NCBI GenBank assembly: GCA_903908285.1
Contig: CAIVRH010000014.1
Location: 57,991 to 121,990, forward strand
DNA length: 64,000 bases
DNA from: an uncultured candidate division Zixibacteria bacterium
Lineage (GTDB): Bacteria; Zixibacteria; MSB-5A5; SM1-73
Reading direction: 5' to 3'
Shown: positions 1-64,000 of the stretch, piece by piece
How positions within the stretch are numbered: position 1 is the first letter of the stretch
How the letters are laid out: each line of letters opens with the position of its first letter
Notes under the pieces: generated by a model
What the model was told of the DNA's origin: nothing
Databases searched by the model: none
The model's input: only the letters and a program-made list of their open reading frames with translations
Made by a program: the position numbers and the translations under genes

Positions 1-76
1 TTTAATACCTTTAGTGCGCTTCACTCAATTCCACATTTTTTTAGCGGTTCTCTAGCCCAAAATAATAGGGGAAATA

Positions 77-103
77 CCCACAAGGTGGGTTTTTTGTTTT
101 TCT
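77..103 (+). terminator. Rho-independent terminator: GC hairpin cccac/gtggg with loop aag, followed by a T-run
   Basis: Sequence acccacaaggtgggttttttgtttttc. It would terminate a + strand gene lying upstream of the window. Confidence 0.45.
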
Positions 104-309
104 AACCCGATCAAAACCATCCGTTTAATCCGTTTGTTCTCAGTTAAGTCAAATGACTGTTGACCGGTTTTATCTGTTCCTTTTAATGGTTAAACATTTA
201 TTTTTTGGTTGGCAGCGGACTGCCTACATCTTGTCACCTGTTTAATTCTCAATCCTTTGACCGATTTTGATTTCTTGCGGTGGACGGTGGAATATCGACT
301 GTGGACGAA

Positions 310-1098
310 TTACACCTTCCGTTTCGCCTCCTCCCATAACGAATCCAAAAGTGGCAGCCCCGCTTTTTGGAGCGGAACCTTTCTTTTTTTTAACTGTTTT
401 TCGATATAGCTAAATCTTTTGATAAATTTATCGATGGTTCTTCCCAAGGCAAATTCCGGGTTGATTTTTAAGTGACGGCACAAATTCACCCACGAAAAAA
501 GTATATCTCCCATCTCGTCCTCTATCTCGCTTGGCTTTATCCTTTTCTTATGTTGAGCTAATTTCAGTTCCCGTATTTCCTCTTCGATTTTCAAGAAAAC
601 ATCATCCGGATTTTTCCAATCGAAGTCCACCCTCGAAACCTTTTCCTGCACCCGATAAGCTTTAAGCAGGGCCGGTAGATGTTTGGGGATGCCGGATAAA
701 ACAGACTTATCCCTTCCTTTTTGGGTGCTGAGTTTGATGTGCTCCCAATTCTTCAACACTTCTTCGGATGAAGCGGCTTTCTTCTTTCCGAATACGTGGG
801 GGTGTCTGGCCTTGAGCTTGGCATCTAAGTGTTCTATAACTGCATTTATATCGAACTTCCCTCTTTCTTGGGCGATCTGGGCATGAAAGATTATTTGCAG
901 AAGCAAATCTCCCAGCTCCTCCTTCAATCTCTCATCGTCTCCGGCTTCAATGGTATCTAAAACTTCGTATGCTTCCTCAATTAAATATGGAAGAAGAGAT
1001 TTATGGGTCTGCTCTCTATCCCAGGAACAACCATCTTCAGATCTGAGTTGGGACATTAATTTGACCAGATCGGCAAAGTAATCCTTTTCTTTTTTCAT
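310..1098 (-). CDS. mazG: Nucleoside triphosphate pyrophosphohydrolase MazG (two tandem MazG domains)
   Basis: The ORF translation contains GCSWDREQTHKSLLPYLIEEAYEVLDTIE and a second EEMGDILFSWVNLCRHL repeat, both typical of MazG. The start is placed at the internal Met (MKKEKDYFADL), which lies about 20 aa before the GC(S/P)WD motif as in E. coli MazG. Upstream GTG and ATG codons at 1140 and 1137 are possible alternative starts. Confidence 0.85.
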   Translation of the reverse strand: MKKEKDYFADLVKLMSQLRSEDGCSWDREQTHKSLLPYLIEEAYEVLDTIEAGDDERLKEELGDLLLQIIFHAQIAQERGKFDINAVIEHLDAKLKARHPHVFGKKKAASSEEVLKNWEHIKLSTQKGRDKSVLSGIPKHLPALLKAYRVQEKVSRVDFDWKNPDDVFLKIEEEIRELKLAQHKKRIKPSEIEDEMGDILFSWVNLCRHLKINPEFALGRTIDKFIKRFSYIEKQLKKRKVPLQKAGLPLLDSLWEEAKRKV

Positions 1099-1215
1099 GG
1101 AGTATCCGGTTTTGATAAGTTTGGTCGAGGTGGTCATCACCTCGAGCTATAAGCTATATGGATAGACAAAATCGAGTGATCAGATCTTAATTTACGCTGT
1201 CATGAAATTTAAAAG

Positions 1216-1533
1216 TCATGCAAACTCGCTCTGCAAACCCTGTTTTTCAAAAAGCATCACCAAAGCTTTCTTTTGGGCTGCGGATTTATGCCAGGTATTC
1301 TTGGGAACCAAAAACGCCTCTCCCGGTTTTAGGGCTATGGTCTCCCGGTCCATTACCAGTTCCACCAATCCGGAGATCACATAGAAGAACTCGTCATAGG
1401 GATGCCGATGTTTACGATAGTCCCCATCGAAAAGCCCTAAAAATACGTGGAAGTTGTCCACGTCCACCAGTTGAAAAGGGTTGAAGGATTTTTTGATCTT
1501 TTCCGCCTCTTTTAGAATATTGATTTTAGTCAT
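1216..1533 (-). CDS. Cupin-domain protein (small, 105 aa)
   Basis: HxH...E and PxxxxH cupin-like motifs (HRHPYDEFFYVISGLVELV and PKNTWHK). A GGAGG Shine-Dalgarno precedes the ATG. Confidence 0.55.
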   Translation of the reverse strand: MTKINILKEAEKIKKSFNPFQLVDVDNFHVFLGLFDGDYRKHRHPYDEFFYVISGLVELVMDRETIALKPGEAFLVPKNTWHKSAAQKKALVMLFEKQGLQSEFA

Positions 1534-1623
1534 TCATTCCTCCATTTGAAGATATTGAATTCGCCTTTATAGAGCCAAGAAATCGCTGTGGTTAATTTTT
1601 GAATTACTATTCAACGAACCGAG

Positions 1624-2301
1624 TTAAAAGAGCTTCATATGATTCTTTCCATAATTACAATTATTCAGCAATACGCATTCTCTGCATAAGGGATTTGTTG
1701 CCTTACAGATCTTTCTACCATGCTCGATTAAATTCAAATGAAATTGATAGATTTGCTGGGGGGGAACCAATTTCTCCAAGATCAGCTCCGCCTTCCCAGC
1801 GTCCGTTTTTTCGGAAACCAAACCCAATCTTCTGGATAATCTCAGAACATGGGTATCGACCGGCAAAGCAGGTCTTCTAAGGGAGAAAAGCAAAACGCAG
1901 GCAATGGTCTTCTCTCCCACCCCCTGGAATCGTCTCAGATACTCTCTTATCTTTTCCGTCGACCATCTTTTTAGAAAATTTAGATTTGTCTTGCCATTCT
2001 CTTCATAAATCTGATTGAGAATAACTTTTATTCTATTGGCTTTTATGTCTGCCAGTCCCCCTGACTTTATGGCGTTGGTAATAATTCTTACATGGGCTTT
2101 TCTCACCTGGTCCCAGGTTTTGAATCTGGATCTTAAACTTAAGTAGGCTCTATGACTGTTGAAATCGGAGGTGTTCTGAGAAAGAATGGTGGCGATCAGC
2201 TCGGAAAGCGGATCGGAATGAACTACCCATCTCTTCTTTCCGTAAGATTTCTCTAATTTTATGAAGATGACCCTGATCTTTGCTGGTAGATTTGATTTCA
2301 C
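1624..2301 (-). CDS. nth: Endonuclease III (HhH-GPD base-excision DNA glycosylase/lyase with [4Fe-4S] cluster loop)
   Basis: HhH-GPD core LRRFQGVGEKTIACVLLFSL...PVDTHVLRLSRRLGL and C-terminal Cys cluster CKATNPLCRECVLLNNC. Confidence 0.85.
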   Translation of the reverse strand: MKSNLPAKIRVIFIKLEKSYGKKRWVVHSDPLSELIATILSQNTSDFNSHRAYLSLRSRFKTWDQVRKAHVRIITNAIKSGGLADIKANRIKVILNQIYEENGKTNLNFLKRWSTEKIREYLRRFQGVGEKTIACVLLFSLRRPALPVDTHVLRLSRRLGLVSEKTDAGKAELILEKLVPPQQIYQFHLNLIEHGRKICKATNPLCRECVLLNNCNYGKNHMKLF

Positions 2302-2426
2302 TTCGATTTTTGTCCTGGAGGCCGGTAAGAAAATTCGATATTATCGACTTTGAATTTTAAATTGCGATTTTGTTTTGAAATTTTGCATTACCCTTATTTA
2401 CCCTGGTTCGTTTCTTGGTCAATTAG

Positions 2427-3806
2427 TTAGAATCTCAAAATCGATTTCAGCACCGGGATGGCGAAATTGACGGCAAAGGCAAAAGATATCAAATACATCA
2501 GCCAGTGAACCTCTCTTCCTTTTCCGCTCATCAGCTTGATCAAAGTGAAAGTGATGAAACCGAAGCCGATGCCGTTGGTTATGGAATTGGTCAAAGGCAT
2601 GACGATCATGATCAGAAAAGCGGGAAAAGCCTCTTCAAATCTCTCGAACGGGAATTCTTTTAAGGTGGAAATCATCAGAAAGCCGACGATTATCAGAGCC
2701 GGGGCGGTTGCCTGTTTGGGTACCACCCCCGCAATGGGAGAAAGAAACATGGAGAGGAGAAAGAGGAACCCCACCACTATCACGCTGAGCCCCGACCTGC
2801 CTCCGGCTGAGATTCCGGCGGCACTCTCGATATAAGTGGTAACCGAGCTGGCGGAGCAGGCGCCGCCGGCGACCGCCGAGAGAGAATCCACCAGAAGCAC
2901 CCGGTTAATCCGCGGGAGCCTTCCCTCGGAATCCAAAAACTTTGCCTCACCCCCCAACCCGATCACCGTCCCCAGGGTATCGAAAAAATCGGAAAGCATG
3001 ACCGAGAAGATCAATATCCCGGCGCTTACTACCCCTAATCTGGAGATGGCGCCAAAATCGAATCTTCCTATTTTGGAGAAATCCGGGAGGGTTAATAGGG
3101 TGGTGGGGAAGCGGGCAGTATCGGGACCAGAAAAAGCAGAAAGCCCGGATGCATAATTGATCAGGATAGCCAAAACAGTAGAACCCAATATACCGATCAA
3201 CAGCGCCCCCCTAACCCGTACCTTAATGAGAATAGCGGTCAGCAGAAGACCGAAAATCGCCACCACCACCGCCAGGTTATCGAACTTGCCCAAAGTTATC
3301 AAGGTAGCATCACTTTTCTGCACAAACCCGGCGTCAACCAGGCCGATGAATGCGATGAAAAGGCCTATCCCCACGGAGATGGCTTGCTTTAGAGAGAGCG
3401 GGATGGCGTTCATCACCGCCTCTCTGAATCCGGTGACAACCAGGATAGTGATTATTATTCCCTCCAAAACGATTACTCCCATAGCCGACGGCCAGGAGAG
3501 ACCCATCCCCACCACCATCTGATAAGCCACGATAGCATTCAAACCCAGTCCCGGAGCAAGAGCAAAGGGATAATTGGTAAATAATCCCATGGCGATGGAC
3601 ATAATGCCTGCAGCCAGACAGGTGGCAGTTAGGGCTGCAGATATAGGAAGACCTTTACCCAGCCAATCTGGATTACCGACCAGACCCAGAATATTGGGAT
3701 TGAGAAAAATGATATATGACATGGTCAGGAATGTAGTTATTCCTGCCAACACCTCGGTTCGAACATTTGTTCTCAGATCATTTAATTTGAAGTAATGATT
3801 CAGCAT
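2427..3806 (-). CDS. NCS2-family purine (adenine/guanine/hypoxanthine) permease, AzgA/PurP-like
   Basis: N-terminal signature YFKLNDLRTNVRTEVLAGITTFLTMSYIIFLNP and multi-TM hydrophobic profile. Start chosen at MLNHYFKL, which has a GGAGGG Shine-Dalgarno 7 nt upstream. Confidence 0.8.
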   Translation of the reverse strand: MLNHYFKLNDLRTNVRTEVLAGITTFLTMSYIIFLNPNILGLVGNPDWLGKGLPISAALTATCLAAGIMSIAMGLFTNYPFALAPGLGLNAIVAYQMVVGMGLSWPSAMGVIVLEGIIITILVVTGFREAVMNAIPLSLKQAISVGIGLFIAFIGLVDAGFVQKSDATLITLGKFDNLAVVVAIFGLLLTAILIKVRVRGALLIGILGSTVLAILINYASGLSAFSGPDTARFPTTLLTLPDFSKIGRFDFGAISRLGVVSAGILIFSVMLSDFFDTLGTVIGLGGEAKFLDSEGRLPRINRVLLVDSLSAVAGGACSASSVTTYIESAAGISAGGRSGLSVIVVGFLFLLSMFLSPIAGVVPKQATAPALIIVGFLMISTLKEFPFERFEEAFPAFLIMIVMPLTNSITNGIGFGFITFTLIKLMSGKGREVHWLMYLISFAFAVNFAIPVLKSILRF

Positions 3807-4005
3807 TGGATCACCCTCCAAAATTATCTTAAGGAAACATACAATATGCTATGGAATATTTCCCATACCTTTGTCATTGATAAGGAAATGAAGTGATTAC
3901 TATTTTTGATGTTCAGTTTATTAACATCCCCTAATCTATTATAGATAATCGAATTACAAGATTTCAACCTCTTCCGTAAAAAAGCTGACGGATCAGGCAA
4001 AGGAT

Positions 4006-4308
4006 TTGCAAAACACTCTGTTGGAAAATACAATCCTGTTCCATCAGAACAAGGGGGTTAAAGTGAAAGTCAAATTCACTTTGAATATGGAAAATCTTAC
4101 CGTCTCTTCCCAAAAGAAAAACGAGGGTGAAGAGCAGATCGACCGTCTCACCATCTCCTGGATCAGCGATATTTCCGAGGAAGAGGTTTTGAACATGTCG
4201 GGCAGATGGATCGGCACCAAGGATTTTTTGACCCAGAGGATGACCGATTTAAAGAGAGTGGGCGAATCGAGCTTGACCATTGAACCGGTCGAGGAGATGA
4301 AGGTATGA
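4006..4308 (+). CDS. Hypothetical protein (100 aa)
   Basis: Only an open frame; no recognisable motif. Confidence 0.25.
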   Translation: MQNTLLENTILFHQNKGVKVKVKFTLNMENLTVSSQKKNEGEEQIDRLTISWISDISEEEVLNMSGRWIGTKDFLTQRMTDLKRVGESSLTIEPVEEMKV

Positions 4309-4378
4309 AATTCATAGTTCAAAGGTTCAAGAGTTCAAAAGTTCAAGGGTTCTCCGCCTTCGGCGGAAAGGATTAAAT

Positions 4379-4684
4379 ATGATGGTGACAAATTCCGTGA
4401 GCGAAATTCTGGCAGTACCAGTCCAATGGTTTAAGGCGGCGAATGGGTTTGTATATGGTTACCTTGGTTTTTGGGGCCAGCTCGCCTTTGATCTTTTTCT
4501 CCTCTATTTGCTTTTTTTGATTGTCTTCAAAATCACCAAAACCGCCGTTCGATGTGTATTGTTTATAGCGATTCCATCCATGGTTTTATCTTTCGCTTCT
4601 TCCTATTTTCTTCCTTTCAGTTTCTCCATCATCCTGCCGGTTTGCGTGGCGCTGATGATCGCCATTAATATCGTCAGGTCGTAG
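4379..4684 (+). CDS. Hypothetical small membrane protein (101 aa, 2-3 predicted TM helices)
   Basis: ORF preceded by a GGATTAAAT Shine-Dalgarno-like sequence and a UUCG hairpin. The translation is hydrophobic. Confidence 0.3.
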   Translation: MMVTNSVSEILAVPVQWFKAANGFVYGYLGFWGQLAFDLFLLYLLFLIVFKITKTAVRCVLFIAIPSMVLSFASSYFLPFSFSIILPVCVALMIAINIVRS

Positions 4685-4892
4685 CGCCGACGAGAAGTAA
4701 AGCAATTTCAATTAAACTTGTCAATAAAAATATCTGCCCTGTTCTTCAGATACCCAATACCTATCATAAACTACTGGCAAAATCCAAAAACAACCGTGAG
4801 AATTGGTGAAAACTCTTGCCAAAAGCGCCTTCTCTTACTATATTATTATTGTTCAAAATCGAGAAAACACCTTCGGGCTATGGGAGGTTAAA

Positions 4893-6674
4893 ATGAGAAA
4901 GATCGCAATAACCATTGTTCTTTTGCTTTGCCCTATTTATTCCTTAGCTGATACCCACTATGTCTCTCCTCATGGCAATAACACTCCACCTTACACCTCG
5001 TGGGCAACCGCGGCGGATTCCATTCAAAAGGGGATAAATGCTTCTTCTTCCGGTGACACGATCAAAGTAGGAGAAGGGACTTACAGAGAGACTATCACGA
5101 TGATTCCGGGAATAATTTTACTGGGGAGCGGCATGGATGTTTGTACCATTTATCCGGGGAACCTGAGTGTTCGGGATATAGTTTTTGGTGCGGATAGCGC
5201 TGATATTGAATATTTTCACATAAAAGGATGGCAACCAGGTCGAACGGAATTTTGTACTGGTATTAGAAGTGCTGTCGACTCCAAGTTGAAAAGGATATCC
5301 AACAACAAAATTACCAACTGCGATGACGGTATTTATATGGATTGGGTGAATACGGAAGTTTCAAATAATATTATCATGAGTAACGAAGTTGGAATTGATC
5401 TTTTCATAATGTATACCGGTTTAATCATCAACAATACCATATCCCAAAGTAACTTGGGAATAAATTTGTGGAGCACAGCATCCCCTAAAATAATCAAGAA
5501 TGTCATTACCAACACCACTGATAAAGCGATCGCAGGAGAATTCACTGACTCTATGTTCTTTGAGAACAATCTGGTAATAGTAGGTAAACATTATGGTATT
5601 GCCCTGGATAGTTATGGCGGGTTCAAAAGGGCTCCTATAAGGAATAATACGCTAATAGGTGATACTACCGGTATTGGAGGAGGATATTTTCCACAGGTAG
5701 TAGGAATTGAAGACTTCAGCAATGAGATCAAAAACAACATAATATCTAAAGGCTACTATGGGATTGCGACTTCAAATTATCATGGTTACAACAGTAATTC
5801 ACAGGTTTCCTATAACGATTTATGGAATAATGTGATCAATTATGATGTGTATGGTTCTGCCAGCATTGATACCTCGCTGGGTGGTAATATTTATCTGGAT
5901 CCCATGTTTGTGGGAGGAGATGATTATCATCTGCAATATGGCTCTCCTTGCATTGATGCGGGTGATCCAAATATCAAAGACCCCGATTCTTCCAGATCGG
6001 ATATGGGCTGTTATGGGGGAGCTTATGGAGAAACTTACTCCTATTTGGATTATCCACCAAAGCCACCCGACAGCTTATCTGCTGTATCAGAATCAACCAT
6101 AATTATCCTCAACTGGAAACCCAATACTGAATCTGATCTTTCTCATTACTTAGTCTATAAGGATACCATAGCTGGATTCATTCCTGATACTTTCAAAATT
6201 GTCGGGAATATCCCCAAAGATAGCTCCGTCTTCAGAGATTATGATTTTGTCTTAGGAAAGACTTATTATTATCGGGTAGCTGCATGGGATATTATCGGCC
6301 ACAAGAGTGAATATTCGGATGAGCTGGAAGTCGAAGCAACTTCAGTGAATGAACATATCGAACAAGAGAATCGACCCCCCATGTATCAATTATCTCAAAA
6401 CTATCCCAATCCTTTCAATTCTGAGACAGTGATCTGGTATTTCTTACCGGATGTGGGTTATCAACCGGCAGAGGTTGAGATTACCATCTATAACCTTTTA
6501 GGTAAGAGAGTAAGAACTCTGGTCAATGAAAGAGAATATCCGGGGGAACATAAAGCTCGATGGGATGCAAAGGACGATTCAGAAAATGAGGCAGCATCAG
6601 GAATATACTTTTATCGTTTGAAGGTAAGCGGCTTGGAATTAGTCAAGGCAAAGAAGATGGTACTACTAAAATGA
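4893..6674 (+). CDS. Secreted right-handed parallel beta-helix (pectate-lyase/NosD-fold) protein with FN3-like module and T9SS C-terminal sorting domain
   Basis: Signal peptide MRKIAITIVLLLCPIYSLA after a GGGAGG Shine-Dalgarno. Beta-helix repeats (NNIIMSNEVGIDL, NNTISQSNLGINLW) and DPMFVGGDDYHLQYGSPCIDAGDP. C-terminus LSQNYPNPFNSETVIWYF...IYNLLGKRVRTLVNE...GIYFYRLKVSG...KKMVLLK matches the Por-secretion tail (T9SS type A CTD). Confidence 0.8.
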   Translation: MRKIAITIVLLLCPIYSLADTHYVSPHGNNTPPYTSWATAADSIQKGINASSSGDTIKVGEGTYRETITMIPGIILLGSGMDVCTIYPGNLSVRDIVFGADSADIEYFHIKGWQPGRTEFCTGIRSAVDSKLKRISNNKITNCDDGIYMDWVNTEVSNNIIMSNEVGIDLFIMYTGLIINNTISQSNLGINLWSTASPKIIKNVITNTTDKAIAGEFTDSMFFENNLVIVGKHYGIALDSYGGFKRAPIRNNTLIGDTTGIGGGYFPQVVGIEDFSNEIKNNIISKGYYGIATSNYHGYNSNSQVSYNDLWNNVINYDVYGSASIDTSLGGNIYLDPMFVGGDDYHLQYGSPCIDAGDPNIKDPDSSRSDMGCYGGAYGETYSYLDYPPKPPDSLSAVSESTIIILNWKPNTESDLSHYLVYKDTIAGFIPDTFKIVGNIPKDSSVFRDYDFVLGKTYYYRVAAWDIIGHKSEYSDELEVEATSVNEHIEQENRPPMYQLSQNYPNPFNSETVIWYFLPDVGYQPAEVEITIYNLLGKRVRTLVNEREYPGEHKARWDAKDDSENEAASGIYFYRLKVSGLELVKAKKMVLLK

Positions 6675-6749
6675 AATAAAATGACGAATGCTTTATAACG
6701 AATGACGGATCTGTCTATGACAGATAACCTAAGAGAGGAGGAGTATAAG

Positions 6750-8654
6750 ATGAAAGCGAATTGGATTTACATAATATTGTCTTTTTTGATTGGTTGTTCA
6801 ACTTTCTCGATCAGCCAAGGGGCAGGCAGATTCTATTATGGCACATACAGCGGGCATGAAGGGCAGAATTTTCCCTTCATAAGCGATAGCCTGAAGTTTA
6901 ATATTGTTTATGATAGTATAAGCATAGATAATGTGCAATTATATGTTAACAATTCCCTCAGAGCCATAGTTTCAAATCATGCGGAAGGCACACCTGCTTA
7001 TTACGCAACTTACAGCCATTATACTTTATGGGACCCAGAAAGTTATCAGGAATCGTATTTCCACCTAACTCCTATTGGTGGGGATACAGTTTTGGATGCT
7101 TCTGCTTACGGAGGAAAAGCAATGTACTTTAATCATCCTCCTGATTCTGCAGGATTCATTCAGACTGGCCCAGGTTATGATCAGGAGCTTGGTTCATCTA
7201 GTAACCCTATCCAATACACTGCTGAATTCCGGTTAAAATCACCACTTTATTTTCCTAATGTTATGAGTGGTAAGAGTGGTAGTGGCCCTGTGAAACTTTG
7301 TAGACTTATGGTGGTAGGGAATGGACAAGTTTTAGGTGACTCGACAGTGTATGGAAGAGAATTTAATAATTTCAATGGTTATAAGTCTTATAAAATCACT
7401 TATCACGCCACTCAAAATCATATCGAGTTTAAAATATACTGGTATGGCAACAGACAGCTATACGTCGACTATGTCAAAGTCTATGATTATAGTGGAAATA
7501 GGCTAATGACTGGACAAGTGGATCAAGCCATAAAAGATTATGTTAGCCAGTCTTGGGTGCATGACTACAGACTTACCAATGGAGACACGGTGGTTTATCG
7601 CTGGTTTTTGGTGGACGAGCCTTACTACATTGACTGTTTTGAGCCAAGCAGATATATTGATAGTTTGCTCCGGGAGAAAAGCACTGAAAGGGTAGGTTTC
7701 CAGGTATTCAATCAGTGGGGAAGTGATCTGGAGCATGAATACTTTATAAGGCAAAACCCGAAGGAATATAGTATCGACATTTACCCTACCCGGTGGTGGT
7801 TGGGGGAGACCACGGGTGCGACATATCAAAATGGCATCGACACCTATGTGCATCACCTAAATGCAGAGAAACAAAAAGCGATAGAAGAAGGGAAGGATTT
7901 CTGGGTAACCATACAAGGGCATTACTATGGCAAGTTGTCACCAGATAGTTTTTGCGTAGACACTCTGGATTATCCTCTGTGGGTCTCTGACAGTCTTGTT
8001 CCGGGTGTCACATATCCTGGATGGTATTGTTATTATCTTAAACGACCACCTACTCCAAATGAGGTAAGATTTCAAACCTTTTTAGCTCTCTGTTATGGTG
8101 CTAATTCCATTCTTAACTATTGCTACTATACGTATAATCATCCTGTACCGGAATATGGCGGAGACACGATCTTGAATTTCGGGTTATACAATGACTTGGT
8201 GAATCAACCTACTGATAGGTGGCGAGAAATTAAGAACTTCACTAGCCCGAGGGTTGTAAAGCTCGGACCATTGCTTAACCAGTTGACTTGGGAGGGTGCT
8301 TGCTTTGGTGACAGCGTTGGTGACTTCTACTTACGTAATGGCCCGCACAGCTACATCGACAGCATTGTTGGAATAATACATCCTGATTCCACCTATGTGC
8401 AGGTGGGATTTTTCTCTCCGCCTTACGGTGACACAATGTTTTTCATGCTGGTCAACCGAAGAACATTACCTTCAGAGAATGATACGTTTGAAGTTTATTT
8501 CAATTTCTCTGATGGACCATATGTGGTAATTGATATGTATAATTCTCCAGTACCAGAAGGCAAGATTTCTGGATTAAATCGGTATAAGATATTTCTACAA
8601 CCGGGGGAAGGACGGCTTTTCAGGATAGAAGGGAATGCAAAAAGGGAGGGCTAG
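6750..8654 (+). CDS. Hypothetical lipoprotein (about 634 aa), possibly a glycan-active enzyme
   Basis: Lipobox MKANWIYIILSFLIGCS. Large and Trp/Tyr-rich, with no confident family assignment. Lies 75 nt downstream of the beta-helix T9SS protein, so may be co-transcribed. Confidence 0.55.
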   Translation: MKANWIYIILSFLIGCSTFSISQGAGRFYYGTYSGHEGQNFPFISDSLKFNIVYDSISIDNVQLYVNNSLRAIVSNHAEGTPAYYATYSHYTLWDPESYQESYFHLTPIGGDTVLDASAYGGKAMYFNHPPDSAGFIQTGPGYDQELGSSSNPIQYTAEFRLKSPLYFPNVMSGKSGSGPVKLCRLMVVGNGQVLGDSTVYGREFNNFNGYKSYKITYHATQNHIEFKIYWYGNRQLYVDYVKVYDYSGNRLMTGQVDQAIKDYVSQSWVHDYRLTNGDTVVYRWFLVDEPYYIDCFEPSRYIDSLLREKSTERVGFQVFNQWGSDLEHEYFIRQNPKEYSIDIYPTRWWLGETTGATYQNGIDTYVHHLNAEKQKAIEEGKDFWVTIQGHYYGKLSPDSFCVDTLDYPLWVSDSLVPGVTYPGWYCYYLKRPPTPNEVRFQTFLALCYGANSILNYCYYTYNHPVPEYGGDTILNFGLYNDLVNQPTDRWREIKNFTSPRVVKLGPLLNQLTWEGACFGDSVGDFYLRNGPHSYIDSIVGIIHPDSTYVQVGFFSPPYGDTMFFMLVNRRTLPSENDTFEVYFNFSDGPYVVIDMYNSPVPEGKISGLNRYKIFLQPGEGRLFRIEGNAKREG

Positions 8655-8846
8655 TTCGTAAATCCCAAAGCCCGAATTCTACGAACTTTCCGAATTATAT
8701 AATCCCTGTTTTTGTCAATAAACCTATCTCCTCTAGTTTCTGATATCTGCATATCTACTTCGGGAATTTTCTCGATTAGTTAAAATCAAATAATACTAAA
8801 CGAATGGTGTTGATAAAGTGAAGACAGTTCTTAGAAGATTACTCTA

Positions 8847-11537
8847 TCATTCACAAGGTGCCGGTCCGCTTTTGAAAAGATAGTTGATTAAGGAGATCAC
8901 ATCTCCAACGTCCACTATCCCATCACAATTGGCATCACCAACGGTCAAAGGATAAGGCGGAATGCCGTTTTTGTAAAGATAGTTGGTCAGAAAAACGACA
9001 TCCGATATATCTACGGAACCGTCACCATTGACATCACCAGGAATATAATAAAGAGTGTCACTGTTGTTGATTGCGAACATAAGCTCCCATACTGCCATGG
9101 GACGCTGGTACTGGTTCGGATATCCGGAGGAGATATCCTCTCCTTCTTTCGGCTCCGATTTCTCATCGGCGAGGGTGTGATCATTTCTCCAATTTGAAAC
9201 AAAATTGGGGCGGGGACTATATCCTCCATCCCGCCAGGCCTCGGGAGTGTTGAACCAGTAAGCCAGATGATTTGCGACATATACCGGATAGTAGGCTCCA
9301 TAGGCGGTATTCAGCGCCTCGTTGATCAAACCCGAACGATACATCATGGCGGCCAGGTAATAAGTGGTTCCCACCCAGTATTCATAAGATTCCCGTTCAC
9401 CGCTGGGAACAGTTGCACCGCTGGGCATTCTCTCCAATTTAGCACCGTAATTCGAATTAGGAGCTACATTGACATTATATACCTTTCTCATGTGCGAGGT
9501 CAGCTTCCAGCGGGGCAGAATGTCGGGCAAACCGTATTCCTCGCAGTAGCGCTGACCACACAGGGCATCGCTGAAGACGGCAGTGGTATAGCTGCTTTTA
9601 GTATCGATATGGTAATAAAGTCCAGCGGTGTCCCACAGCTCTGCATCCAGATTTCTCCGAGCCACCTCCAACCAGGCTTGTACTTCCCCCCTTACCGGTT
9701 TGTTCAAAATGGCAGCCATGGTATCCATTGCTTCCAACGCACCTACCCAGAATCCGCCGTCGTACATATCCGTTCCCCACATGCCCAGACAGTCATGAGC
9801 GTTGTCATATCCTTTAGATTCCGGCAGTGAATCTTTGGGTTCATCTTCACAATCATAATCCTTCATAAACTGATATGTGCTCTCTATGGCGGGCCAAACA
9901 TAGTTTAAAAAATCGACATCATTAGAGAGAGAAAAATATCTCCAGCATTGTTGAATGAACTTACTGGAATTGTCGATCAAGACGTGAATGTGACCGCTGT
10001 CACAGGGAGCCAGCCGGTTCTCGTAACCATGCGGGCTCAGCACAAAGAACGGATCTCCATGATCGCAAGCCTCACCGGAAAAATCTCTGGGCGAACCGAT
10101 CTCCGGCGAGGTTTGGTGGGGAACGGAGGGATTGCACTGGTCATAATATAAAACATAATCCGCATGACATCTTAACAGGTCTCTTTCCATCTCCGGCCAG
10201 AATCTGGCAAAAACCACCGAACTATAATGGCCCACGTTGATATTGCCGGATAAAGTGTACGCCTGGGATTCCATGATGAAATTTTTGTGATCTTCCGGAT
10301 GCAGACCCATGAATTCCTCGGGATAGCCGGATCTTAATCCCGATTCCCAAAAAGACCCGCCGAACTGGTTATAATACAGTTCATTGAAAGCCGCACAGAT
10401 GAGCCAATCCGGGTAGCGGTTGTCGTCAATATATCTGGACATCCAAGCATCGATTTGCGCCTCCCAGACCGGATAGTTTTGGAGGGCTTCTTGGGCTATC
10501 TGGAAGGAATTGTCACTTGAAGTATCGAAATATTCGCAATACCTTTTCCACCACTGTGTGGAGTGTTCCAATCCGAAGATGTTTTTGAATTCGACTACCG
10601 GAAAATCCCAGGAAAGCACCAGTGGCACTGTTATTTTTTCTCCGGGAGCCAGCACTGCCTTTACCGCAATGGCGGAAGCAGAATCGAGGGAGTTGATGTT
10701 GTTTGACAATATCCCATCATCGGAGAATTGGTTCCAAATATCCGAACCGTCCCCCCCTCTATCCCAACTGGCATAGGAAACCGTCACTCTTTCGGTAGCT
10801 TGGGTGGCAATGCACCATTCGGAATTTTCAGTTTCAACCGTATTGGAAGGGTTATTTGCCTTTAACACGATTCCTATATTTCCGGAATCCGAAACCAAGG
10901 TATTGGAAAAACCGGTTCTGACTCTCTTCCCGCCATTAAAAGGAGGATTAGGCCAGGTAAACATGACTGAAACTTCAGCAATTTCCGAAGTGGGATTGGA
11001 AAATTCAAATTGCCAGACCGCTACCGGATAGGAGGTTTCCCGATAATTATTGGGTATGATCGGACTAAAAAACTCAGAAGATACGTCACACTTGAAGCAG
11101 TTATAAACACACCACCCTTTGGGCTGGAGCGCATAATAGGAGCCTTCGCCTTGAGCCATTTTATTCCAGGCCGGCATCATCGTATCCCGGGAGAGACATT
11201 TGACCTTTTTCCCCCCCTCGCATTCTTCGTAAATATGGAAAGCTCCCTCCTTCAGCCAGGTACTGCTGTATTCTCCGACTTCATCCGCCCAGGGTCCAAA
11301 AGAGCCGCTGATATTATACATGAAAGCGCCGGCGCCGAATCCTCCCAGAACTATACCTCTCTTGGGACAATTGCTCTGACAACCGGTCGGAACGTCACCG
11401 ATGGTCCTTTGCCATGCTCCTCTTGGTATCTCCAATGTTTTCCGGACATCCGCAGCAATATCGGTAATCCAAAATGAAAACAGAAGCATTACGAAACCAT
11501 ATATCAACCAACTGTGGCATATCCGATTATAGCGCAT
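8847..11537 (-). CDS. Secreted glycoside-hydrolase-like protein (GH116/DUF608-like (alpha/alpha)6 family) with C-terminal type-I dockerin
   Basis: N-terminal hydrophobic signal. RGIVLGGFGAGAFMYNISGSFGPW resembles the GH116 N-terminal PLGGIGTG motif. C-terminus GDVNGDGSVDISDVVFLTNYLYKNG...GDANCDGIVDVGDVISLINYLFKSGPAPCE is a duplicated dockerin Ca-binding repeat. Confidence 0.65.
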   Translation of the reverse strand: MRYNRICHSWLIYGFVMLLFSFWITDIAADVRKTLEIPRGAWQRTIGDVPTGCQSNCPKRGIVLGGFGAGAFMYNISGSFGPWADEVGEYSSTWLKEGAFHIYEECEGGKKVKCLSRDTMMPAWNKMAQGEGSYYALQPKGWCVYNCFKCDVSSEFFSPIIPNNYRETSYPVAVWQFEFSNPTSEIAEVSVMFTWPNPPFNGGKRVRTGFSNTLVSDSGNIGIVLKANNPSNTVETENSEWCIATQATERVTVSYASWDRGGDGSDIWNQFSDDGILSNNINSLDSASAIAVKAVLAPGEKITVPLVLSWDFPVVEFKNIFGLEHSTQWWKRYCEYFDTSSDNSFQIAQEALQNYPVWEAQIDAWMSRYIDDNRYPDWLICAAFNELYYNQFGGSFWESGLRSGYPEEFMGLHPEDHKNFIMESQAYTLSGNINVGHYSSVVFARFWPEMERDLLRCHADYVLYYDQCNPSVPHQTSPEIGSPRDFSGEACDHGDPFFVLSPHGYENRLAPCDSGHIHVLIDNSSKFIQQCWRYFSLSNDVDFLNYVWPAIESTYQFMKDYDCEDEPKDSLPESKGYDNAHDCLGMWGTDMYDGGFWVGALEAMDTMAAILNKPVRGEVQAWLEVARRNLDAELWDTAGLYYHIDTKSSYTTAVFSDALCGQRYCEEYGLPDILPRWKLTSHMRKVYNVNVAPNSNYGAKLERMPSGATVPSGERESYEYWVGTTYYLAAMMYRSGLINEALNTAYGAYYPVYVANHLAYWFNTPEAWRDGGYSPRPNFVSNWRNDHTLADEKSEPKEGEDISSGYPNQYQRPMAVWELMFAINNSDTLYYIPGDVNGDGSVDISDVVFLTNYLYKNGIPPYPLTVGDANCDGIVDVGDVISLINYLFKSGPAPCE

Positions 11538-12078
11538 AAGAGTGGATCCTAAGATTATTCGACATTATAATCTTTGCCATATAATATAATCAATCTGTCG
11601 CAAAAAACAAGCAATATTTATCTGGGGGAAATATGCTTACCGGATTTACCTAAAAGAACCGAACAACTGACCGGGAAGATTATTCCCGCTTTCCATCAAA
11701 GGTCATCTGTCATTATCAACGTTGACCGGTGAAACTTTCTTCGGTACAGCTTTGTGCAGAATCAACAACAACTGAAACTCCTCATTTTATTTTATGCTTG
11801 ACAAATTGTAACCGGGCTTCTTACATTCCTGAAAGTTATGCAAAACTTATCCCGGAGCTTATACCGCAGTGAGGAGAACTCACCTTGATCCTGCCAAAAA
11901 TTAATCAAAAACTGCCCCGGATGGGATCGCGGTTTATCTATCTAATGGGATATATACCCACCAGACGATAGAATATTTAATATATCGACGGGAAAAGCGT
12001 AAATATTGAAATGGATGGTAACAAGTATTTGATCGTGCAAAAACAGAGAGGGAATCATTTTTTCCTACAGGACCATGA

Positions 12079-13161
12079 ATGGAACTATTTTTCGATAAAA
12101 AACACATCCTGAAAGGTATCCGCTTATTCATCTTTTTGACCATTCTCGGATTTGCCGTAATAATCTTCTTCACCACCAGCCGGGAGAGTTTACAGGCGCT
12201 GCAATCGCTAAAGGTGCAATTTTTGTTTTTGGCGCTGCTTTTAGTATTTGCAGATATCTTTTTGGGCGGCTTGCGCATTTATATTTTCTTTACCAAAGAG
12301 ATTTTAAAAAAAGTCCGCTTTGTCGATTGTGCCAAAGCCAATTTAACCAACTATTTTCTTTCCGCCATCACCCCCGCCAGTACCGGCGGAGGACCAGGTC
12401 AATTGTATAGCCTCACCCGCCGGGGGGTTCCAATCTCCGGTGCAGTCTCCGTGTTAGCGATAAACTTCTTCTCCACCCTTCTCTTTTTTCTTTTGACCTA
12501 TGTTTTGGTTTTCTTTTTGACCCAACAGGGTATTTTTGCCAAGGGGTTGACCTACTTAGTCAGATTCAGCTTTTTGGCCTTCTCTGCCGCCTTCCTGGTG
12601 ATGACGATTATGCTGGTAAAGCCCAAGTCCCTGCATATCCTGTTCCGCATATTCTCTTTTTTCACAAAAATTATCTGGAGGAAAAACATCGAGAAACGGA
12701 AACAGCTGTTAGAGAAGATCGAAGATCAGGTGGTACAACTGCGGTTCTATCTTCAGCATTTTTTCCACAAGGAAAAGCTCACCTTGTTGTTCAGCTTTCT
12801 TTTAACCGTTATGTATTATTTGAACAAGTACCTGATGGCTTACGTGATTTTAAAGGGTTTGGGATTGAACATAAATTTCCTGCAGGTGATGTATCTTCAG
12901 ATCATCCAGTTTTTCATTATATATTTCTCCCCCACTCCAGGAGCTTCAGGTATTGCCGAGGTCAGCTCCGCCTCTTTGATGTCTGCTCTCATGCCTAAAG
13001 CATACCTCCCGATTTTTGCCATTCTGTGGAGGATTTTTAGCAATCACCTGGGGGTGGCTTTGGGGGGGTGGGTTACACTTAAGGATTTGAACCAGCATTT
13101 CAAGGAAAAGCAAGAGAAAGGGGAAGAAGTTAGTAAGGAAGTTCAATTAACTGAACCTTGA
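12079..13161 (+). CDS. Lysylphosphatidylglycerol-synthase-TM-region (UPF0104, flippase-like) family membrane protein
   Basis: 8 or more TM helices. Family motif YFLSAITPASTGGGPGQLYSLTRRGVPISGAVSVLAINFF. Confidence 0.65.
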   Translation: MELFFDKKHILKGIRLFIFLTILGFAVIIFFTTSRESLQALQSLKVQFLFLALLLVFADIFLGGLRIYIFFTKEILKKVRFVDCAKANLTNYFLSAITPASTGGGPGQLYSLTRRGVPISGAVSVLAINFFSTLLFFLLTYVLVFFLTQQGIFAKGLTYLVRFSFLAFSAAFLVMTIMLVKPKSLHILFRIFSFFTKIIWRKNIEKRKQLLEKIEDQVVQLRFYLQHFFHKEKLTLLFSFLLTVMYYLNKYLMAYVILKGLGLNINFLQVMYLQIIQFFIIYFSPTPGASGIAEVSSASLMSALMPKAYLPIFAILWRIFSNHLGVALGGWVTLKDLNQHFKEKQEKGEEVSKEVQLTEP

Positions 13162-13222
13162 GCAGATTTCAAAAATATCGTAACAAGATGTTTAACTAAC
13201 TATTGCTGAGAGGGGGATAATA

Positions 13223-14890
13223 GTGAAAAGAGTAATTGAAGCTCTGATAATCGGAATCATAGCTTCATTGATCGCTGGCATCATACTGGCACCTTACCTC
13301 ATTCCTATCTTTTGGCAAACTTACAAAACGGAAATTTATATCTCTGCTATTTTCGTTTTAGTTCTATGTGTGCTTTATTTGATTCTGGATAGAATAATAA
13401 GTATTAAAAAAAGATTGTCTGGGGCTTTTGAAGTTTCCAAACCGGTTAAAAAACTCACTCCCGATGACTTTCATATTACTAACTATATCGAATTCTATAT
13501 AAATAGGGAAAGCGACAAGGATATAGAAGATTTGTTGAGCAAAGGGGAATACATTTTCATAACCGGAATCCCCATGCTGGGTAAAACCCGTATGGCTTAT
13601 GAGGCAACAAAGAAGCTAACTGATTTTTATTTGTTGAAACCCAAATATGAGATGATAGATATCGAGAAACTTAAGCTCCCATTATTTAAAAGGAAAATTG
13701 TTTTGTTTTTAGATGACATAGATAAATATGTGGGGAAATTCAACATAGATGCTTTGATTAGAAAGATAAAAGAAAAGGCAACAGATATTATTGTGATTAC
13801 CACCTGCAGAAGCGGAAAGGAGTTTGAGCAGGTTTTCGCAGAGAAGGAGATGGAGAACTTATTGACTCAATGCCAGAAAAACAAAATCGAACCAAGACTC
13901 TTAGAAATGGATGAGGAGAAAAGATTAGCTACTGAAGTGGGTAAAGATTTAAATCAGATTGCATCCGACAGAACCCCGGGTTCTATTACCATCGACCTTC
14001 GATATATGAAGGAAAGGTATAATCAATTAAAAGAAGAGAAAAGCATTTTAAAATGCATGAAACTCCTAAGGAGCGGAAACATCTTTGTATGGAAAGAAGA
14101 ATTCTTAAAACAGATAAGTAAGGAAATATTCAATTTAGACACTAATAGATCAAAGTGGGATGATTATATAGAATCTCTTTTGAGCGCTGGATTTATTAAA
14201 AGATCGAGTGATCAGATTAACATTTCTCACGATGCATATCTGGATGACAGGTTCCTAGATGATTATATTGTGTCAGATAACGACTTAATTCAACTTAAGA
14301 ATATTTTATTTAAACTAAAAGACACAGAAAACCTCTTTTATTTAGGCAATGGTTTTATAACGATAAAAAACATGAGCGAAGCAGAAGATTGCTTCAGAAA
14401 GTCAATAGATATCATACCATATTATGCCGAAGTGCACTACAATCTGGGAACTTTGCTTTCTAAAGCTAAAAGATATGAGGAAGCGGAAAAAGAATTCAAA
14501 GAAGCTTTGTGGATCAATCCAGATTTTGCCGAGGTGCACTACAACCTTGGGACATTGCTTTCCGAAGTAAAAAGAAATGAGGAGGCAGAAAAAGAGTATG
14601 AAGAGACTCTGCGCATCAATCCGGACTATCTTGATGCACACAACAATCTGGGTATTCTGTTTAAAAAACATAAAAGATATAGAGAGGCGGAGAAGGAATA
14701 CAGAGAAACGTTGCGGATTGAACCGGATTATGCCGAAGGTCATGGTAATTTGGGGATTTTACTGTCGGAATTAAATCGACATGAAGAAGCAAGGAAGGAA
14801 TTTGAGATAGCACTAAACCTTTTCCGAAAACAGGGAAAAGTAGATGATATGAAAAAAACAGAAAAATTCTTGAAAGATATAAATTCTTGA
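13223..14890 (+). CDS. Membrane-anchored P-loop NTPase (STAND/AAA-like) with C-terminal TPR repeats
   Basis: GTG start after an AGGGGGAT Shine-Dalgarno. Two N-terminal TM helices. Walker A GIPMLGKT and Walker B IVLFLDDID. At least four C-terminal TPR units (AEVHYNLGTLLSKAKRYEEAEKEFKEAL and similar). Confidence 0.6.
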   Translation: MKRVIEALIIGIIASLIAGIILAPYLIPIFWQTYKTEIYISAIFVLVLCVLYLILDRIISIKKRLSGAFEVSKPVKKLTPDDFHITNYIEFYINRESDKDIEDLLSKGEYIFITGIPMLGKTRMAYEATKKLTDFYLLKPKYEMIDIEKLKLPLFKRKIVLFLDDIDKYVGKFNIDALIRKIKEKATDIIVITTCRSGKEFEQVFAEKEMENLLTQCQKNKIEPRLLEMDEEKRLATEVGKDLNQIASDRTPGSITIDLRYMKERYNQLKEEKSILKCMKLLRSGNIFVWKEEFLKQISKEIFNLDTNRSKWDDYIESLLSAGFIKRSSDQINISHDAYLDDRFLDDYIVSDNDLIQLKNILFKLKDTENLFYLGNGFITIKNMSEAEDCFRKSIDIIPYYAEVHYNLGTLLSKAKRYEEAEKEFKEALWINPDFAEVHYNLGTLLSEVKRNEEAEKEYEETLRINPDYLDAHNNLGILFKKHKRYREAEKEYRETLRIEPDYAEGHGNLGILLSELNRHEEARKEFEIALNLFRKQGKVDDMKKTEKFLKDINS

Positions 14891-14995
14891 ACTCACCCCC
14901 TTTGCTCCCCCTCTCTTCGAAAGAGAGGGGGATAGGGGTTGAGTTATGGTGCGCCACGAGAAAAACACATAACACAGCTTTAAGAGGATAATAAC

Positions 14996-16249
14996 GTGAA
15001 AAATCTCATTATATTTTTGTTGGTCTTGTTATTTTCAATAGCACCTTCATTAGTTCAAGCCAACACATGGTATGTGGTTGACTGGAAAGATGGAATGGTT
15101 GGACTGGGTACCAAAGATGAACCTTTCCGCGATCTGCAAGTCGCCCTGGATTATGCTTTCGATCAGGACAAGATCATAATTTTATCAGGAACCTACGAAG
15201 CCCGACCGGATTCGTTTCCTGAAGTTCTCTGCGGGAACTGCCTGGAACATAGAACCTATGTCAAAGCCACCCGAGGATTTTTGATCAAGGATAAAGCGCT
15301 AGAGATCGTGGGAAGCGGAACCGACAAAACCACTCTGGTTACCAAGGCGGGATATGGAGTTCTGTTCGATCACAGCCGCGGCTCTACCATAAGTAACTTG
15401 ACCATCACCGGCGGGGTTCGCGATCCGGATGGTAACGCCACCGATGCCGGGTTGGTGGCAAAGTTTTCCACTGTGACCATAAAAAACGTGCAGATCAGCG
15501 GTAACAATCATCAGCTCGAAGACGTAGTGGTGGGGATTGGCGGGATCTTCGGAAGGGAAAATTCAGAGCTTTTCATATTTAACAGTATTATCGAGAAAAA
15601 TGGTTGGGATGGGGTGGCTTTGTACCGGGGGGCAAATGCTTATATTGCTGACAATGTGATTTGTGATGGCCGGGGAGCAGGAATCGGAATTACCTGGGAT
15701 GCTACCGCTATCGTTTACCGCAACCAGATATCGGGCTACTGGAAAGGAATTGGTACTTTCGGGGATTCCCGGGCAGTGGTCAGGAACAATTCTGTGTATG
15801 ACAATTTGGGCTGGGGAATTATCGTCACCGGCAACTCCTTCATGGAAGCTTCTAACAACGTGGTCACTAGAAATGGCAACTGCGGCATGGCTCCCTGGAG
15901 CGAGACCGCGCATGCGGTTTTCATGAACAACATCGTCACCGAAAACGGCTGGAGAAAAGAATGGGTCTGCCCTTGCGTGGGAATATGGATGAACGGCAAA
16001 CCGGAGAATTTTGTGATCTCACATAATGACATCTGGGAAAATAAGGAAGGAAACTACAAGGAGATGGAAGATCTGACCGGGAAAGATGGAAATATCTCGA
16101 CCGATCCCCTTTTTGAAGGCAGAATGGATTTCCATCTCAAACCAAATTCTCCTTGCATAAACTCTGGTGATTCCACCTTCACCGATCCGGACGGGAGTAA
16201 CTCCGATATGGGGGTATATGGCGGTCCCGGTGCTACCCCAGCTAAATAG
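14996..16249 (+). CDS. Secreted right-handed parallel beta-helix repeat protein (paralogous fold to 4893..6674, no T9SS CTD)
   Basis: GTG start with an AAGAGGA Shine-Dalgarno. Signal peptide MKNLIIFLLVLLFSIAPSLVQA. Beta-helix repeats (NVICDGRGAGIGITW, NNSVYDNLGWGIIVTGNS). The C-terminal TDPDGSNSDMGVYGGPG resembles DPDSSRSDMGCYGG in the first beta-helix protein. Confidence 0.7.
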   Translation: MKNLIIFLLVLLFSIAPSLVQANTWYVVDWKDGMVGLGTKDEPFRDLQVALDYAFDQDKIIILSGTYEARPDSFPEVLCGNCLEHRTYVKATRGFLIKDKALEIVGSGTDKTTLVTKAGYGVLFDHSRGSTISNLTITGGVRDPDGNATDAGLVAKFSTVTIKNVQISGNNHQLEDVVVGIGGIFGRENSELFIFNSIIEKNGWDGVALYRGANAYIADNVICDGRGAGIGITWDATAIVYRNQISGYWKGIGTFGDSRAVVRNNSVYDNLGWGIIVTGNSFMEASNNVVTRNGNCGMAPWSETAHAVFMNNIVTENGWRKEWVCPCVGIWMNGKPENFVISHNDIWENKEGNYKEMEDLTGKDGNISTDPLFEGRMDFHLKPNSPCINSGDSTFTDPDGSNSDMGVYGGPGATPAK

Positions 16250-16484
16250 ACTTTATTTCTGCTATTTTGGATTAAAGGAAGCTATTGAATTAGATTTACT
16301 GTAGCTTGGGGCAAGGAATCCTGAACCAACGTGCGACTGTAGGTGTTAGGTGTTAAGTGTTAGGTGTCAGGAAGCGGGTGTCAGGTTCATGGGCTGAATT
16401 CTATATTTTGCAGTTTGCAATCTTCAATCTGCAATCAAAGTTTTCATTTTCCCATTACCTTTCCGAACAAACCGGATAATCAAC

Positions 16485-16516
16485 AAAAAAGCCCCGCCAT
16501 AGACGGGGCTTTTTTG
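16485..16516. terminator. Bidirectional rho-independent terminator between convergent genes
   Basis: Sequence aaaaaagccccgccatagacggggcttttttg: 6-bp GC stem flanked by an A-run and a T-run. Confidence 0.75.
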
Positions 16517-16536
16517 AGCGTGCATTCCTTCCTTCG

Positions 16537-18630
16537 CTAATCTTCAGATATTGATACTTTGACTGCTATACAGACTCCTCCACGAGGATCTTCATCACAG
16601 AATGATACCATACCGGCTTTTACCGCGGCATCCGTGGTGGAGGTATAAGTAAAGCCGGTAGCTTCCCCATATTCATTGGTGTAATCGCTTCCGGTAACCG
16701 TTCCACCGGAGGTGTTTGTGGGATCAGCTACCACGTAATGCCCCCCTAACGGATTACCATATCGATCCCGGATGATTACCACCACCGGAACCGTGGCGCC
16801 ATGGGGGATGGTGGCTTCGATGTCTATATCGCAATTCTTGCTGTAAGTCGGTCCGGTTAAGTAGGTAATATAGACGGAATTGGATACGAATCCCGATTTG
16901 GCGGAGAGAACGTTGATCACCCCGATTCCGTCATCCTGGTCGGAATAAGTCATGGAATAATCTTGAGCCAAAACCTCGCTTACCAATTCGGTTTCATACA
17001 AGCTGGCATGACATCCATCCGTGGTCGTTCCGGAGACAACCGATCCGAATTTCGTTTTCATCTCCACCGGAGTAAGATTAAGGACAAAATTATCATTCAC
17101 ATCCAGCACCTCCACCACCACATCCCCCTTGGAGATTCCGTCGGCCAGAAGAGAATGAGGGTAAGTGAGGAAAGTGACACTGGCTGGCGGTCCGGATACG
17201 ATCAATATGGTGGTATCGGCTATCATGCCGTTTTCTCCCCAGGTCTCCGCCCATATTTTGGCTTTGCCGTCGTTTCGGGGATCAGCCGAAAGGTAGGTGG
17301 AATAAGCACAACCATTCTTGGTATTGTCGCAGCAGTGAACCGATCCCTCTTCGGTTCCGAAATGAACCGAGGTGGAATCGGGCACGGGATTACCATACAC
17401 GTCCACTACGCAGGCACATAATTCGGCTTCTACACAATTGACGTCCCACCCCCGGATATTACAGGGAGTGACCCCGACGGAGATATCGTACGGAGGTCCG
17501 GAACAGATGGAAACCAAAGTGGAGTAAGAAAGAACCATTCCGGTTTTTGCCCGCACCCTCACCGGACCCGATTTGGTGCCGCTGGAAAGAGTAACGGTTG
17601 CCTCGCCGTCGGAATTGGTCTTGACCGTGATGGAGTCGGCAACTACTCCATTTAAACCCTCGCCGCCATCCGGACCGTTTATTATATAGAACTCCACCGG
17701 AAAGTCAGCTCCCACCCGGTTGCCATAGTCATCGTAACAAACCGCTCGGATCTGGGTGGCTTCCATCCCACCGGTACCCTGTACTTGTATTTTCGCCTCA
17801 TCCGGCGTGAGAACGATATATGCTACGCTGTCGGTGGGGATCAATAGCAGGTCGGCATCCTCCTGCAGGAAGTTTCCTTCCGGTTCCGCGGTAACTTTTA
17901 TGTAACTGGTTCCGGTTCGAAGCCCGGCCACATAAGTTACTGTAACTTCTCCATCGTTGGTAAGGGCGTAAGCAGGTATGAAACCGATCTGGTTCCAATT
18001 GCCATCATGGTTCACATCGAACTCCAACTGATCGATTCCAGTAGTGAAGTAACCATCCAGATCGACATCCACGAATTTTTCTCCGGCGGCAAATTTAACC
18101 ACCGTCCCGTTGGGTGCCAGATTGCCAAAAGAATCGCTCACCGAGACCGTTACCTCGCTGGTAGAGATCCCATCAGCAGGCAACAAGGAGGGGATGATTT
18201 GAATTTGCAGGGGCTTGGCGGTGGTACCGGAGGAAACCACGTCCACCTGGATACTTTGGGCAGCGGTTCCGGCCAAGCTGACTTCAATGGTGGCAGTACC
18301 AAAATCGGTGGCTTTAAAGATGGTAGCCGAAGTGCCGTTTGCATCGGTGGTATCCACCGAAGGAACGCAGTACCCGATAGTGCCGGGGTTCACCGAAAAA
18401 GCAACCTGGACTCCGGAGACTGCCCGGTTGGCATCATCCTCCACCACCACATCCACCACTGCTGTCTGCCCCTTTTGCACCTCCGAAGGTACGACGGAAA
18501 GTGATTTCACCATAATCACCTTCTGGTTATCCTTGGTCGTATTCTTGGAGCACCCCAAAAGCAAAAGCGAAACTAAAATCATACTCCCCACTAACCAATA
18601 GATAGAATGGGAAAAACATTTCTTTTCCAT
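16537..18630 (-). CDS. Lipoprotein with tandem bacterial Ig-like (Big_1, invasin/intimin-type) domains
   Basis: Start chosen at MEKKCF, giving lipobox LLLLGCSKN. Repeated modules with VVDVVVEDDANRAVSGVQVAFSV...TDANGTSATIFKATDFGTATIEV patterning. The longer upstream ORF extension has no Shine-Dalgarno or signal peptide. Confidence 0.65.
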   Translation of the reverse strand: MEKKCFSHSIYWLVGSMILVSLLLLGCSKNTTKDNQKVIMVKSLSVVPSEVQKGQTAVVDVVVEDDANRAVSGVQVAFSVNPGTIGYCVPSVDTTDANGTSATIFKATDFGTATIEVSLAGTAAQSIQVDVVSSGTTAKPLQIQIIPSLLPADGISTSEVTVSVSDSFGNLAPNGTVVKFAAGEKFVDVDLDGYFTTGIDQLEFDVNHDGNWNQIGFIPAYALTNDGEVTVTYVAGLRTGTSYIKVTAEPEGNFLQEDADLLLIPTDSVAYIVLTPDEAKIQVQGTGGMEATQIRAVCYDDYGNRVGADFPVEFYIINGPDGGEGLNGVVADSITVKTNSDGEATVTLSSGTKSGPVRVRAKTGMVLSYSTLVSICSGPPYDISVGVTPCNIRGWDVNCVEAELCACVVDVYGNPVPDSTSVHFGTEEGSVHCCDNTKNGCAYSTYLSADPRNDGKAKIWAETWGENGMIADTTILIVSGPPASVTFLTYPHSLLADGISKGDVVVEVLDVNDNFVLNLTPVEMKTKFGSVVSGTTTDGCHASLYETELVSEVLAQDYSMTYSDQDDGIGVINVLSAKSGFVSNSVYITYLTGPTYSKNCDIDIEATIPHGATVPVVVIIRDRYGNPLGGHYVVADPTNTSGGTVTGSDYTNEYGEATGFTYTSTTDAAVKAGMVSFCDEDPRGGVCIAVKVSISED

Positions 18631-19119
18631 GGTATTCTCCCTGTCTGAATTTGAACTTAGCCAGTTATCGTTATGATCGTTTTCTATTTTATCTGAACCT
18701 TCAGTTCTAAGAATTGGTATCGGCAAAATTCTCCAATAATTTAGAAAACCATACCTTTTATTGAACTCAAAGCCGGTTCTCGGTTCAAATGAAAATTCAT
18801 CTGATTCGCAAGTTCAACAGATAGAAACCATCCAAATGACCGAAACCCATGTGATTCGTTATTGCAGTGGTCTGTCAACCGAATATTCAGCAGGTTAAAT
18901 TAAATTTGCAGGAGAACGAAAAAACAGTGAGCATATAATCCGCCACTATAAATTGCCCTAACTGTATGGGAAAAAATAAATAAGGGTAGGAAAGGCAGGG
19001 TTAGTTTATTGGTTTATAATTCGGAGATTTCAGAGGATGACCCAAAGAGGTCATCGAGAGATCAAATGAGAATATCTTTTTATCGATTTTTCCGTGAATG
19101 TAAGAGTGGAAGAAGGGAT

Positions 19120-19166
19120 AAAAAATCAGCGGATGAAACATTATTTTATCTCATCCGCTGATTTTA
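19120..19166 (-). terminator. Rho-independent terminator of the C25 peptidase gene
   Basis: 12-bp inverted repeat atcagcggatga...tcatccgctgat with a T-run on the minus strand. Confidence 0.65.
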
Positions 19167-19206
19167 TAGTGCCATACCAAATATTTTTCTGTTTCCTGAT
19201 CTGAAT

Positions 19207-21453
19207 TTATCCTGAACAGGGGGCGGATCCGCTTCTGTAAAGGTAATTGAGCAAGAAAATCACGTCCGTGATATCAACCAGGGTGTCCATGTTGACATCC
19301 CCCAATCCTATCGGATCCGGCGGCGAGCCTGCTTTGTACAGGTAATTGATAAGATAGATTAAATCCGCTACATCAATCTGTCCGTCCCGATTAGCATCCC
19401 CGCACGCAAAGGAGATATCCACTTCTTTCTGAGAAGGGATGTAGTTCTGTTTGGTAACGGTTACGTACATATACCCTTCCGTCGAGGAGGGGGAAGGTGT
19501 AAAAGTGACATCTCCACCGGCATCGGTAAAAGCCGTTAGATAGACCTCGTTGGACTTCCACAAACAAACATACGCCTGGTCTACCGGAACACCGGCAGTA
19601 GCATCCTCCACATGCACCGGAAAGGATGAACTTCCCCCGGGAGCAGTGGAAGCACAGGTGACCGTAAAACTATCCAGCGAATCAGTCCAAACCGGCATCT
19701 CCGGCTCGCCCAAGAGATTGAACTCCCATTCACAGTATCTCATATAATTATCGGTATTGGCATAATGATGCTTGGCATCCGCTAAGGTTTGACCCAGGTG
19801 GTGCATGCTGCGGCTGAACAGGCTCACCCACCACTGCTTGTCCAAGCCGGCAGAAAGACTAAAGGGTTGTCCGGAATAGAATAGCCCGTTACGGGTATTG
19901 CCGTTGAATGCCACCCCAGCTTGATTGGAGTTGTACATGACAAAACGTTCCGAAATACAATCACTGGCATCCATATGATTGACTTCACAGGCGAGGGAAA
20001 CTAATATGGACAACTGGTTATCGTTGGTCAGCGCATCCACATCGCTAATACCGATGGACCAGGTATGGTGATAGTCGCCGGTACACATAACGGTGATATT
20101 GCCATGGTCGGCGTGATTTACCAGATTTTGACCGGCATTGAGGGCGTTGATGACCGCGGTTCTGTGGTTGGTAGATTGGCTGTCATAGACTTTGGTTACG
20201 TTAAACTGGGCTGGAATATACGCGTCGATACTGTCCTTTAACATTTCCTCCCGGGTAGAGCCATCCACATCCATTCCGATAAGTAAAACATCCAATGAAA
20301 AATCGGTTCGAGGAGGATCTTTTTCATACTTAAGAACCTTGTTTACGAAGAGAGTAACCTCGGCAGTGCTCCCGACTGTAGCTCTACCCACGAAAACCTC
20401 GTTGGTCCAATCATTGTCATAGTCGGAGTAATACTGATCGCTGGGCGCGCTTTGGTCGTAATATAAACGGTAGCCAAACGGAACCGTCGCAGTTTCACCA
20501 CCGAGGAGAAAATAAGTGGTTCCCCAGTTAGTGGCAGCATCCATGACAAAGGCACGCACTTTCTGGGTGTCTGCACCGGTGTAGTTGGCGTAGATCCATG
20601 CCTTGGTTATGACCGTATCTCTTACCCCTTTCTGGTTATGCCAATCGACCAAAGGTTGAAAGGAGGAAGCATAAGCGGAGTCTGTAATGATGACATGGGC
20701 AAAAGGTCCTCCCGGGGGTATCATGGAAGTAGCCATTTTCAAACCTTGGACCAATTGAACTGCCTCGGGGTTATTCACCATTCCCTTTACCATCTGCTCG
20801 TAGGTTCTCCTATCACTTTCCGGAAGTTTGGATGAAAGGTAATCTCCGCATTCGTATCCGCTAACTCCTTCGATCTCGATGGTGATGGAGGAAAAGTAGC
20901 TAAGCTGTTTTTGGCTGGGAATGTAACTGAGAGGAAATATCTCCACCACTGCCATGCTTTGACCGGCTAAATCCGTCTGGTTGACAAACTGCACTAATTC
21001 TGCAGGATATGGCTGGGAAGAAGAATAGGTCTGGGCGTCAGGTGGAATGAAATCTGCATTGGTTGGGGATTGGCTGGTTAGCAACGGAAGTTGGGCTGGA
21101 TAGATATTATACACACCAGGGATTTGCACTTCGGTCTGGCTAACCACCCGTACACTATTAACCGCCATTCCGGAGGGGAGGGCAATTATGATCTCCTTGG
21201 TTGGCAACATCGGTTTTCCCAGCTCTGAGAGCCAGTTACCGTCTTTGAGATTTACCATATCATAATCATTCAGCTGGCTGAATGAAAAGTCGTCTTTAGA
21301 AAACTGGGCAGTATACCTAACGGAAAGTGCATCTTTACCGTCGGCAGCTACGGCTTGTGCCGAGACAAGATCAACCCACAATAGAGTGGATACAAACAAC
21401 AACAGCAGAGAAACAAAAATCGCCCCGGTAGAAAATGATATGGATTTATTCAT
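19207..21453 (-). CDS. Gingipain-like cysteine peptidase (family C25) with C-terminal type-I dockerin
   Basis: Start at MNKSISF after an AAGGAGA Shine-Dalgarno, with signal peptide. Catalytic His/Cys context HADHGNITVMCTGDYHH...LVSLACEVNHMD. C-terminus GDANRDGQIDVADLIYLINYLYKAGSPP...GDVNMDTLVDITDVIFLLNYLYRSGSAPC. Confidence 0.7.
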   Translation of the reverse strand: MNKSISFSTGAIFVSLLLLFVSTLLWVDLVSAQAVAADGKDALSVRYTAQFSKDDFSFSQLNDYDMVNLKDGNWLSELGKPMLPTKEIIIALPSGMAVNSVRVVSQTEVQIPGVYNIYPAQLPLLTSQSPTNADFIPPDAQTYSSSQPYPAELVQFVNQTDLAGQSMAVVEIFPLSYIPSQKQLSYFSSITIEIEGVSGYECGDYLSSKLPESDRRTYEQMVKGMVNNPEAVQLVQGLKMATSMIPPGGPFAHVIITDSAYASSFQPLVDWHNQKGVRDTVITKAWIYANYTGADTQKVRAFVMDAATNWGTTYFLLGGETATVPFGYRLYYDQSAPSDQYYSDYDNDWTNEVFVGRATVGSTAEVTLFVNKVLKYEKDPPRTDFSLDVLLIGMDVDGSTREEMLKDSIDAYIPAQFNVTKVYDSQSTNHRTAVINALNAGQNLVNHADHGNITVMCTGDYHHTWSIGISDVDALTNDNQLSILVSLACEVNHMDASDCISERFVMYNSNQAGVAFNGNTRNGLFYSGQPFSLSAGLDKQWWVSLFSRSMHHLGQTLADAKHHYANTDNYMRYCEWEFNLLGEPEMPVWTDSLDSFTVTCASTAPGGSSSFPVHVEDATAGVPVDQAYVCLWKSNEVYLTAFTDAGGDVTFTPSPSSTEGYMYVTVTKQNYIPSQKEVDISFACGDANRDGQIDVADLIYLINYLYKAGSPPDPIGLGDVNMDTLVDITDVIFLLNYLYRSGSAPCSG

Positions 21454-21631
21454 CCAGTTCTCCTTGGAGGTTAGGTTGGTGAATAGGAACAAAAAAAAGA
21501 GATTTCGAGAAGGGTCATAGGGAATTTCTTCCAAATAATGAACAGCCTTAATTAATACGTTAATACTCTTAAATATAATTTAACTAAATTCCTGAATTTG
21601 TCAAAGGTTTTCTAATACTAAAATCACTCGA

Positions 21632-21903
21632 GTGCTTGGTTTCAAAGATGTAAATGTCAAACGCCTAAAGGCTTCTGATCTAAAACTGCGGTGCGTACTC
21701 TACATGCCCACCCTGGTGGCGGTCCAATTCAACCCCCTGCTTAAAAGATTCTATCAACGCCTGCTGGAAAAAGGCAAAGCCAAAAAAGTAGCTCTGATTG
21801 CTTGTATGCGAAACTCCTCAACATCATCCGGGCTATACTCATCAAACGCACTCCCTTCAATCCTAATTATCAATTCTTGACATGAAGGAAAGTATCCACC
21901 AGT
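21632..21903 (+). mobile_element. Remnant of the 3' end of an IS110-family (IS116/IS110/IS902, DEDD) transposase gene, frameshifted
   Basis: Translation LRCVLYMPTLVAVQFNPLLKRFYQRLLEKGKAKKVALIACMR matches the conserved IS110 transposase C-terminus ([42 protein letters not shown]). The continuation KLLNIIRAILIKRTPFNP is in the +1 frame after a short A-run. No N-terminal catalytic part is present. Confidence 0.6.
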
Positions 21904-22604
21904 TACCGGCTGATATTACTGATGTTACTGGCCTTTCTGATGATCGTTTCAATTTCCCTCCAGATATCTCACAGCATGAGATAAGTCATTCATAACAAAG
22001 GAATAGCGGATTTGCCATGCCGGTGTTTCTGATGTTTCTGATGTTTCTGACGTTTGTTTTTGATTTTTTTCATTTTTCGAAAGAGTGATTGAGGTTTAAG
22101 GCTCTCCATCATAGGCGGAACCGCTTATGGCGGAAAGGGTTCAAGGATTCAAATTTAAATTTATAAGTACATATCAGAATAAAGGTTTTTAACATATAGG
22201 AGATCCTCGACCAAAGGGAGAGATTCCCGAATACTTTTCGTCAACATTGACTCTCACCTATAAGGGGGATATCATTTTCAACACCGAAGTGGTATCAATT
22301 TTGTAATTGGGGGTAGGGAAGGAAAAGGGTTAGGTTTTTCCATTTGATCATATTGTCAGGAGCCTTAGGGCTCCTGACCGACCGGCTACCGTCTGAAAAC
22401 AGAAGAAAAGAATTATGCAGGCAAGTAATTTATGCGGTCTATTTCAAGCCTTCCTATAGTTTGCCTTCTCCCTAAACCAGGGAGAATAGTTGATTACATG
22501 AGAAATTCAATTGATTACCCCCTTTTGTTGATATGATGTGAAGATATGATTAAAGTTACATTAAGCCTCCTTTGTTCAAATGTTTGGGAATGAATAATGT
22601 TGTT

Positions 22605-23697
22605 TTATTTCTTTTGTTTCGATGGCTTAGATTTAGTAATAGGTATTTTCTCACTCACCCATATATCACCGCTCCCTACCCCGCCAGGCCTGCCGCCAAC
22701 AAAATAAAGTCTTCTTCCATCAGCAGTGATATAAGACCATCCGGCTCCAATTGAATCATTTATCTGCGGTCCTAAACGTCTTGCTCTACCCCAACCAGTG
22801 CCAGTCCACTGAGAAACACATATATAATAAGTATGGTTAGGGCCTCCCCATCGGGTGAAATAGATCGTTTGGTTGTCTGCTGTCACGCTGGCATGTTTTT
22901 CATACAGGGTAGAATTAACCGTGGTATCTAACCAGACCGGTGTGTCCCATTCTGAACCATTCCATTCCGAAACCCAAATGCCCCAACCATTGCTAAAGTA
23001 AAGTTTCGAGCCATCCGGAGATACAAAGAGGCTCCGCTCCGGTGGCGTTGATGATCGGTCCCAAATTGTTTAAAACACCCCACTCATGGTGAACACTATC
23101 CCAGGTGGAAACCCAGATCTCCCATCCTCCATTTCCGCCGGGCCTGGCAAACTCAACGCAATAAAGCTGCTTGCCGTCCGGTGAAAGACAAGGTCCTAAG
23201 TCTTCAAGCATGGTGTTCACATTAGGTCCGCAATTCTGCGGCTCCGACCAGGAACCGGATACGCTGTCCCAGAAAGAATACCAGATGTCGTTGTTGCCAT
23301 AACTTCCGGGTCGGTTTGATGACCAGACCGCCATCCTTCCATCCGGGGTGGTGCGAAATGATTCCTCGCCATTATGACTATTAATCGGCAGTCCCAGGTT
23401 CACCGGCTCGCTCCAGCCACAATCCACTATATCCGGCTTTTTTCCTTCTTTAAAAAGATAGTCAATCAAATACACCACATCCCCCACATCAATCACACAG
23501 TCGGCGGTGGGGTCGCCACACTCATAAACCATCGGTGGCGGTCCATTCTTAAAAAGATAGTTGATCTCATACACCACGTCCCCCACATCCACCAAGCTGT
23601 CATCATTCACGTCGCCCGGCAACTGTGCCTGGGTGACAGATATTGACACCAAAAGGATGAAACTGAAGAGCAACAAGGAATTGACCAATCTCAGCAT
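22605..23697 (-). pseudogene. Frameshifted paralog of the dockerin-PD40 protein at 55075..56226 (signal peptide, N-terminal dockerin, TolB-like PD40 beta-propeller)
   Basis: ORF 22993..23697 (signal, GDVNDDSLVDVGDVVYEINYLFKNG dockerin, PD40 repeats) and ORF 22605..22886 align to the N- and C-terminal parts of the 55075 protein. The middle (SPDGSKLYFSNGWGIWVSEW) is readable only in the frame of the downstream ORF. That implies a single 1-nt indel near 23035-23050. Confidence 0.55.
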
Positions 23698-24009
23698 AAG
23701 ATTCCCCTCGTCTTTTATCTATGTTTACCAATTATAGTATAACTTACCGACATATTTTGTCAACTACTTATTTTGATATTTTGGGGAGGGAAATGGGTAT
23801 GAGGATAGCTAAATTGTATTATCTTATTGTCAATCACTATGTCAGGAGCCTAAGGGCTAATAACCTATTCGGCTGTCGAGTCTAAAGCTACATTTGTCAG
23901 GCAAAATCCGCTTGCTTTTTAAGAAACTATAACTATATTGGGACTGCAAAATAAAAACTTTACAATTCGGAATACCTCTTTTTGCCTACTCCAAAAACCG
24001 GAGGTTCCT

Positions 24010-25551
24010 ATGCGTTCTCTAACGATTATAATTTGCACTATCCTCATTCCCTGCTCTTTTTATCATGCACGATCAACCGAAATCCATGCCGGATCAGAGG
24101 CGACTCCCCAGATACTCTGGTGGTACGATTTGAATGCTCCCTCTTTCGGGTCATCCGCGGTTGGTGATATCGATCATGATGGAAAATTGGAAATCGTTTT
24201 CGGAACCTATTTCAATGACGAATATATTTATGCCTTGAATGCCGACAGCGGCACTCTTCTGTGGAGATATAACACCGGGGGCTGCAATGATGCTTCTCCT
24301 GCAATAGCTGACGTCGACTTAGACGGTGCTTTAGAAGTGATCGTGCCCGCATCCTCCCCTTGCAGGATTTATTGTTTCAATGGAGCCAACGGAGCAGTCA
24401 AATGGTCAATTTCCACCAGCTCAAACTCCATCGACTCTCCGCCAGCGGTCGCAGATGTGGATAACGATGGTAAACCAGAAGTGATTTTTGGCACCTTCTA
24501 TGGCTACGTTTACTGCCTTAATGGTGAGGATGGAAGCCAATGCTGGCGCATCAACCTGGGAACCAGCAGTTACATTCAGTCCGAACCTAATATCCTCGAC
24601 GTTAATCAGGATGGGCAGTTGGATGTGGTAGTGGCTCAATGGGCCGGCAATAACCGGGTCTATGCCTTACGAGGAAACAATGGCTCCACTTTGTGGTATT
24701 CCGACTTGCCCAACGATGATATGTATCATGGCGGTTCCTTTGCGGATATTGACGAAGATGGCAAACCGGAGATCGCCATTGGCTGTTACGATAATAATCT
24801 TTATGTGTTAAATGGTGAAGATGGCAGTCTCAGGTGGCAATATACCGCACCTTATTACATCGGTGCACCTACCTCCATGGCTGACCTCAATAATGACGAT
24901 CACCTGGAGATAGTCATCGCTTCCTACAATATCATAAGAGCTTTATCTCATACCGGGAGCATGCTCTGGAGCTATACTGCGGGTGGTGGTTCATTTCGCG
25001 GATCTGCCATCGCGGATATCGATGGCAACGGCATTCTCGATGTCGCATTCGGTGCAGACGATGGCATTCTTAGAGTGTTAAGAGGTGATAGTGGTCAGGT
25101 AGTCTGGACTTATAATCTGCAAGCCCATTATGGAAGAACTTTTGAGATGGACCATGCGCCGGTGATTGCAGATTTTAATAATGATGGCAAACTGGATATT
25201 TTCATCATAGGCGGATATGGAACTTCCTCTCCGCCCAGTTCGAACCATGGGCGGGCTTATGCGCTTTCTGCCGGAAATGGCACAGGTCCCGGTTGGCCTA
25301 TGTTTCGACACGATCTCAGGCACAGCGGTAACTTTTATGGTTTCGTCTCTTTCATCCGGGGTGACGCTAACGGCGATAGTATTGTAACTGTCAGCGACGT
25401 GGTTTATCTGATTAACTATCTTTTCCATGGTGGCACACCGCCTGAACCGTTGGATGCTGGAGATGCCAATTCCGATCACACGGTTGACATTACGGATGTG
25501 GTATATTTGATCAACTACCTCTTCAAAGGTGGTCCACCTCCATGCAAATAA
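24010..25551 (+). CDS. Secreted FG-GAP/integrin-alpha-like beta-propeller protein with C-terminal type-I dockerin
   Basis: GGAGG Shine-Dalgarno and signal peptide MRSLTIIICTILIPCSF. Eight blades of D(I/V)DxDGKxE(I/V) (DIDHDGKLEIV, DVDNDGKPEVIF, DFNNDGKLDIFI and others). C-terminus RGDANGDSIVTVSDVVYLINYLFHGGTPP...GDANSDHTVDITDVVYLINYLFKGGPPPC. Confidence 0.75.
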   Translation: MRSLTIIICTILIPCSFYHARSTEIHAGSEATPQILWWYDLNAPSFGSSAVGDIDHDGKLEIVFGTYFNDEYIYALNADSGTLLWRYNTGGCNDASPAIADVDLDGALEVIVPASSPCRIYCFNGANGAVKWSISTSSNSIDSPPAVADVDNDGKPEVIFGTFYGYVYCLNGEDGSQCWRINLGTSSYIQSEPNILDVNQDGQLDVVVAQWAGNNRVYALRGNNGSTLWYSDLPNDDMYHGGSFADIDEDGKPEIAIGCYDNNLYVLNGEDGSLRWQYTAPYYIGAPTSMADLNNDDHLEIVIASYNIIRALSHTGSMLWSYTAGGGSFRGSAIADIDGNGILDVAFGADDGILRVLRGDSGQVVWTYNLQAHYGRTFEMDHAPVIADFNNDGKLDIFIIGGYGTSSPPSSNHGRAYALSAGNGTGPGWPMFRHDLRHSGNFYGFVSFIRGDANGDSIVTVSDVVYLINYLFHGGTPPEPLDAGDANSDHTVDITDVVYLINYLFKGGPPPCK

Positions 25552-25608
25552 CAGAAGACAAAACAAAATGTTCTTGATCCATTAACCCCAAAACCGGAGG
25601 TATGCAAA

Positions 25609-27600
25609 ATGAAAGCCTCACGTTCGCTTTCGTGCCTTATTGGAGTTTGTATTCTCTTGGCAATCGGTTTTTTCATTTTCCCGATTGCAAGCTCCTTCGC
25701 TGCCGTGCCGCAGCTGATTAACTACCAGGGTAAGCTGACCAAAGCTTCTGGTGCACCAGTAGACACGACCATCTCAATGGTCTATACTATCTATTCAGAC
25801 TCAAATGGTATAACTTCTAAGTGGAGCGAAACGCAAACATCAGTTAAAGTAGAGAAAGGAATATTTAATGTTTTGTTGGGGAGTACGATTGCTATTCCCG
25901 ATTCGGTTTTTGATGGCAATATCCGATATCTGGGTGTGAAAGTTGGAAGCGACCCGGAGATAACACCAAGAAAGGCGATGGTGAGCGTGCCTTATGCTTA
26001 TCGTGCAGCATCAGGTGGAGGCGGAAGTGATAATAAATGGATCTTCCGGATAACTGATACTGCCGACACAAGTATAACAACCGGCGGTAACTGGGGCATT
26101 GCCCGGCGCGGTGCAACTTTGTTCGGGGATATGGACTCCACGCATGTTAATCTTGGAGTTTCCTGCACCACAGGTGTAAGTACCCATAGTAACAAGTATT
26201 GCACTGTTGCAGGAGGACTCGCTAACACAGCCAACGAATCAGCTACAACTGTGGGAGGGGGATATCGCAATATGGCCAGTGGTTTTATTGCAACGGTGGC
26301 AGGAGGTGACAGCAATGTTGCTAGTAACAACTTTACAACTGTAGGAGGTGGGCATGTAAACACCGCCAGCGGTCCGTATTCGTTTGTAGCAGGTGGATTT
26401 CGTAACACCGCCAGTGGTTATGCTGCAACCGTGGGAGGTGGAAACGGCAACATCGCCAGCAGCTGGGATGCAACGGTGGGGGGTGGACAGGGCAACTTTG
26501 CCAGCGGAAGTCATGCAACCGTGGGAGGTGGATTTTCCAACACCGCTAGCAACCCTTTTGCAACGGTAGGAGGTGGATTTTGGAACACTGCCAGTGGTGA
26601 TTCCTCAACCATAGGCGGGGGGGTGTGGAACACCGCCAACCGCCCTTATGCCATGGTAGGCGGTGGAAGTCACAACACCGCCAGCGGAGACTATGCAACG
26701 GTGGGAGGTGGATATTGCAACACTGCCAACCGATCCTATGCAACCGTAGGAGGTGGATATTCCAACACCGACAGCAGCGATGGTGGAACGGTGGGAGGTG
26801 GAATTAGCAATACTGCCAGCGGACAATATGCAACCGTGGGAGGCGGAGTGATGAACACCGCCAGCAGCTATCATGCAACCGTAGGAGGTGGAATTTTTAA
26901 CACCGCCAGCGGGTATGAGGCAACCGTAGGAGGTGGAGATCACAACACCGTCACCGGAAGCGATGCAACCGTGGGAGGTGGTAATTATAACTCCAATAGT
27001 GGCGATGGTTCCGCTATCCCAGGAGGAGGTTATGATACTCTGACCGTAGCAGCAGTGAATTCTATGGCATTTGGTTATATGGTTTATGTCAACAACTCCT
27101 ATAGGGTGATATTCTTTGACGGAACTATCAGTGGTAGGCTCGGCATAAACCGGGACGACCATGATGGCGGAATCTCTTATCCCATCCACGTTGGAACTAG
27201 CACCGCCAACGGTAACGGAGCCTATCTGACCGCTGGTGGTGTCTGGACCAATGGCTCTAGCCGCACATTTAAAGAAAAGTTTCAGACACTGAATAACCAG
27301 GAGCTTCTGGAGAAAATCTCCAGCTTGCCGGTAGAATCCTGGAATTATAAGAATTCGACGGAACGACATATCGGACCGGTGGCAGAGGATTTTGTGTCTG
27401 CTTTCGATGTAGGCGCTGTTAGAGAGGATGGCACCCGTGACAACAAATATCTCTCAACCGAGGACATAGCAGGTGTAGCTCTGGCAGGAGTAAAAGAGCT
27501 GATCAAGGAGAACCAAGAGCTAAAGCAAATGATCGAGCAACTCCAAAGGAACAATACCTTGTTGGAAGATAGATTAACCCATGTGGAAAAAACAAGATGA
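25609..27600 (+). CDS. Secreted fibre protein: N-terminal domain, about 14 Hep_Hag/YadA-head-like 20-aa repeats, C-terminal intramolecular-chaperone autoprocessing domain (Peptidase_S74-like)
   Basis: Signal peptide MKASRSLSCLIGVCILLAIGFFIFPIASSFA. Repeats of consensus (Y/H)ATVGGG(x)NTASG. C-terminus SSRTFKEKF...SWNYKNSTERHIGPVAEDF...coiled-coil LIKENQELKQMIEQLQ matches the endosialidase/tail-fibre chaperone domain, with a Ser...Lys spacing compatible with the catalytic dyad. Confidence 0.7.
   Translation: MKASRSLSCLIGVCILLAIGFFIFPIASSFAAVPQLINYQGKLTKASGAPVDTTISMVYTIYSDSNGITSKWSETQTSVKVEKGIFNVLLGSTIAIPDSVFDGNIRYLGVKVGSDPEITPRKAMVSVPYAYRAASGGGGSDNKWIFRITDTADTSITTGGNWGIARRGATLFGDMDSTHVNLGVSCTTGVSTHSNKYCTVAGGLANTANESATTVGGGYRNMASGFIATVAGGDSNVASNNFTTVGGGHVNTASGPYSFVAGGFRNTASGYAATVGGGNGNIASSWDATVGGGQGNFASGSHATVGGGFSNTASNPFATVGGGFWNTASGDSSTIGGGVWNTANRPYAMVGGGSHNTASGDYATVGGGYCNTANRSYATVGGGYSNTDSSDGGTVGGGISNTASGQYATVGGGVMNTASSYHATVGGGIFNTASGYEATVGGGDHNTVTGSDATVGGGNYNSNSGDGSAIPGGGYDTLTVAAVNSMAFGYMVYVNNSYRVIFFDGTISGRLGINRDDHDGGISYPIHVGTSTANGNGAYLTAGGVWTNGSSRTFKEKFQTLNNQELLEKISSLPVESWNYKNSTERHIGPVAEDFVSAFDVGAVREDGTRDNKYLSTEDIAGVALAGVKELIKENQELKQMIEQLQRNNTLLEDRLTHVEKTR
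26200..27030 (+). repeat. In-frame 60-nt tandem repeat array (about 14 units) inside the fibre gene
   Basis: Periodic ...caaccgt(g/a)ggaggtgg...aacac(c/t)gccagcgg... units visible in the DNA. They encode the TVGGGxxNTASG protein repeats. Confidence 0.8.
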
Positions 27601-27617
27601 TCACAGAGAGGTGTAAG

Positions 27618-28175
27618 ATGATAAGAACAAAATTTGTCTTTTGGGTGTGTTTGATCTTGATTCTTCTCCTCAATTTCGCTTTAGCGGTGAGTCTGGAAAG
27701 GACTTCAACTCAGATAAAGCCAAAGGAAGAACCAAAGACCAGAGATTTCTCCAATGCCAACCCCATAACGACTACCGAGGTGAATCAGACTCCCAGTAGT
27801 CTACCAACGTCAACCAATTTCATTATGGTTACAGATGTCTTGGATGGTTTTGGTGGTCAGAAGCAAGGTAATGCCTGCGATCTCTCCTTTTTTGCAGGTG
27901 GTCAATCTTCACCTATCGGTATGGGATCAAGCACAAATTTCAAGCTCTATGCTGGATTTGTCTATCCGGCAGTGGTGAATTGCGGCGATGCTAATGCGGA
28001 TGGGGTGATAGACGTGGGAGATCTGGTATATCTGATCAACTATCTTTTCAAAAGCGGACCCCTTCCCAAACCCTACCAGGCGGGTGATGCCAACTGCAGC
28101 GGAACTGTCGATATAGGTGACGTGGTATATTTGATCAATTACCTGTTCAAAGCCGGACCGCCACCAACCTGTTGA
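27618..28175 (+). CDS. Small secreted dockerin-only protein (about 185 aa)
   Basis: GAGAGGTG Shine-Dalgarno before ATG 27618. An ATGA overlap start at 27597 is also possible. Signal peptide MIRTKFVFWVCLILILLLNFALA. C-terminus CGDANADGVIDVGDLVYLINYLFKSGPLP...GDANCSGTVDIGDVVYLINYLFKAGPPPTC. Confidence 0.65.
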   Translation: MIRTKFVFWVCLILILLLNFALAVSLERTSTQIKPKEEPKTRDFSNANPITTTEVNQTPSSLPTSTNFIMVTDVLDGFGGQKQGNACDLSFFAGGQSSPIGMGSSTNFKLYAGFVYPAVVNCGDANADGVIDVGDLVYLINYLFKSGPLPKPYQAGDANCSGTVDIGDVVYLINYLFKAGPPPTC

Positions 28176-28206
28176 TTATAGAATAATATCCAGATCCAAA
28201 AGAACG

Positions 28207-28244
28207 AGCCGAATCTCTGACTTCAGAGGTTCGGCTGTTTTTCT
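28207..28244 (+). terminator. Rho-independent terminator
   Basis: agccgaatctctga cttc agaggttcggct followed by gtttttct. Confidence 0.65.
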
Positions 28245-28411
28245 GTGCTGGAAACTTGATTATCGTACTTTAAGTTGTACTATCAGGAGTTACGCTGTTG
28301 ATACGACTCTGTAAATATAACATTTAGATCGATTAAACTGACACAATTCTTTGTTTCACCCCATTTGGACAATTGCTCTCTCTTTTGCTTATAATTTTCT
28401 AAAAAAAACCG

Positions 28412-28440
28412 TTGACAAAGAAAAATTAATGTTTTAATAT
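28412..28440 (+). promoter_or_regulatory. Sigma70-type promoter (TTGACA-N17-TAATAT) upstream of the outer-membrane barrel gene
   Basis: Sequence gttgacaaagaaaaattaatgttttaatat, about 140 nt upstream of ATG 28579. Confidence 0.5.
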
Positions 28441-28578
28441 TGGAAAACCTCTGCGGGATTTTTATCCTTTCCCGTTAGATGAGGAAATGAATGGTCTTGG
28501 TTTGTACCGCATAAACAAACCAAAACCTTTAAGAGACTATAATGTCGTGTTAAACCTATAAAGAGTAAGAGGTGAAAA

Positions 28579-29970
28579 ATGAAGCATGGTTTTGTTTTTC
28601 TTGGTGTGATTCTTTTTATTCTTATATTGTCTTGTTTTTCCTACGCCGGAGGCGGCTTTGCTTTCCCCGGGGTGGGTTCCAAAGCCCTGAGTATGGGAGG
28701 GGCTTTCCGGGGTCTGGCTGACGATTGGAGTGCTGCATTTTGGAACCCGGGCGGACTGGCATACCTGTCCAACACCGAAATCAGCTCTAGTTTCTATGTC
28801 CTCAACTTCAGACCCGAGTATACTCCCAGCATGAAACTTGGAGAATCGGATTATACTTTCGGATATCCCGCGGTTACTTCCTATCCTGAAGATCGGGCGT
28901 TTTTCCTTCCCAATATTTCCGGATTTTATAAATTTACCCAATTGAATGGATTTACCGGGGGAGTGGCATTTTATGCCCCATACAAGATGCAATCCCAATG
29001 GAATCTCTACAAGCCTCCCATGGGGTATAATAATACCATCGAATATCCCAAATATGATCATGTTACCAACATCTTGATTTGGGATATACATCCCAGCGTG
29101 GCGAAAAGTTTCATGGAAGGTAAACTCGGCTTGGGTCTTGGGATTTCCATCGAAAGAGCGGATTTCGAACTGCGCCGAACGGTTTTGGTTCCCACCACAT
29201 ATCCTCGACCTTACGATTTCTTCCCCTATGATGCCCGGATGAAAACCGATGGCTGGGGCGTGGGATTCAATGCCGGAGTTCTTTACAAATACAGTCCGAA
29301 ACTACAATTCGGGCTTTCATATCGCAACCCGATTGATCTCAACCTTTCCGGTAGCATGAAACTGGAGATGTATTATCCCAGGATCACCGGCTCCCAAATT
29401 CTGGGAGGAATCACCAGCTATAAAGACAACAACTTCGAAACCACGCTATCACTTCCGGGTGAGATAGGTTTTGGGGTGATGTACAAACCGATAGAAAAAC
29501 TCACCCTTACATCCGACATCAGCTCGGTCAACTGGTCCTGTCTTGAATCCATCGATACCAAAGATTTCACTCTTACCCAAAGCCAAAACGACACCCTCTA
29601 TCTGGACGTAAGGGATGCCAAGATTCCATTTAACTGGGAAAATATAATCAGATTCAGTCTGGGTGGGGAATATATGTTAAAAGAGAATCTTAACGTCCGG
29701 GGAGGATATTTCTTCGAAAAGACCCCCATCCCCAACTCCACCTTTACCTTGCTTATTCCCGACGTGGGTGACAAACACAGCATCAATCTGGGTCTTTCAT
29801 ACAAAATCAATTCCGTTGAATTGGGTTATGATTATCAACTGGTAACATATAAAAAGAGAGACGTAAAGGATTTTGAAGATGTGAACGGAGATGGTCGTTT
29901 TGACAACATGCCGGGAAGCTACAAGATGATTTACCATTGTTCCGGATTATCTTTCTGCTATCATTTTTAA
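28579..29970 (+). CDS. Outer-membrane beta-barrel of the FadL/OmpP1/TodX family (the same family as the T9SS component PorV/LptO)
   Basis: Signal peptide. N-terminal family signature GVGSKALSMGGAFRGLADDWSAAFWNPGGLAYL. Alternating amphipathic strands. C-terminal aromatic CYHF. Confidence 0.7.
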   Translation: MKHGFVFLGVILFILILSCFSYAGGGFAFPGVGSKALSMGGAFRGLADDWSAAFWNPGGLAYLSNTEISSSFYVLNFRPEYTPSMKLGESDYTFGYPAVTSYPEDRAFFLPNISGFYKFTQLNGFTGGVAFYAPYKMQSQWNLYKPPMGYNNTIEYPKYDHVTNILIWDIHPSVAKSFMEGKLGLGLGISIERADFELRRTVLVPTTYPRPYDFFPYDARMKTDGWGVGFNAGVLYKYSPKLQFGLSYRNPIDLNLSGSMKLEMYYPRITGSQILGGITSYKDNNFETTLSLPGEIGFGVMYKPIEKLTLTSDISSVNWSCLESIDTKDFTLTQSQNDTLYLDVRDAKIPFNWENIIRFSLGGEYMLKENLNVRGGYFFEKTPIPNSTFTLLIPDVGDKHSINLGLSYKINSVELGYDYQLVTYKKRDVKDFEDVNGDGRFDNMPGSYKMIYHCSGLSFCYHF

Positions 29971-30046
29971 TCCAGGGTAATTTTACACCCCGGGTGTAAC
30001 CACACCCCGGGTGGGATTGAGCTTTAAACCGAAAAAAGGAGTTACG

Positions 30047-31300
30047 ATGAAAAAGATTTTATTCGGACTGATTTTAGTCGGGTTGATTATTTCGCTTTTT
30101 ATCGGTTGCGGGAAAAGAGAAAACCCCATCCGGACCACTTATAGCTATCGCGATCCCTGGCGATTAGAGAGGGTTTTTAGTTCTCTTCAGGGGAATAAAG
30201 TCAACGATCCTGCTACCAGGGAGGTATATATTTATCTGCCAGCCATATATAATCCTAATTTGCACACCCCTCAGCTGTTGCAGCAGGGTTTTTCCGTCCT
30301 CTACCTTCTGCATGATTTTGGTGAGGATTATTCTACCTTCGCGTCAGTTTATAAAATCACCCAGATTGCAGATCGTCTGATTGACCGGGGGGAGATTCAA
30401 CCGATGATAATCGTTATGCCGGATGCTTCATCTATGGCCCTGGCCACCGATCCTCTGAAGGAAAATGTCGGAGGGACATTTTACGTTAATTCGAGTCTGT
30501 TAGGCCGTTATGAAGATTACATCACGCAGGAACTGCCGGCAGTAATAGATTCGAATTTTCACACCTACCTCAACAAAATCAATGAAGTGTATGTTCCAGA
30601 TCCGAGCTACCGGGCGATAAGCGGCTTGGGAATGGGAGGGTATGGCGCCCTTCGAATTGCCATGGATCATAGTGATCTGTTCGGATCGGTAAGTGCGATG
30701 AGTCCGTATACTTCCTTCGAGTCGTTTTTTAGCACCGAGATAATAAACCAGATGTTCGAAGAGAATGGCATCGGCTCAAGCGATTACTCCTATGCCAGCT
30801 ATAAAAGCCTCAATCCGTGGACCAACGAGCAACATCTCAACAAACCATACAGTCAACTCGTTTTCTCCATGGCTGCCGCTTTTTCACCCCACGATCCCTC
30901 GAATCAGGATAGCACGCATTATTTCACCCTGGTGGATATCAACGGGACAAAATACGGAGTGGATCTGCCTTTCGATCAGACCAGAACTATCCCGCCAGGC
31001 TCGGCTATCTGGAATAAATGGCTGCTCAATGATCTTAAGACAAAATTGAATAACGCTCCTGGTATTTTCGGAGATTTAGCCATCTACATGGATTGTGGTA
31101 ATCAAAACACGCTGAAGTTATATGAAGGCACGCGGGCATTCGACCAACTTCTATCTCTGTATGGAAAGGAGCATAGTTACGTGGAATATGCCGGATACCC
31201 GAATTATCCAACCCAACAAGACAACTTTACCTATGACCGCTTGGTGGAGATTCTGAAATTCCATTCGCAGCACTTCCCTCCACCCGCATACCGACAATAA
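30047..31300 (+). CDS. Lipoprotein of the esterase-D/putative-esterase (PF00756-like alpha/beta hydrolase) family with atypical active-site motif
   Basis: Lipobox LIISLFIGCGK. Family blocks REVYIYLPAIY, YLLHDFGEDYSTF, MIIVMPDAS. The nucleophile elbow reads AISGLGMGGYGAL, where the family consensus is GHSMGG, so Gly replaces the Ser. Confidence 0.6.
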   Translation: MKKILFGLILVGLIISLFIGCGKRENPIRTTYSYRDPWRLERVFSSLQGNKVNDPATREVYIYLPAIYNPNLHTPQLLQQGFSVLYLLHDFGEDYSTFASVYKITQIADRLIDRGEIQPMIIVMPDASSMALATDPLKENVGGTFYVNSSLLGRYEDYITQELPAVIDSNFHTYLNKINEVYVPDPSYRAISGLGMGGYGALRIAMDHSDLFGSVSAMSPYTSFESFFSTEIINQMFEENGIGSSDYSYASYKSLNPWTNEQHLNKPYSQLVFSMAAAFSPHDPSNQDSTHYFTLVDINGTKYGVDLPFDQTRTIPPGSAIWNKWLLNDLKTKLNNAPGIFGDLAIYMDCGNQNTLKLYEGTRAFDQLLSLYGKEHSYVEYAGYPNYPTQQDNFTYDRLVEILKFHSQHFPPPAYRQ

Positions 31301-31383
31301 CGGGTCGAGGATATATCACCCCATGGTTAGAGGGGCAGTTAACCCGTCTAATATCAGGGGAAAAAGGTTTTGAAAAGAGAAAA

Positions 31384-31421
31384 ACAGCAGGAAAATTTTA
31401 CTCCCCCCTGCTGTTTTTTAT
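31384..31421 (+). terminator. Putative rho-independent terminator
   Basis: acagcagg...cctgctgt followed by tttttt. The loop is long (15 nt). Confidence 0.45.
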
Positions 31422-31787
31422 TGAATAAGTAGTGGTTTATCGGTTTGCTGGAAAACCACCAAAGAACGGTTTATCATATCCAACCTGGTTCTATTAAGGA
31501 GAAGACGCCAAATAGGCTGAACCCAAAGATACACCACCCGCTCCAAGTGTACCGATTTGTTGCTTCCACCGGATTGAGAATAACCATCCAAGGTGGGAAT
31601 CACTTAAGGAAATCAATGATCCCAATAAATCAAAACCTGCCGGAATTCCCAAATAGCAAATCTTCCGTTTACCTGTGGGAATTTTTATTAAACGATTTTT
31701 TATAATCAGAACCAACGGGTTTTGATATGGTTGGCAAAGATCGTCCGAAATATACCGATGATACTCAAAAAGGGGTTATCTAACTTT

Positions 31788-34016
31788 ATGCACACAATCT
31801 CTCGCCTGATCAAAAAATCCATCTTTTTCTGGGTGTTATGCATTTCCCTGGTCAGTTTTTCATCCATCGGGCATGCGGGAACCGGTCCCTCCTGGGTTCC
31901 GCTGGTTCCTGTTGCAGATAAAACTCCCCGGGTGAATATGTTACGATCCGATCCCGCTCAGTTTACTTTTGAAATCCTGGTGCCGGGAATATGGTCGGAG
32001 GAAATCTCCACCCCGGGGGGAACTTACTCCTTGCTTTCCATACCTTCTGCCGGGGTAACTTCGGTGGTTAGCGAACCCAATTTGCCAGTATTGACCAGGA
32101 TGGTGCAAATTCCGTTTGGTGCAGTGGTGAATTTAAACGTGGAAAGTTATGAGGTCACAGAGAAAAGTCTAACCGATATGAAACTCACCCATCCGATAGC
32201 TCCGGTTCAACCTTCTATACCTAAGATAGCCGGAGCAGAGAAACAAGTCCGATTCACCATCAGCCAGAAATATTATCAGCAAAACTCATTTTTACCGGGA
32301 AATCTGGTCAAGCTGGGAAAAACCGGAATCATCCGGGGACATCGATACGTAACTGTCTTAATCTACCCGGTAAGTTATAATCCGCAGTTAGGGAAATTTA
32401 AAATATACTCCGATATAAGGGTGAAGTTGATCCTTTCGGGGTCGGATATGAGCACCACTCAAAACCAGCTTTTGCGTTATGCCTCCCCCCCGTTCGAGGA
32501 GCTTTGTTCGAAGTTATTCATAAATTATCAGTTCTATACACCCCTGGTCAAAACCAGCGCGGAATTGCCCATGAGCTATCTGATCATCTCCCCTCAGGAT
32601 TTTTATCCGAGCCTGGCTTTGCTGGTAGACTGGAAAACCCGAAAAGGATTCCATGTGACTGTGGCGCAGACTTCGGAAATAGGCTCAACCAAAGAAGAGA
32701 TAAAAAGTTATATTCAGAACGCTTACGACACCTGGACCATCCCCCCCACCTATGTTTTGCTGGTGGGGGATGTCGAATATATTCCCAACTGGATCGGGTC
32801 TTCCAGTTCCACTGCCACGGATCTTAATTACGTCAAGATGGATGAAGATGATTTTGCCGATATATTCCGCGGCAGATTGCCGGCGAAAAGTTTGTCGGAG
32901 GCGGAAGAGATGATAAACAAGATATTATATTACGAGAAGCCAACGTTACCCGATCTGGACTGGATGAAAAAGGCAAGCTTCATCGCCGCTTCCGATTTGA
33001 GCGGTTTTGCCGAAAGAACCCACGATTATGTGATGTTGAATTACTGCAATCCCACCGGGATGATCTGTGATACCATCTGGCAGAGATTGGGCGGATCGAC
33101 CGCCATGATCACCAGCAGCGTCGATGAGGGGAGAACTATCCTGTGTTATTCCGGGCATGGCAGTGAAACCGGCTGGACCAGCGTTCCTTTCAATCAGACT
33201 AATGTGGCGAATCTAACCAATGCAGATGAGTATCCTTTTGTCCTTTCCCATGCCTGTTTGACCGGGAGATTCAGCGTTTCCGAAAGCTATGGCGAAACCT
33301 GGGCCAAGGTGGCAAATAAAGCCGGCATCGCTTTCTGGGGAGCATCCAACTATACCTACTGGGACGAGGATGACATCCTGGAAAAACGGATGTTTCAGGC
33401 GGCATTTGCCGAAACCTGCTTTTCCATCGGCAGCATGACCGACAAAGCTTTGTGGTATCTTTACCAGTACTATGGAGGGGAAGGCTACAGCCAGTATTAT
33501 TTAGATATTTATAATATCATGGGAGACCCCTCCTTAGATCTGTGGACTAAGGTGGCTGATTCCCTCGTAGTAGCTTTCCCACACTTCATTTACCCCGGAA
33601 CAAATTCAGTCACCATCACCGTGCGGGATATCGATTCAGTTGCGGTTTATGGAGCTTTGGTATGCTTAGAAAAGGGGGATGAGATTTTAGAAACCGGTTA
33701 CACCGATCCTTCGGGTCAGTTAACTTTATATCCTTCTCCCCTCACCTCAGGGGCAATAAATGTGACCGTCACTGCCCATAATTTCCTGCCTGTGTTAGAT
33801 TCCATCCTGGTATCATCCGGGAAGGGTGATGTTACCGGCGACGGCGAGATCAATCTGGGGGATTTGGTCTTTCTCATGAACTATCTTTACAAGAATGGAC
33901 CTGCCCCCGCTCCTTTGACCAACGGTGATGTAAACTGTGACGATAAGATCAATTTGGGAGATTTGGTTTATCTGATCAATTATCTGTATAAGGGAGGCTC
34001 CTCTCCCTGTTCTTAA
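31788..34016 (+). CDS. Gingipain-like cysteine peptidase (family C25) with C-terminal type-I dockerin (paralog of 19207..21453)
   Basis: Signal peptide MHTISRLIKKSIFFWVLCISLVSFSSIGHA. Catalytic region ILCYSGHGSETGW...FVLSHACLTGRF. C-terminus GDVTGDGEINLGDLVFLMNYLYKNGPAP...GDVNCDDKINLGDLVYLINYLYKGGSSPC. Confidence 0.75.
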   Translation: MHTISRLIKKSIFFWVLCISLVSFSSIGHAGTGPSWVPLVPVADKTPRVNMLRSDPAQFTFEILVPGIWSEEISTPGGTYSLLSIPSAGVTSVVSEPNLPVLTRMVQIPFGAVVNLNVESYEVTEKSLTDMKLTHPIAPVQPSIPKIAGAEKQVRFTISQKYYQQNSFLPGNLVKLGKTGIIRGHRYVTVLIYPVSYNPQLGKFKIYSDIRVKLILSGSDMSTTQNQLLRYASPPFEELCSKLFINYQFYTPLVKTSAELPMSYLIISPQDFYPSLALLVDWKTRKGFHVTVAQTSEIGSTKEEIKSYIQNAYDTWTIPPTYVLLVGDVEYIPNWIGSSSSTATDLNYVKMDEDDFADIFRGRLPAKSLSEAEEMINKILYYEKPTLPDLDWMKKASFIAASDLSGFAERTHDYVMLNYCNPTGMICDTIWQRLGGSTAMITSSVDEGRTILCYSGHGSETGWTSVPFNQTNVANLTNADEYPFVLSHACLTGRFSVSESYGETWAKVANKAGIAFWGASNYTYWDEDDILEKRMFQAAFAETCFSIGSMTDKALWYLYQYYGGEGYSQYYLDIYNIMGDPSLDLWTKVADSLVVAFPHFIYPGTNSVTITVRDIDSVAVYGALVCLEKGDEILETGYTDPSGQLTLYPSPLTSGAINVTVTAHNFLPVLDSILVSSGKGDVTGDGEINLGDLVFLMNYLYKNGPAPAPLTNGDVNCDDKINLGDLVYLINYLYKGGSSPCS

Positions 34017-34046
34017 GAGGTAATCTAAGTATCAATATTCCGAATA

Positions 34047-34075
34047 CCCCGGCTAATTTAGCGGGGTTTTTGTTT
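34047..34075 (+). terminator. Rho-independent terminator
   Basis: ccccggctaatttagcgggg followed by tttttgtttt. Confidence 0.55.
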
Positions 34076-34283
34076 TATAAGCTATTATCCTGATGTTCAT
34101 ATATGGCAATGTATTCTGAATATTTCTCTTGACAAGTAAATTACTGACCTTATATTGTTAGTGGCAGAATCTAAATTCTTTATAGATAAAATGGAGCTAG
34201 GTTCACCTGTTAAGTGAGGGGATTGCTTGACAGAGGAAATTATTTATGAAAAAACCAAACGCCCCCAAAGGAGGCGAGGTAAA

Positions 34284-34622
34284 ATGAAATTGAGCATAGC
34301 GAAATCCGTAGGAAAGAAAATAATCCTTATAGTTGCTTGTGCTGTTTTACTTCTGATTTTTGCTTCTTCAGGGTACGGAGGGGGTAATGGAAAATATCAA
34401 TATATAAACCTCGAACACCCATGGAGTGATCCCTGTCTATCACCATCAGTTAATGGTACTGTTACAAACGCACTGATAATTCTGTTTGGCCATGATATGA
34501 TATTAGGATTTATGTTAAATGGAGACAAACCAACAACCCAAAATATCGATCAATCAAATACAAATCAAGGAATATGGATAAAATACCCTCAAAAGTCGAC
34601 CAAGAGATCGCATCAAAGATAG
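34284..34622 (+). CDS. Hypothetical small secreted/membrane protein (about 112 aa)
   Basis: AAAGGAGG Shine-Dalgarno before ATG. N-terminal TM/signal segment KIILIVACAVLLLIFASSGYG. Overlaps the next gene by about 49 nt, so uncertain. Confidence 0.3.
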   Translation: MKLSIAKSVGKKIILIVACAVLLLIFASSGYGGGNGKYQYINLEHPWSDPCLSPSVNGTVTNALIILFGHDMILGFMLNGDKPTTQNIDQSNTNQGIWIKYPQKSTKRSHQR

Positions 34623-36937
34623 AGTCGATTGAATCTTTAGTTAAACAGAAGAAGTTCAGTGAGGCGTTAGCTGAGATTCGGGACTTAGAATGTCAGAAGA
34701 TCGTAGACCGTTTCTCTCAAGAGGAAGGAAATATTCATTTCCTCTTGTCTTCGATTTATCACTATTTAGGTCGGTATCAGGAGGGTATAGAAGAATGCAG
34801 AAAAGCATTTGATTGCTTAAAAAACACATCGGAGAATGATAAGATCGCACAAATTCAGTTTACTTTAGGTTGCATTTATGTCGCATTAGGAGATTTTGAA
34901 AAAGCTGAATTAGAATTGAGGGATGCACTCGCCAGTCATAGACGTATTGGAAACAAACAAGGGATGATAAATATCTATAGCAAGCTTGCTAACATTTGTT
35001 TTATTAATTCTGATTTCGATATAGCGATCAAGCATCTTAAAGAAGGTATTAAATATTGTGATGAAAATGATGGGGAAACAACAAAAGCAATATTATCTGC
35101 AAATATGAGTAGAATTTTTATACTGAAAGGTATGTGGCGCGATGCACAAGAGACTCTCGTTTCATCCATCAAGATTTTTCAAGAAAAGGGTTGCAATTTG
35201 TATCTCGGTCAGGCTTACCTTTCTTTAGGTTATGTATGTCATTTGCAACGAGATTTCCAGAGAGCAAAAAGGTATTATGAGCAAGCTTTAAAAATCATCT
35301 ATGAAAATAATTACTTGCGGGAGATGGCAATCTACTATGAATACTATGGAGAGTTAGCTTTCACCCAAGGGAATTACTTCTTGGCTAAGGACCATTGTAG
35401 AAATGGGATCAAGATAGGGGAAGAGATTGCTCCAGATAGTGGAATCGTTAGTCAGACTTATCGGCTCTTGGCAGAAGTTCAAATTGCAGAAAAGCAGTAT
35501 GATGAAGCTTTGTCATCCTGTGAGAAGGCATTAAAGGTTGCGACATCTTTGGGAGAAAGAATCGAGATCGGAGCAATTCACCGGGCATTGGGGCAGATTT
35601 ATACTGCTAATAAAGATAAGAGTAAAACCAAAGAGAATTTTGAGAAGAGCATCTCCATCTTAGAAGAGATCGGAGCGAAGTTCGAATTAGGTAAGGCTTA
35701 TTTGGAGGCGGGAAAATCAGATGGATTTGAATATTTCGTTCGCTTGAAGTTTTTGGGCATTGCAGATGACTTGTTCAAAGAGCTTGGAAGCGCCTATTAT
35801 CAAGGCTTGGTGAATCTCTCATTAGCTCATCTTCTCTTTGAGCACAATGAACTTGAAAGGTCTCTCCTCTTTCTAAATTCAGCCGAGAAGATATTCCGGG
35901 AATTATCTGAAGAGAAGGAACTGAAACAGGTTTCTGATCTGAAGAAGAGACTTTCTTCCACTCCAATAGCTTTATCGTTCCCCCAAAAAGTCTCCTTTAT
36001 CCATGTAATCGCCCAAAGTCCTGAGATGCTCTCCGTAATTGACAAAGCCAAGCAGATCAAGGATTCAATTCACACCATTCTGTTGGAGGGGGAGACCGGA
36101 ACCGGCAAGGACCTTTTAGCCCGGACCATTCATGGTGAGAGCCGTTACAAAGACAAACCCTTCGTTCCGGTCAACTGTGCCGCTATACCTAAGGATTTGG
36201 TGGAGAGTGAGCTATTCGGGTATAAGAAGGGCGCATTCACCGGCGCTAATACGGATAAGAAGGGATTAGTGGAGGCGGCGGAGGGAGGGACCCTGTTTTT
36301 AAACGAGATCGCGGATTTGCCGCTTTTGACTCAAGCCAAGCTATTGGGGGCGATTGAGGACAAACAGATCACCAGATTAGGTGATACCAAGCCGCGGCAG
36401 GTCGACTTCAGGATTATTGCCGCCAGTAATAAGGACTTGCAGGAGCAGGTGAAATCCGGGAATTTCCGGGAGGATCTGTATTATCGTTTGAGTGTAATCA
36501 AGTTAGTCCTTCCGCCCCTCAGAGACAGAAAAGGGGACATTCCTGTTTTGCTCGATCATTTTCTTAGGAAACATTTTGGTGATGACGGGAACGAGCTTTC
36601 CAGCATTCATCCCCAAATATTGAAAATATTTGAAAGCTATCATTGGCCCGGAAATGTGCGGGAGCTGCAGAATGAGATCATAAAACTCATCACCTTGAAC
36701 GGGGAAGAATGCAGGGATGGGTCCGCGAATCTACCGGATAAGTTTTTATCTTCACCGTATATCTCCGAAACTGTTGGTTCTTTATATGATCAGGTGACAC
36801 AATTTGAGAAGAACTTGATTTTGAAAGCACTCGAAGAGAATAATTGGATAAAGATAAAGGCAGCCAGGACCCTCAAGATGCCTGCTATGACTCTGAATAA
36901 CAAAATCAAGAAATATCAAATAGAGATACCAATTTAA
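34574..36937 (+). CDS. Sigma54-dependent transcriptional activator (bEBP) with N-terminal TPR-repeat sensor region and C-terminal Fis-type HTH; no receiver domain
   Basis: About 470 aa of TPR-like repeats, then an AAA+ core: GETGTGKD (Walker A), [15 protein letters not shown] (GAFTGA sigma54-contact loop), [11 protein letters not shown] (Walker B, with Asn in place of the usual Asp), [25 protein letters not shown] near the end ([21 protein letters not shown]). Confidence 0.8.
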
Positions 36938-37113
36938 GTAGTCTGCTACCATTTCTGGTAGATTTTCATAATCCATTCATTCGCAACTGAATAGATCAGG
37001 ATTCGAGGTCTATTACATCATCTCCCCTACCAAATCTGGTATATCTGTTATTCGTTAGCCCGAGGAGATTGAGGATATAACAAGAAGCTGTTGAAGTTAC
37101 TTCCTTATATCAC

Positions 37114-37148
37114 AACCACTTGCCAAAAGGTAAGTGGTTTTTTGTTTT
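37114..37148 (+). terminator. Rho-independent terminator of the sigma54-activator gene
   Basis: aaccacttgccaaaaggtaagtggtt (8-bp stem) followed by tttttgtttt. Confidence 0.7.
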
Positions 37149-37493
37149 CTGGCATGCTTCTTGTAGATGCTCTCACCGTGGTGGACCAATTTAGTGAGCA
37201 ATCTTAATTGGTTTTACCCCTTCCTGTTGAAAGGAAAGCCCTGTCCCGCTTCTGTGCCGTCCCCGGAGGCGGGATGGGGTAGAAAGAAAGAAGATGACCA
37301 GGTTTAAAGTTTGACGGAAAATACATTTTTTACTCCTTTTCCCGCCAAAGGCGGGATCCCGACTCTTATCGGGACAAGTAAGTAGTTGGTTTGTGCCCAA
37401 AAAACGCTCCGCCCCTTCAACAATATTGACAATTGCCAAAAGGGGTGGAGCGGGAGAAAAGAGGAAGTAAAATGAAAATATGATAACAATCCC

Positions 37494-37580
37494 CATCTTA
37501 ATCGTTGACAAGGAGGTGATCTCATCTTATTGTTAAGAATAAGAAATTTCAAGAATTGCAAAAAAACAGGAGGAGGTAAG
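37494..37580 (+). promoter_or_regulatory. Conserved 87-nt promoter/5'UTR element, copy 1 (TTGACA-N17-TATTGT, AGGAGGAGG Shine-Dalgarno)
   Basis: About 95% identical to 40411..40503. Contains cgTTGACAaggaggtgatctcatctTATTGTtaag and aggaggaggtaagATG. Confidence 0.6.
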
Positions 37581-38599
37581 ATGAAAGCCCCAGGACTAAT
37601 CTTTGGGTTGTTTGTGTTCTTCTTTGTTCATGTGGTTTGGTTTCTGCCCAGCCTTTTGAGACTATTGAGATTGGTACTGGTGCTCATCCTCGATGGTCGC
37701 CTGATGGAACAAAAATAGCCTTCATTTCCAATGAGTGGATGTGGATGCGAAATGCGGATGGCACTGGAGAGACTACGAAATTGCTTAAAATCCCGGAGTA
37801 TGCCTACCATTTCTACTGGTTGGATTCTTCTGTATTTATGTTCCAAGACACCGGTGGTATTGCCACCATAACATTAGATGGTAAAAGAAGTGTGATAGCA
37901 AAAACCAAGAATGGAGAGACAGCCTCCTTCTATGTTCTTGGACCAATACTTTTGGCTGACGGAACAGTTGGTTATTATGAAGCCCCTCAAGGGAAAATGA
38001 TTTGGGAAACAGAAAAACGGATATTCAAAGTGATAAAACATGGCATACTTCCTCCAGACTCAAGCTTGAAACAGATGATAGCACTGGAGCACGTTCGAAA
38101 TCTGCCAGAATATGTGAATGAAGGTATTTGGCTCGAATCTCTTGACGGAACCATAAAGAAAAAGATAAGTAGCTACAGATACTATGATTCCCCTGTATTG
38201 TCGCCGGATGGAAGGAAAATCTTAGTGGTTGGTGGCACAAGGTGTGATGTTAGTGTCCTTGATTTGGGTGGTGAAGGGTTCTGCGTTGGCAAGAAATCAA
38301 TTATCCCTGTAAATCCGAAAGATACTACATTCATTCGGGGAGAAGTTGATGGTATACCCCTTTGGTCACCGGACAGTAAACGAATAGCTTATGCCTATGT
38401 AAGATATAGATCAGTTAGCGAGGATAACGTGGAAATTGTCGGCTCCGAACTATATATAGAAAATCCCGATGGCACAAACAGGGTACAGATAAACATCCCT
38501 GATGGAAACCCAACTGGACCGGTCTGGTCTCCGGATGGATCAAGGATCGCATGTACTGACCGCTTAACTACGAAGATATTTGTCATAGAACTAAAATAG
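37581..38599 (+). pseudogene. Secreted PD40 (TolB-like) beta-propeller protein, paralog A; apparent frameshift between signal peptide and mature domain
   Basis: The signal peptide MKAPGLIFGLFVFFFVHVV is in one frame from ATG 37581. The mature part (VSAQPFETIEIGTGAHPRWSPDGTKIAF...WSPDSKRIAYAY...WSPDGSRIACTD...KIFVIELK) is in the +2 frame from about 37640. Paralogs B and C have both parts in one frame. An indel lies in ggtttggttt. Could be an assembly error. Confidence 0.55.
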
Positions 38600-38772
38600 T
38601 AGTAGCCCTTTGCTACTTGCCTCATACATCGTCATTCTCCAATTTCAGGCTTTGGCTCGGCCTGAATAGGAAGTAAAATAAGGTAAAAATATCTATCGAC
38701 AAAAAGAGAATTAATGTTATTATAAATGTGCAAAATAGGAAAATAGCAGGTAATAATTCAGGAGGAGCTTAA

Positions 38773-39882
38773 ATGAGAACCCCAATACTGATCTTCGGGT
38801 TAATTGTGTTTTTCTTTGCTTCATGCAGTTTAGTTTATGCCCAGCCATTTGAGGAGATTGAAATCGCCACAGGAGCGGATCCGCATTGGTCACCGGATGG
38901 AACCAAGCTTGCTTATGTTTATCATGCTGCGCTTTATGTAGCAAACGCAAATGGGGAAGGTGAGCCACAAAAAATCGAAGAGCTTCCGGAAAATGCTGAA
39001 GGTTTTGCCTGGTTGGATTCAAATGAATTTCTGGTGTGGGGGAGGGATTACGGAAGGGAAGAAGGGGGTATGTTAAACAAAAGCAACTGGATCCAAGCGA
39101 TAAATAAAAACGGAGAGAAACGATCCATTGCCAGAGATAAGGAGATTGCTGAAGATAGTAAGCCGCATGAAATTCCCCTCATCTCCGGGCTTACGATTTT
39201 AAATGATGGGACAATAGGTTATTGGGAGACACCGATGGGGGTGGAGGACGAATGGGAAAATACCAACAAAGTATTCCACATAATAAAACAGGGAAAGCTC
39301 CCACCGGATTCTGCGGTGAAGCAACTTCAAGCAGTTTGGCATTATGGAGGGATATACAGCCGCGGAGGTAAACAAGTATACCCGGAACAAGGTATTTGGC
39401 TGGAGAGCGTAGATGGAACCATAAACAAAAAAGTCAGCTCGTGCGATCACTGCTCATTTCCAGTTTTATCTCCTGATGGAACCAAAATTCTTGTAGTGTG
39501 TGGTGCAAAATGCCCTACATGTATACTAGACCTAAATGGAAACGAATCATGTGTCGGGAAGGAACCAATTGATCCTTCTGATCCTATGGATACGGTCTTT
39601 ATCAGAGGTAATGTGAATGGATTGCCCGTTTGGTCTCCAGATGGGGAAAAAATAGCCTATGGGTATCACTGGTATAAACCTGTAATGGAGGGTTATGATG
39701 ATGTTGACATTATTGAGATTACTTCTGATATATACATAGAGAACTGGGATGGCAGTGGTAGAATTCAGGTAACCGATACCCCAGATATAGCCGAAGGTGG
39801 ACCGGTATGGTCGCCAGATGGATCAAAGATTGCCTGCACAGACAGTAAAACGGCTAAGATATTTGTTATAAAACTAAGATAA
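38773..39882 (+). CDS. Secreted PD40 (TolB-like) beta-propeller protein, paralog B
   Basis: AGGAGGAG Shine-Dalgarno. Signal peptide MRTPILIFGLIVFFFASCSLVYA. Motifs QPFEEIEIATGADPHWSPDGTKLAY, VLSPDGTKILVV, VWSPDGEKIAYGY, VWSPDGSKIACTD. C-terminal KIFVIKLR. Confidence 0.7.
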   Translation: MRTPILIFGLIVFFFASCSLVYAQPFEEIEIATGADPHWSPDGTKLAYVYHAALYVANANGEGEPQKIEELPENAEGFAWLDSNEFLVWGRDYGREEGGMLNKSNWIQAINKNGEKRSIARDKEIAEDSKPHEIPLISGLTILNDGTIGYWETPMGVEDEWENTNKVFHIIKQGKLPPDSAVKQLQAVWHYGGIYSRGGKQVYPEQGIWLESVDGTINKKVSSCDHCSFPVLSPDGTKILVVCGAKCPTCILDLNGNESCVGKEPIDPSDPMDTVFIRGNVNGLPVWSPDGEKIAYGYHWYKPVMEGYDDVDIIEITSDIYIENWDGSGRIQVTDTPDIAEGGPVWSPDGSKIACTDSKTAKIFVIKLR

Positions 39883-39914
39883 AGAAGCTAATATATTTAA
39901 TAGGGAGGCTAAAA

Positions 39915-40457
39915 ATGAAAAAGAACATAATATTTTCTGTTGTGCTTCTAATAGTTGCATTTTCACCGTCCATAATTTTCGCCGATTGGGTTGTTTGCAT
40001 TGATGCGGGACATGGGGGACCGGGCGCAGATAAATATACTAATGGTGGAGATTTGTCGGGGACTGCTGGAAAATGTATCAAAATCGCAGAGCAGTGGGTT
40101 AACTTCAATGTAGCTTGTGAGTTAAGATATGCTATACTTCAAACAACGATGTACAATGTTGTTATGACCAGGCAATCTGAGGCTGATCCCTATTATGGGT
40201 ATGGTATAAATGAGTGGGACCGGAACTTATGGAAACGTGCCCGAATAGCAAATTACGCTAAAGCAGGTCTAGGGGATATTTATGCTCGTCATGCTGATCA
40301 ATTCATTTCTATCCATCATAATGGCTGGGACGATTCGCTTACACAAGGTATAGAAGTATTTTGGTGTTCCAAACAAACAACAGACAGTGGTTATTCGCGT
40401 TGCTATGTACCATCTCCTTTAATCGTTGACAAGGAGGTGATCTCATCTTATTGTTAA
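39915..40457 (+). pseudogene. N-acetylmuramoyl-L-alanine amidase (Amidase_3) gene, 3'-truncated where the 87-nt conserved element begins
   Basis: Signal peptide. Catalytic-domain motifs CIDAGHGGPGADKY, IAEQW, FISIHHNGWDD, QGIEVFW. The last 15 codons (PSPLIVDKEVISSYC-stop) are encoded by the repeated promoter element. The C-terminal part of the domain, containing the catalytic Glu, is missing. Confidence 0.55.
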
Positions 40458-40503
40458 GAATAATAAATTTCAAGAATTTCAAACAAAACCAGGAGGAGGT
40501 AAG
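40411..40503 (+). promoter_or_regulatory. Conserved promoter/5'UTR element, copy 2
   Basis: catctcctttaatcgTTGACAaggaggtgatctcatctTATTGTtaagaataataaatttcaagaatttcaaacaaaaccaggaggaggtaagATG. Confidence 0.6.
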
Positions 40504-41511
40504 ATGCGAACCCAAAAACTAATTTTAGGGTTGTTTATGCTCTTATTTGTTTCTCACAGTTTCATTTTTGCCCAGTCGTTTGAAACCATTCAGATTGGGA
40601 ATGGCACTCAAAAGTTCAGCAAGCCAGTTTGGTCACCTAATGGAGAAAATTTAGCATTTTGGGGACATGGGGGAATCTATGTTTGCAAGTGGGATGGATC
40701 GGAACAACCCAAGAAGATATTCGATACCTTTGGTGAGGATTTAATGTGGGCATCGGATTCTGAATTGGTTTATTGGCAAAGAAAATATTGGGAAGAAAAG
40801 CAGGAAGGGAAAAGACCAAAGCGAATGGAAAGGGATTTTATAAAACTGGTAAATCTAAAAGGAGAGGAACAAACTATAACGGAAGGTAACAACTTGCAAG
40901 CCCCCTGTAAACTGCCCGATGGAGCAGTAATCTTCGCAGGTGAACAAGGATATGAGATAATCCGGGAAGGTAATTTGGGCAAAGATGCTCTCAAAGAACA
41001 GTTTGGCGTTACTTCCCATTACCCACCTATTTATGATTCAAGGAAAAAAGGGCCAGAGTACGAAGACACGGACATATGGATTAGCTCATTGGATGGAAAC
41101 TTTAAAAAGAGGGTAACTTATGGCAAAGAATATTATACTCCCAGAATTTCGCCTGATATGACGAAAATATTAGCCAGTGATTTTATCGTCTTAGACCTAA
41201 ATGGTAATGAGTTAGCTAATCTGAATCCCGGGACCAAAATGATTTCTAAGTATGTTAGTTCCATCCCCTGTTGTTCTAAATGGTCACCAGATAGTAAAAG
41301 CATCGTTTACACGATGGAAGTGGACAATGACGAAACACAGATGATTGAAGGATCAGAACTGTGCATCATAAATGTTGACGGTCCCGGTAGAACAGAAATT
41401 ACTTCTACTCCAGCTGAAATTGAGTTGAACCCGGAGTGGTCACCAGATAGTGAAAAAATAGCCTGTAATTCGCTGAATACAGGAAAAATATTCATTATCA
41501 AGTTAAAATGA
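40504..41511 (+). CDS. Secreted PD40 (TolB-like) beta-propeller protein, paralog C
   Basis: Signal peptide MRTQKLILGLFMLLFVSHSFIFA. Motifs QSFETIQIGNG...VWSPNGENLAF, KWSPDSKSIVYTM, EWSPDSEKIACNS. C-terminal KIFIIKLK. Confidence 0.7.
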   Translation: MRTQKLILGLFMLLFVSHSFIFAQSFETIQIGNGTQKFSKPVWSPNGENLAFWGHGGIYVCKWDGSEQPKKIFDTFGEDLMWASDSELVYWQRKYWEEKQEGKRPKRMERDFIKLVNLKGEEQTITEGNNLQAPCKLPDGAVIFAGEQGYEIIREGNLGKDALKEQFGVTSHYPPIYDSRKKGPEYEDTDIWISSLDGNFKKRVTYGKEYYTPRISPDMTKILASDFIVLDLNGNELANLNPGTKMISKYVSSIPCCSKWSPDSKSIVYTMEVDNDETQMIEGSELCIINVDGPGRTEITSTPAEIELNPEWSPDSEKIACNSLNTGKIFIIKLK

Positions 41512-41553
41512 AAGCATTTTACTACTATGCATTCATTCTTCAAGGGGGATCAG

Positions 41554-44500
41554 ATGAAAGGAAAATCACTTCTTAAATGTGTTTTATTGGTTTTGATTGG
41601 AATTACGTTTTTTTATTCTACATGTGTAGCTATTATCTACGTTTGTATAGACCCCGGACATGGCGACAATAAGCATGGATCTGAAGGTCAACATTTCCAC
41701 AGTTTAGAGAAAAATGCCAATCTTAAAGTCGGATTGGCATTAAGAGATTCTTTGAACACACTTGGATATCCAGATTCAACAGTAAGAGTGATTATGACTC
41801 GAACTGGTGACACAAACCCTAGTTTCCAACAACGAGCTGCCTGTGCTATGGGTGATAATCCTGATAGTGCAAGAGCAAGTCAGTTCATTATTATTCATCA
41901 TAACGGCGATACTTCTGATGTTACTAATTACATCATGTCTTATGTTTGCACTTATGTGGATCAAATTCCTGGTGACACTACTGAGAGGGACATAAGCATA
42001 AATCTGGTAGACAGGGTTCAGGCAAAGATGGTTGATATTTTGGGATATAAAGAGGCTTCTCAGAGACTAAAAGATAGCTGTTGGTACGTCTTAGAGTATA
42101 CTAGCATGATTTCTGCTTACCCAGAAGTATCTTTTATGACATGTAGGAAGATAGATTCTCTTTTTCATTACGATACTACCTATGCAAGAAAAGAAGCAGG
42201 GAGTATATACCGTGGATGGCGTGCATATATGGGAGATGATCCCATTATAGTCGTAAGGAATCACTTTGACGGAGGTTATGTTTTGGTGGATAGTATCTCC
42301 CGTGAGTCCCCCTTTCACGGAGCTTGGATGAATGGTGAATCACATCGCATCGGAGCTTACAATCAAACTGGCTATGGTGCAGATGGCTACTATCGATGGT
42401 ACGAGTTTTGCCGATGGCAAGACCAAATATCCCAGCAAGAGCGGAATATCTATGTTGGTAATGACGATGAGGTATATACAGCTTATTTCTCTTGGGACAA
42501 TTCAGGCTCTCATCCCTATTACATAATAGTGCAAAGTCCAAATGGAGATGAGAGTTACGGCATGGGACAAATCATGCCCATTTGTTGGTATGCCGACCCG
42601 GGTATTATCGACCCTGATGGAAATTGTAATGGAACTTTTCTGGATATTTATCTTTCAAGAAACGGAGGTCAAAACTATGATGAAATTATTCAATCGGATT
42701 GGCCAACTTCCGGAAACGCATACGGCTGCTATGAATACTGGCATGTCACAGGTCCCCCGTCTGGTCAATGTAAAATCAAGATATTAGCACATGATGATAT
42801 TTGTAACAATGATTATGATGTCTCAAATTATAATTTTGCTATATTGTGTGCTCCCCAGCCTAATTCTCCTTCTAATCTGATTGCAACGAATTATGGATGT
42901 GATGCACGCATTTCCTTATACTGGCAAGATAATTCTACAACTGAGGATGGTTTCAATATTTATCGGGATGGGCAACTTACCGGTTCCGTGGGAGCAAATG
43001 TTACCACGTTCACCCAAACGGGACTTCATCCGGGTCAAAGTTATTCTTATTATGTCAAAGCACAAAGACAAGGGTGTGAATCCGCACCCACCAACACGGT
43101 GAGTTCGGTTCCGGGACTCCTTACCCCAACCGCTCCTACGAATCTTCAGGTGGTGAACGTTGGGCCGTGCGAATTCCGAGCCACATGGCAAGACAATTCA
43201 TCCAACGAAGATGGTTTTGTCATAAAAAATGGAACTTTTTTACATGCAAGGGTTGATCCCAACATTACCAGCTATCAGGGATACTATTTCCCGGAAGCAG
43301 AATGGAAGCAAACTGGTGATTTCTACGTGTATGCTTATACCGACGATCCTGGCAGTGGTTGTAAATCTTACTCCAATCATGTGAACCTTGACCCACCTGG
43401 TGGTTTAATGCTCTGGCCTACTGACATTCAATTCCACGGCTCTGATTGCTATTGGTATATCACCTGGCATAAAAGAGACAACTACGACCGGTGCCAGGTC
43501 AAAATCAAGTACACCGATTATACTACCACCACCGGCTGCGATGAACAATACAACTTTTGGTATACCCAGCTTTCATCCCCGGATAGTTTCCGGTTTCTGC
43601 CCAGTGTGGGCGATCATTGTTATCAAGCGCAGGTTCGTGGGGGCAAGTGGGTGGATTGTGGGTCCTACGGAGATATGAAATGGTCGGAATATCCCCCACC
43701 TACTTACTGGGTGCGGATTATCTGCAACAATCCACCCTGGGGTTGCCCTTACCTTTTTGTACCCGATGGAGAAAAATACGTTGGCGAGAATACCATTTTG
43801 GCGCCGGCAGAAATGTCAACGGAGAGGGACTTAGACATCAACGATTACTATCTCATACGTCAATCGTTAACTCCAATAGATAGTCTGTATAAGCTTCGTA
43901 TAGCTGAATTCGAAAGTGAACACTCCTTCTTTGACCAAGTAAAGCTTTTGGCGGTAGATCATGATCTTAGCACGAAAGCGGCGGTGTCTGCAAAAGGCGA
44001 AGTATTCGTTTATAATCCCACCGACTATTTCGAGCCTATCTCCTGCAGTGATAGAAACGGGGTAAATAAAGACTCCCTCCTCCAATTAGAACCCGAAGAT
44101 AAAGTTTTTCTTTCTGGATCGGGTTCTCTGACTTTAAATTTCGGATCGATTCCCTCGGATACCGGAAGTCTGATTATGCTCGCTCCCTGCTGCGGGAGCC
44201 CCAAGTTCCCCAAGGCTATTACCAAGATTGCATCCGGGGCAGAACCAACCCAGCAAATCGGCTTGTTGGTTGAGACGGAGGGGAATGGGGTTTGGCAGAA
44301 AGTCGACTCGCTTCCGCCAAGAATGGAACAGCAGGAAGTTCTGGTAAATCTCTCCGATCACACCTCCCCGGAGCGGGCGCTAAAAATAAAACTGAGCTGG
44401 GACGAAAGAGGTTATACCTTTTCCAAAGTTCGCTGCTTGCGGGCGCAAAGGTTTAATCAACCGGTATCTCTACCGTTGATTTCCGCTTACCATTCCTCGG

Positions 44501-44958
44501 CCGGTGAGGTGAAGCAGAAACTAACCTCGAATGACAATGACTATGCGGAAGTTTTGCCCGGACAAAATATCGATTTATCTTTTTCCTATCAGCCAGTCGA
44601 GCCGAATAAAGTCAGGGATTTGGTATTCGAGTGTAACGGGTATTATTTCACGGAAAATACGGCTCCGGACAGCAGCAGTGATACCAGCGAGATCTCGCAG
44701 AATTATCCCAACCCTTTTAATCCGCAGACTCAGATCAAATTTACCGTAATCAAAACTGCACCGGTAAATCTGGCAATTTATAATATTCTCGGACAAAAAG
44801 TCGCCACTTTAATGGACGAAACATTGCCGGTGGGAAAACATGTGGTAATTTGGAACGGCGAAGACGATTCCGGTCAAAAAGTGGCAAGCGGTATTTATTT
44901 CTATCGTCTTCAAGTAGGGGAGTTTAATGAAGTAAGGAAGATGATACTGATGAAATAA
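41554..44958 (+). CDS. Giant secreted protein: N-terminal Amidase_3-like domain, central region, two FN3-like modules, C-terminal T9SS sorting domain
   Basis: AAGGGGGAT Shine-Dalgarno and signal peptide. Amidase motifs CIDPGHGDNKHG, LEKNANLKV, FIIIHHNGDT. FN3-like NLIATNYGCDARISLYWQDNSTTEDGFNIYRDG and NLQVVNVGPCEFRATWQDNSSNEDGFVIKNG. CTD ISQNYPNPFNPQTQIKFTV...IYNILGQKVATLMDE...GIYFYRLQVGEFNEVRKMILMK. Confidence 0.75.
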   Translation: MKGKSLLKCVLLVLIGITFFYSTCVAIIYVCIDPGHGDNKHGSEGQHFHSLEKNANLKVGLALRDSLNTLGYPDSTVRVIMTRTGDTNPSFQQRAACAMGDNPDSARASQFIIIHHNGDTSDVTNYIMSYVCTYVDQIPGDTTERDISINLVDRVQAKMVDILGYKEASQRLKDSCWYVLEYTSMISAYPEVSFMTCRKIDSLFHYDTTYARKEAGSIYRGWRAYMGDDPIIVVRNHFDGGYVLVDSISRESPFHGAWMNGESHRIGAYNQTGYGADGYYRWYEFCRWQDQISQQERNIYVGNDDEVYTAYFSWDNSGSHPYYIIVQSPNGDESYGMGQIMPICWYADPGIIDPDGNCNGTFLDIYLSRNGGQNYDEIIQSDWPTSGNAYGCYEYWHVTGPPSGQCKIKILAHDDICNNDYDVSNYNFAILCAPQPNSPSNLIATNYGCDARISLYWQDNSTTEDGFNIYRDGQLTGSVGANVTTFTQTGLHPGQSYSYYVKAQRQGCESAPTNTVSSVPGLLTPTAPTNLQVVNVGPCEFRATWQDNSSNEDGFVIKNGTFLHARVDPNITSYQGYYFPEAEWKQTGDFYVYAYTDDPGSGCKSYSNHVNLDPPGGLMLWPTDIQFHGSDCYWYITWHKRDNYDRCQVKIKYTDYTTTTGCDEQYNFWYTQLSSPDSFRFLPSVGDHCYQAQVRGGKWVDCGSYGDMKWSEYPPPTYWVRIICNNPPWGCPYLFVPDGEKYVGENTILAPAEMSTERDLDINDYYLIRQSLTPIDSLYKLRIAEFESEHSFFDQVKLLAVDHDLSTKAAVSAKGEVFVYNPTDYFEPISCSDRNGVNKDSLLQLEPEDKVFLSGSGSLTLNFGSIPSDTGSLIMLAPCCGSPKFPKAITKIASGAEPTQQIGLLVETEGNGVWQKVDSLPPRMEQQEVLVNLSDHTSPERALKIKLSWDERGYTFSKVRCLRAQRFNQPVSLPLISAYHSSAGEVKQKLTSNDNDYAEVLPGQNIDLSFSYQPVEPNKVRDLVFECNGYYFTENTAPDSSSDTSEISQNYPNPFNPQTQIKFTVIKTAPVNLAIYNILGQKVATLMDETLPVGKHVVIWNGEDDSGQKVASGIYFYRLQVGEFNEVRKMILMK

Positions 44959-44978
44959 ATATGACCGTTTTACGAATC

Positions 44979-45021
44979 TGCCCCGGTCTTTGTCCGCAGG
45001 AAAGGCTGGGGCATTTTTTTT
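44979..45021 (+). terminator. Putative rho-independent terminator
   Basis: tgcccc...ggggca with a structured loop, followed by tttttttt. Confidence 0.5.
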
Positions 45022-45238
45022 GGTTTAACTCGTTTGGCTGTTTTGATGGAGAGTGGTTTTTAGTCCGAAACCAGCCATATACTGCATAAGCCAACGCAAA
45101 TTCCAATGAAACATTAATATTTCCGGAACATTTCCTTTTAAGCTACAGTATAAAAAATTGTATCGAATTGACTTGGTCTTTATGACCATCAATTGTTCTT
45201 CTTTATAACAATTGCTTCTTCTTGCCCCGGAGGCCGCC

Positions 45239-47671
45239 ATGCTGACTTGGAAATGGATTTTGATCTCTGTTCTGATATCCTTCTGCTTTTTTCTTCTAAA
45301 CAATTCTGAACTGTTGGCTCAAAAAACGGATGAGGACACCATAAAAAGCATTACTGCAGTTAAAGTAAACGGAGGGGCAAAAATCGATGGGGTGCTGGAT
45401 GAGGATTTCTGGCAGAAAGCGCCCCGCTCTGGGGATTTTACTCAATTTCAGCCGGATGAAGGCAAACCCGCTTCCGAATCCACCTTTATCCGGGTGGCAT
45501 ATGACGATGAAGCCTTGTATGTCGGAGCTGAGATGTATGATAATGAGCCGGATAAAATCATCAGCCGTCTGACCCGAAGAGACCGCTATGTCGAGTCCGA
45601 CCTGCTCAATGTAATCATCGACAGCCATCATGATCATCAGACCGGTTATGCTTTCGTGATCACCGTAGCGGGAACGCAAAGGGACGGTTATTATTACAAT
45701 GACACCTGGAACGATGAAAGCTGGGACGGAGTCTGGGAATCGGCCACTAAAAGAACCAACTGGGGATGGACTACCGAATTGAGAATTCCTTTTCACTGCC
45801 TCCGCTTTGCCCGGGAGGAAAACCCGGTCTGGGGGATTTATTTCAGCCGCCGCATCACCCGTAAGAATGAGTTGGACCGCTGGATCTATATACCGGAAAG
45901 CGCCAGTGGCTTCGTTTCCCGCTTTGGCCACCTGAAGGGAATGCAGAACATTACTCCACCCAGGAGTTTGGAAGTTTTACCCTATGTGGTATCTTATGAG
46001 AAATCTGAAATCAAAAGTTTGGGTAATCCGGACGGAAGGGACTTTTTTGGAAATATCGGATTTGACTTGAAATATGGAATCACTTCAAACATTACCCTCG
46101 ATGCTACGGTTAATCCCGACTTTGGTCAGGTGGAAGCGGACCAGACCACATTGAATCTATCCACCTTCGAGACCTGGTATCAGGAGAAACGCCCCTTTTT
46201 CATTGAGGGATTCAAAATTTTCGAAACCCCCTTCAACCTCTTTTATTCCCGGCGGATTGGTAGAGAACCTTCTATTTGGCCAAGTGACACGAGTTATTAT
46301 ATTAACCGCCCTACCGCCTCCTCCATCCTGTTTGCTGGAAAAGTAAGTGGAAAAACCAAAAACGGAACCTCTATCGGTATTCTCGAAGCAATCACACAGA
46401 GAGAAACAGCTGAATATATGGATACAAGCGGTGTCCGCAGAAAGGAAGTAATAGAACCTGAAGCCAATTACTTTGTGGCGCGGGTTATGCAGGACATCTG
46501 GAAAAATTCATACTTAGGCATTATGGCAACCGCGGTGAACCAGAAATATTCTATTCCAGCTTACATTGGTGGTGTGGATTGGACTCTGCGTTTTAAAAAC
46601 GGCGACTACCGGTGCAGTGGACAGGCGGTGGGTTCCAGGATCGGACCGGATAATCACGGCTGGGGTGGAATGATGACCTTTCAGAAGGAAGGAGGAGAGC
46701 ACCTCCTCGGTTCTTTTAGTGCAGAGTATTTGGATCGGGGATTGGATTTGAATCGCTTGGGATACTTAAGGCGTCCAGATTTTAAGGAAATCTCAGCCTG
46801 GCTGCAGTACAAGACCACGAAAAATAAGTGGATAGTAAGAAAAACCTGGAATAATCTCAATCTGGACATTTGCGATAACTTATCGGGACTCAAACTGACC
46901 CGGGGGGGAAATTTCAACACTTCCATCGAGCTGACCAACTTCTGGAATGTGGGAGGAGGAATCTGGTCGGATTTTGAGAATGTATATTCCGACCGCGAAA
47001 CCCGGGGCGGACCACCCGCTCCCATACCGATGGGGCAAAGCTGGTGGACCTGGTTCAATACCGACAGCCGAAAATGGTGGCAGGTTAACCCATCTTTGGA
47101 AGGTGGGGATAACTGGGACGGGCATTACAATTATTACAGCCTCTGGCTTAATCTGCAACCCAGAACCAACATCGAGTTCAGCGGAGGTCCCGGATATTAT
47201 CACAGCCACGGCATCTCCCGATGGCTCACCTATCTGGAAGACGAAAATGATAATAGAACCGATGAGATTTTCGGTGAAGAGAACATGAAGCGTTTTGACA
47301 TGACCATCCGGGGGACTTACATCTTCGAAAAGAACTTGACCCTGCAAATCTATGCGCAACCATTCCTGGCAGCAGTAGACTATCGAAATTTCAAGAAACT
47401 TGTTCCCCCAGACAAGTTTGAATTCGTAGATACTACCGTATACAATGAAAGAGACTACCAGCCGGATTTCAACTGGAAATCCTTCAACTCTAATGTGGTC
47501 TTGCGCTGGGAATACCGCCCGGGAAGCACCCTGTTCGTGGTCTGGACTCAGAACCGGGACACCTGGGAGGGGGTGGGCGATTTCAGATTCAGACATGATT
47601 GGAATAACCTGTTTGAAACCATCCCCGGAAATACGTTTTTGATCAAACTTAATTACTGGTGGAATATTTAA
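45239..47671 (+). CDS. Secreted CBM9-like domain plus large beta-barrel (DUF5916-type) protein
   Basis: Signal peptide MLTWKWILISVLISFCFFLL. N-terminal ITAVKVNGGAKIDGVLDEDFWQKAPRSGDFTQFQP...YDDEALYVGAEMYD resembles the carbohydrate-binding family-9-like module. The remainder is rich in beta-strand-like alternating patterns. Confidence 0.55.
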   Translation: MLTWKWILISVLISFCFFLLNNSELLAQKTDEDTIKSITAVKVNGGAKIDGVLDEDFWQKAPRSGDFTQFQPDEGKPASESTFIRVAYDDEALYVGAEMYDNEPDKIISRLTRRDRYVESDLLNVIIDSHHDHQTGYAFVITVAGTQRDGYYYNDTWNDESWDGVWESATKRTNWGWTTELRIPFHCLRFAREENPVWGIYFSRRITRKNELDRWIYIPESASGFVSRFGHLKGMQNITPPRSLEVLPYVVSYEKSEIKSLGNPDGRDFFGNIGFDLKYGITSNITLDATVNPDFGQVEADQTTLNLSTFETWYQEKRPFFIEGFKIFETPFNLFYSRRIGREPSIWPSDTSYYINRPTASSILFAGKVSGKTKNGTSIGILEAITQRETAEYMDTSGVRRKEVIEPEANYFVARVMQDIWKNSYLGIMATAVNQKYSIPAYIGGVDWTLRFKNGDYRCSGQAVGSRIGPDNHGWGGMMTFQKEGGEHLLGSFSAEYLDRGLDLNRLGYLRRPDFKEISAWLQYKTTKNKWIVRKTWNNLNLDICDNLSGLKLTRGGNFNTSIELTNFWNVGGGIWSDFENVYSDRETRGGPPAPIPMGQSWWTWFNTDSRKWWQVNPSLEGGDNWDGHYNYYSLWLNLQPRTNIEFSGGPGYYHSHGISRWLTYLEDENDNRTDEIFGEENMKRFDMTIRGTYIFEKNLTLQIYAQPFLAAVDYRNFKKLVPPDKFEFVDTTVYNERDYQPDFNWKSFNSNVVLRWEYRPGSTLFVVWTQNRDTWEGVGDFRFRHDWNNLFETIPGNTFLIKLNYWWNI

Positions 47672-47750
47672 ACCCTCCACCCCGATAGACCAAAGCAAAG
47701 AGAAGGGTCAAAAACAACGGGATAAGACAATTGAGCAAAGTACCCTAAAG

Positions 47751-47793
47751 ATGCCTGTCGGGTTCCCCCCACCCGGCAGGCATTTACTATTTT
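47751..47793 (+). terminator. Rho-independent terminator
   Basis: atgcctgtcgggttccccccacccggcaggcat (12-bp stem, one mismatch) followed by ttactatttt. Confidence 0.6.
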
Positions 47794-47885
47794 ATGGTGG
47801 AGCCTGAATAGGGAATCGAGTGCTTCACAATTCTCTAAATTCCGATGACTTTCATGTCTTACTGACTATCCTGCCATTTTATAGC

Positions 47886-47914
47886 TTGACAAAAAGGGGT
47901 TGCCGGTTATAATT
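47886..47914 (+). promoter_or_regulatory. Sigma70-type promoter TTGACA-N17-ATAATT upstream of miaB
   Basis: cTTGACAaaaaggggttgccggttATAATTcaa. Confidence 0.55.
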
Positions 47915-47962
47915 CAAATGAAACTATTAAGTTGCCCGTGTAATCTGATTCAAAAGATACCT

Positions 47963-49276
47963 ATGAGTAAGAAAGTATACATACAGACCTTTGGCTGCCA
48001 GATGAACGTCTACGATTCGGAACGTTTAATGGGCTTGCTGAATGCCGAAGGACATGCCATAACCAGGAATGAAAAGGAAGCGGACGTCATCGTTTTAAAC
48101 ACCTGTTCGGTCAGGGAAAAGGCGGAAAGGCGGGCTTTGGGTCGACTTTCGGATTTTTATCGATACAAGCAGAACAATCCTGAGGTTATGCTGGTTGTGG
48201 CTGGATGCATGGCGCAAAGAAAGGGAAAGGATTTACTAAAGGAGCAGCCTTACCTGGATTTAGTTTTGGGTCCGGACCAGATATTTAAACTTCCCCAATT
48301 GATCGGCAATCACCGGATTACCAACCGTGTGGAGACGTACGCTTCGCGGGAGGATTTCGAATCTAAGGACATCTGGGAAAAGGAGATGCTGCCCAAACGA
48401 AAGACCCCCTACACCTCGTTCGTTGCCATCTCCCGGGGATGTGATAATTTTTGTTCCTATTGCGTGGTTCCCTATGTCCGGGGACCGGAAAGAAACCGCC
48501 CATTTGACCAGATAATCCGTGAGGTTCAGCAAATTGCCGAATCAGGAGCTAAGGAAGTATGCTTGTTGGGGCAAAATGTCAACTCCTACCAGTGCAAAGG
48601 AAAGGATTTTGCCGATCTGCTACGAATGGTTAACGACCAGACCAGCATCGATTGGATTCACTTCATGACCTCACATCCCAAGGATTTATCCGGCAAATTG
48701 ATCGATGAAATTGCTTCCCTCCCGAAAGTTTGCGAACATATTCATCTGCCTCTGCAATCGGGTTCCGATAGGATTCTTGAGATTATGAACCGGGGATATA
48801 ATTCCGCGGATTATCTGAAGCGAGTAGAGCGAATCAAAGAGAAAGTTGAAAACGTAAGCCTCACCACCGACTTGATCGTCGGTTTTCCCTCGGAAAGCGA
48901 AGATGATTTCCGGAAGACATTGGAAATGATGGAGAAGGTTGAATTCGATGCTGCTTTCTTGTTTCGCTATTCGGTTAGAGAGGGAACCCAGGCGGCATCT
49001 TTAAAGGACGATGTGCCGGAGGAAGAAAAGCTCAAGCGACTTTATACCCTAATCCATCTGCAAAAAGAGATTTCCAAGAAGAGGAATCAAAGATTTTTAG
49101 GCAAAATCCTGGAGGTTTTAATTGACGGAAAAAGCAGAAGGGATAAAAATAAATGGAAAGGAAAAGCCCGAACCAATCAAACGGTGATCGTCGACTCAAA
49201 AGAGGATATTTTGGGGAAGATCGTCCCTGTGAAAATCAGCGAGGTGGACAGTTTCACACTATTCGGAAAACTGTAA
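47963..49276 (+). CDS. miaB: tRNA-i6A37 methylthiotransferase MiaB (radical SAM MTTase with TRAM domain)
   Basis: KVYIQTFGCQMNVYDSERLMGLL (N-terminal cluster). CDNFCSYCVVPYVRGPERNRP (radical SAM CxxxCxxC). Family-like C-terminus ending FTLFGKL. Confidence 0.85.
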   Translation: MSKKVYIQTFGCQMNVYDSERLMGLLNAEGHAITRNEKEADVIVLNTCSVREKAERRALGRLSDFYRYKQNNPEVMLVVAGCMAQRKGKDLLKEQPYLDLVLGPDQIFKLPQLIGNHRITNRVETYASREDFESKDIWEKEMLPKRKTPYTSFVAISRGCDNFCSYCVVPYVRGPERNRPFDQIIREVQQIAESGAKEVCLLGQNVNSYQCKGKDFADLLRMVNDQTSIDWIHFMTSHPKDLSGKLIDEIASLPKVCEHIHLPLQSGSDRILEIMNRGYNSADYLKRVERIKEKVENVSLTTDLIVGFPSESEDDFRKTLEMMEKVEFDAAFLFRYSVREGTQAASLKDDVPEEEKLKRLYTLIHLQKEISKKRNQRFLGKILEVLIDGKSRRDKNKWKGKARTNQTVIVDSKEDILGKIVPVKISEVDSFTLFGKL

Positions 49277-49334
49277 AAAGTAAACAATACACCGTAAACG
49301 CCATGTGATTACGGCTAGGGGAAACGAGAGTGAT

Positions 49335-50411
49335 ATGCAAAAAATATTCGAAATTGCGGTTAAACCATTGATTGACTATTTCAAAATACGACACTGGGTC
49401 ATCTTTCAGATCGATCCTTTAAGTACAAAATGGAAAATGGCTTATACATCAGGTTTTTCGAAAGATTCAATCCCGCATTTACAGGAATTGAAAGATACGG
49501 CAGATTTCTTTAAACGGATAGTGGATAAAAGAATTCCTCAAATGGTAAACGATATCGCAGAAACCGAAAGGGGATTGTTTCCATTGGTGGAAGTGGAAAA
49601 GGTTAATTCCTTGATTGCCGTTCCTCTCTGCTCTAAAGAAAATTTGTGCGGAATTCTGATCGCATTTAGTCCGGAGAAGTCCAGGTTCAATCAAGAGGAT
49701 GCAAGAATCATCGCTCTCTTTGGCCATCAAATCGTAGAGATGCTGGATTTCTTCTCCCAACTATTAGGTGAAAACACGGATGAGCTGTTGGTTCAAATAT
49801 TGGGGACTTTGGAACTTTTGAATTTCAGGTATAAGAACAGAGAAGTTGTCCCGGCAGCCGAGATTTTATCCGCACATGAGCGTTTTAAGAACAGGATTCT
49901 GTCATCTATAGCCGGTATGGAACCGTGCTATTTGAACCGGGCTCTTAAGCCGGAGATGCCGAAAAACGAACCGATAAAACTGCCCTCAGGAGAGGAGTTG
50001 AATATAGAAGAGGTGATTACCATTCAAGGAAAAAAGAATAACCCTTCCCCTGTCAAAAATATCCTGATCATAGACGACGAGCCGCTGATAACCGAGCTAT
50101 TAGCCAGTATTTTAGAGAGATTAAACTACAAATCCAAAGTAGCTACCTATGGAAAGCAGGGTTTGGAGATGTTTGAGAAGGAAGCTTTTGATCTGGTGAT
50201 AACCGATCTGGGGATGCCGGATATATCAGGCTGGGACGTCTCCAAAATAGTGAAGCAAAAAAAGCCGGAAGTTCCGGTCATAATCATCACCGGTTGGGGA
50301 TTAGATCCGGATCCCAACAAGATGAAGGACTCGAAAGTCGACCAGATCATCACAAAGCCATTCCAGATCGACCAATTGGAAAAGACCATAAGAGACCTAT
50401 TGGAAAAGTGA
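49335..50411 (+). CDS. GAF-domain protein with C-terminal response-regulator receiver (REC) domain
   Basis: C-terminal REC: NILIIDDEPLITELLASIL...FDLVITDLGMPDISGWDV...VIIITGW...QIITKPF (phospho-acceptor Asp in DLVITDLGMP). The N-terminal approximately 200 aa are GAF-like. Confidence 0.65.
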   Translation: MQKIFEIAVKPLIDYFKIRHWVIFQIDPLSTKWKMAYTSGFSKDSIPHLQELKDTADFFKRIVDKRIPQMVNDIAETERGLFPLVEVEKVNSLIAVPLCSKENLCGILIAFSPEKSRFNQEDARIIALFGHQIVEMLDFFSQLLGENTDELLVQILGTLELLNFRYKNREVVPAAEILSAHERFKNRILSSIAGMEPCYLNRALKPEMPKNEPIKLPSGEELNIEEVITIQGKKNNPSPVKNILIIDDEPLITELLASILERLNYKSKVATYGKQGLEMFEKEAFDLVITDLGMPDISGWDVSKIVKQKKPEVPVIIITGWGLDPDPNKMKDSKVDQIITKPFQIDQLEKTIRDLLEK

Positions 50412-50559
50412 GTATTTTTGTTCAAGGGATAGGAAATTTAGTGCGCAGGCTGGTCACCTTGCCCACCATTAAAATAATGCGCCGGGGCTGGGAGCCTCGG
50501 CTACGGAAATGACAGCATTATTAAGATTATCGTGAGTGAAGATTAGAGGGGAGAAAATT

Positions 50560-51528
50560 ATGCTTAGAACCACGGGAGTGGGGAATTACCCCAAAATAAC
50601 TGAGGACAAAACCTGCCTTGGCCTCCGGCAAGCGAGAAATCAATTCGATCAGAAGAAAATCTCCGCTGAGGAACTGGAACAAGCTTATCAAGAGACCATC
50701 AAAAGGGTAATAAGAGAGCAGGAGGAAACGGGTTTGGATTTGATCACTGATGGACAGATCCGCTGGGATGATCCAGTTACACCTTTTGCCAAACACATTC
50801 ATAGCTTTGAAATTGGCGGGCTTCTGAGATTCTTTGATAACAATGTCTATTACCGCCGACCGATCATCAAATCAAAACTGTCTTTTAAGGAATATTTCGT
50901 AGTCGATGAATTTAAATTTGCTAAAGCTTCATCCAAAAAGGAAATCAAACCGGTTATTGTTGGTGCCTTTACCTTTGCTCAATTATCCTTGGATGAATTC
51001 TATCATGACGAGGAGAAGCTGGTTCTCGAATTAGCCGGTATTCTGCACAAAGAAGCGGAAAAGTTGGAACAGGAGGGGGCGAAGATAATTCAGATAGATG
51101 AACCATCCTTATGTTTTTATCCGGAGAAACTCAAGCTGGTGCACGAGTCTTTGAAAATAATCACCCAGGATATAAAAGCTAAGTTTGCCCTGTATCTTTA
51201 TTTCGGATCGATCAGAAAACTTGCCCCCGAATTATTCGATCTTCCGGTGGATATACTGGGTGTGGATGTGGTAAGCAAAAGCGAGAATTTGGATTTGCTA
51301 TTGGAATACGATGGAAAAAAGGAGATCGGTTTAGGTTGTGTGGATGCGCGGGATACCAAGATGGAGACCGAATCTGAGCTTTTGACAATTTTTGAGAAGA
51401 TTACAAAGGTAATCCCTTCAGAGAAAATCTATATTAATCCTTCCTGCGGACTCGAATTCCTCCCGCATGCTGAAGCGCAGAAAAAGCTTAAGAATATGGT
51501 GCAGGCGGTAAGGAAGTTCAACCGATAA
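50560..51528 (+). CDS. Short cobalamin-independent methionine-synthase-like (MetE C-terminal-domain/UroD-fold family) protein
   Basis: MLRTTGVGNYPKITE resembles the MetE LPTTTIGSFPRT motif. Also IQIDEPSL and INPSCGLEFLPH (zinc-ligand region). Length about 320 aa, as in archaeal-type MetE. Confidence 0.55.
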   Translation: MLRTTGVGNYPKITEDKTCLGLRQARNQFDQKKISAEELEQAYQETIKRVIREQEETGLDLITDGQIRWDDPVTPFAKHIHSFEIGGLLRFFDNNVYYRRPIIKSKLSFKEYFVVDEFKFAKASSKKEIKPVIVGAFTFAQLSLDEFYHDEEKLVLELAGILHKEAEKLEQEGAKIIQIDEPSLCFYPEKLKLVHESLKIITQDIKAKFALYLYFGSIRKLAPELFDLPVDILGVDVVSKSENLDLLLEYDGKKEIGLGCVDARDTKMETESELLTIFEKITKVIPSEKIYINPSCGLEFLPHAEAQKKLKNMVQAVRKFNR

Positions 51529-51671
51529 CAGTCAACGGTCATTTGACTCAACTGAGATGAAGCACCCAGAAAGGTGCCCGTCTGGACGGATACAACGGAT
51601 AAAATCTTGAAGATAAACTATGACCGTGAAACTGGTTGTATTTACTTTCGATTAATTCTGCTTAATATGCC

Positions 51672-51699
51672 TTGACAAAGATATTATAAAATATATAAT
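51672..51699 (+). promoter_or_regulatory. Sigma70-type promoter TTGACA-N16-TATAAT upstream of the toxin-antitoxin operon
   Basis: cTTGACAaagatattataaaataTATAATa. Confidence 0.55.
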
Positions 51700-51741
51700 A
51701 TTTTTTAAGATAATAGAATGAGTAAGGAGGTGGAAATTTTT

Positions 51742-51945
51742 ATGATTTCAGTTAAGGAAAAATATGTAGTGGATGAAAAAGGAAAACGGGTAGGAATAAT
51801 GCTCGATATGAAAGAGTACCAGAAGATACTTCTGGCTTTAGAGGAACTTGATTCGATTCGGGCATACGACCGGGCAAAATCATCGAAAGAAAAACCAGTC
51901 CCTTTCAGTCGGGCAGTTATTCAGATAGAGAGAAAACGAAAATGA
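51742..51945 (+). CDS. Type II antitoxin (small, helical; Phd/RelB-like)
   Basis: AAGGAGG Shine-Dalgarno 11 nt upstream. 67 aa. Overlaps the toxin start by 4 nt (ATGA). ELDSIRAYDRAKSSKEKPVPFSRAV is typical of an antitoxin C-terminus. Confidence 0.6.
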   Translation: MISVKEKYVVDEKGKRVGIMLDMKEYQKILLALEELDSIRAYDRAKSSKEKPVPFSRAVIQIERKRK

Positions 51946-52178
51946 GATACTCTCTTTTTATCCTCCCTAGAGCAGTTAAGGAACTAGAGAATCTTGAAAA
52001 AAGGGAATATCAAAAAGTCAAACAAGCCATTTTACAACTCGCTTCTAATTCAAGACCATCCGGCTGCTTGAAATTGACCGGACGCGAGGGGTGGAAAATT
52101 CGAGTGGGTAACTATCGAGTGGTTTACGAGATCAACGATTCAGAAAAGAGACTTATTGTTCTTGACGTTGGACACTGA
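51942..52178 (+). CDS. Type II toxin, RelE/ParE family
   Basis: 78 aa. WKIRVGNYRVVYEINDSEKRLIVLDVGH matches the RelE/ParE C-terminal signature (GNYRIIYxIdDxxkxVyVLrIGHR). Confidence 0.75.
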   Translation: MRYSLFILPRAVKELENLEKREYQKVKQAILQLASNSRPSGCLKLTGREGWKIRVGNYRVVYEINDSEKRLIVLDVGH

Positions 52179-52253
52179 CGGGATGTATATAGATAGGGCG
52201 GGAATTGGTCAGACCATCTCTCGCTTATCACAAGTGCCTAATCCGGTGGAAAT

Positions 52254-52337
52254 GAATTCTTCCTTCATGCTAAAGAACAAAAAAGCTTAAGGATATGGTA
52301 CAGACGGTGAGAGAGTTCAATCGATAGCAGTCAACGG
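52254..52337 (+). repeat. Diverged (about 85% identity) duplicate of the 3' end of the MetE-like gene (copy of 51454..51538, including its stop codon)
   Basis: gaattcttccttcatgctaaagaacaaaaaagcttaaggatatggtacagacggtgagagagttcaatcgatagcagtcaacgg aligns with gaattcctcccgcatgctgaagcgcagaaaaagcttaagaatatggtgcaggcggtaaggaagttcaaccgataacagtcaacgg. Confidence 0.7.
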
Positions 52338-52514
52338 ATGTAACAGATTAAACGGATTAAAACCTTTTGTATAGCTCTTCAGCATTAGTTCTGGGAGAAC
52401 TTCAGGTGAATCCTCCAGGATGAACGCTTACCCTGGAATCATAATTGCTTCGGGGTTAGATTATCCCGCAACGATTAGTGACCTACTCATATTCCATAAT
52501 CTTTAGAATCCCCC

Positions 52515-53504
52515 TCACCCTGCCCTCTCCCCTTGGGGAGAGGGATTTTTGACCAACATCGCTGCACCGATAAAGCCGGCATCGTTACCCAATTTGGCTT
52601 TAACGACTTTCAGGTTTTTTGTGGCAGAGGGAAAAGCCCTTCTTTTCACTTCTTTTTCGATTCGACGAATGAAGCTTTCTCCACCCTGAGACACTCCTCC
52701 GCCAACTACCACTATCTGCGGGTTCAAAAGATTAACCGCGCTGGCAATGCCCGCCCCTAAATAGATACAGGCTTGGTTGATTACTTCAGTAGCAAAAATG
52801 TCACCCTTATTTTCGGCCTTAAAGATGATTTCTGTGGTTAGTAGATTCAAATCCCCTTTAATTAATCTATGGATAATGGATTTTTTGTTACTTAGAAGAA
52901 GCTCTTTAGTATCTTTTACAATGGCGGGTGCCGAAGCATACATTTCCAGGCAGCCGATGCCGCCACAATTGCATTTTCTCCCCTCGTAGCAGATAGTCAT
53001 GTGTCCCAATTCCGCTCCCGCATAATCCGACCCGTGAAATAATTCCCCATTTAAAATTATCCCACCGCCGATTCCTGTACCCAAAGTCAAGCAGAGAACG
53101 TCCCGGTATCCTTTCGCCGCACCGAATTTATGCTCCGCCAAAGCCATGACATTGGCGTCATTATCCGCATAAATGGGAGAATCAAAATAGACGGAGAGCC
53201 ATTTCTTAAGATTTACATTCAACATCTGGGGAAGATTGGGACAGGAGCCTTCGATTTTACCGGTCAAAAGGTTCACCGTCCCGGGTGAACCTACTCCGAT
53301 CCCCCCTATGTTGATCTTATTCTTTTTGGCAAGGGCTAACGTTTGTTCGATGGCCTTAATTATGTTACCCAGGATGGCATCCCGACCCAGATGCGTTTGC
53401 GCCGGCAATAAGCCCTTGTGGATAATCTCCCCCTTTGCAGATACAATGCCGAATTTGATGTTGGTCCCCCCCAAATCGACACCAATGTAATAATCTTTGA
53501 TCAT
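52515..53504 (-). CDS. ROK-family sugar kinase (glucokinase-like)
   Basis: N-terminal YIGVDLGGTNIKFGIV ATP-binding motif. ROK zinc motif CNCGGIGCLEMYAS. Also GTGIGGGIILNGELFHG. Confidence 0.8.
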   Translation of the reverse strand: MIKDYYIGVDLGGTNIKFGIVSAKGEIIHKGLLPAQTHLGRDAILGNIIKAIEQTLALAKKNKINIGGIGVGSPGTVNLLTGKIEGSCPNLPQMLNVNLKKWLSVYFDSPIYADNDANVMALAEHKFGAAKGYRDVLCLTLGTGIGGGIILNGELFHGSDYAGAELGHMTICYEGRKCNCGGIGCLEMYASAPAIVKDTKELLLSNKKSIIHRLIKGDLNLLTTEIIFKAENKGDIFATEVINQACIYLGAGIASAVNLLNPQIVVVGGGVSQGGESFIRRIEKEVKRRAFPSATKNLKVVKAKLGNDAGFIGAAMLVKNPSPQGERAG

Positions 53505-53585
53505 CTGTCTTGTTTTTAAACCTCACCCCCTGATTCCCCCTCTCCACAATTGTGGAGAGGGGGACCAAGGGGGAAAGGTCAAACT

Positions 53586-54782
53586 CTATCTCTTGTTGTA
53601 AGTTTCTATCCCTTTAGCCAAGCATCTCATGGCTTTTTTCAGATCATCCACGTTGAGGACGTAAGCGATGCGGGCTTCGTCCTCGCCTTTACCCGGTGTG
53701 GCATAAAGGCCCGGTCCCGGTGCGATCATGGTGGTTTCACCATCTAAATTGAAATCGGTCAGCATCCAGCGCGCAAAATCTTCGATGTCTTTCACCGGAA
53801 GCTTAGCCATGATGTAGAAGGCACCGCTGGGTTTAAGGCACACCACTCCCGGAATCTTCATCAATTCGTCATAGACGGTATCTCTCCGTCTCTTGTATTC
53901 CGCCGCAATTTTCTCGAAATAATCATCCTGGATAACCAAAGCTGCGGTTGCTCCAACCTGCTCTATGGTGGGAGAGCATAATCTGGACTGAGCCAGCTTC
54001 AAAACCGCCGCCATCACCTCATCATTTTTGGAGACTAAGCAACCGACTCGAGCCCCGCAGGCGCTGTATCTTTTGGACATTGAATCCAAAAGTATGGCCC
54101 GATCCTCTACCCCCGGGATATGCATGATACTGGTGTGTTTTCCCTCATAGATGAACTCGCGGTAGACCTCATCGGACAAAACAAAGAGATCGTGCTCCTG
54201 GCAGATCCGGGCGATCATCTCCATCTCCTGGCGGGTGTACACTGTGCCGGTGGGATTATTAGGAGAGCAGATCGATATAGCCCGGGTTTTGGCAGTGATC
54301 TTCTCCACTATCTTCTCTTGGGGGGGCAGGTGAAAGCCATTCTCCGCCTGGAGGGTTATGGGGACTAATTGCATATCCGCCATTTTGGCAAAACTGTTGT
54401 AGTTGTTATAGAACGGCTCGAATATGATGATCTCATCTCCCACATCCGCCACGCAGATCATGGAAAAGATCATGGCTTCGCTCCCTCCGGTGGTCACCTG
54501 GATGTTCTTTTCCTCCACCAGGATGTTTCTCCTTTTGTAATACTGCACCAAGCCGGTAATGAATTTCTGCAATCCCTTGGAATTGCCGTAAGCTAAAACC
54601 TCTTCATTGAAATTGCGGACAGCATCCATGAACTCATGGGGGGTGGGGATATCCGGTTGTCCTATGTTCAAATGATATATCTTAATACCTTTCTTTTTTG
54701 CCGCATCAGCCAAGGGGACCAGTTTCCTTATGGGTGATGCCGGCATCTCTTTTGCTCTTTGCGAAATCTTTGGGGTTGCCAT
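53586..54782 (-). CDS. Pyridoxal-phosphate-dependent aminotransferase, class I (aspartate/aromatic aminotransferase-like)
   Basis: Start at MATPKISQRAKEM after an AAAGGAGA Shine-Dalgarno. ASPIRKL, SPNNPTGTVY, and SMSKRYSACGARVG (PLP lysine). Confidence 0.8.
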   Translation of the reverse strand: MATPKISQRAKEMPASPIRKLVPLADAAKKKGIKIYHLNIGQPDIPTPHEFMDAVRNFNEEVLAYGNSKGLQKFITGLVQYYKRRNILVEEKNIQVTTGGSEAMIFSMICVADVGDEIIIFEPFYNNYNSFAKMADMQLVPITLQAENGFHLPPQEKIVEKITAKTRAISICSPNNPTGTVYTRQEMEMIARICQEHDLFVLSDEVYREFIYEGKHTSIMHIPGVEDRAILLDSMSKRYSACGARVGCLVSKNDEVMAAVLKLAQSRLCSPTIEQVGATAALVIQDDYFEKIAAEYKRRRDTVYDELMKIPGVVCLKPSGAFYIMAKLPVKDIEDFARWMLTDFNLDGETTMIAPGPGLYATPGKGEDEARIAYVLNVDDLKKAMRCLAKGIETYNKR

Positions 54783-55007
54783 TTTATCTCCTTTGTTCAT
54801 GCACAAATTACCCTTTCCTTGAGACAATAAAGCAGATTGAGGGGGGTTTGTCAAATTTAAAATCAGCTTTATGTGCCTGAGCGGTTGGCTTGTATCTTTG
54901 TTACAGCCGTAAAGTAATGACTGTCTGTCTTTTGGTTTTGATACCTGCGGATAAAGCTAATGAACTCCGGCATGTTGTCCAAAAAGTATGTTATTTGAAA
55001 ATATGGC

Positions 55008-55036
55008 TTGACAAAACGCATTATACTATCTATACT
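55008..55036 (+). promoter_or_regulatory. Sigma70-type promoter TTGACA-N17-TATACT
   Basis: cTTGACAaaacgcattatactatcTATACTa, upstream of ATG 55075. Confidence 0.5.
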
Positions 55037-55074
55037 ATAAGTGGAAATTACATTATTTAAACAGGGATTTAGCT

Positions 55075-56226
55075 ATGAGACGGATAATCTTTCTGCTTGT
55101 AATTGTCTTTTTGCTGTGGTGGATCGATCCGGCTTGGGCAGCTGCCTATCAAGCCGGAGATGCCAACGGTGACAGCGTAGTGGACATTGGGGACGTGGTG
55201 TATGAGATCAACTATCTTTTCAGGAGCGGACCCTCGCCGGTGTTCTACGAATGCGGCGATCCTACCGGGGACTGCGTAATCAACGTGGGTGACGTGGTAT
55301 ACCTGATCAACTATCTCTTCAAAGCGGGCACAACCCCGCAGATAGTGGAATGCGGCTGGAGTGAGCCGGTCAACCTGGGATCACCTATCAATAGTACTAG
55401 AGGTGATGGTTCAATATCTTTTTCATTTAACTTTAAGAAACTTGTATTAGTCTCAGACAGAACTGGAACACATGGTGATGAAGACATCTGGTATATTGTG
55501 AGGGATAGTGTATCACAAGCATGGTCACAACCGATAAATTGCGGCAACAACATAAACACGGACATTCGAGATCCGTATCCCTGTATCTCCGGAGACGGGA
55601 ATAAGATTTATTTTCTCTCCTGGAACAGGCCCGGGGGGTATGGAGGGTGGGATATTTGGGTTTCAAGCTGGGACAGCTCTGCCGGAATTTGGGGTGTGCC
55701 CGAGAACCTGGGAGCGAACATTAATTCCGGAGGGGTCTGGACTCCGTTCGTAACCTTGGATGATACCAAGCTGTATTTCTCCTCCACCCGCTATCCGGGG
55801 GGGATATTCGTCTCGGAGAGAAGTGGAGGTGACTGGGGTGTTCCGGTCTGGCTGGGTCCTAACGTGAATATGTATTTTAACGAAGAAGATCCCAGCGTAA
55901 CAGTGGACAACCAGACGCTTTATTTTGTCCGGTGGGACTTGGAAGACTGCGGAGAAGGATTGCCGCACATCTGGGTTTCCTACTGGACCGGGACGGAATG
56001 GGGACCTTCTTATATGCTGCCATCCGGCATAAACTATCCATGTGCCGGCGCATCGGACCCCTGGATAACGCCGGACGGATCCAAGCTTTATTTCAGCGCA
56101 GGAATAAGACCGGGCGATATGGGTTTGGGTGATATTTGGATGTCTGAGCGGATTCCCGTAGAGAAAGGTAAGAGATTCATTAACCGCGATCAGAAAGTAA
56201 TAATAAGCAGTGGAACCGACCGATAG
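55075..56226 (+). CDS. Secreted protein with N-terminal type-I dockerin followed by TolB-like PD40 beta-propeller
   Basis: Signal peptide MRRIIFLLVIVFLLWWIDPAWA. GDANGDSVVDIGDVVYEINYLFRSGPSP...GDPTGDCVINVGDVVYLINYLFKAGTTP. PD40-like repeats (ISGDGNKIYF, TLDDTKLYF, ITPDGSKLYF). Confidence 0.7.
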   Translation: MRRIIFLLVIVFLLWWIDPAWAAAYQAGDANGDSVVDIGDVVYEINYLFRSGPSPVFYECGDPTGDCVINVGDVVYLINYLFKAGTTPQIVECGWSEPVNLGSPINSTRGDGSISFSFNFKKLVLVSDRTGTHGDEDIWYIVRDSVSQAWSQPINCGNNINTDIRDPYPCISGDGNKIYFLSWNRPGGYGGWDIWVSSWDSSAGIWGVPENLGANINSGGVWTPFVTLDDTKLYFSSTRYPGGIFVSERSGGDWGVPVWLGPNVNMYFNEEDPSVTVDNQTLYFVRWDLEDCGEGLPHIWVSYWTGTEWGPSYMLPSGINYPCAGASDPWITPDGSKLYFSAGIRPGDMGLGDIWMSERIPVEKGKRFINRDQKVIISSGTDR

Positions 56227-56447
56227 ATCGGGGCATAGGTCATGAACCCTATGCTTCTGACAATTTAAACAAAGTATTAGAACCCCGCCAGCCAGCGGTT
56301 TTTTTATATCCTTTTTTTCCTTGACAGGAGAGGAGGATTTGGATATACTTAAGCCAAGGTTTTTGAAAATTTCCAAAATCACCAGGGAAAGGAGGAAACC
56401 ATATAATTCGAGTTAAAGGTTTAGTAAGCAAGGTTGAACTTTAGGAT

Positions 56448-56475
56448 TTGACATTCCTGATTCAAAGAGTATAAT
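56448..56475 (+). promoter_or_regulatory. Sigma70-type promoter TTGACA-N16-TATAAT with long (about 180 nt) leader before the wza-like gene
   Basis: gaTTGACAttcctgattcaaagagTATAATac. Confidence 0.55.
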
Positions 56476-56653
56476 ACATTACTGGTTACAAGGAATTACC
56501 AAACCCAACCTTGCAGGGAAATGTAGCATGATTAAATACCAGGTTTTAACATACCAATTGATAGTTCTGATTTTATTAAAATACGCCGAGTTGAGAGGTG
56601 TTTTGTCCTATAACTAACTCGGCTTTTAAATTATCTAAAGAGGAGTTGGAAGT

Positions 56654-58252
56654 TTGGGAAAAAGACCGAAAATCATTCAAATTACTTCATCCATCATTAT
56701 TTTTATCCTGGTGTGTATACCTTACTTGGTGTATGGGGAGACGATTACCCCGGGGAAAATAGCCGTTTCCACCCCCAACCCGGTGGAAACTACTCCGGCT
56801 CTGGAAAATAGCATCGATCCGGCAGAATATATGCTGGGCGCCGGGGACGAGCTATCCATCGACATCTGGGGTGAGACCAATATCCATAACACTTTGACGG
56901 TAACGCCGGAGGGGGACCTATTGATTCCCGGGGTGGGAAAAGTTTCGGTGGCAGGAATTTACCTGTCCGATGCCAAAAACACTGTCTCAGAGGCTATCCT
57001 GCAATCATATAAGAAAGTCCCGATTACCATTACCCTGACCAAGCTGAAAAAAGTAAAAGTGATTGTAAGCGGAAGAGTCAGATCACCGGGGGTATACTCC
57101 GTCTACGCCAACACCCGTATTTCGGAGGCGGTCGACACCGCCGGGGTTATAGAGGATAGTTCTTCCTTAAGAAACATAGTAATCACCCACATGAATGGGG
57201 AATCTTCCATAGCCGATATCTTCAAGTTTATCCGGATAGGTGATCGGATCAGGAATCCTTACGTCCAAGGAGGGGACATCGTATTTGTGCCCTCCCGGGA
57301 AGAAGATATAAATACTATCGGAATCTATGGAGCAGTGAAATCCGGAGGGGAATTCGAATATTCGGCATTTGACAGCCTTATGGACTTGGTAAACATAGCC
57401 TACGGGTTAACCATGGATGTGGACCTTCTCCGGGGTGAACTGGTCAGGTTCAATCCGGATCACCTCACCACCACCACTCTCCCCATTGATCTACAAGGAT
57501 TGGTAGCGGAACACGCCCCTCTGAAGAATCTCCCTCTTTTTCCGGATGACCGGGTGTTTATCCGAACGATACCGAAGTATCATAAAAGAGACCAGGTGTA
57601 TATAAAGGGAGAAGTGCTCTATCCCGGGGTTTACCAGATAGAAGAGGACAGCACCAGGCTTTCTGAGGTTATTACCAAAGCCGGTGGATTCACACCGTTT
57701 GCGTCACTAGCCGAAGCGGAAATGATTCGAACCTATAATGTAAGCGATCCGGAATTCGAAAGATTGAAAAAAATCCCGGTGGCAGATATGACCACGTCAG
57801 AATATGATTATTACAAACTCAGATCGAGGGAAAAACAGGGCAGAGTGGCTTGCGATTTTGAGAAACTTTTTGAAAGCAAGTTAAACCGCTACGATCTTAC
57901 TTTAAAGAATGGCGATATCATCAACATACCTGCCAAGAGTATGGTGGTGAATGTCTCGGGCAGTGTTATAAATCCCGGACTGGTTCCTTATACTCCGGAT
58001 GAAAATTATAAATACTACATTGATCATGCCGGCGGGTATTCGTGGAAAGCGCGCAAGAATAGCGTAGTGATAATCAAAGGCCAAACCGGAGAGCGAATGA
58101 AACCCTCTCCCGGGCGCAAAATCGATCCCGGAGATACTATTTTGATACCGGAGAAACCGGAAAGGGATTACTGGAAATTCATCAAGGATACGATGCTGGT
58201 TCTGGGGAATGTGGCAACGGTGTATCTGGTGATCCAACAGGCGACCAAGTAA
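56654..58252 (+). CDS. Polysaccharide export outer-membrane/periplasmic protein (Wza/KpsD-like; Poly_export plus SLBB domains)
   Basis: YMLGAGDELSIDIWGE...TVTPEGDLLIPGVGKVSVAGIYLSDAKNTV matches the Poly_export motif. Repeated soluble-ligand-binding beta-grasp modules (KGEVLYPGVYQIEE, GSVINPGLVPY). Confidence 0.7.
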   Translation: MGKRPKIIQITSSIIIFILVCIPYLVYGETITPGKIAVSTPNPVETTPALENSIDPAEYMLGAGDELSIDIWGETNIHNTLTVTPEGDLLIPGVGKVSVAGIYLSDAKNTVSEAILQSYKKVPITITLTKLKKVKVIVSGRVRSPGVYSVYANTRISEAVDTAGVIEDSSSLRNIVITHMNGESSIADIFKFIRIGDRIRNPYVQGGDIVFVPSREEDINTIGIYGAVKSGGEFEYSAFDSLMDLVNIAYGLTMDVDLLRGELVRFNPDHLTTTTLPIDLQGLVAEHAPLKNLPLFPDDRVFIRTIPKYHKRDQVYIKGEVLYPGVYQIEEDSTRLSEVITKAGGFTPFASLAEAEMIRTYNVSDPEFERLKKIPVADMTTSEYDYYKLRSREKQGRVACDFEKLFESKLNRYDLTLKNGDIINIPAKSMVVNVSGSVINPGLVPYTPDENYKYYIDHAGGYSWKARKNSVVIIKGQTGERMKPSPGRKIDPGDTILIPEKPERDYWKFIKDTMLVLGNVATVYLVIQQATK

Positions 58253-58314
58253 AAACGGTTCGCAGTTCATAGCCCATGGTTTAGAATATTATAAGGATTA
58301 TGCAAGGATGAGGA

Positions 58315-59568
58315 ATGGAAAATAAAGAAATCGAACAGGAAAAGGTGGATATTTTCAGTTACCTAACAGTGCTGGTGAGCTATCGCAGGTTCATCTTTTT
58401 AAATATGGTTGGAGTATGCGTGATCGTTGCCATCATCTCCCTATTCCTCCCCAATTGGTATCGTGCTACCACCACCATTCTCCCCCCCCAGAGAGAGACT
58501 TTGAACTTAGGCATGGCTTCCTCCCTGCTTGGCGCAGCCTCCGGAATCAGCTCATCTTTCTCCCTGCCACTAATGGCCACCCCCTCGGATGTTTACGCGG
58601 CAATTTTGAAATCTAGAACAGTCACCGAGGCGGTAACGGAAAAAGAGAATCTGATGTCGGTTTATAAAATCAAATCGAGGGAAGCTACCATAAAAGAGCT
58701 TATCTCGCGGGTATCGGTGAATGTCACTCCGGAAGGTCTGATATCCTTGTCTTATGAGGACCGGGATCGAAACAGAGCCGCGGATGTGACGAATCGTTTT
58801 ATCCAAGAGTTGGACCGGATCAACCGGGAGACCAGCACCTCCAAAGCAAAAAACGCCCGGATTTTTATTGAGGAGAGATTGGCTCAGACCCAAAAGGATT
58901 TAAACTTAGCAGAGGAAAATCTTAAGCGATTCCAGGAGGAAAATAAGACACTGGTGCTGAACGAGCAGATGAAGAGCGCCATTGAAAAAGCGGCGGATCT
59001 CAAAGCGGAGATGGTTTCCTCCGAGATCGAGCTGAATGTACTGAGCAAAACCATGTCCCCCTCCCATCCCCAGATTGCATCTTTGAGAAGCAGGGTAAAT
59101 GAAATTAAAAGACAACTGGGGGTTTTGGAATTGGGAAATCAGGAAGAAAAACCGGAAGATAAAACGGTTTTGGACGTTGCTTTCAACCAAGTCCCCTCGT
59201 TGAGCCTGCAGTTAGCCCGCCTGATCAGGGAAGTCAAAATTCAGGAGACGGTGTTTGAGCTATTAACTCAACAGTATGAACAATATAAAATCGAGGAGAA
59301 CAAAGATACTCCCACCGTCCAGATTCTGGATAGGGCGGTCCCCCCGGAGATGAAAGCCAAACCCAAAAGATCATTTCTGGTGGGAATAGCAGGCATTTTA
59401 AGCCTTTTTGTATCGGCTACTTTCGTTTTTGGACAAGAATATATCAAAAGATCAAGGAAGCGCAACCCGGAAGGTTTTAAAAGACTGGATGCGCTTTGGG
59501 GAGCCTGGCGCCAGGATGTGTATGATTTGAGAAAGAAGCTATCTATCAGATCCGGGAAAAAGGAATAA
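58315..59568 (+). CDS. Polysaccharide co-polymerase/chain-length-determinant (Wzz/PCP-family) protein
   Basis: N-terminal TM (LNMVGVCVIVAIISLFL), long coiled-coil periplasmic region, C-terminal TM (FLVGIAGILSLFVSATFVF). No kinase domain. Confidence 0.6.
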   Translation: MENKEIEQEKVDIFSYLTVLVSYRRFIFLNMVGVCVIVAIISLFLPNWYRATTTILPPQRETLNLGMASSLLGAASGISSSFSLPLMATPSDVYAAILKSRTVTEAVTEKENLMSVYKIKSREATIKELISRVSVNVTPEGLISLSYEDRDRNRAADVTNRFIQELDRINRETSTSKAKNARIFIEERLAQTQKDLNLAEENLKRFQEENKTLVLNEQMKSAIEKAADLKAEMVSSEIELNVLSKTMSPSHPQIASLRSRVNEIKRQLGVLELGNQEEKPEDKTVLDVAFNQVPSLSLQLARLIREVKIQETVFELLTQQYEQYKIEENKDTPTVQILDRAVPPEMKAKPKRSFLVGIAGILSLFVSATFVFGQEYIKRSRKRNPEGFKRLDALWGAWRQDVYDLRKKLSIRSGKKE

Positions 59569-59910
59569 ATAACAAAGTTCGTTCTCCGGTATTAAATCCT
59601 GTATAATAGTCGAAAGTTCGACAGCAAGAAGAAAGTCTTTGGCATACAAAGAAGTTGAAGAGATTAATCCCGTATCCGTAAGGGAACTAACCAACAGTCT
59701 GTAACAGAATCTCGTTAAAAATGACTATAGCGGTTCAGGGTTTAGATGGTGATAATCCGGCCAGGACCAGTAATTAACAGGAAACAGGGATTATTGTAAT
59801 TCCCGACATTCGGATGCTATTATGGAATAGGTGAAGATAGAAAACAACCCGTTTAAATCGAATAATGCCCCTGCAAATTGATATTTCGTATAGCCTGTGA
59901 GGTAAATGCC

Positions 59911-60654
59911 ATGGAAAATTTTATTGACCCATCTGCACAGTTAGAAGAGGGAACCAAAATCGGAAGATATTCGGTAATTGAGAAAGATGTGAAAATTGGT
60001 AAGAACTGCGCTATCGGTAACCATGTGATCATTTATGCCGGAACCCGGATCGGAGACTCTGTCCGGATAGATGACCATACGGTAATCGGTAAACTGTTGA
60101 TGAAGGCAGCTGCCTCCGCCACCACCGTCGAGCAAAAACTCTCCCCGGCTCAAATCGGGGACAACTGTATTATCGGGACCTCGGTGGTGATCTATGCCGG
60201 AGCTACCTTGGGCAAAAAGATTCTGGTGGCGGACCTATCCACCATCCGGGAAAACGTAACGGTGGGGGATTTCACCATAGTGGGAAGAGGAGTGGCTATC
60301 GAGAATTTCTGCAAGATCGGACCATACTGCAAGCTGGAGACTAATGTCTACATCACCGCCTACTCGGAATTGGAGGATCACTGCTTCATCGCCCCCTGTG
60401 TTGCCACCAGTAACGATAACTACATGGCGCGAAACCGGGAGAGATTTAAACATTTCAAAGGGGTGACGGTGAAAAAGGGAGGAAGGATCGGACTGAATTC
60501 CACCATCCTGCCGGGAAAGGTTATCGGGGAAGATTCGCAGGTAGCTGCTGGGGCGGTGGTAACCAAGGACACTCCCCCCAAGAAGATAGTCCTGGGAGCT
60601 CCGGCCAAAGTATGGGGAGATGTTCCGGAGGATCAGCTTTTGGAGAATCAATAA
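59911..60654 (+). CDS. Hexapeptide-repeat (left-handed beta-helix) sugar N-acetyltransferase
   Basis: Repeated [LIV]G hexads: IGKNCAIGNHVIIYAGTRIGDSVRIDDHTVIG...IGDNCIIGTSVVIYAGATLG. Confidence 0.7.
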   Translation: MENFIDPSAQLEEGTKIGRYSVIEKDVKIGKNCAIGNHVIIYAGTRIGDSVRIDDHTVIGKLLMKAAASATTVEQKLSPAQIGDNCIIGTSVVIYAGATLGKKILVADLSTIRENVTVGDFTIVGRGVAIENFCKIGPYCKLETNVYITAYSELEDHCFIAPCVATSNDNYMARNRERFKHFKGVTVKKGGRIGLNSTILPGKVIGEDSQVAAGAVVTKDTPPKKIVLGAPAKVWGDVPEDQLLENQ

Positions 60655-60727
60655 AGAGATTCATCCCCCTCCGAAGGGTAAGGATAGGCTATTCGATTAT
60701 CGGATTAAAAGTCAACGGAGGATATAA

Positions 60728-61825
60728 ATGCAAGTTCCATTGTTGGACCTGAAGAGACAATATAGTGCCCTAAAAAAAGAGTTGGAGCAGGCGGTTTTAT
60801 CCGTTATAGCTGAAACCAAGTTTATCATGGGTCCGGAGGTTGTGATTTTCGAAAAGGAAGCGGCGGAATATTGCGGATCAAAATACAGCATCGGGGTGGC
60901 ATCGGGAACGGACGCCCTCTTATTAGCGCTGCGGGCTTGTGAAGTTGGACCAGGGGACGAGGTGATCACCCCTTCTTTTACTTTTTTCTCTACCGCTGGG
61001 ACCATCACCCGCTTGGGAGCGACTCCGGTTTTCGTGGATATCGATCCGGACACATACAACATAGTACCGGAGCTGATCGAAAGTAAGATTACCCCGAAAA
61101 CCAAGGTAATCATGCCGGTTCATCTTTATGGCCAATGCGCGGATATGGATCCGATCAACCGGATTGCCCAAAAGCATCATCTGAAAGTGGTGGAGGATGC
61201 AGCACAAGCCATCGGGTCGAAATATAAGGGAAAGAAAGCGGGAGCGATGGGGGATTTCGGCTGTTTCTCCTTTTTCCCCAGCAAAAATCTGGGAGCGGCA
61301 GGAGACGGGGGATTGGTGACCACCGATAGTCCGGATATGGCAGAATTCATCCGCATCCTAAGATTCCACGGAGCCAAGCCCAAGTATTTCCATTCTTTTA
61401 TCGGTTACAACAGCAGATTGGATACAATTCAAGCCGCTATATTAAGCGTTAAATTGAAATACTTAGACGGTTGGACTGCCCGAAGAAGAGAACATGCCTT
61501 GGTTTATAATTCCGCCTTCAAAGGTTTGGATATCATTACTCCGCAGGAGGAGGATTTCAATTATCATATATATAATCAGTACACCATCGCGGTCAAAAAC
61601 AGGGATAAGCTTTCGGCAGTGTTAAAGGAGAACCAGATCGGACATGAGATTTATTACCCTGTACCTTTGCACCTGCAGGAATGTTATCGTTCTTTAGGAT
61701 ATAAGGAAGGCGATCTTCCGGTTACCGAGAGAAAGGCTAGGGATGTGATTTCGCTCCCCATATATCCGGAATTGACCACTGAGGAACAGGATTTTGTGAT
61801 CGAAACAGTAAAACGTTCGATCTAG
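60728..61825 (+). CDS. DegT/DnrJ/EryC1/StrS-family PLP-dependent sugar aminotransferase
   Basis: GPEVVIFEKEAAEYCGSKYSIGVASGTDALLLAL...FSFFPSKNLGAAGDGG (PLP-Lys). Confidence 0.8.
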   Translation: MQVPLLDLKRQYSALKKELEQAVLSVIAETKFIMGPEVVIFEKEAAEYCGSKYSIGVASGTDALLLALRACEVGPGDEVITPSFTFFSTAGTITRLGATPVFVDIDPDTYNIVPELIESKITPKTKVIMPVHLYGQCADMDPINRIAQKHHLKVVEDAAQAIGSKYKGKKAGAMGDFGCFSFFPSKNLGAAGDGGLVTTDSPDMAEFIRILRFHGAKPKYFHSFIGYNSRLDTIQAAILSVKLKYLDGWTARRREHALVYNSAFKGLDIITPQEEDFNYHIYNQYTIAVKNRDKLSAVLKENQIGHEIYYPVPLHLQECYRSLGYKEGDLPVTERKARDVISLPIYPELTTEEQDFVIETVKRSI

Positions 61826-61928
61826 TGACATTTTTTGGATCTTAGTTCAATCATATCTCGAAACCTGATACCTTTCCCCTTTTGGGGAGAGGGTTGGGTG
61901 AGGGAAATCTAATATAAAATCGAGTCCT

Positions 61929-63008
61929 ATGAAAATCATCTCTGTAGTGGGGGCACGTCCCCAATTTATAAAACTGGCTGCGCTTTCCAAAGAGCTGAGG
62001 AAAAAACACCGGGAGATCATACTCCACACCGGACAGCATTACGATAAGGAACTGTCCGAAGTTTTTTTCTCTGACCTTTCCATCCCCAGACCGGACTATA
62101 ATTTAGATATAGGTTCGGCTGAACATGGGAAACAGACTGGTAGGATGTTGGAAGCTATCGAAAAAATTCTACTATCGGAGAAACCAAAATTGGTTATAGT
62201 CTATGGAGACACCAATTCTACCTTGGCGGGAGCTCTGGCTGCCGCCAAGCAAAACGTTCCGGTAGCGCACGTGGAAGCAGGACTGCGCAGTTATAAGAAA
62301 TCCATGCCAGAGGAGATCAACCGGGTCTTGACCGATCATATCAGCTCTTTTCTCTTCTGCCCCACTCCCACATCTGTAAAAAATCTGAAAAAAGAGAGAA
62401 TAACCAAAGGGGTACATCTGGTAGGGGATGTGATGTATGATTCGCTTCGGGATCATATCGAAGTGGCAGAGAATAAATCAAAAATAATTAAGAAGCTTAG
62501 CTTACAGAAAAAAGATTATTATTTGGTTACGATTCATCGGGCTGAGAATACAGACATCAAGGAGAATTTACAAAAAGTGATCCAAATCATAGCAAACCTG
62601 GATAAAAAAGTTGTCTTCCCCATTCATCCCCGCACCAGAAAGAAGCTTGCCGGGTTTAGTCTTTGGAACCGGTTGCTTTCCTTATCTAATCTGATCTTAA
62701 TTGACCCGGTTAGCTACTTGGATATGTTGGTTTTGGAGAAAAACGCCAGATGTATATTAACCGATTCCGGTGGAGTACAAAAGGAAGCATATTTTCTGGA
62801 AACTCCCTGCCTTACTTTAAGAGAAGAGACCGAATGGGTTGAGACAATCACAAGTGGTTGGAATTGTATTACTGGTCTGAAGTTAGAAAAGATCAAACAG
62901 AATATAAGCAAGAATTTTCATCCTTTAAGATCAAATAGAGAACTACTACGAAATGCTGGTGCTTCTCAGGCTATTTGTAGAATATTAATAAAGACAGTAA
63001 AAGCATAA
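61929..63008 (+). CDS. wecB: UDP-N-acetylglucosamine 2-epimerase (non-hydrolysing)
   Basis: MKIISVVGARPQFIKLA...HTGQHYD...VIVYGDTNSTLAGALAAAKQNVPVAHVEAGLRS...EEINR. Confidence 0.8.
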   Translation: MKIISVVGARPQFIKLAALSKELRKKHREIILHTGQHYDKELSEVFFSDLSIPRPDYNLDIGSAEHGKQTGRMLEAIEKILLSEKPKLVIVYGDTNSTLAGALAAAKQNVPVAHVEAGLRSYKKSMPEEINRVLTDHISSFLFCPTPTSVKNLKKERITKGVHLVGDVMYDSLRDHIEVAENKSKIIKKLSLQKKDYYLVTIHRAENTDIKENLQKVIQIIANLDKKVVFPIHPRTRKKLAGFSLWNRLLSLSNLILIDPVSYLDMLVLEKNARCILTDSGGVQKEAYFLETPCLTLREETEWVETITSGWNCITGLKLEKIKQNISKNFHPLRSNRELLRNAGASQAICRILIKTVKA

Positions 63009-63036
63009 TCGACTAATCTCATAGAAGGAACATTAC

Positions 63037-64000
63037 TTGATCAAGTCCATCTTAAAAGATACCAGCAAAGATGCATTGAGATATGTTCCCGCCAAAGTTG
63101 TCCCGGCGTTGGTAAACTTTGTCGGGTTAATAGTATTCACCCACATTTTCTCCCCTGAAGACTATGGAAATTATTTTATAGTTTTAACCACAATAACGGT
63201 TTTACACTTAATCGGTTCGAACTGGGCTTCCAGTTCGGTAATGCGATTCTATGCGGAGTTCAATCTTAAAGGTAAACTTAATGAACTTTTCACCAATATC
63301 ATTTTCTCTTTTCTCCTTTGTAATGTAATAATTACCATCATTTACCTATCGGGGCTGGTTATTTTCAAAACTGAAATACCCGGGCAGTTAATCCCTTTTC
63401 TAAAGATAAGTATATTTTGTTACTTGTTTGGAGCTGCATATTTAGTGCTCCTATATTCTTTGAGGGCTGGTTTGCAGGCAACGGCATTTTCTAAGTTTGA
63501 AATCATCTCTTCGGTAGGAAAATTTGCTCTGGTTATGCCACTTGCGTTTCTACTGAAAATGGGATCTATCAGTTTGCTCTGGGGTATGTTGTGCATGAAT
63601 CTCATTCTGGTAGCACTAATCTCCAGAAGATTATCTCTTTGGGGAAAATTGAAGAAGAGCTTGTTCTCCCTGAAGGTCTCTTTGAATTTCTTCAAATATG
63701 GGGCACCTTTGGCTCTTTCCGGATTGTCGGCTTGGTTATTAATATTATCAGATAGATATTTGTTGCAATATTTCGGAACGGCTAAAGATGTCGGGATCTA
63801 TTCGGTTAGTTTTTCGGTAGTGGATGGCAGCTTTGTATTGCTGTATTCCATCTTGATGCTGGCGGCTTATCCGGTCATTGTCTTAACTTGGGAAGAGAAG
63901 GGAAAGGAAATGACCCAGCAATTGATTAGAGAATTCACTCGATACTATTTTATTCTTTGTATTCCGATCTTTGTTGGCATCTCTATTTTAAGCAAAGACA
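63037..64000 (+). CDS. Polysaccharide flippase (Wzx/MOP-superfamily), 3'-partial at window end
   Basis: TTG start. Frame open to the end of the window. Multi-TM translation ...FSPEDYGNYFIVLTTITVLHLIGSNWASSSVMRFYAEF... is typical of a Wzx N-terminus. Confidence 0.55.
   Translation, partial: MIKSILKDTSKDALRYVPAKVVPALVNFVGLIVFTHIFSPEDYGNYFIVLTTITVLHLIGSNWASSSVMRFYAEFNLKGKLNELFTNIIFSFLLCNVIITIIYLSGLVIFKTEIPGQLIPFLKISIFCYLFGAAYLVLLYSLRAGLQATAFSKFEIISSVGKFALVMPLAFLLKMGSISLLWGMLCMNLILVALISRRLSLWGKLKKSLFSLKVSLNFFKYGAPLALSGLSAWLLILSDRYLLQYFGTAKDVGIYSVSFSVVDGSFVLLYSILMLAAYPVIVLTWEEKGKEMTQQLIREFTRYYFILCIPIFVGISILSKD

What the first reader, a model, noticed from the sequence alone, without database searches (positions are those of the whole stretch)
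37494..40503. An 87-nt promoter-plus-5'UTR cassette is about 95% identical upstream of PD40 paralogs A and C although the coding sequences are highly diverged, and its second copy truncates an amidase gene
Copy 1 (37494-37580) and copy 2 (40411-40503) both run from catct...aatcgTTGACAaggaggtgatctcatctTATTGTtaagaataa through aggaggaggtaagATG. The downstream proteins share only about a third of residues. Conservation of the non-coding DNA far above that of the coding DNA means either strong purifying selection on a regulatory RNA/operator (the leader is AT-rich with a conserved caagaatt(g/t)caaa block) or recent spread of the cassette as a mobile promoter unit. Copy 2 supplies the last 15 codons and the stop of the Amidase_3 ORF at 39915, cutting off the C-terminal third of its catalytic domain. 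This is direct evidence that the cassette was inserted.
Basis: seen in the sequence. Interest (0 to 1): 0.6.

Follow-up and report, generated by a model that had tools for sequence, protein, structure and literature searches.

The report
Duplicated promoter module in PD40–amidase array
Two nearly identical 86-base promoter and leader segments sit in front of two very different PD40 genes because a local rearrangement and copy-correction occurred in a tandem gene array that also cut an amidase gene short; it is not a jumping promoter, and the case is interesting but fairly ordinary.

Summary
Window 37498-37583 and 40419-40506 are 95% identical (83/87 columns). Both edges are sharp: DNA upstream is 46% identical, and differences jump from 4/88 to 26/89 columns just after the ATG. 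The downstream PD40 proteins A and C share 38% of residues.

The "inserted mobile promoter" reading is not supported.
- Copy 2 plus gene C is collinear with the orthologous locus of a relative (L005), so copy 2 is in its native place.
- The amidase ORF (Am1') is the first ~165 codons of a gene whose ortholog is 707 aa. It was cut by a deletion or illegitimate join ending at the first base of the module's conserved core.
- No further copies exist in the window, and relatives carry one exact core each.
- The module holds a sigma-70-like promoter (TTGACA-17-TATTGT) whose hexamers are conserved across the PD40 family, and it has no conserved RNA fold.
- It is the last ~90 nt of a ~480-nt conserved leader that starts with a sigma-54-like promoter behind a sigma-54 activator gene.
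- Leader copies within one genome are 86-91% alike, against 66-77% between genomes. Concerted evolution or recent copying therefore explains the 95%.
- PD40, amidase stub and cassette arrays recur independently in relatives (L021).

The parts
34574..36937 (+). Sigma-54-dependent activator (bEBP) with an N-terminal TPR region. It is the conserved left anchor of the locus in relatives.
   Evidence: Pfam Sigma54_activat 2e-67, TPR_12, HTH_8. The same gene lies upstream of PD40 arrays in L005, L012 and L021.
37099..37497 (+). Conserved leader. It holds a terminator hairpin (37114-37139), a sigma-54-like promoter TGGCATgcttcTTGTA (37150-37165), CU-rich and GA-rich stretches, and GC-rich hairpins (about 37238-37285, 37343-37385, 37405-37452).
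   Evidence: An nhmmer leader profile matches 37099-37583 at E = 2e-120. The sigma-54 pattern is unique in the window, with 0.2 expected. Hairpins carry a few compensatory changes.
37498..37583 (+). Cassette copy 1 (K1). Core TTAATCGTTGACAAGGAGGTGAT; -35 TTGACA at 37505-37510; -10 TATTGT at 37528-37533; SD-like AAGGAGGTGATC at 37510-37521; RBS AGGAGGAGG at 37568-37576; ATG at 37581.
37581..38599 (+). PD40 paralog A. It has a 1-nt frameshift in the signal-peptide region, after about 37626 in a T run, so the ATG frame stops at 37718 and the main frame reopens at 37637.
   Evidence: The same split gene calls (45 aa + 284 aa) appear in other assemblies. The closest relative is L021 PD40-3, at 56% identity and NJ bootstrap 87.
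38666..38775 (+). Degenerate cassette homolog upstream of B, with its own promoter-like site TCGACA-16-TATTAT at 38696-38723.
   Evidence: Alignments. nhmmer match at 38666-38831, E = 1e-29. Promoter scan.
38773..39882 (+). PD40 paralog B, intact. It is the ortholog of the PD40 genes of L012 (70%) and L015 (66%).
39915..40457 (+). Am1': the truncated Amidase_3 gene. Codons 1 to about 168 are orthologous to the 707-aa L015 amidase, and codons 169-180 plus the stop are read from cassette copy 2.
   Evidence: Pfam covers profile positions 1-95 of 174. Identity to the L015 amidase is 61% aa over 177 residues, with nucleotide homology up to 40418.
40417..40420 (+). Breakpoint ...CTCCTT|TAATCG, with at most 2-3 T of microhomology.
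   Evidence: One search shows where amidase homology ends. Searches show where cassette homology starts.
40419..40506 (+). Cassette copy 2 (K2). -35 at 40426-40431, -10 at 40449-40454, ATG at 40504. It lacks the upstream leader.
   Evidence: The nhmmer leader profile matches only its positions 423-517 here.
40504..41511 (+). PD40 paralog C, intact. It is the ortholog of L005 P0002 (75% aa).
41527..44958 (+). Am2: a full-length secreted amidase with Amidase_3 (profile 1-170 of 174), fn3 and a T9SS C-terminal sorting domain. It is the partner of C.
   Evidence: It is 51% identical to the L005 amidase over the catalytic domain.

Best explanation
What the repeat is
- The 86-nt repeat is the gene-proximal expression module of PD40-family genes in this Zixibacteria-like lineage.
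- It holds a sigma-70-type promoter (TTGACA, 17 nt, TATTGT), an A-rich 5'UTR of about 45 nt and a strong ribosome-binding site.
- It forms the last ~90 nt of a ~480-nt conserved leader. That leader begins with a sigma-54-like promoter just behind a sigma-54 activator gene.

How the present arrangement arose
- The locus is a tandem array of PD40-amidase operons.
- Copy 2 is in its native place in front of C.
- Am1, the amidase partner of B, lost its last 540 or more codons, together with whatever lay between it and C. That intervening DNA probably included the upstream part of a second leader copy.
- The cause was a deletion or illegitimate recombination. Its right end falls on the first base of the module's conserved core, so the amidase ORF now reads 12 codons into the promoter.

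Why the copies are 95% alike
- Regulatory copies within one genome of this lineage are kept alike, by recent copying or by gene conversion.
- Neither transposition nor base-by-base selection is needed.

What is shown and what is inferred
- Shown: the anatomy, the orthology, the breakpoint, the copy numbers, and the within- versus between-genome identities.
- Inferred: promoter activity, the deletion as the causal event, and gene conversion as the homogenising process.
For: 1. K2 plus C (40418-41512) is collinear with L005 5446-6542 at 74.6% over 1103 nt. The leader upstream of K1 matches the L005 leader.
2. Am1' is orthologous to a 707-aa amidase that follows the B-ortholog in L015, and the homology stops at 40418.
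3. Phylogeny is discordant. A groups with L021-3, B with L012 and L015, and C with L005. K1 and K2 nevertheless pair at 95%, while K copies of other genomes are 65-75% identical.
4. Both repeat edges are sharp.
5. Leader copies within L005, L012 and L016 are 86%, 90% and 89% identical over 367, 358 and 99 nt. Between genomes the figures are 66-77%.
6. The window has one full leader, and K2 matches only the last 95 profile positions.
7. The -35 and -10 hexamers are conserved at 16-18 nt spacing in L012, L015, L016, L018, L025, L011 and L021, even where the spacer is unrelated.
8. Independent amidase stubs sit directly ahead of the next PD40 cassette in L021 (three of them), and L012 has an internally deleted amidase.
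9. No extra copies were found.
Against: - No relative or haplotype with an intact Am1 followed by a full second leader and C was recovered, so the deleted segment is hypothetical.
- A simple ancestor like L005 (activator, leader, K, C) fits equally well with a duplicative insertion of the A-B-Am1' block.
- The invariant spacer AAGGAGGTGAT, a perfect complement of the 16S rRNA 3' end, is not explained by a plain promoter. It could act at the RNA level in the long sigma-54 transcript.
- In L005 the best -10 is poor.
- No transcription data exist for this organism.
Confidence: 0.5

Rival explanations
1. Duplicative insertion. The ancestor looked like L005 (activator, leader, K, C, amidase). A 2.8-kb block from another PD40-amidase operon (A, B and the 5' part of Am1) was inserted. 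Recombination in the conserved RBS/ATG region made one junction and an illegitimate join 86 nt upstream made the other. This could happen by template switching, homology-facilitated illegitimate recombination or integration of a circle. K was duplicated on both sides of the insert.
For: - L005 has the activator, leader, K and the C-ortholog directly adjacent, with no A/B-type genes.
- The repeat ends exactly at the ATG and at the Am1 breakpoint.
- The orthologs of A and B elsewhere carry different cassettes: type 2 in L021, and a K with a different 3' half in L012 and L015.
- L012 shows an analogous 5-gene block flanked by 343-nt leader repeats that are 91% identical.
Against: - It needs two coordinated junctions.
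- The repeated leaders in L012, L005 and L016 are equally well read as the heads of successive operons.
- PD40 arrays behind an activator also exist in the distant L021, which suggests the array is old.
- No donor locus is known.
Confidence: 0.27
2. The 87-nt cassette is a self-spreading promoter unit that landed inside a complete amidase gene.
For: - The element meets the operational test of a putative mobile promoter: more than 50 nt at 80% identity or better, upstream of CDSs whose DNA does not align (definition in PMC3488235).
- In L018 and L016 the same core precedes non-PD40 genes.
Against: - K2 is collinear with the ortholog locus, so it was already in front of C.
- An insertion would leave the amidase 3' part downstream. 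Instead C starts immediately and more than 540 amidase codons are absent.
- There are only two copies in 64 kb and single exact cores in relatives.
- There are no inverted ends and no target duplication.
- A and C are paralogs, not unrelated genes.
Confidence: 0.05
3. Pure purifying selection. Every base of the cassette is constrained by an operator or a regulatory RNA, so two ancient copies stayed 95% alike.
For: A 24-nt core, TTTAATCGTTGACAAGGAGGTGAT, is invariant in the window, L012, L015, L016 and L018.
Against: - The 3' two-thirds of the cassette are only 57-71% identical between genomes but 94% identical between K1 and K2.
- B's cassette in the same genome has decayed.
- There is no Rfam family, no significant fold and no consensus structure.
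Confidence: 0.08
4. Assembly artefact. A repeat-induced chimera joined the amidase to the C promoter.
For: The source is a metagenome assembly, and an 86-nt repeat could in principle mislead an assembler.
Against: Identical junction-spanning contigs come from at least three separate ENA assemblies, with different contig naming styles (scaffold_N and k141_N). The amidase reading frame is continuous up to the junction.
Confidence: 0.02

Closest known systems
Putative mobile promoters / promoter propagation (Matus-Garcia, Nijveen & van Passel 2012, PMC3488235)
   Same: A stretch of 50-100 nt directly upstream of start codons is at least 80% identical within one genome, while the flanking coding DNA does not align. 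In relatives, the same core and leader precede unrelated genes.
   Different: Here the two downstream genes are paralogs in one tandem array. One copy is demonstrably in its ancestral place. The family has two members locally, and nothing suggests movement independent of local recombination.
Concerted evolution / gene conversion between tandem paralogs (general knowledge, for example duplicated tuf genes and rRNA operons)
   Same: There is a short tract of near-identity with sharp edges inside otherwise diverged paralogous units. The tree of the tract disagrees with the tree of the genes. The same within-genome similarity is seen in three relatives.
   Different: The homogenised tract is purely non-coding (promoter and 5'UTR) and stops at the start codon. 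Classical cases homogenise the coding sequence.
Orphan immunity gene arrays with effector remnants and repetitive intergenic sequences (AID and rAID-1 systems of Bacteroidales; Ross et al., bioRxiv 10.1101/471110)
   Same: These are arrays of diverged small periplasmic-protein genes, each with a similar repeated intergenic sequence, next to pseudogenised remnants of the partner gene. The partner is a secreted cell-wall enzyme.
   Different: No T6SS and no recombinase is seen. The PD40 gene lies upstream of the amidase rather than downstream. An immunity role for these PD40 proteins is untested. The remnants are 5' fragments of the amidase.
Sigma-54 (RpoN) promoters controlled by adjacent bEBP activators
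   Same: An activator gene is followed by a terminator and a GG-N10-G(C) type element. That element is conserved in position across four genomes and is repeated in front of several operons.
   Different: The -12 element in the window is TTGTA, not TTGCA. The promoter is followed by a structured leader of about 400 nt and by a second, sigma-70-like promoter. Neither is a standard feature.

Membership tests
Putative mobile promoter (PMP, PMC3488235) | At least 50 nt aligned at 80% identity or better within the 100-150 nt upstream of two start codons in one genome | tested here: met
   83/87 columns identical, ending at the ATG.
Putative mobile promoter (PMP, PMC3488235) | Downstream CDSs are not homologous (not a whole-gene duplication) | tested here: not met
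   A and C are PD40 paralogs, 38% aa identical with the same Pfam domains. Only their DNA beyond about +90 fails to align.
Putative mobile promoter (PMP, PMC3488235) | Upstream CDSs are not homologous | tested here: met
   Upstream of K1 is the leader and the activator gene. Upstream of K2 is Am1'. The 60 nt upstream are 46% identical.
Transposable element / MITE | Terminal inverted repeats, target-site duplication and multiple dispersed copies | tested here: not met
   No inverted ends and no duplicated flank. Two copies in the window. One exact core per related genome or contig.
Sigma-70-type promoter | -35 and -10 hexamers with 16-18 nt spacing, conserved at orthologous positions | tested here: met
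   TTGACA-17-TATTGT scores 10/12 in both copies. Equivalent hexamers are seen by inspection in L012, L015, L016, L018, L025, L011 and L021, including cassettes with unrelated spacers. L005 is weak.
Sigma-70-type promoter | Mapped transcription start and activity | not testable with these tools
   No transcript data are available.
Cis-regulatory RNA / riboswitch | Match to a known family, or a conserved secondary structure with covariation inside the cassette | tested here: not met
   No credible Rfam match at E up to 10. Fold z-scores are -0.6 and -0.2. RNAalifold predicts 0 pairs on six cassettes.
Recent segmental (whole-gene) duplication | Flanking coding DNA as conserved as the cassette | tested here: not met
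   Identity falls to 80%, then 67%, then about 55% within 150 nt of the ATG. A and C have different orthologs.
Gene-conversion / concerted-evolution tract | The tract tree disagrees with the gene tree, the edges are sharp, and within-genome copies are more alike than between-genome copies | tested here: met
   The process itself (conversion versus recent copying) cannot be distinguished.
Amidase_3 (N-acetylmuramoyl-L-alanine amidase), functional member | A complete catalytic domain, including the C-terminal E-x-x-F-x-x-N region. From general knowledge of the family, this region carries the catalytic Glu. | tested here: not met
   Am1' covers profile positions 1-95 of 174. The motif is present in Am2 (PEVSFMT), the L005 amidase (CEVSFMTN) and the L015 amidase (SEGSNLSN), and absent from Am1'.
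Sigma-54 promoter (for the leader upstream of K1) | TGGCAC-N5-TTGCW, with GG at -24 and GC at -12 | tested here: inconclusive
   TGGCATgcttcTTGTA at 37150-37165 is unique in the window, with 0.2 expected. Its position is conserved in L005 and L012. The -12 element is GT rather than GC here, while L016b has a canonical GGCAAactctTTGCA.

The most novel reading that the evidence does not exclude
The PD40 genes could encode periplasmic inhibitors ("immunity" proteins) of the T9SS-exported peptidoglycan amidases encoded just downstream of them.

On this reading, the locus is an effector-immunity array under sigma-54 control. Amidase genes are repeatedly lost or truncated, while diverged PD40 genes are kept as orphan immunity genes. 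Each PD40 gene is re-equipped with the same promoter cassette by recombination. This would be a T9SS-linked analogue of the orphan-immunity arrays known for T6SS.

Observations consistent with it:
- PD40 and amidase genes are strictly adjacent in six or more loci.
- PD40 proteins carry a signal peptide or lipobox, and the amidases carry a T9SS sorting domain.
- There are four independent amidase truncations with the PD40 gene retained.
- PD40 genes also occur alone in L024 and L025.
- The PD40 paralogs are strongly diverged.

Nothing tests binding or inhibition.
Probability: 0.15. Interest if true: 0.7.

Novelty: new member of a known kind. Interest (0 to 1): 0.33.

Why it matters
The case is a clean, datable example of regulatory DNA evolving separately from the genes it drives. 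A promoter and 5'UTR stays near-identical across paralogs that share only 38% of residues, and a gene truncation marks the rearrangement point to the base.

Its wider value lies in the context it exposed in an uncultured Zixibacteria-like lineage.
- A conserved leader of about 480 nt, headed by a sigma-54-like promoter, is reused in front of different secreted-protein operons and is kept alike within genomes.
- Arrays of PD40, amidase stub and cassette have arisen more than once.

Both are testable leads on how these bacteria regulate and diversify cell-envelope and secreted proteins. The cassette duplication by itself does not change any general concept.

Tried and rejected
- **Rfam.** A scan of 36800-41700 at E up to 10 gave only chance-level eukaryotic snoRNA/miRNA and STnc370 hits.
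- **RNA folding.** Folding K1 and K2 gave a hairpin over the SD-like box in the window, but z = -0.6 and -0.2. It is not conserved in relatives, and RNAalifold predicts 0 pairs.
- **Exact 29-mer in GTDB genomes.** No hit, so the source genome is not a species representative there.
- **Exact 20-mer core.** It found only L012-type, L016 and L018 loci, one match each.
- **Homolog search with Am1'.** It returned only itself. The ortholog was found instead through the neighbour of the B-ortholog.
- **A conserved mini-ORF after the SD-like box.** L012 and L015 have ATG CCA TTA TAA and L005 has GTG TTT TTA TAA. There is no canonical start in the window or L018, so I did not adopt it.
- **N-terminal extension from TTG 37530.** It is in frame with A in K1, but the two 1-nt indels break the frame in K2. 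Rejected.
- **Terminal inverted repeats or target duplication around K.** None found.
- **Microhomology at the breakpoint.** Only 2-3 T residues.
- **Which copy is ancestral.** K1 and K2 are equally distant from every outgroup, so this is unresolved.
- **Long-range pairing.** The leader's CU-rich box (TTTTACCTCCTT in L012 and L016, with one base missing in the window) could pair with the cassette's AAGGAGGTGA. I saw this by eye only, with too few and too similar sequences for a test, so I do not rely on it.
Full report
**1. The observation**

Reading the region, aligning it and searching for repeats confirm two direct copies of a non-coding segment. K1 is 37498-37583 and K2 is 40419-40506. Each runs from TTAATCG to the ATG of a PD40 gene.

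The two differ by two substitutions and two single-base indels, giving 83/87 columns or 95%. A 45-nt block is identical. Both halves of the element occur exactly twice in the window, with none expected by chance.

The repeat has two sharp edges. The 60 nt upstream are 46% identical. Differences jump from 4/88 columns inside the repeat to 26/89 in the next 86 nt, starting at the first base after the ATG (Fisher p = 1.2e-5). Further into the genes, DNA identity decays to about 55%.

Contigs that are 100% identical and span the junction come from at least three separate assemblies. The arrangement is therefore real.

**2. The surroundings**

The locus reads as follows:
- a sigma-54 activator with TPR repeats (34574-36937);
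- a 640-nt intergenic region;
- PD40 gene A (37581-38599);
- PD40 gene B (38773-39882);
- a 180-codon Amidase_3 ORF, Am1' (39915-40457), which covers only profile positions 1-95 of 174;
- K2;
- PD40 gene C (40504-41511);
- a complete 1143-aa amidase, Am2, with fn3 and a T9SS sorting domain (41527-44958).

Gene A carries a 1-nt frameshift in its signal-peptide region. The frameshift is also present in the other assemblies. B has its own decayed version of the cassette.

**3. Relatives show which copy is native**

In L005, whose PD40 is 75% identical to C, the order is activator, leader, cassette, C-ortholog, a second PD40, then a full amidase.

Window 40418-41512 (K2 plus C) aligns without interruption to L005 5446-6542, at 74.6% over 1103 nt. 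The sequence upstream of K1 aligns to the L005 leader. K2 is therefore where a cassette belongs relative to C, and K1 is where one belongs relative to the leader and the activator.

A and B belong to a different PD40 clade. A groups with the third PD40 of L021, B with the PD40s of L012 and L015, and C with L005.

In L015 the B-ortholog is followed by a 707-aa Amidase_3-fn3 protein. Am1' is 61% identical to it over 177 residues. The DNA homology runs to window 40418 (...CTCCTT) and stops where the cassette core (TAATCG...) begins.

The amidase was therefore not interrupted by an inserted element. It lost more than 540 codons and now abuts C's own promoter module. Only the last 12 codons and the stop of the ORF come from K2. 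The missing part includes the conserved E-x-x-F-x-x-N region seen in Am2 and in the L005 and L015 amidases. From general knowledge of the family, this region carries the catalytic glutamate, so Am1' is very probably inactive.

**4. What the cassette is**

Across the window, L012, L015, L016 and L018, a 24-nt core TTTAATCGTTGACAAGGAGGTGAT is invariant. The remaining two-thirds vary.

The sigma-70-type reading holds up in comparison:
- TTGACA-17-TATTGT in the window;
- TTGACA-17-CATTAT in L012 and L015;
- TTGACA-17-TATTAT in L016;
- TTGACA-18-TATCAT in L018;
- in cassettes with unrelated spacers, TTGACA-17-TATTTT (L025, a 76% C-ortholog), TTGACA-16-TAAACT (L011) and TTGCAA-16-TAAATT (L021).

Conservation of the two hexamers and their spacing while the spacer changes is what a promoter predicts. 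L005 is the weak case.

There is no sign of an RNA element inside the cassette. Rfam gives no credible match, the folding energy is not significant and there is no consensus structure.

One thing is left unexplained. In the closer relatives the spacer AAGGAGGTGAT(C) is invariant. This sequence is a perfect complement of the 16S rRNA 3' end.

**5. The cassette is the end of a larger conserved leader**

The 400 nt upstream of K1 are homologous to the corresponding regions of L005, L012 and L016. This leader contains:
- a terminator hairpin;
- a sigma-54-like element (TGGCATgcttcTTGTA, 37150-37165), unique in the window with 0.2 expected, and canonical in a second L016 copy;
- CU-rich and GA-rich boxes;
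- GC-rich hairpins with a few compensatory changes.

A profile of this leader finds one full copy in the window, and K2 matches only the last 95 positions.

Relatives carry two or three leader copies within 7-21 kb, in front of unrelated genes. These genes are a radical-SAM block in L012, a 300-aa protein in L005, a 227-aa protein in L016, and small CarboxypepD_reg lipoproteins in L018.

Within a genome these copies are 86-91% identical over 99-367 nt. Between genomes leaders are 66-77% identical. K1 and K2 at 95%, against 65-75% to any other genome's cassette, fit this pattern. Intragenomic copies of this regulatory family are kept alike, by recent copying or by gene conversion.

Pure purifying selection cannot explain it. 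The variable part is 94% identical within the genome but only 57-71% identical between genomes.

**6. The pattern recurs**

L021 is a more distant relative. Behind an activator gene it has three PD40 genes that are 45-48% identical to one another. Each is followed by an amidase stub of 111, 86 or 71 aa, and then directly by a cassette of a second type. Two of these cassettes are 85% identical over 89 nt.

Two of the stubs share a breakpoint, which indicates duplication of a unit that already contained the junction. The third stub is of the Am1 type and has its own breakpoint. L012 has an internally deleted amidase behind its B-ortholog.

Fusion of an amidase 5' stub to the next PD40 promoter has therefore arisen several times. 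Cassettes more conserved than the coding sequence are a property of these arrays, not a peculiarity of this window.

**7. Best explanation and rivals**

I favour the following (confidence 0.5). A tandem array of PD40-amidase operons each had a leader or cassette. A deletion or illegitimate recombination removed the 3' part of Am1 and the DNA up to the conserved core of C's cassette. K1 and K2 are alike through concerted evolution or recent copying.

This accounts for both sharp edges without coincidence. The left edge is the breakpoint. The right edge is where non-orthologous genes begin, as it is for leader copies in relatives.

The main rival (0.27) is a duplicative insertion of the A-B-Am1' block into an L005-like ancestor, with K duplicated at the two junctions. 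The data cannot separate the two, because no haplotype with an intact Am1 or an empty site was recovered.

The remaining rivals score lower:
- A mobile promoter landing in the amidase (0.05) conflicts with the collinearity, the missing amidase 3' part, the copy numbers and the lack of element ends.
- Selection alone (0.08) conflicts.
- An assembly artefact (0.02) conflicts.

**8. Comparison with what is known**

Operationally the pair resembles the "putative mobile promoters" of Matus-Garcia et al. (PMC3488235). It fails their requirement that the downstream genes be non-homologous.

Mechanistically it is closest to concerted evolution between tandem paralogs, here restricted to the non-coding head of the unit.

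The array architecture is reminiscent of orphan-immunity arrays (bioRxiv 10.1101/471110). The shared features are diverged periplasmic-protein genes, repeated intergenic sequences and remnants of a secreted cell-wall enzyme gene. An immunity role for these PD40 proteins is untested. Literature searches found nothing on a T9SS amidase and PD40 pairing. By sequence the PD40 proteins resemble only TolB-type propellers.

**9. Verdict**

The promoter label is reasonable. The insertion and mobility interpretation is not supported.

This is a new member of a known kind: a duplicated or homogenised promoter module in a rearranging paralog array. Its interest is moderate to low, and comes mainly from the conserved sigma-54 leader family and the recurrent PD40-amidase-stub arrays uncovered around it.

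Noticed in passing
window 37099-37497 (also L005 5055-5445, L012 3563-4079 and 9469-9914, L016 6993-7366 and 2097-2356, L015 4956-5242): A conserved leader of about 400 nt lies behind the sigma-54 activator gene. It has a terminator hairpin, a sigma-54-like promoter (TGGCATgcttcTTGTA at 37150-37165), a CU-rich box, GC-rich hairpins with some compensatory changes, and GA-rich linkers. It has no Rfam match. It is multi-copy in relatives, in front of unrelated genes, and copies are 86-91% alike within a genome against 66-77% between genomes. It could be an undescribed cis-regulatory leader family.
   Followed up: partly
window 37620-37640: PD40 gene A has a 1-nt deletion in a T run within its signal-peptide codons. 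The ATG frame stops after 45 codons, and the main frame reopens at a TTG without a signal peptide. The frameshift is present in the independent assemblies too. A is probably a pseudogene, so K1 may drive a dead gene.
   Followed up: partly
window 37510-37521 and 40431-40442: The promoter spacer contains AAGGAGGTGATC, a 12-nt perfect complement of the 16S rRNA 3' end. It is invariant in L012, L015, L016 and L018. In L012 and L015 it is followed by ATG CCA TTA TAA, and in L005 by GTG TTT TTA TAA. By eye it is complementary to the leader's CU-rich box (TTTTACCTCCTT). Its function is unexplained.
   Followed up: partly
L021 4341-9102: Behind a sigma-54 activator lies an array of three PD40 genes (45-48% aa identical). 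Each is followed by a truncated Amidase_3 stub (111, 86 and 71 aa) and then a repeated promoter-like cassette of a second type (85% identical over 89 nt between two copies). At least two independent truncation breakpoints are present.
   Followed up: yes
L012 3492-3826 vs 9398-9739; L012 11125-11698: A 343-nt direct repeat of the leader 5' part, 91% identical and including the sigma-54-like promoter, flanks a five-gene block running from a radical SAM gene to Peptidase_M50. The amidase behind the B-ortholog is internally deleted, leaving a 47-aa N-terminal piece and a 128-aa T9SS tail piece.
   Followed up: partly
L005 5603-5841 vs 6823-7061; window 40573-40820 vs L005 6823-7070: The 5' 240 nt of the second PD40 gene of L005 are 82% identical to the first PD40 gene of L005, and 83% identical to window gene C, although the full proteins are only 54-55% identical. 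The mosaic suggests gene conversion between PD40 paralogs.
   Followed up: no
L018 9842-10000 and 10628-10769: The same invariant cassette core, and a diverged second copy, precede two small CarboxypepD_reg-domain lipoprotein genes rather than PD40 genes. These genes have a similar MRT.NL signal-peptide start. The module is therefore reused for other secreted proteins.
   Followed up: partly
window 26207-27061: Fifteen tandem copies of a 45-nt unit (61-72% identical in 225-nt register) lie inside ORF 25609-27600. The protein presumably carries a 15-residue repeat.
   Followed up: no
window 25359-25536, 27983-28160, 33824-34001, 55155-55332 (+ strand); 8865-9038, 19327-19401, 23443-23616 (- strand): Paired 79-nt repeats spaced 99 nt apart sit at the 3' ends of several large ORFs. 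At 33824-34001 they coincide with the Dockerin_1 domain of the Peptidase_C25 protein, so several secreted proteins here end in dockerin-type repeats.
   Followed up: no
window 51481-51538 vs 52280-52337: A 58-nt direct repeat, 86% identical, has copies 799 nt apart. The first copy overlaps the end of ORF 50536-51528. It was not examined.
   Followed up: no

Follow-up and report, generated by a model that had tools for sequence, protein, structure and literature searches.

A RelBE-type toxin-antitoxin cassette between diverged copies of a MetE-like gene end in an uncultured Zixibacteria genome

How does a toxin-antitoxin (TA) pair come to lie between two copies of the end of a housekeeping gene? 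The question is raised by a locus in the window, the whole 64,000-nt stretch of DNA analysed here, which comes from an uncultured Zixibacteria bacterium. A predicted TA cassette separates a MetE-like gene from a ROK-family kinase gene, and the 3' end of the MetE-like gene recurs behind the toxin gene.

The locus and its toxin-antitoxin cassette

The following features were delimited, all on the forward strand except the last.

50560..51528 (+): MetE-like gene, 322 aa, intact (Pfam Meth_synt_2, 4e-44, over the full length)
51442..51608 (+): duplicated unit A (from its alignment with unit B, the match of its flank to the L157 spacer and a five-way alignment)
51609..52253 (+): inserted segment of about 645 nt, with promoter, antitoxin, toxin and a 3' tail of about 49 nt
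51672..51699 (+): putative sigma-70-type promoter, TTGACA-16-TATAAT, matching the consensus at 12/12 positions and predicted from the consensus alone
51742..51945 (+): RelB-like antitoxin gene, 67 aa, full length (PF18506, 27.8 bits against a cut-off of 27, a marginal match)
51942..52178 (+): RelE-family toxin gene, 78 aa (PF05016, ParE_toxin/RelE, 38.2 bits against a cut-off of 23)
52179..52204 (+): residual, untranslated codons RDVYR* of the ancestral toxin C-terminus, the same sequence as the ends in L117, L004 and L073
52242..52375 (+): duplicated unit B (nhmmer E = 1e-10 with a profile of MetE 3' ends; flank collinear with L077)
52376..52514 (+): native spacer up to the ROK gene, collinear in alignment with the ROK-proximal spacers of L157 and L071
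52515..53504 (-): ROK-family kinase gene (Pfam ROK, 2e-68; synteny across loci)

The MetE-like protein is single-domain and resembles cobalamin-independent methionine synthase; it has 816 homologues, the nearest ones in Zixibacteria. Its stop codon (TAA, 51526-51528) and the 10 nt that follow are inside copy 1 of the repeat. The ROK gene, convergent with the MetE-like gene, is the conserved right-hand neighbour of a variable spacer. The cassette stands by itself between these two housekeeping genes. The ORFs listed for 48000-56000 include no integrase, and an Rfam scan of 50300-52700 found no family.

A reading made from the sequence alone had placed a promoter, an antitoxin and a toxin between the two copies, the two genes overlapping by ATGA. 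The 715 nt between the copies do hold all three, with that overlap. On the cassette strand the TA genes are the only sizeable ORFs; the other ORFs listed in the insert are an antisense one of 43 aa and one of 44 aa overlapping the toxin end. The antitoxin gene lies upstream on the same strand. L004, L117 and L073 have the same conserved pair, and homology between their cassettes and the insert runs from the promoter as far as the ancestral stop codon of the toxin. Antitoxins of L004 and L117 have the same length as that of the window and are 80-81% identical to it, and their toxins are 68-69% identical. The closest non-self toxin reaches only 74%, and foreign cassettes are at best 74-81% identical. 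In a sequence search the toxin matched RelE-family proteins of the PDB with E down to 1.7e-10, and it resembles the solved 2KHE, M. tuberculosis Rv2866, P. horikoshii aRelE and E. coli RelE; no solved structure related to the antitoxin was found by sequence. The dN/dS ratio is 0.07-0.15 for the antitoxin and 0.07-0.24 for the cassette overall.

The pair is a predicted RelBE-type type II TA module. It resembles known modules of this type in its small upstream antitoxin, the ATGA overlap, a strong predicted promoter of its own, Pfam matches above threshold, RelE-family similarity and a patchy, locus-changing distribution. It differs from them in a toxin without the HRRDVYR tail, and its activity is here a prediction.

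The missing tail had been overlooked and is a new point of follow-up. A premature TGA (52176-52178) ends the toxin ORF, the translation through this point reading GH*RDVYR*. The TGA stands at the first Arg of HRRDVYR and leaves the toxin six residues short. Full-length homologues (37 of the 41 matches) measure 83-92 aa, mostly 84, and nearly all of those aligned carry GHRRDVYR at the C-terminus. Two active-site residues of E. coli RelE, Arg81 and Tyr87, fall in the equivalent C-terminal region (PMC5027501); a search for aRelE Arg85 in the literature collection consulted found no match. The loss of the conserved C-terminal RRDVYR has probably disabled or weakened the toxin.

A long and diverged duplication of the gene end

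The repeat itself was recovered where it had been placed: 51454-51538 (85 nt) and 52254-52337 (84 nt) align with 71 identities in 85 positions and one 1-nt deletion. The local alignment score is 46, compared with 11.0 +/- 1.2 in shuffles (n=200, maximum 18), and a repeat search delimited a gap-free core of 86% identity (51481-51538 / 52280-52337). Both copies have the same orientation and their longest identical run is only 12 nt. Because the copies have diverged by 16%, the junctions are no longer readable base by base. Copy 2 is out of the MetE frame, as had been claimed, and its translations in two frames, each ending at a stop, are EFFLHAKEQKSLRIWYRR* and KKLKDMVQTVREFNR*.

The proposed extent of 85 nt proved too short, since the unit adds about 80 nt of spacer. 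A nhmmer profile of MetE 3' ends lengthened copy 2 to about 52242. Unit A consists of the final 75-87 nt of the MetE-like gene and about 80 nt of native spacer with a hairpin-bearing segment, and unit B of a decayed MetE-like 3' end (pseudo-stop TAG, 52325-52327) and the start of the native spacer. Immediately after the stop, both copies have the 10 nt CAGTCAACGG. Past these, positions 51572-51608 on the unit A side match the spacer of L157 (score 56, shuffle maximum 26), and on the unit B side positions 52330-52375 match the spacer of L077 directly after its stop (score 37, shuffle maximum 30). Compared head to head, the two flanks score 21, a value reached by 90/500 shuffles and not significant; their homology can be shown only when the single-copy spacers of L157 and L077 serve as a bridge. 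These alignments put the total length of the duplicated target at about 120-155 nt. The spacer types of the two units differ, unit A being hairpin-bearing (L157 type) and unit B hairpin-less (L077 type).

Within the coding part, copy 2 differs from copy 1 by 6 synonymous and 7 non-synonymous substitutions and 1 frameshift (pS 0.44, pN 0.12). All 7 non-synonymous changes and the frameshift are derived changes of copy 2; copy 1 retains the family consensus. Unit B, the distal copy, reads as a decaying pseudo-3' end of the MetE-like gene. The terminal Arg codon is CGA in both copies, compared with AGA in the sister locus L157 and GGA in L071. Most relatives are without CAGTCAACGG; L077 (CTGTCAACGG) and L011 come near to it.

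Copy 2 was also considered as the remnant of a tandem MetE paralogue known from more distant genomes. This was rejected: its identity to copy 1 is 84% and it has the same 10 post-stop nucleotides, against about 35% (protein) for the paralogues. At the left repeat edge, the conserved GAATT(C/T) belongs to the Cys-Gly-Leu-Glu-Phe codons. The idea that GAATTC at this edge marks the end of a restriction fragment was unsupported, the site not being avoided in the window (30 observed, 35.6 expected). The 11-mer CCGTCTGGACG, present in several spacers, was considered as a possible genome-wide repeat, but the window has a single copy of it and thus no dispersed element of this kind.

Empty sites and distribution in related genomes

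An empty site in related genomes had been proposed as a check on the insertion. The nearest relatives have the MetE-like gene and then the ROK gene directly. The MetE-like proteins of the closest relatives are 85-86% identical to that of the window and their sites are empty: L157 (86%, spacer of about 175 nt), L071 and L072 (spacer of 107 nt), L159 and an 84-kb contig of P0004. More distant empty sites are those of L005 (159 nt) and L010 (113 nt). The segment 51609..52253 has no homologue in the empty sites of L157, L071, L159, L005 and L010.

Across about 30 related Zixibacteria loci the MetE-ROK spacer is hypervariable, and almost every lineage has cargo of its own there: HEPN proteins, a Hypoth_Ymh protein, a 302-aa protein, an NHL-repeat protein and an SDR-methyltransferase block. 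That the spacer is a hotspot of variable genes in general had been overlooked by the sequence-only reading. The gap ORFs listed for about 20 related loci, ten of which were Pfam-scanned, showed no integrase.

The cassette occupies the MetE-ROK locus in only three lineages (the window, L004 and L117), which are not sisters on the MetE tree, and each of them has a cassette-free sister. In a fourth genome, the one with the empty L010 site, a 74%-identical homologue is found at an unrelated locus, L073. Distance from the stop and surrounding sequence are different in each lineage; the L004 and L117 cassettes are placed elsewhere in the spacer, with no MetE 3' copies. The L117 cassette is flanked by a diverged direct repeat of about 45 nt of spacer sequence (1/500 shuffles, a borderline value), which by eye partly resembles the post-toxin sequence of L073 and L004 and thus may be cassette and not target. 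No flanking repeat was found around the L004 cassette. Duplication of the upstream gene end as a general trait of the cassette family was rejected, there being nothing of the kind in L004, L073 and L074.

Duplicates of the MetE 3' end were found in only two lineages among 137 MetE-like loci, the window and L118/L002. In L118/L002 the second copy is in frame and synonymous-biased and has nearly the same boundary as in the window, its start falling within about 2-10 nt of the window's position in the gene. The L002 duplicate lies on a short co-assembly contig; the structure recurs in L118, on a contig of 367 kb. An apparent 95-nt perfect repeat in L017 turned out to be a run of masked N.

Synonymous divergence in the cassette is lower than in the neighbouring MetE-like gene, at about half its value, a sign of horizontal spread. 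Between L004 and L117, pS is 0.26-0.35 for the cassette and 0.62 for MetE; between the window and either of them it is 0.49-0.56 and 0.68-0.82 respectively. For the MetE-like gene of the window against sister genomes with empty sites, pS is 0.41-0.43 (L157: 0.41). Identity along the MetE gene, followed in a sliding window, revealed no recombination breakpoint and was uninformative. The empty sites, the scattered distribution and the lower divergence than in the host gene bear out the claim that the TA pair is an add-on and not ancestral.

Probable insertion history and its alternatives

We think it fairly probable that the cassette was gained horizontally by a homology-dependent insertion that duplicated its target, and that the toxin was truncated later. 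A RelBE-type cassette of about 645 nt, with its own promoter, antitoxin and toxin, would have landed between the convergent MetE-like and ROK genes, in their short and hypervariable spacer. A related Zixibacterium would have supplied it on a fragment that also held a piece of the same locus; no donor was found. Insertion would have doubled about 120-155 nt, made up of 75-87 nt from the end of the MetE-like gene and the first 80 nt or so of the spacer. As the target end was duplicated, the intact MetE-like gene would keep a functional 3' end in unit A, while unit B, left behind the toxin and ahead of the native spacer, would have decayed to a frameshifted pseudo-end. The route was most likely homology-dependent, we infer: either one (Campbell-type) crossover in the shared segment took in a circle, or a linear fragment joined by one homologous and one illegitimate end, and an element-encoded recombinase would not have been involved. 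Purifying selection on both genes suggests a long phase as an ordinary type II module, after which a recent point mutation to TGA would have stripped RRDVYR from the toxin.

This route is supported by the different spacer types of units A and B, by the pS between the copies, which is close to that between the window and L157, and by the flanking repeat of L117. The in-frame, synonymous-biased copy of L118/L002 is consistent with recombination of allele against allele. Against it, the 6/7/1 substitution counts do not statistically separate two alleles from a diverged duplication, and the hairpin difference between A and B could be a later insertion or deletion. The lack of a donor, the junctions blurred by divergence, a MetE gene with no breakpoint in the scan, the repeat-free L004 cassette and the borderline L117 repeat count against it too. 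Both mechanisms offered by the sequence-only reading, a target duplication that diverged and recombination with a foreign allele, are compatible with the data. Campbell-type integration of a circular DNA with a short homologous segment, as of suicide plasmids, also leaves a same-orientation duplication of one contiguous segment; in the window this segment includes a gene end, and the insert has no recombinase gene. Here unit A is continuous with the gene and unit B with the native spacer towards ROK, and both are homologous to one single-copy segment (L157, L077). The case differs in that the circle and its origin are hypothetical, and the 16% divergence and indels hide the crossover point. 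Experiments in E. coli yielded duplications of 109-950 bp at the end of the homologous gene after a circle had integrated by a single crossover (PMC3240628). Homology-facilitated illegitimate recombination during uptake of foreign DNA is similar in that the new DNA runs on from a conserved gene, which may have been a homologous anchor, on one side and joins abruptly in the 3' end of that gene on the other; its classic outcome is a deletion of recipient sequence and not a duplication (PMC3240628), whereas the window has a duplication and no detectable breakpoint in the MetE-like gene.

The copies may also stem from a purely local event, in which break-and-repair or a template switch copied about 150 nt of the resident target with no foreign MetE allele, the proximal copy then diverging under purifying selection and the distal one neutrally. 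Such an origin would account for the derived state of all 7 non-synonymous differences and the frameshift in copy 2, for the CGA codon common to both copies and unlike those of L157 and L071, and for CAGTCAACGG, shared by the copies and absent from most relatives; with only 13 substitutions, the counts fit as well. We nevertheless hold it to be possible but doubtful: the pS of 0.44 between the copies is as high as that between the window and its empty-site sisters, the spacer types differ, a cassette-autonomous mechanism for target duplications of 120-155 nt is not known, and the use of the same locus by three non-sister lineages would be left unexplained. Known mobile elements provide other comparisons. 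Target-site duplications of transposons and IS are short, about 2-15 bp, and integron cassettes carry attC, an imperfect inverted repeat, at their 3' end and stand in an array beside an integrase. The window differs from the former by a duplication of 85 to about 155 nt, with no transposase or integrase among the ORFs between the repeats and no inverted repeats found at the insert ends by the repeat search, and from the latter by the lack of an attC inverted repeat downstream of the toxin, of an array and of an adjoining integrase. TA pairs are typical stabilising modules, and the locus could be the remnant of a site-specific integrative element that carried a replacement 3' end, with the last 80 nt or so of MetE as attachment site, the integrase and most cargo deleted and the TA pair left between attL and attR. 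As with elements that integrate at 3' ends and duplicate att, a direct repeat of the 3' end flanks accessory DNA and the gene is intact, reconstituted by the proximal copy; the nearly identical starting point in L118/L002 and the defence-like cargo of the hotspot agree with this. It is nonetheless improbable, given that no integrase was found between the window repeats or among the listed gap ORFs of about 20 loci (ten Pfam-scanned), that the repeat runs about 80 nt into non-coding spacer with no identical run longer than 12 nt at the present 16% divergence and an insert of only about 645 nt, that the L004 and L117 cassettes lie elsewhere in the spacer without MetE 3' copies, and that two lineages among 137 loci have the duplicate.

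That the cassette was ancestral at the locus for the whole clade and repeatedly lost, the duplication being unrelated, appears very improbable. The same two flanking genes in three lineages and protein identities (antitoxin 80-81%, toxin 68-69%) resembling those of the flanking genes would suit it, but each bearer has a cassette-free sister, distance from the stop and surroundings change with the lineage, cassette pS is well below host pS, and the duplication brackets the cassette exactly. We give hardly any credence to an assembly artefact, in which two strain variants of the MetE 3' region would have been chained into one contig. Related strains do occur in the sample, contigs of the P0004 type coming from the same study, and L002 has its duplicate on a short co-assembly contig. 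Copy 2, however, is 5'-truncated and frameshifted, with many derived non-synonymous changes, and is thus not a functional strain allele. The same gene spacing is found in a second assembly (ERZ1426812, a 203-kb contig), the locus lies in contigs of 204-250 kb and the 78-aa toxin occurs on 11 contigs, which makes an artefact unlikely, and the L002 structure is repeated in the 367-kb contig of L118.

To return to homology-dependent insertion, it may be extended into a speculation that we consider rather unlikely: in this Zixibacteria clade, recombinase-less TA cassettes of about 650 nt would pass from one related genome to another, carry along a piece of their old neighbourhood and re-insert time and again by a homologous single crossover into the MetE-ROK spacer, leaving long diverged repeats such as the 120-155 nt of the window and the roughly 45 nt of L117. 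The nearly coincident left boundaries of the MetE 3' duplicates in two independent lineages, the window and L118, would then be a preferred recombination or fragment end at GAATT(C/T).

An accessory cassette in a variable spot is ordinary and well documented, and knowledge of TA biology is unchanged by this case. The locus offers a natural example of a minimal TA module entering a chromosome with no mobility gene, and the same site is seen in empty, filled and scarred versions across related uncultured genomes. Its footprint would be a long target duplication, unlike that of a transposon. The spread of the cassette appears to outpace the divergence of its hosts, and the toxin may have been caught soon after the loss of its tail. 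The locus could be used in teaching or as a benchmark, both for insertion footprints and for the variable hotspots of Zixibacteria.

Anatomy of the cassette and of its flanking duplication

The organization of the region separating the MetE-like gene from the ROK kinase gene was analyzed. Close homologues of the window genes are all found in Candidatus Zixiibacteriota bins, and 8,969 nt of the window are identical to ENA contig ERZ18628254 scaffold_3 (250 kb, uncultured Zixibacterium). The features are, in order:

MiaB-like gene, first in the region
GAF/response-regulator gene, between the MiaB-like and MetE-like genes
50560-51528, MetE-like gene, single-domain, 322 aa (Meth_synt_2, 4e-44)
Spacer from the MetE-like gene to ROK, 986 nt
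51672-51699, promoter (12/12 consensus match)
51742-51945, RelB-like antitoxin gene
51942-52178, RelE/ParE toxin gene, overlapping the antitoxin gene by ATGA
52515-53504, ROK kinase gene, convergent
Aminotransferase gene, beyond ROK

The consensus promoter, antitoxin, toxin and ATGA overlap that the sequence-only reading placed between two copies of the MetE-like 3' end were all recovered. On the cassette strand of the insert, the ORF listing contains no genes besides these two; terminal inverted repeats were looked for at the insert ends and none was seen, and an Rfam scan of the insert returned no family. The announced 85-nt duplication held on re-alignment: copy 1 (51454-51538, covering the gene's final 75 nt and 10 nt beyond its stop) and copy 2 (52254-52337) share 71 of 85 positions with one 1-nt deletion, for a score of 46 against 11.0 +/- 1.2 in shuffles. 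Copy 2 is out of frame with the MetE C-terminus, as had been read.

The single-copy spacers of related loci (L numbers) served as bridges to trace the duplicated unit, which by this tracing is longer than 85 nt. On the 3' side of copy 1, positions 51572-51608 correspond to positions 38-76 of the L157 spacer (score 56, shuffle maximum 26). On the 3' side of copy 2, positions 52330-52375 resemble the L077 spacer immediately past its stop codon (score 37, shuffle maximum 30), and further on this flank runs collinear with the L157 and L071 spacers on their ROK-proximal side. Judged by a MetE 3'-end profile, copy 2 reaches leftwards to ~52242. Because of these matches and of the profile extension, we read the order as gene, unit A, ~645-nt insert, unit B, native spacer and ROK, unit A being the last 75-87 nt of the gene with ~80 nt of spacer and unit B the same segment, decayed. 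The unit B pseudo-stop lies 188 nt from ROK, consistent with the geometry of empty sites. A short hairpin containing CCGTCTGGAC (window 51565-51590; L157 5986-6045, L002 3320-3345, L073 5295-5320) is present in unit A, is missing from unit B, and occurs once in the 64-kb window.

The 15 positions differing between the copies (14 substitutions and the 1-nt deletion) were polarised with six outgroups. All six side with copy 1 at six non-synonymous positions, and four of the six at a seventh (Leu to Phe); the seven changes, one of which turns Pro into Leu within the invariant LPHA motif, are therefore derived in copy 2, and likewise the frameshift. Synonymous differences fall some on copy 1 and some on copy 2. 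Nei-Gojobori estimates are 0.44 for pS and 0.12 for pN, and from these comparisons coding constraint is clearly gone from copy 2.

A variable spacer between the MetE-like and ROK genes

The order MiaB, GAF regulator, MetE-like, gap, ROK, aminotransferase is kept in about 30 related loci, the gap itself not being conserved: its size varies between 50 nt and 5.9 kb (L001-L011, L077-L091, L117, L118), with different cargo in nearly every lineage. Empty sites do exist in related genomes: L071/L072 and the 84-kb P0004 contig (MetE 85% identical) have a gap of 107 nt, L159 one of ~50 nt, the closest relative L157 (86% identity) one of ~175 nt, L010 one of 113 nt and L005 one of 159 nt.

Cargo of the gap in related loci
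302-aa uncharacterized protein: L001, L003, L078, L081
NHL-repeat secreted protein: L006, L008, L087
500-aa uncharacterized protein: L009
HEPN and Hypoth_Ymh proteins: L117, L077
Block of SDR, methyltransferase and other genes: L003, L118, L084, L011

Judged from these comparisons, the spacer is a general, hypervariable hotspot for variable genes. MetE-like C-termini are replaced or extended in several relatives (L003, L006; L158 3283-3297), with ends such as ..KKFNGLKTIS, ..GGEKEVWFKTSEESL and ..KKFREQVSH, so that variable DNA adjoins or overwrites the stop codon and rearrangement breakpoints concentrate at the extreme end of the gene.

Another, independent MetE-like 3'-end duplication is present in a further Zixibacteria lineage (L118 4894-4969 / 5046-5122; same structure in L002, 2952-3027 / 3105-3180). 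It is 76 nt long, its copies lie 77 nt apart and it contains no toxin-antitoxin genes; the second copy is in frame, with mainly synonymous differences (dN/dS 0.07). The proximal copy leads into a spacer of the L001/L009/L091 type, the distal one into the native terminator of the L117 type. The left edge of this duplication lies ~2-10 nt from that of the window duplicate, a near-coincidence that would suit a site-specific element.

More distant Zixibacteria, Omnitrophota and Actinomycetota carry a tandem paralogue (~35% identical) 3' of the MetE-like gene (L013-L040, L094-L116, e.g. L013 7000-7938), absent from this locus in the window's clade; in L017 a 609-aa ORF after the pair suggests a candidate homocysteine-methyltransferase/MTHFR-like fusion. 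G+C-rich hairpins CCCTCTCC..GGAGAGGG are found beside ROK in the window (52523-52544, 53520-53579) and in the L004, L007 and L117 spacers. One of them extends over the listed ROK stop and resembles a bidirectional terminator. Another, a palindrome with 33-nt arms, lies in the interval from ROK to the aminotransferase gene. Together these hairpins may form a REP-like repeat family.

Spread of the cassette and truncation of its toxin

The same cassette occupies the gap of L004 and L117. In the MetE tree the three cassette-bearing genomes belong to three separate subclades, each with a cassette-free sister. Comparing L004 with its close relative L007 shows the cassette, ~850 nt, cleanly present in the former and missing from the latter. 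L073 has a 74%-identical cassette at an unrelated locus, and the same bin holds the empty L010 site. Between L004 and L117, pS is 0.26-0.35 for the cassette and 0.62 for MetE; between the window and either of them, 0.49-0.56 and 0.68-0.82. With cassette pS below MetE pS and dN/dS values of 0.07-0.24 for the cassette, the pair is best described as an accessory module under selection, moving between lineages and landing in the hotspot spacer. Its reading as an add-on is borne out by the empty sites, the scattered distribution and the lower pS.

A ~45-nt direct repeat brackets the L117 cassette (4997-5040 / 5689-5733, 73% identity; 1 of 500 shuffles equalled the score, a borderline value) and has a single-copy counterpart in the L158 spacer. 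By eye, similar sequence also trails the toxin in L073 and L004, so this repeat may be part of the cassette rather than of the target.

Full-length toxin homologues (37 of 41 matches) measure 83-92 aa, mostly 84, and nearly all those aligned end in GHRRDVYR. The window toxin stops at GH, TGA (52176-52178) replacing the first Arg of HRRDVYR, and RDVYR* follows unchanged and in frame (52179-52204). This 78-aa form is found on 11 contigs. The closest solved relatives, the RelE-family toxins 2KHE and Rv2866, have the same C-terminal tail; the equivalent region of E. coli RelE contains Arg81, the proposed general acid, and Tyr87 (PMC5027501). Truncation probably disables or weakens the toxin, and we infer a recent date because neighbouring codons are intact and both genes show long-term purifying selection.

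Origin of the insertion

The sequence-only reading saw here a footprint of cassette acquisition, by target duplication that later diverged or by recombination with a foreign allele. The duplication itself is confirmed and acquisition is supported; between the two routes we lean towards the second, the joining of two alleles that had diverged beforehand, because pS between the copies reaches the level seen when the window is compared with its cassette-free sisters (0.41-0.43) and the spacers differ in type (hairpin-bearing, L157 type, in unit A; hairpin-less, L077 type, in unit B). Duplication first and divergence afterwards is kept as a serious rival, since a test on 13 substitutions has no power and the hairpin difference could reflect a later indel.

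If a circular molecule that carries the target segment recombines with the chromosome by a single crossover, a 120-155-nt same-orientation duplication round a recombinase-less insert is the expected product. Single crossovers with a circular molecule in E. coli left gene-end duplications of 109-950 bp (PMC3240628). The same structure would also result from one-sided homologous plus illegitimate recombination of a linear fragment, taken from a relative in which the cassette already lay 3' of MetE. Homology-guided spread agrees with the recurrence of the cassette at one locus in non-sister lineages, the L117 repeat, borderline as it is, and the independent L118/L002 duplicate.

A transposon was rejected (no transposase, no inverted repeats, too long a duplication), as was an integron cassette (no attC). 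A site-specific element is disfavoured, no integrase being present between the window repeats or among the inspected gap ORFs of related loci. So is an assembly artefact: copy 2 is a fragment that has decayed, not a strain allele, the gene spacing is repeated in a second assembly, and the truncated toxin recurs on its 11 contigs.

The sequence-only interpretation is thus supported and refined: the locus holds a RelBE-type cassette, of an already known kind, lodged in a chromosomal hotspot of variable content and marked by a recombination footprint.
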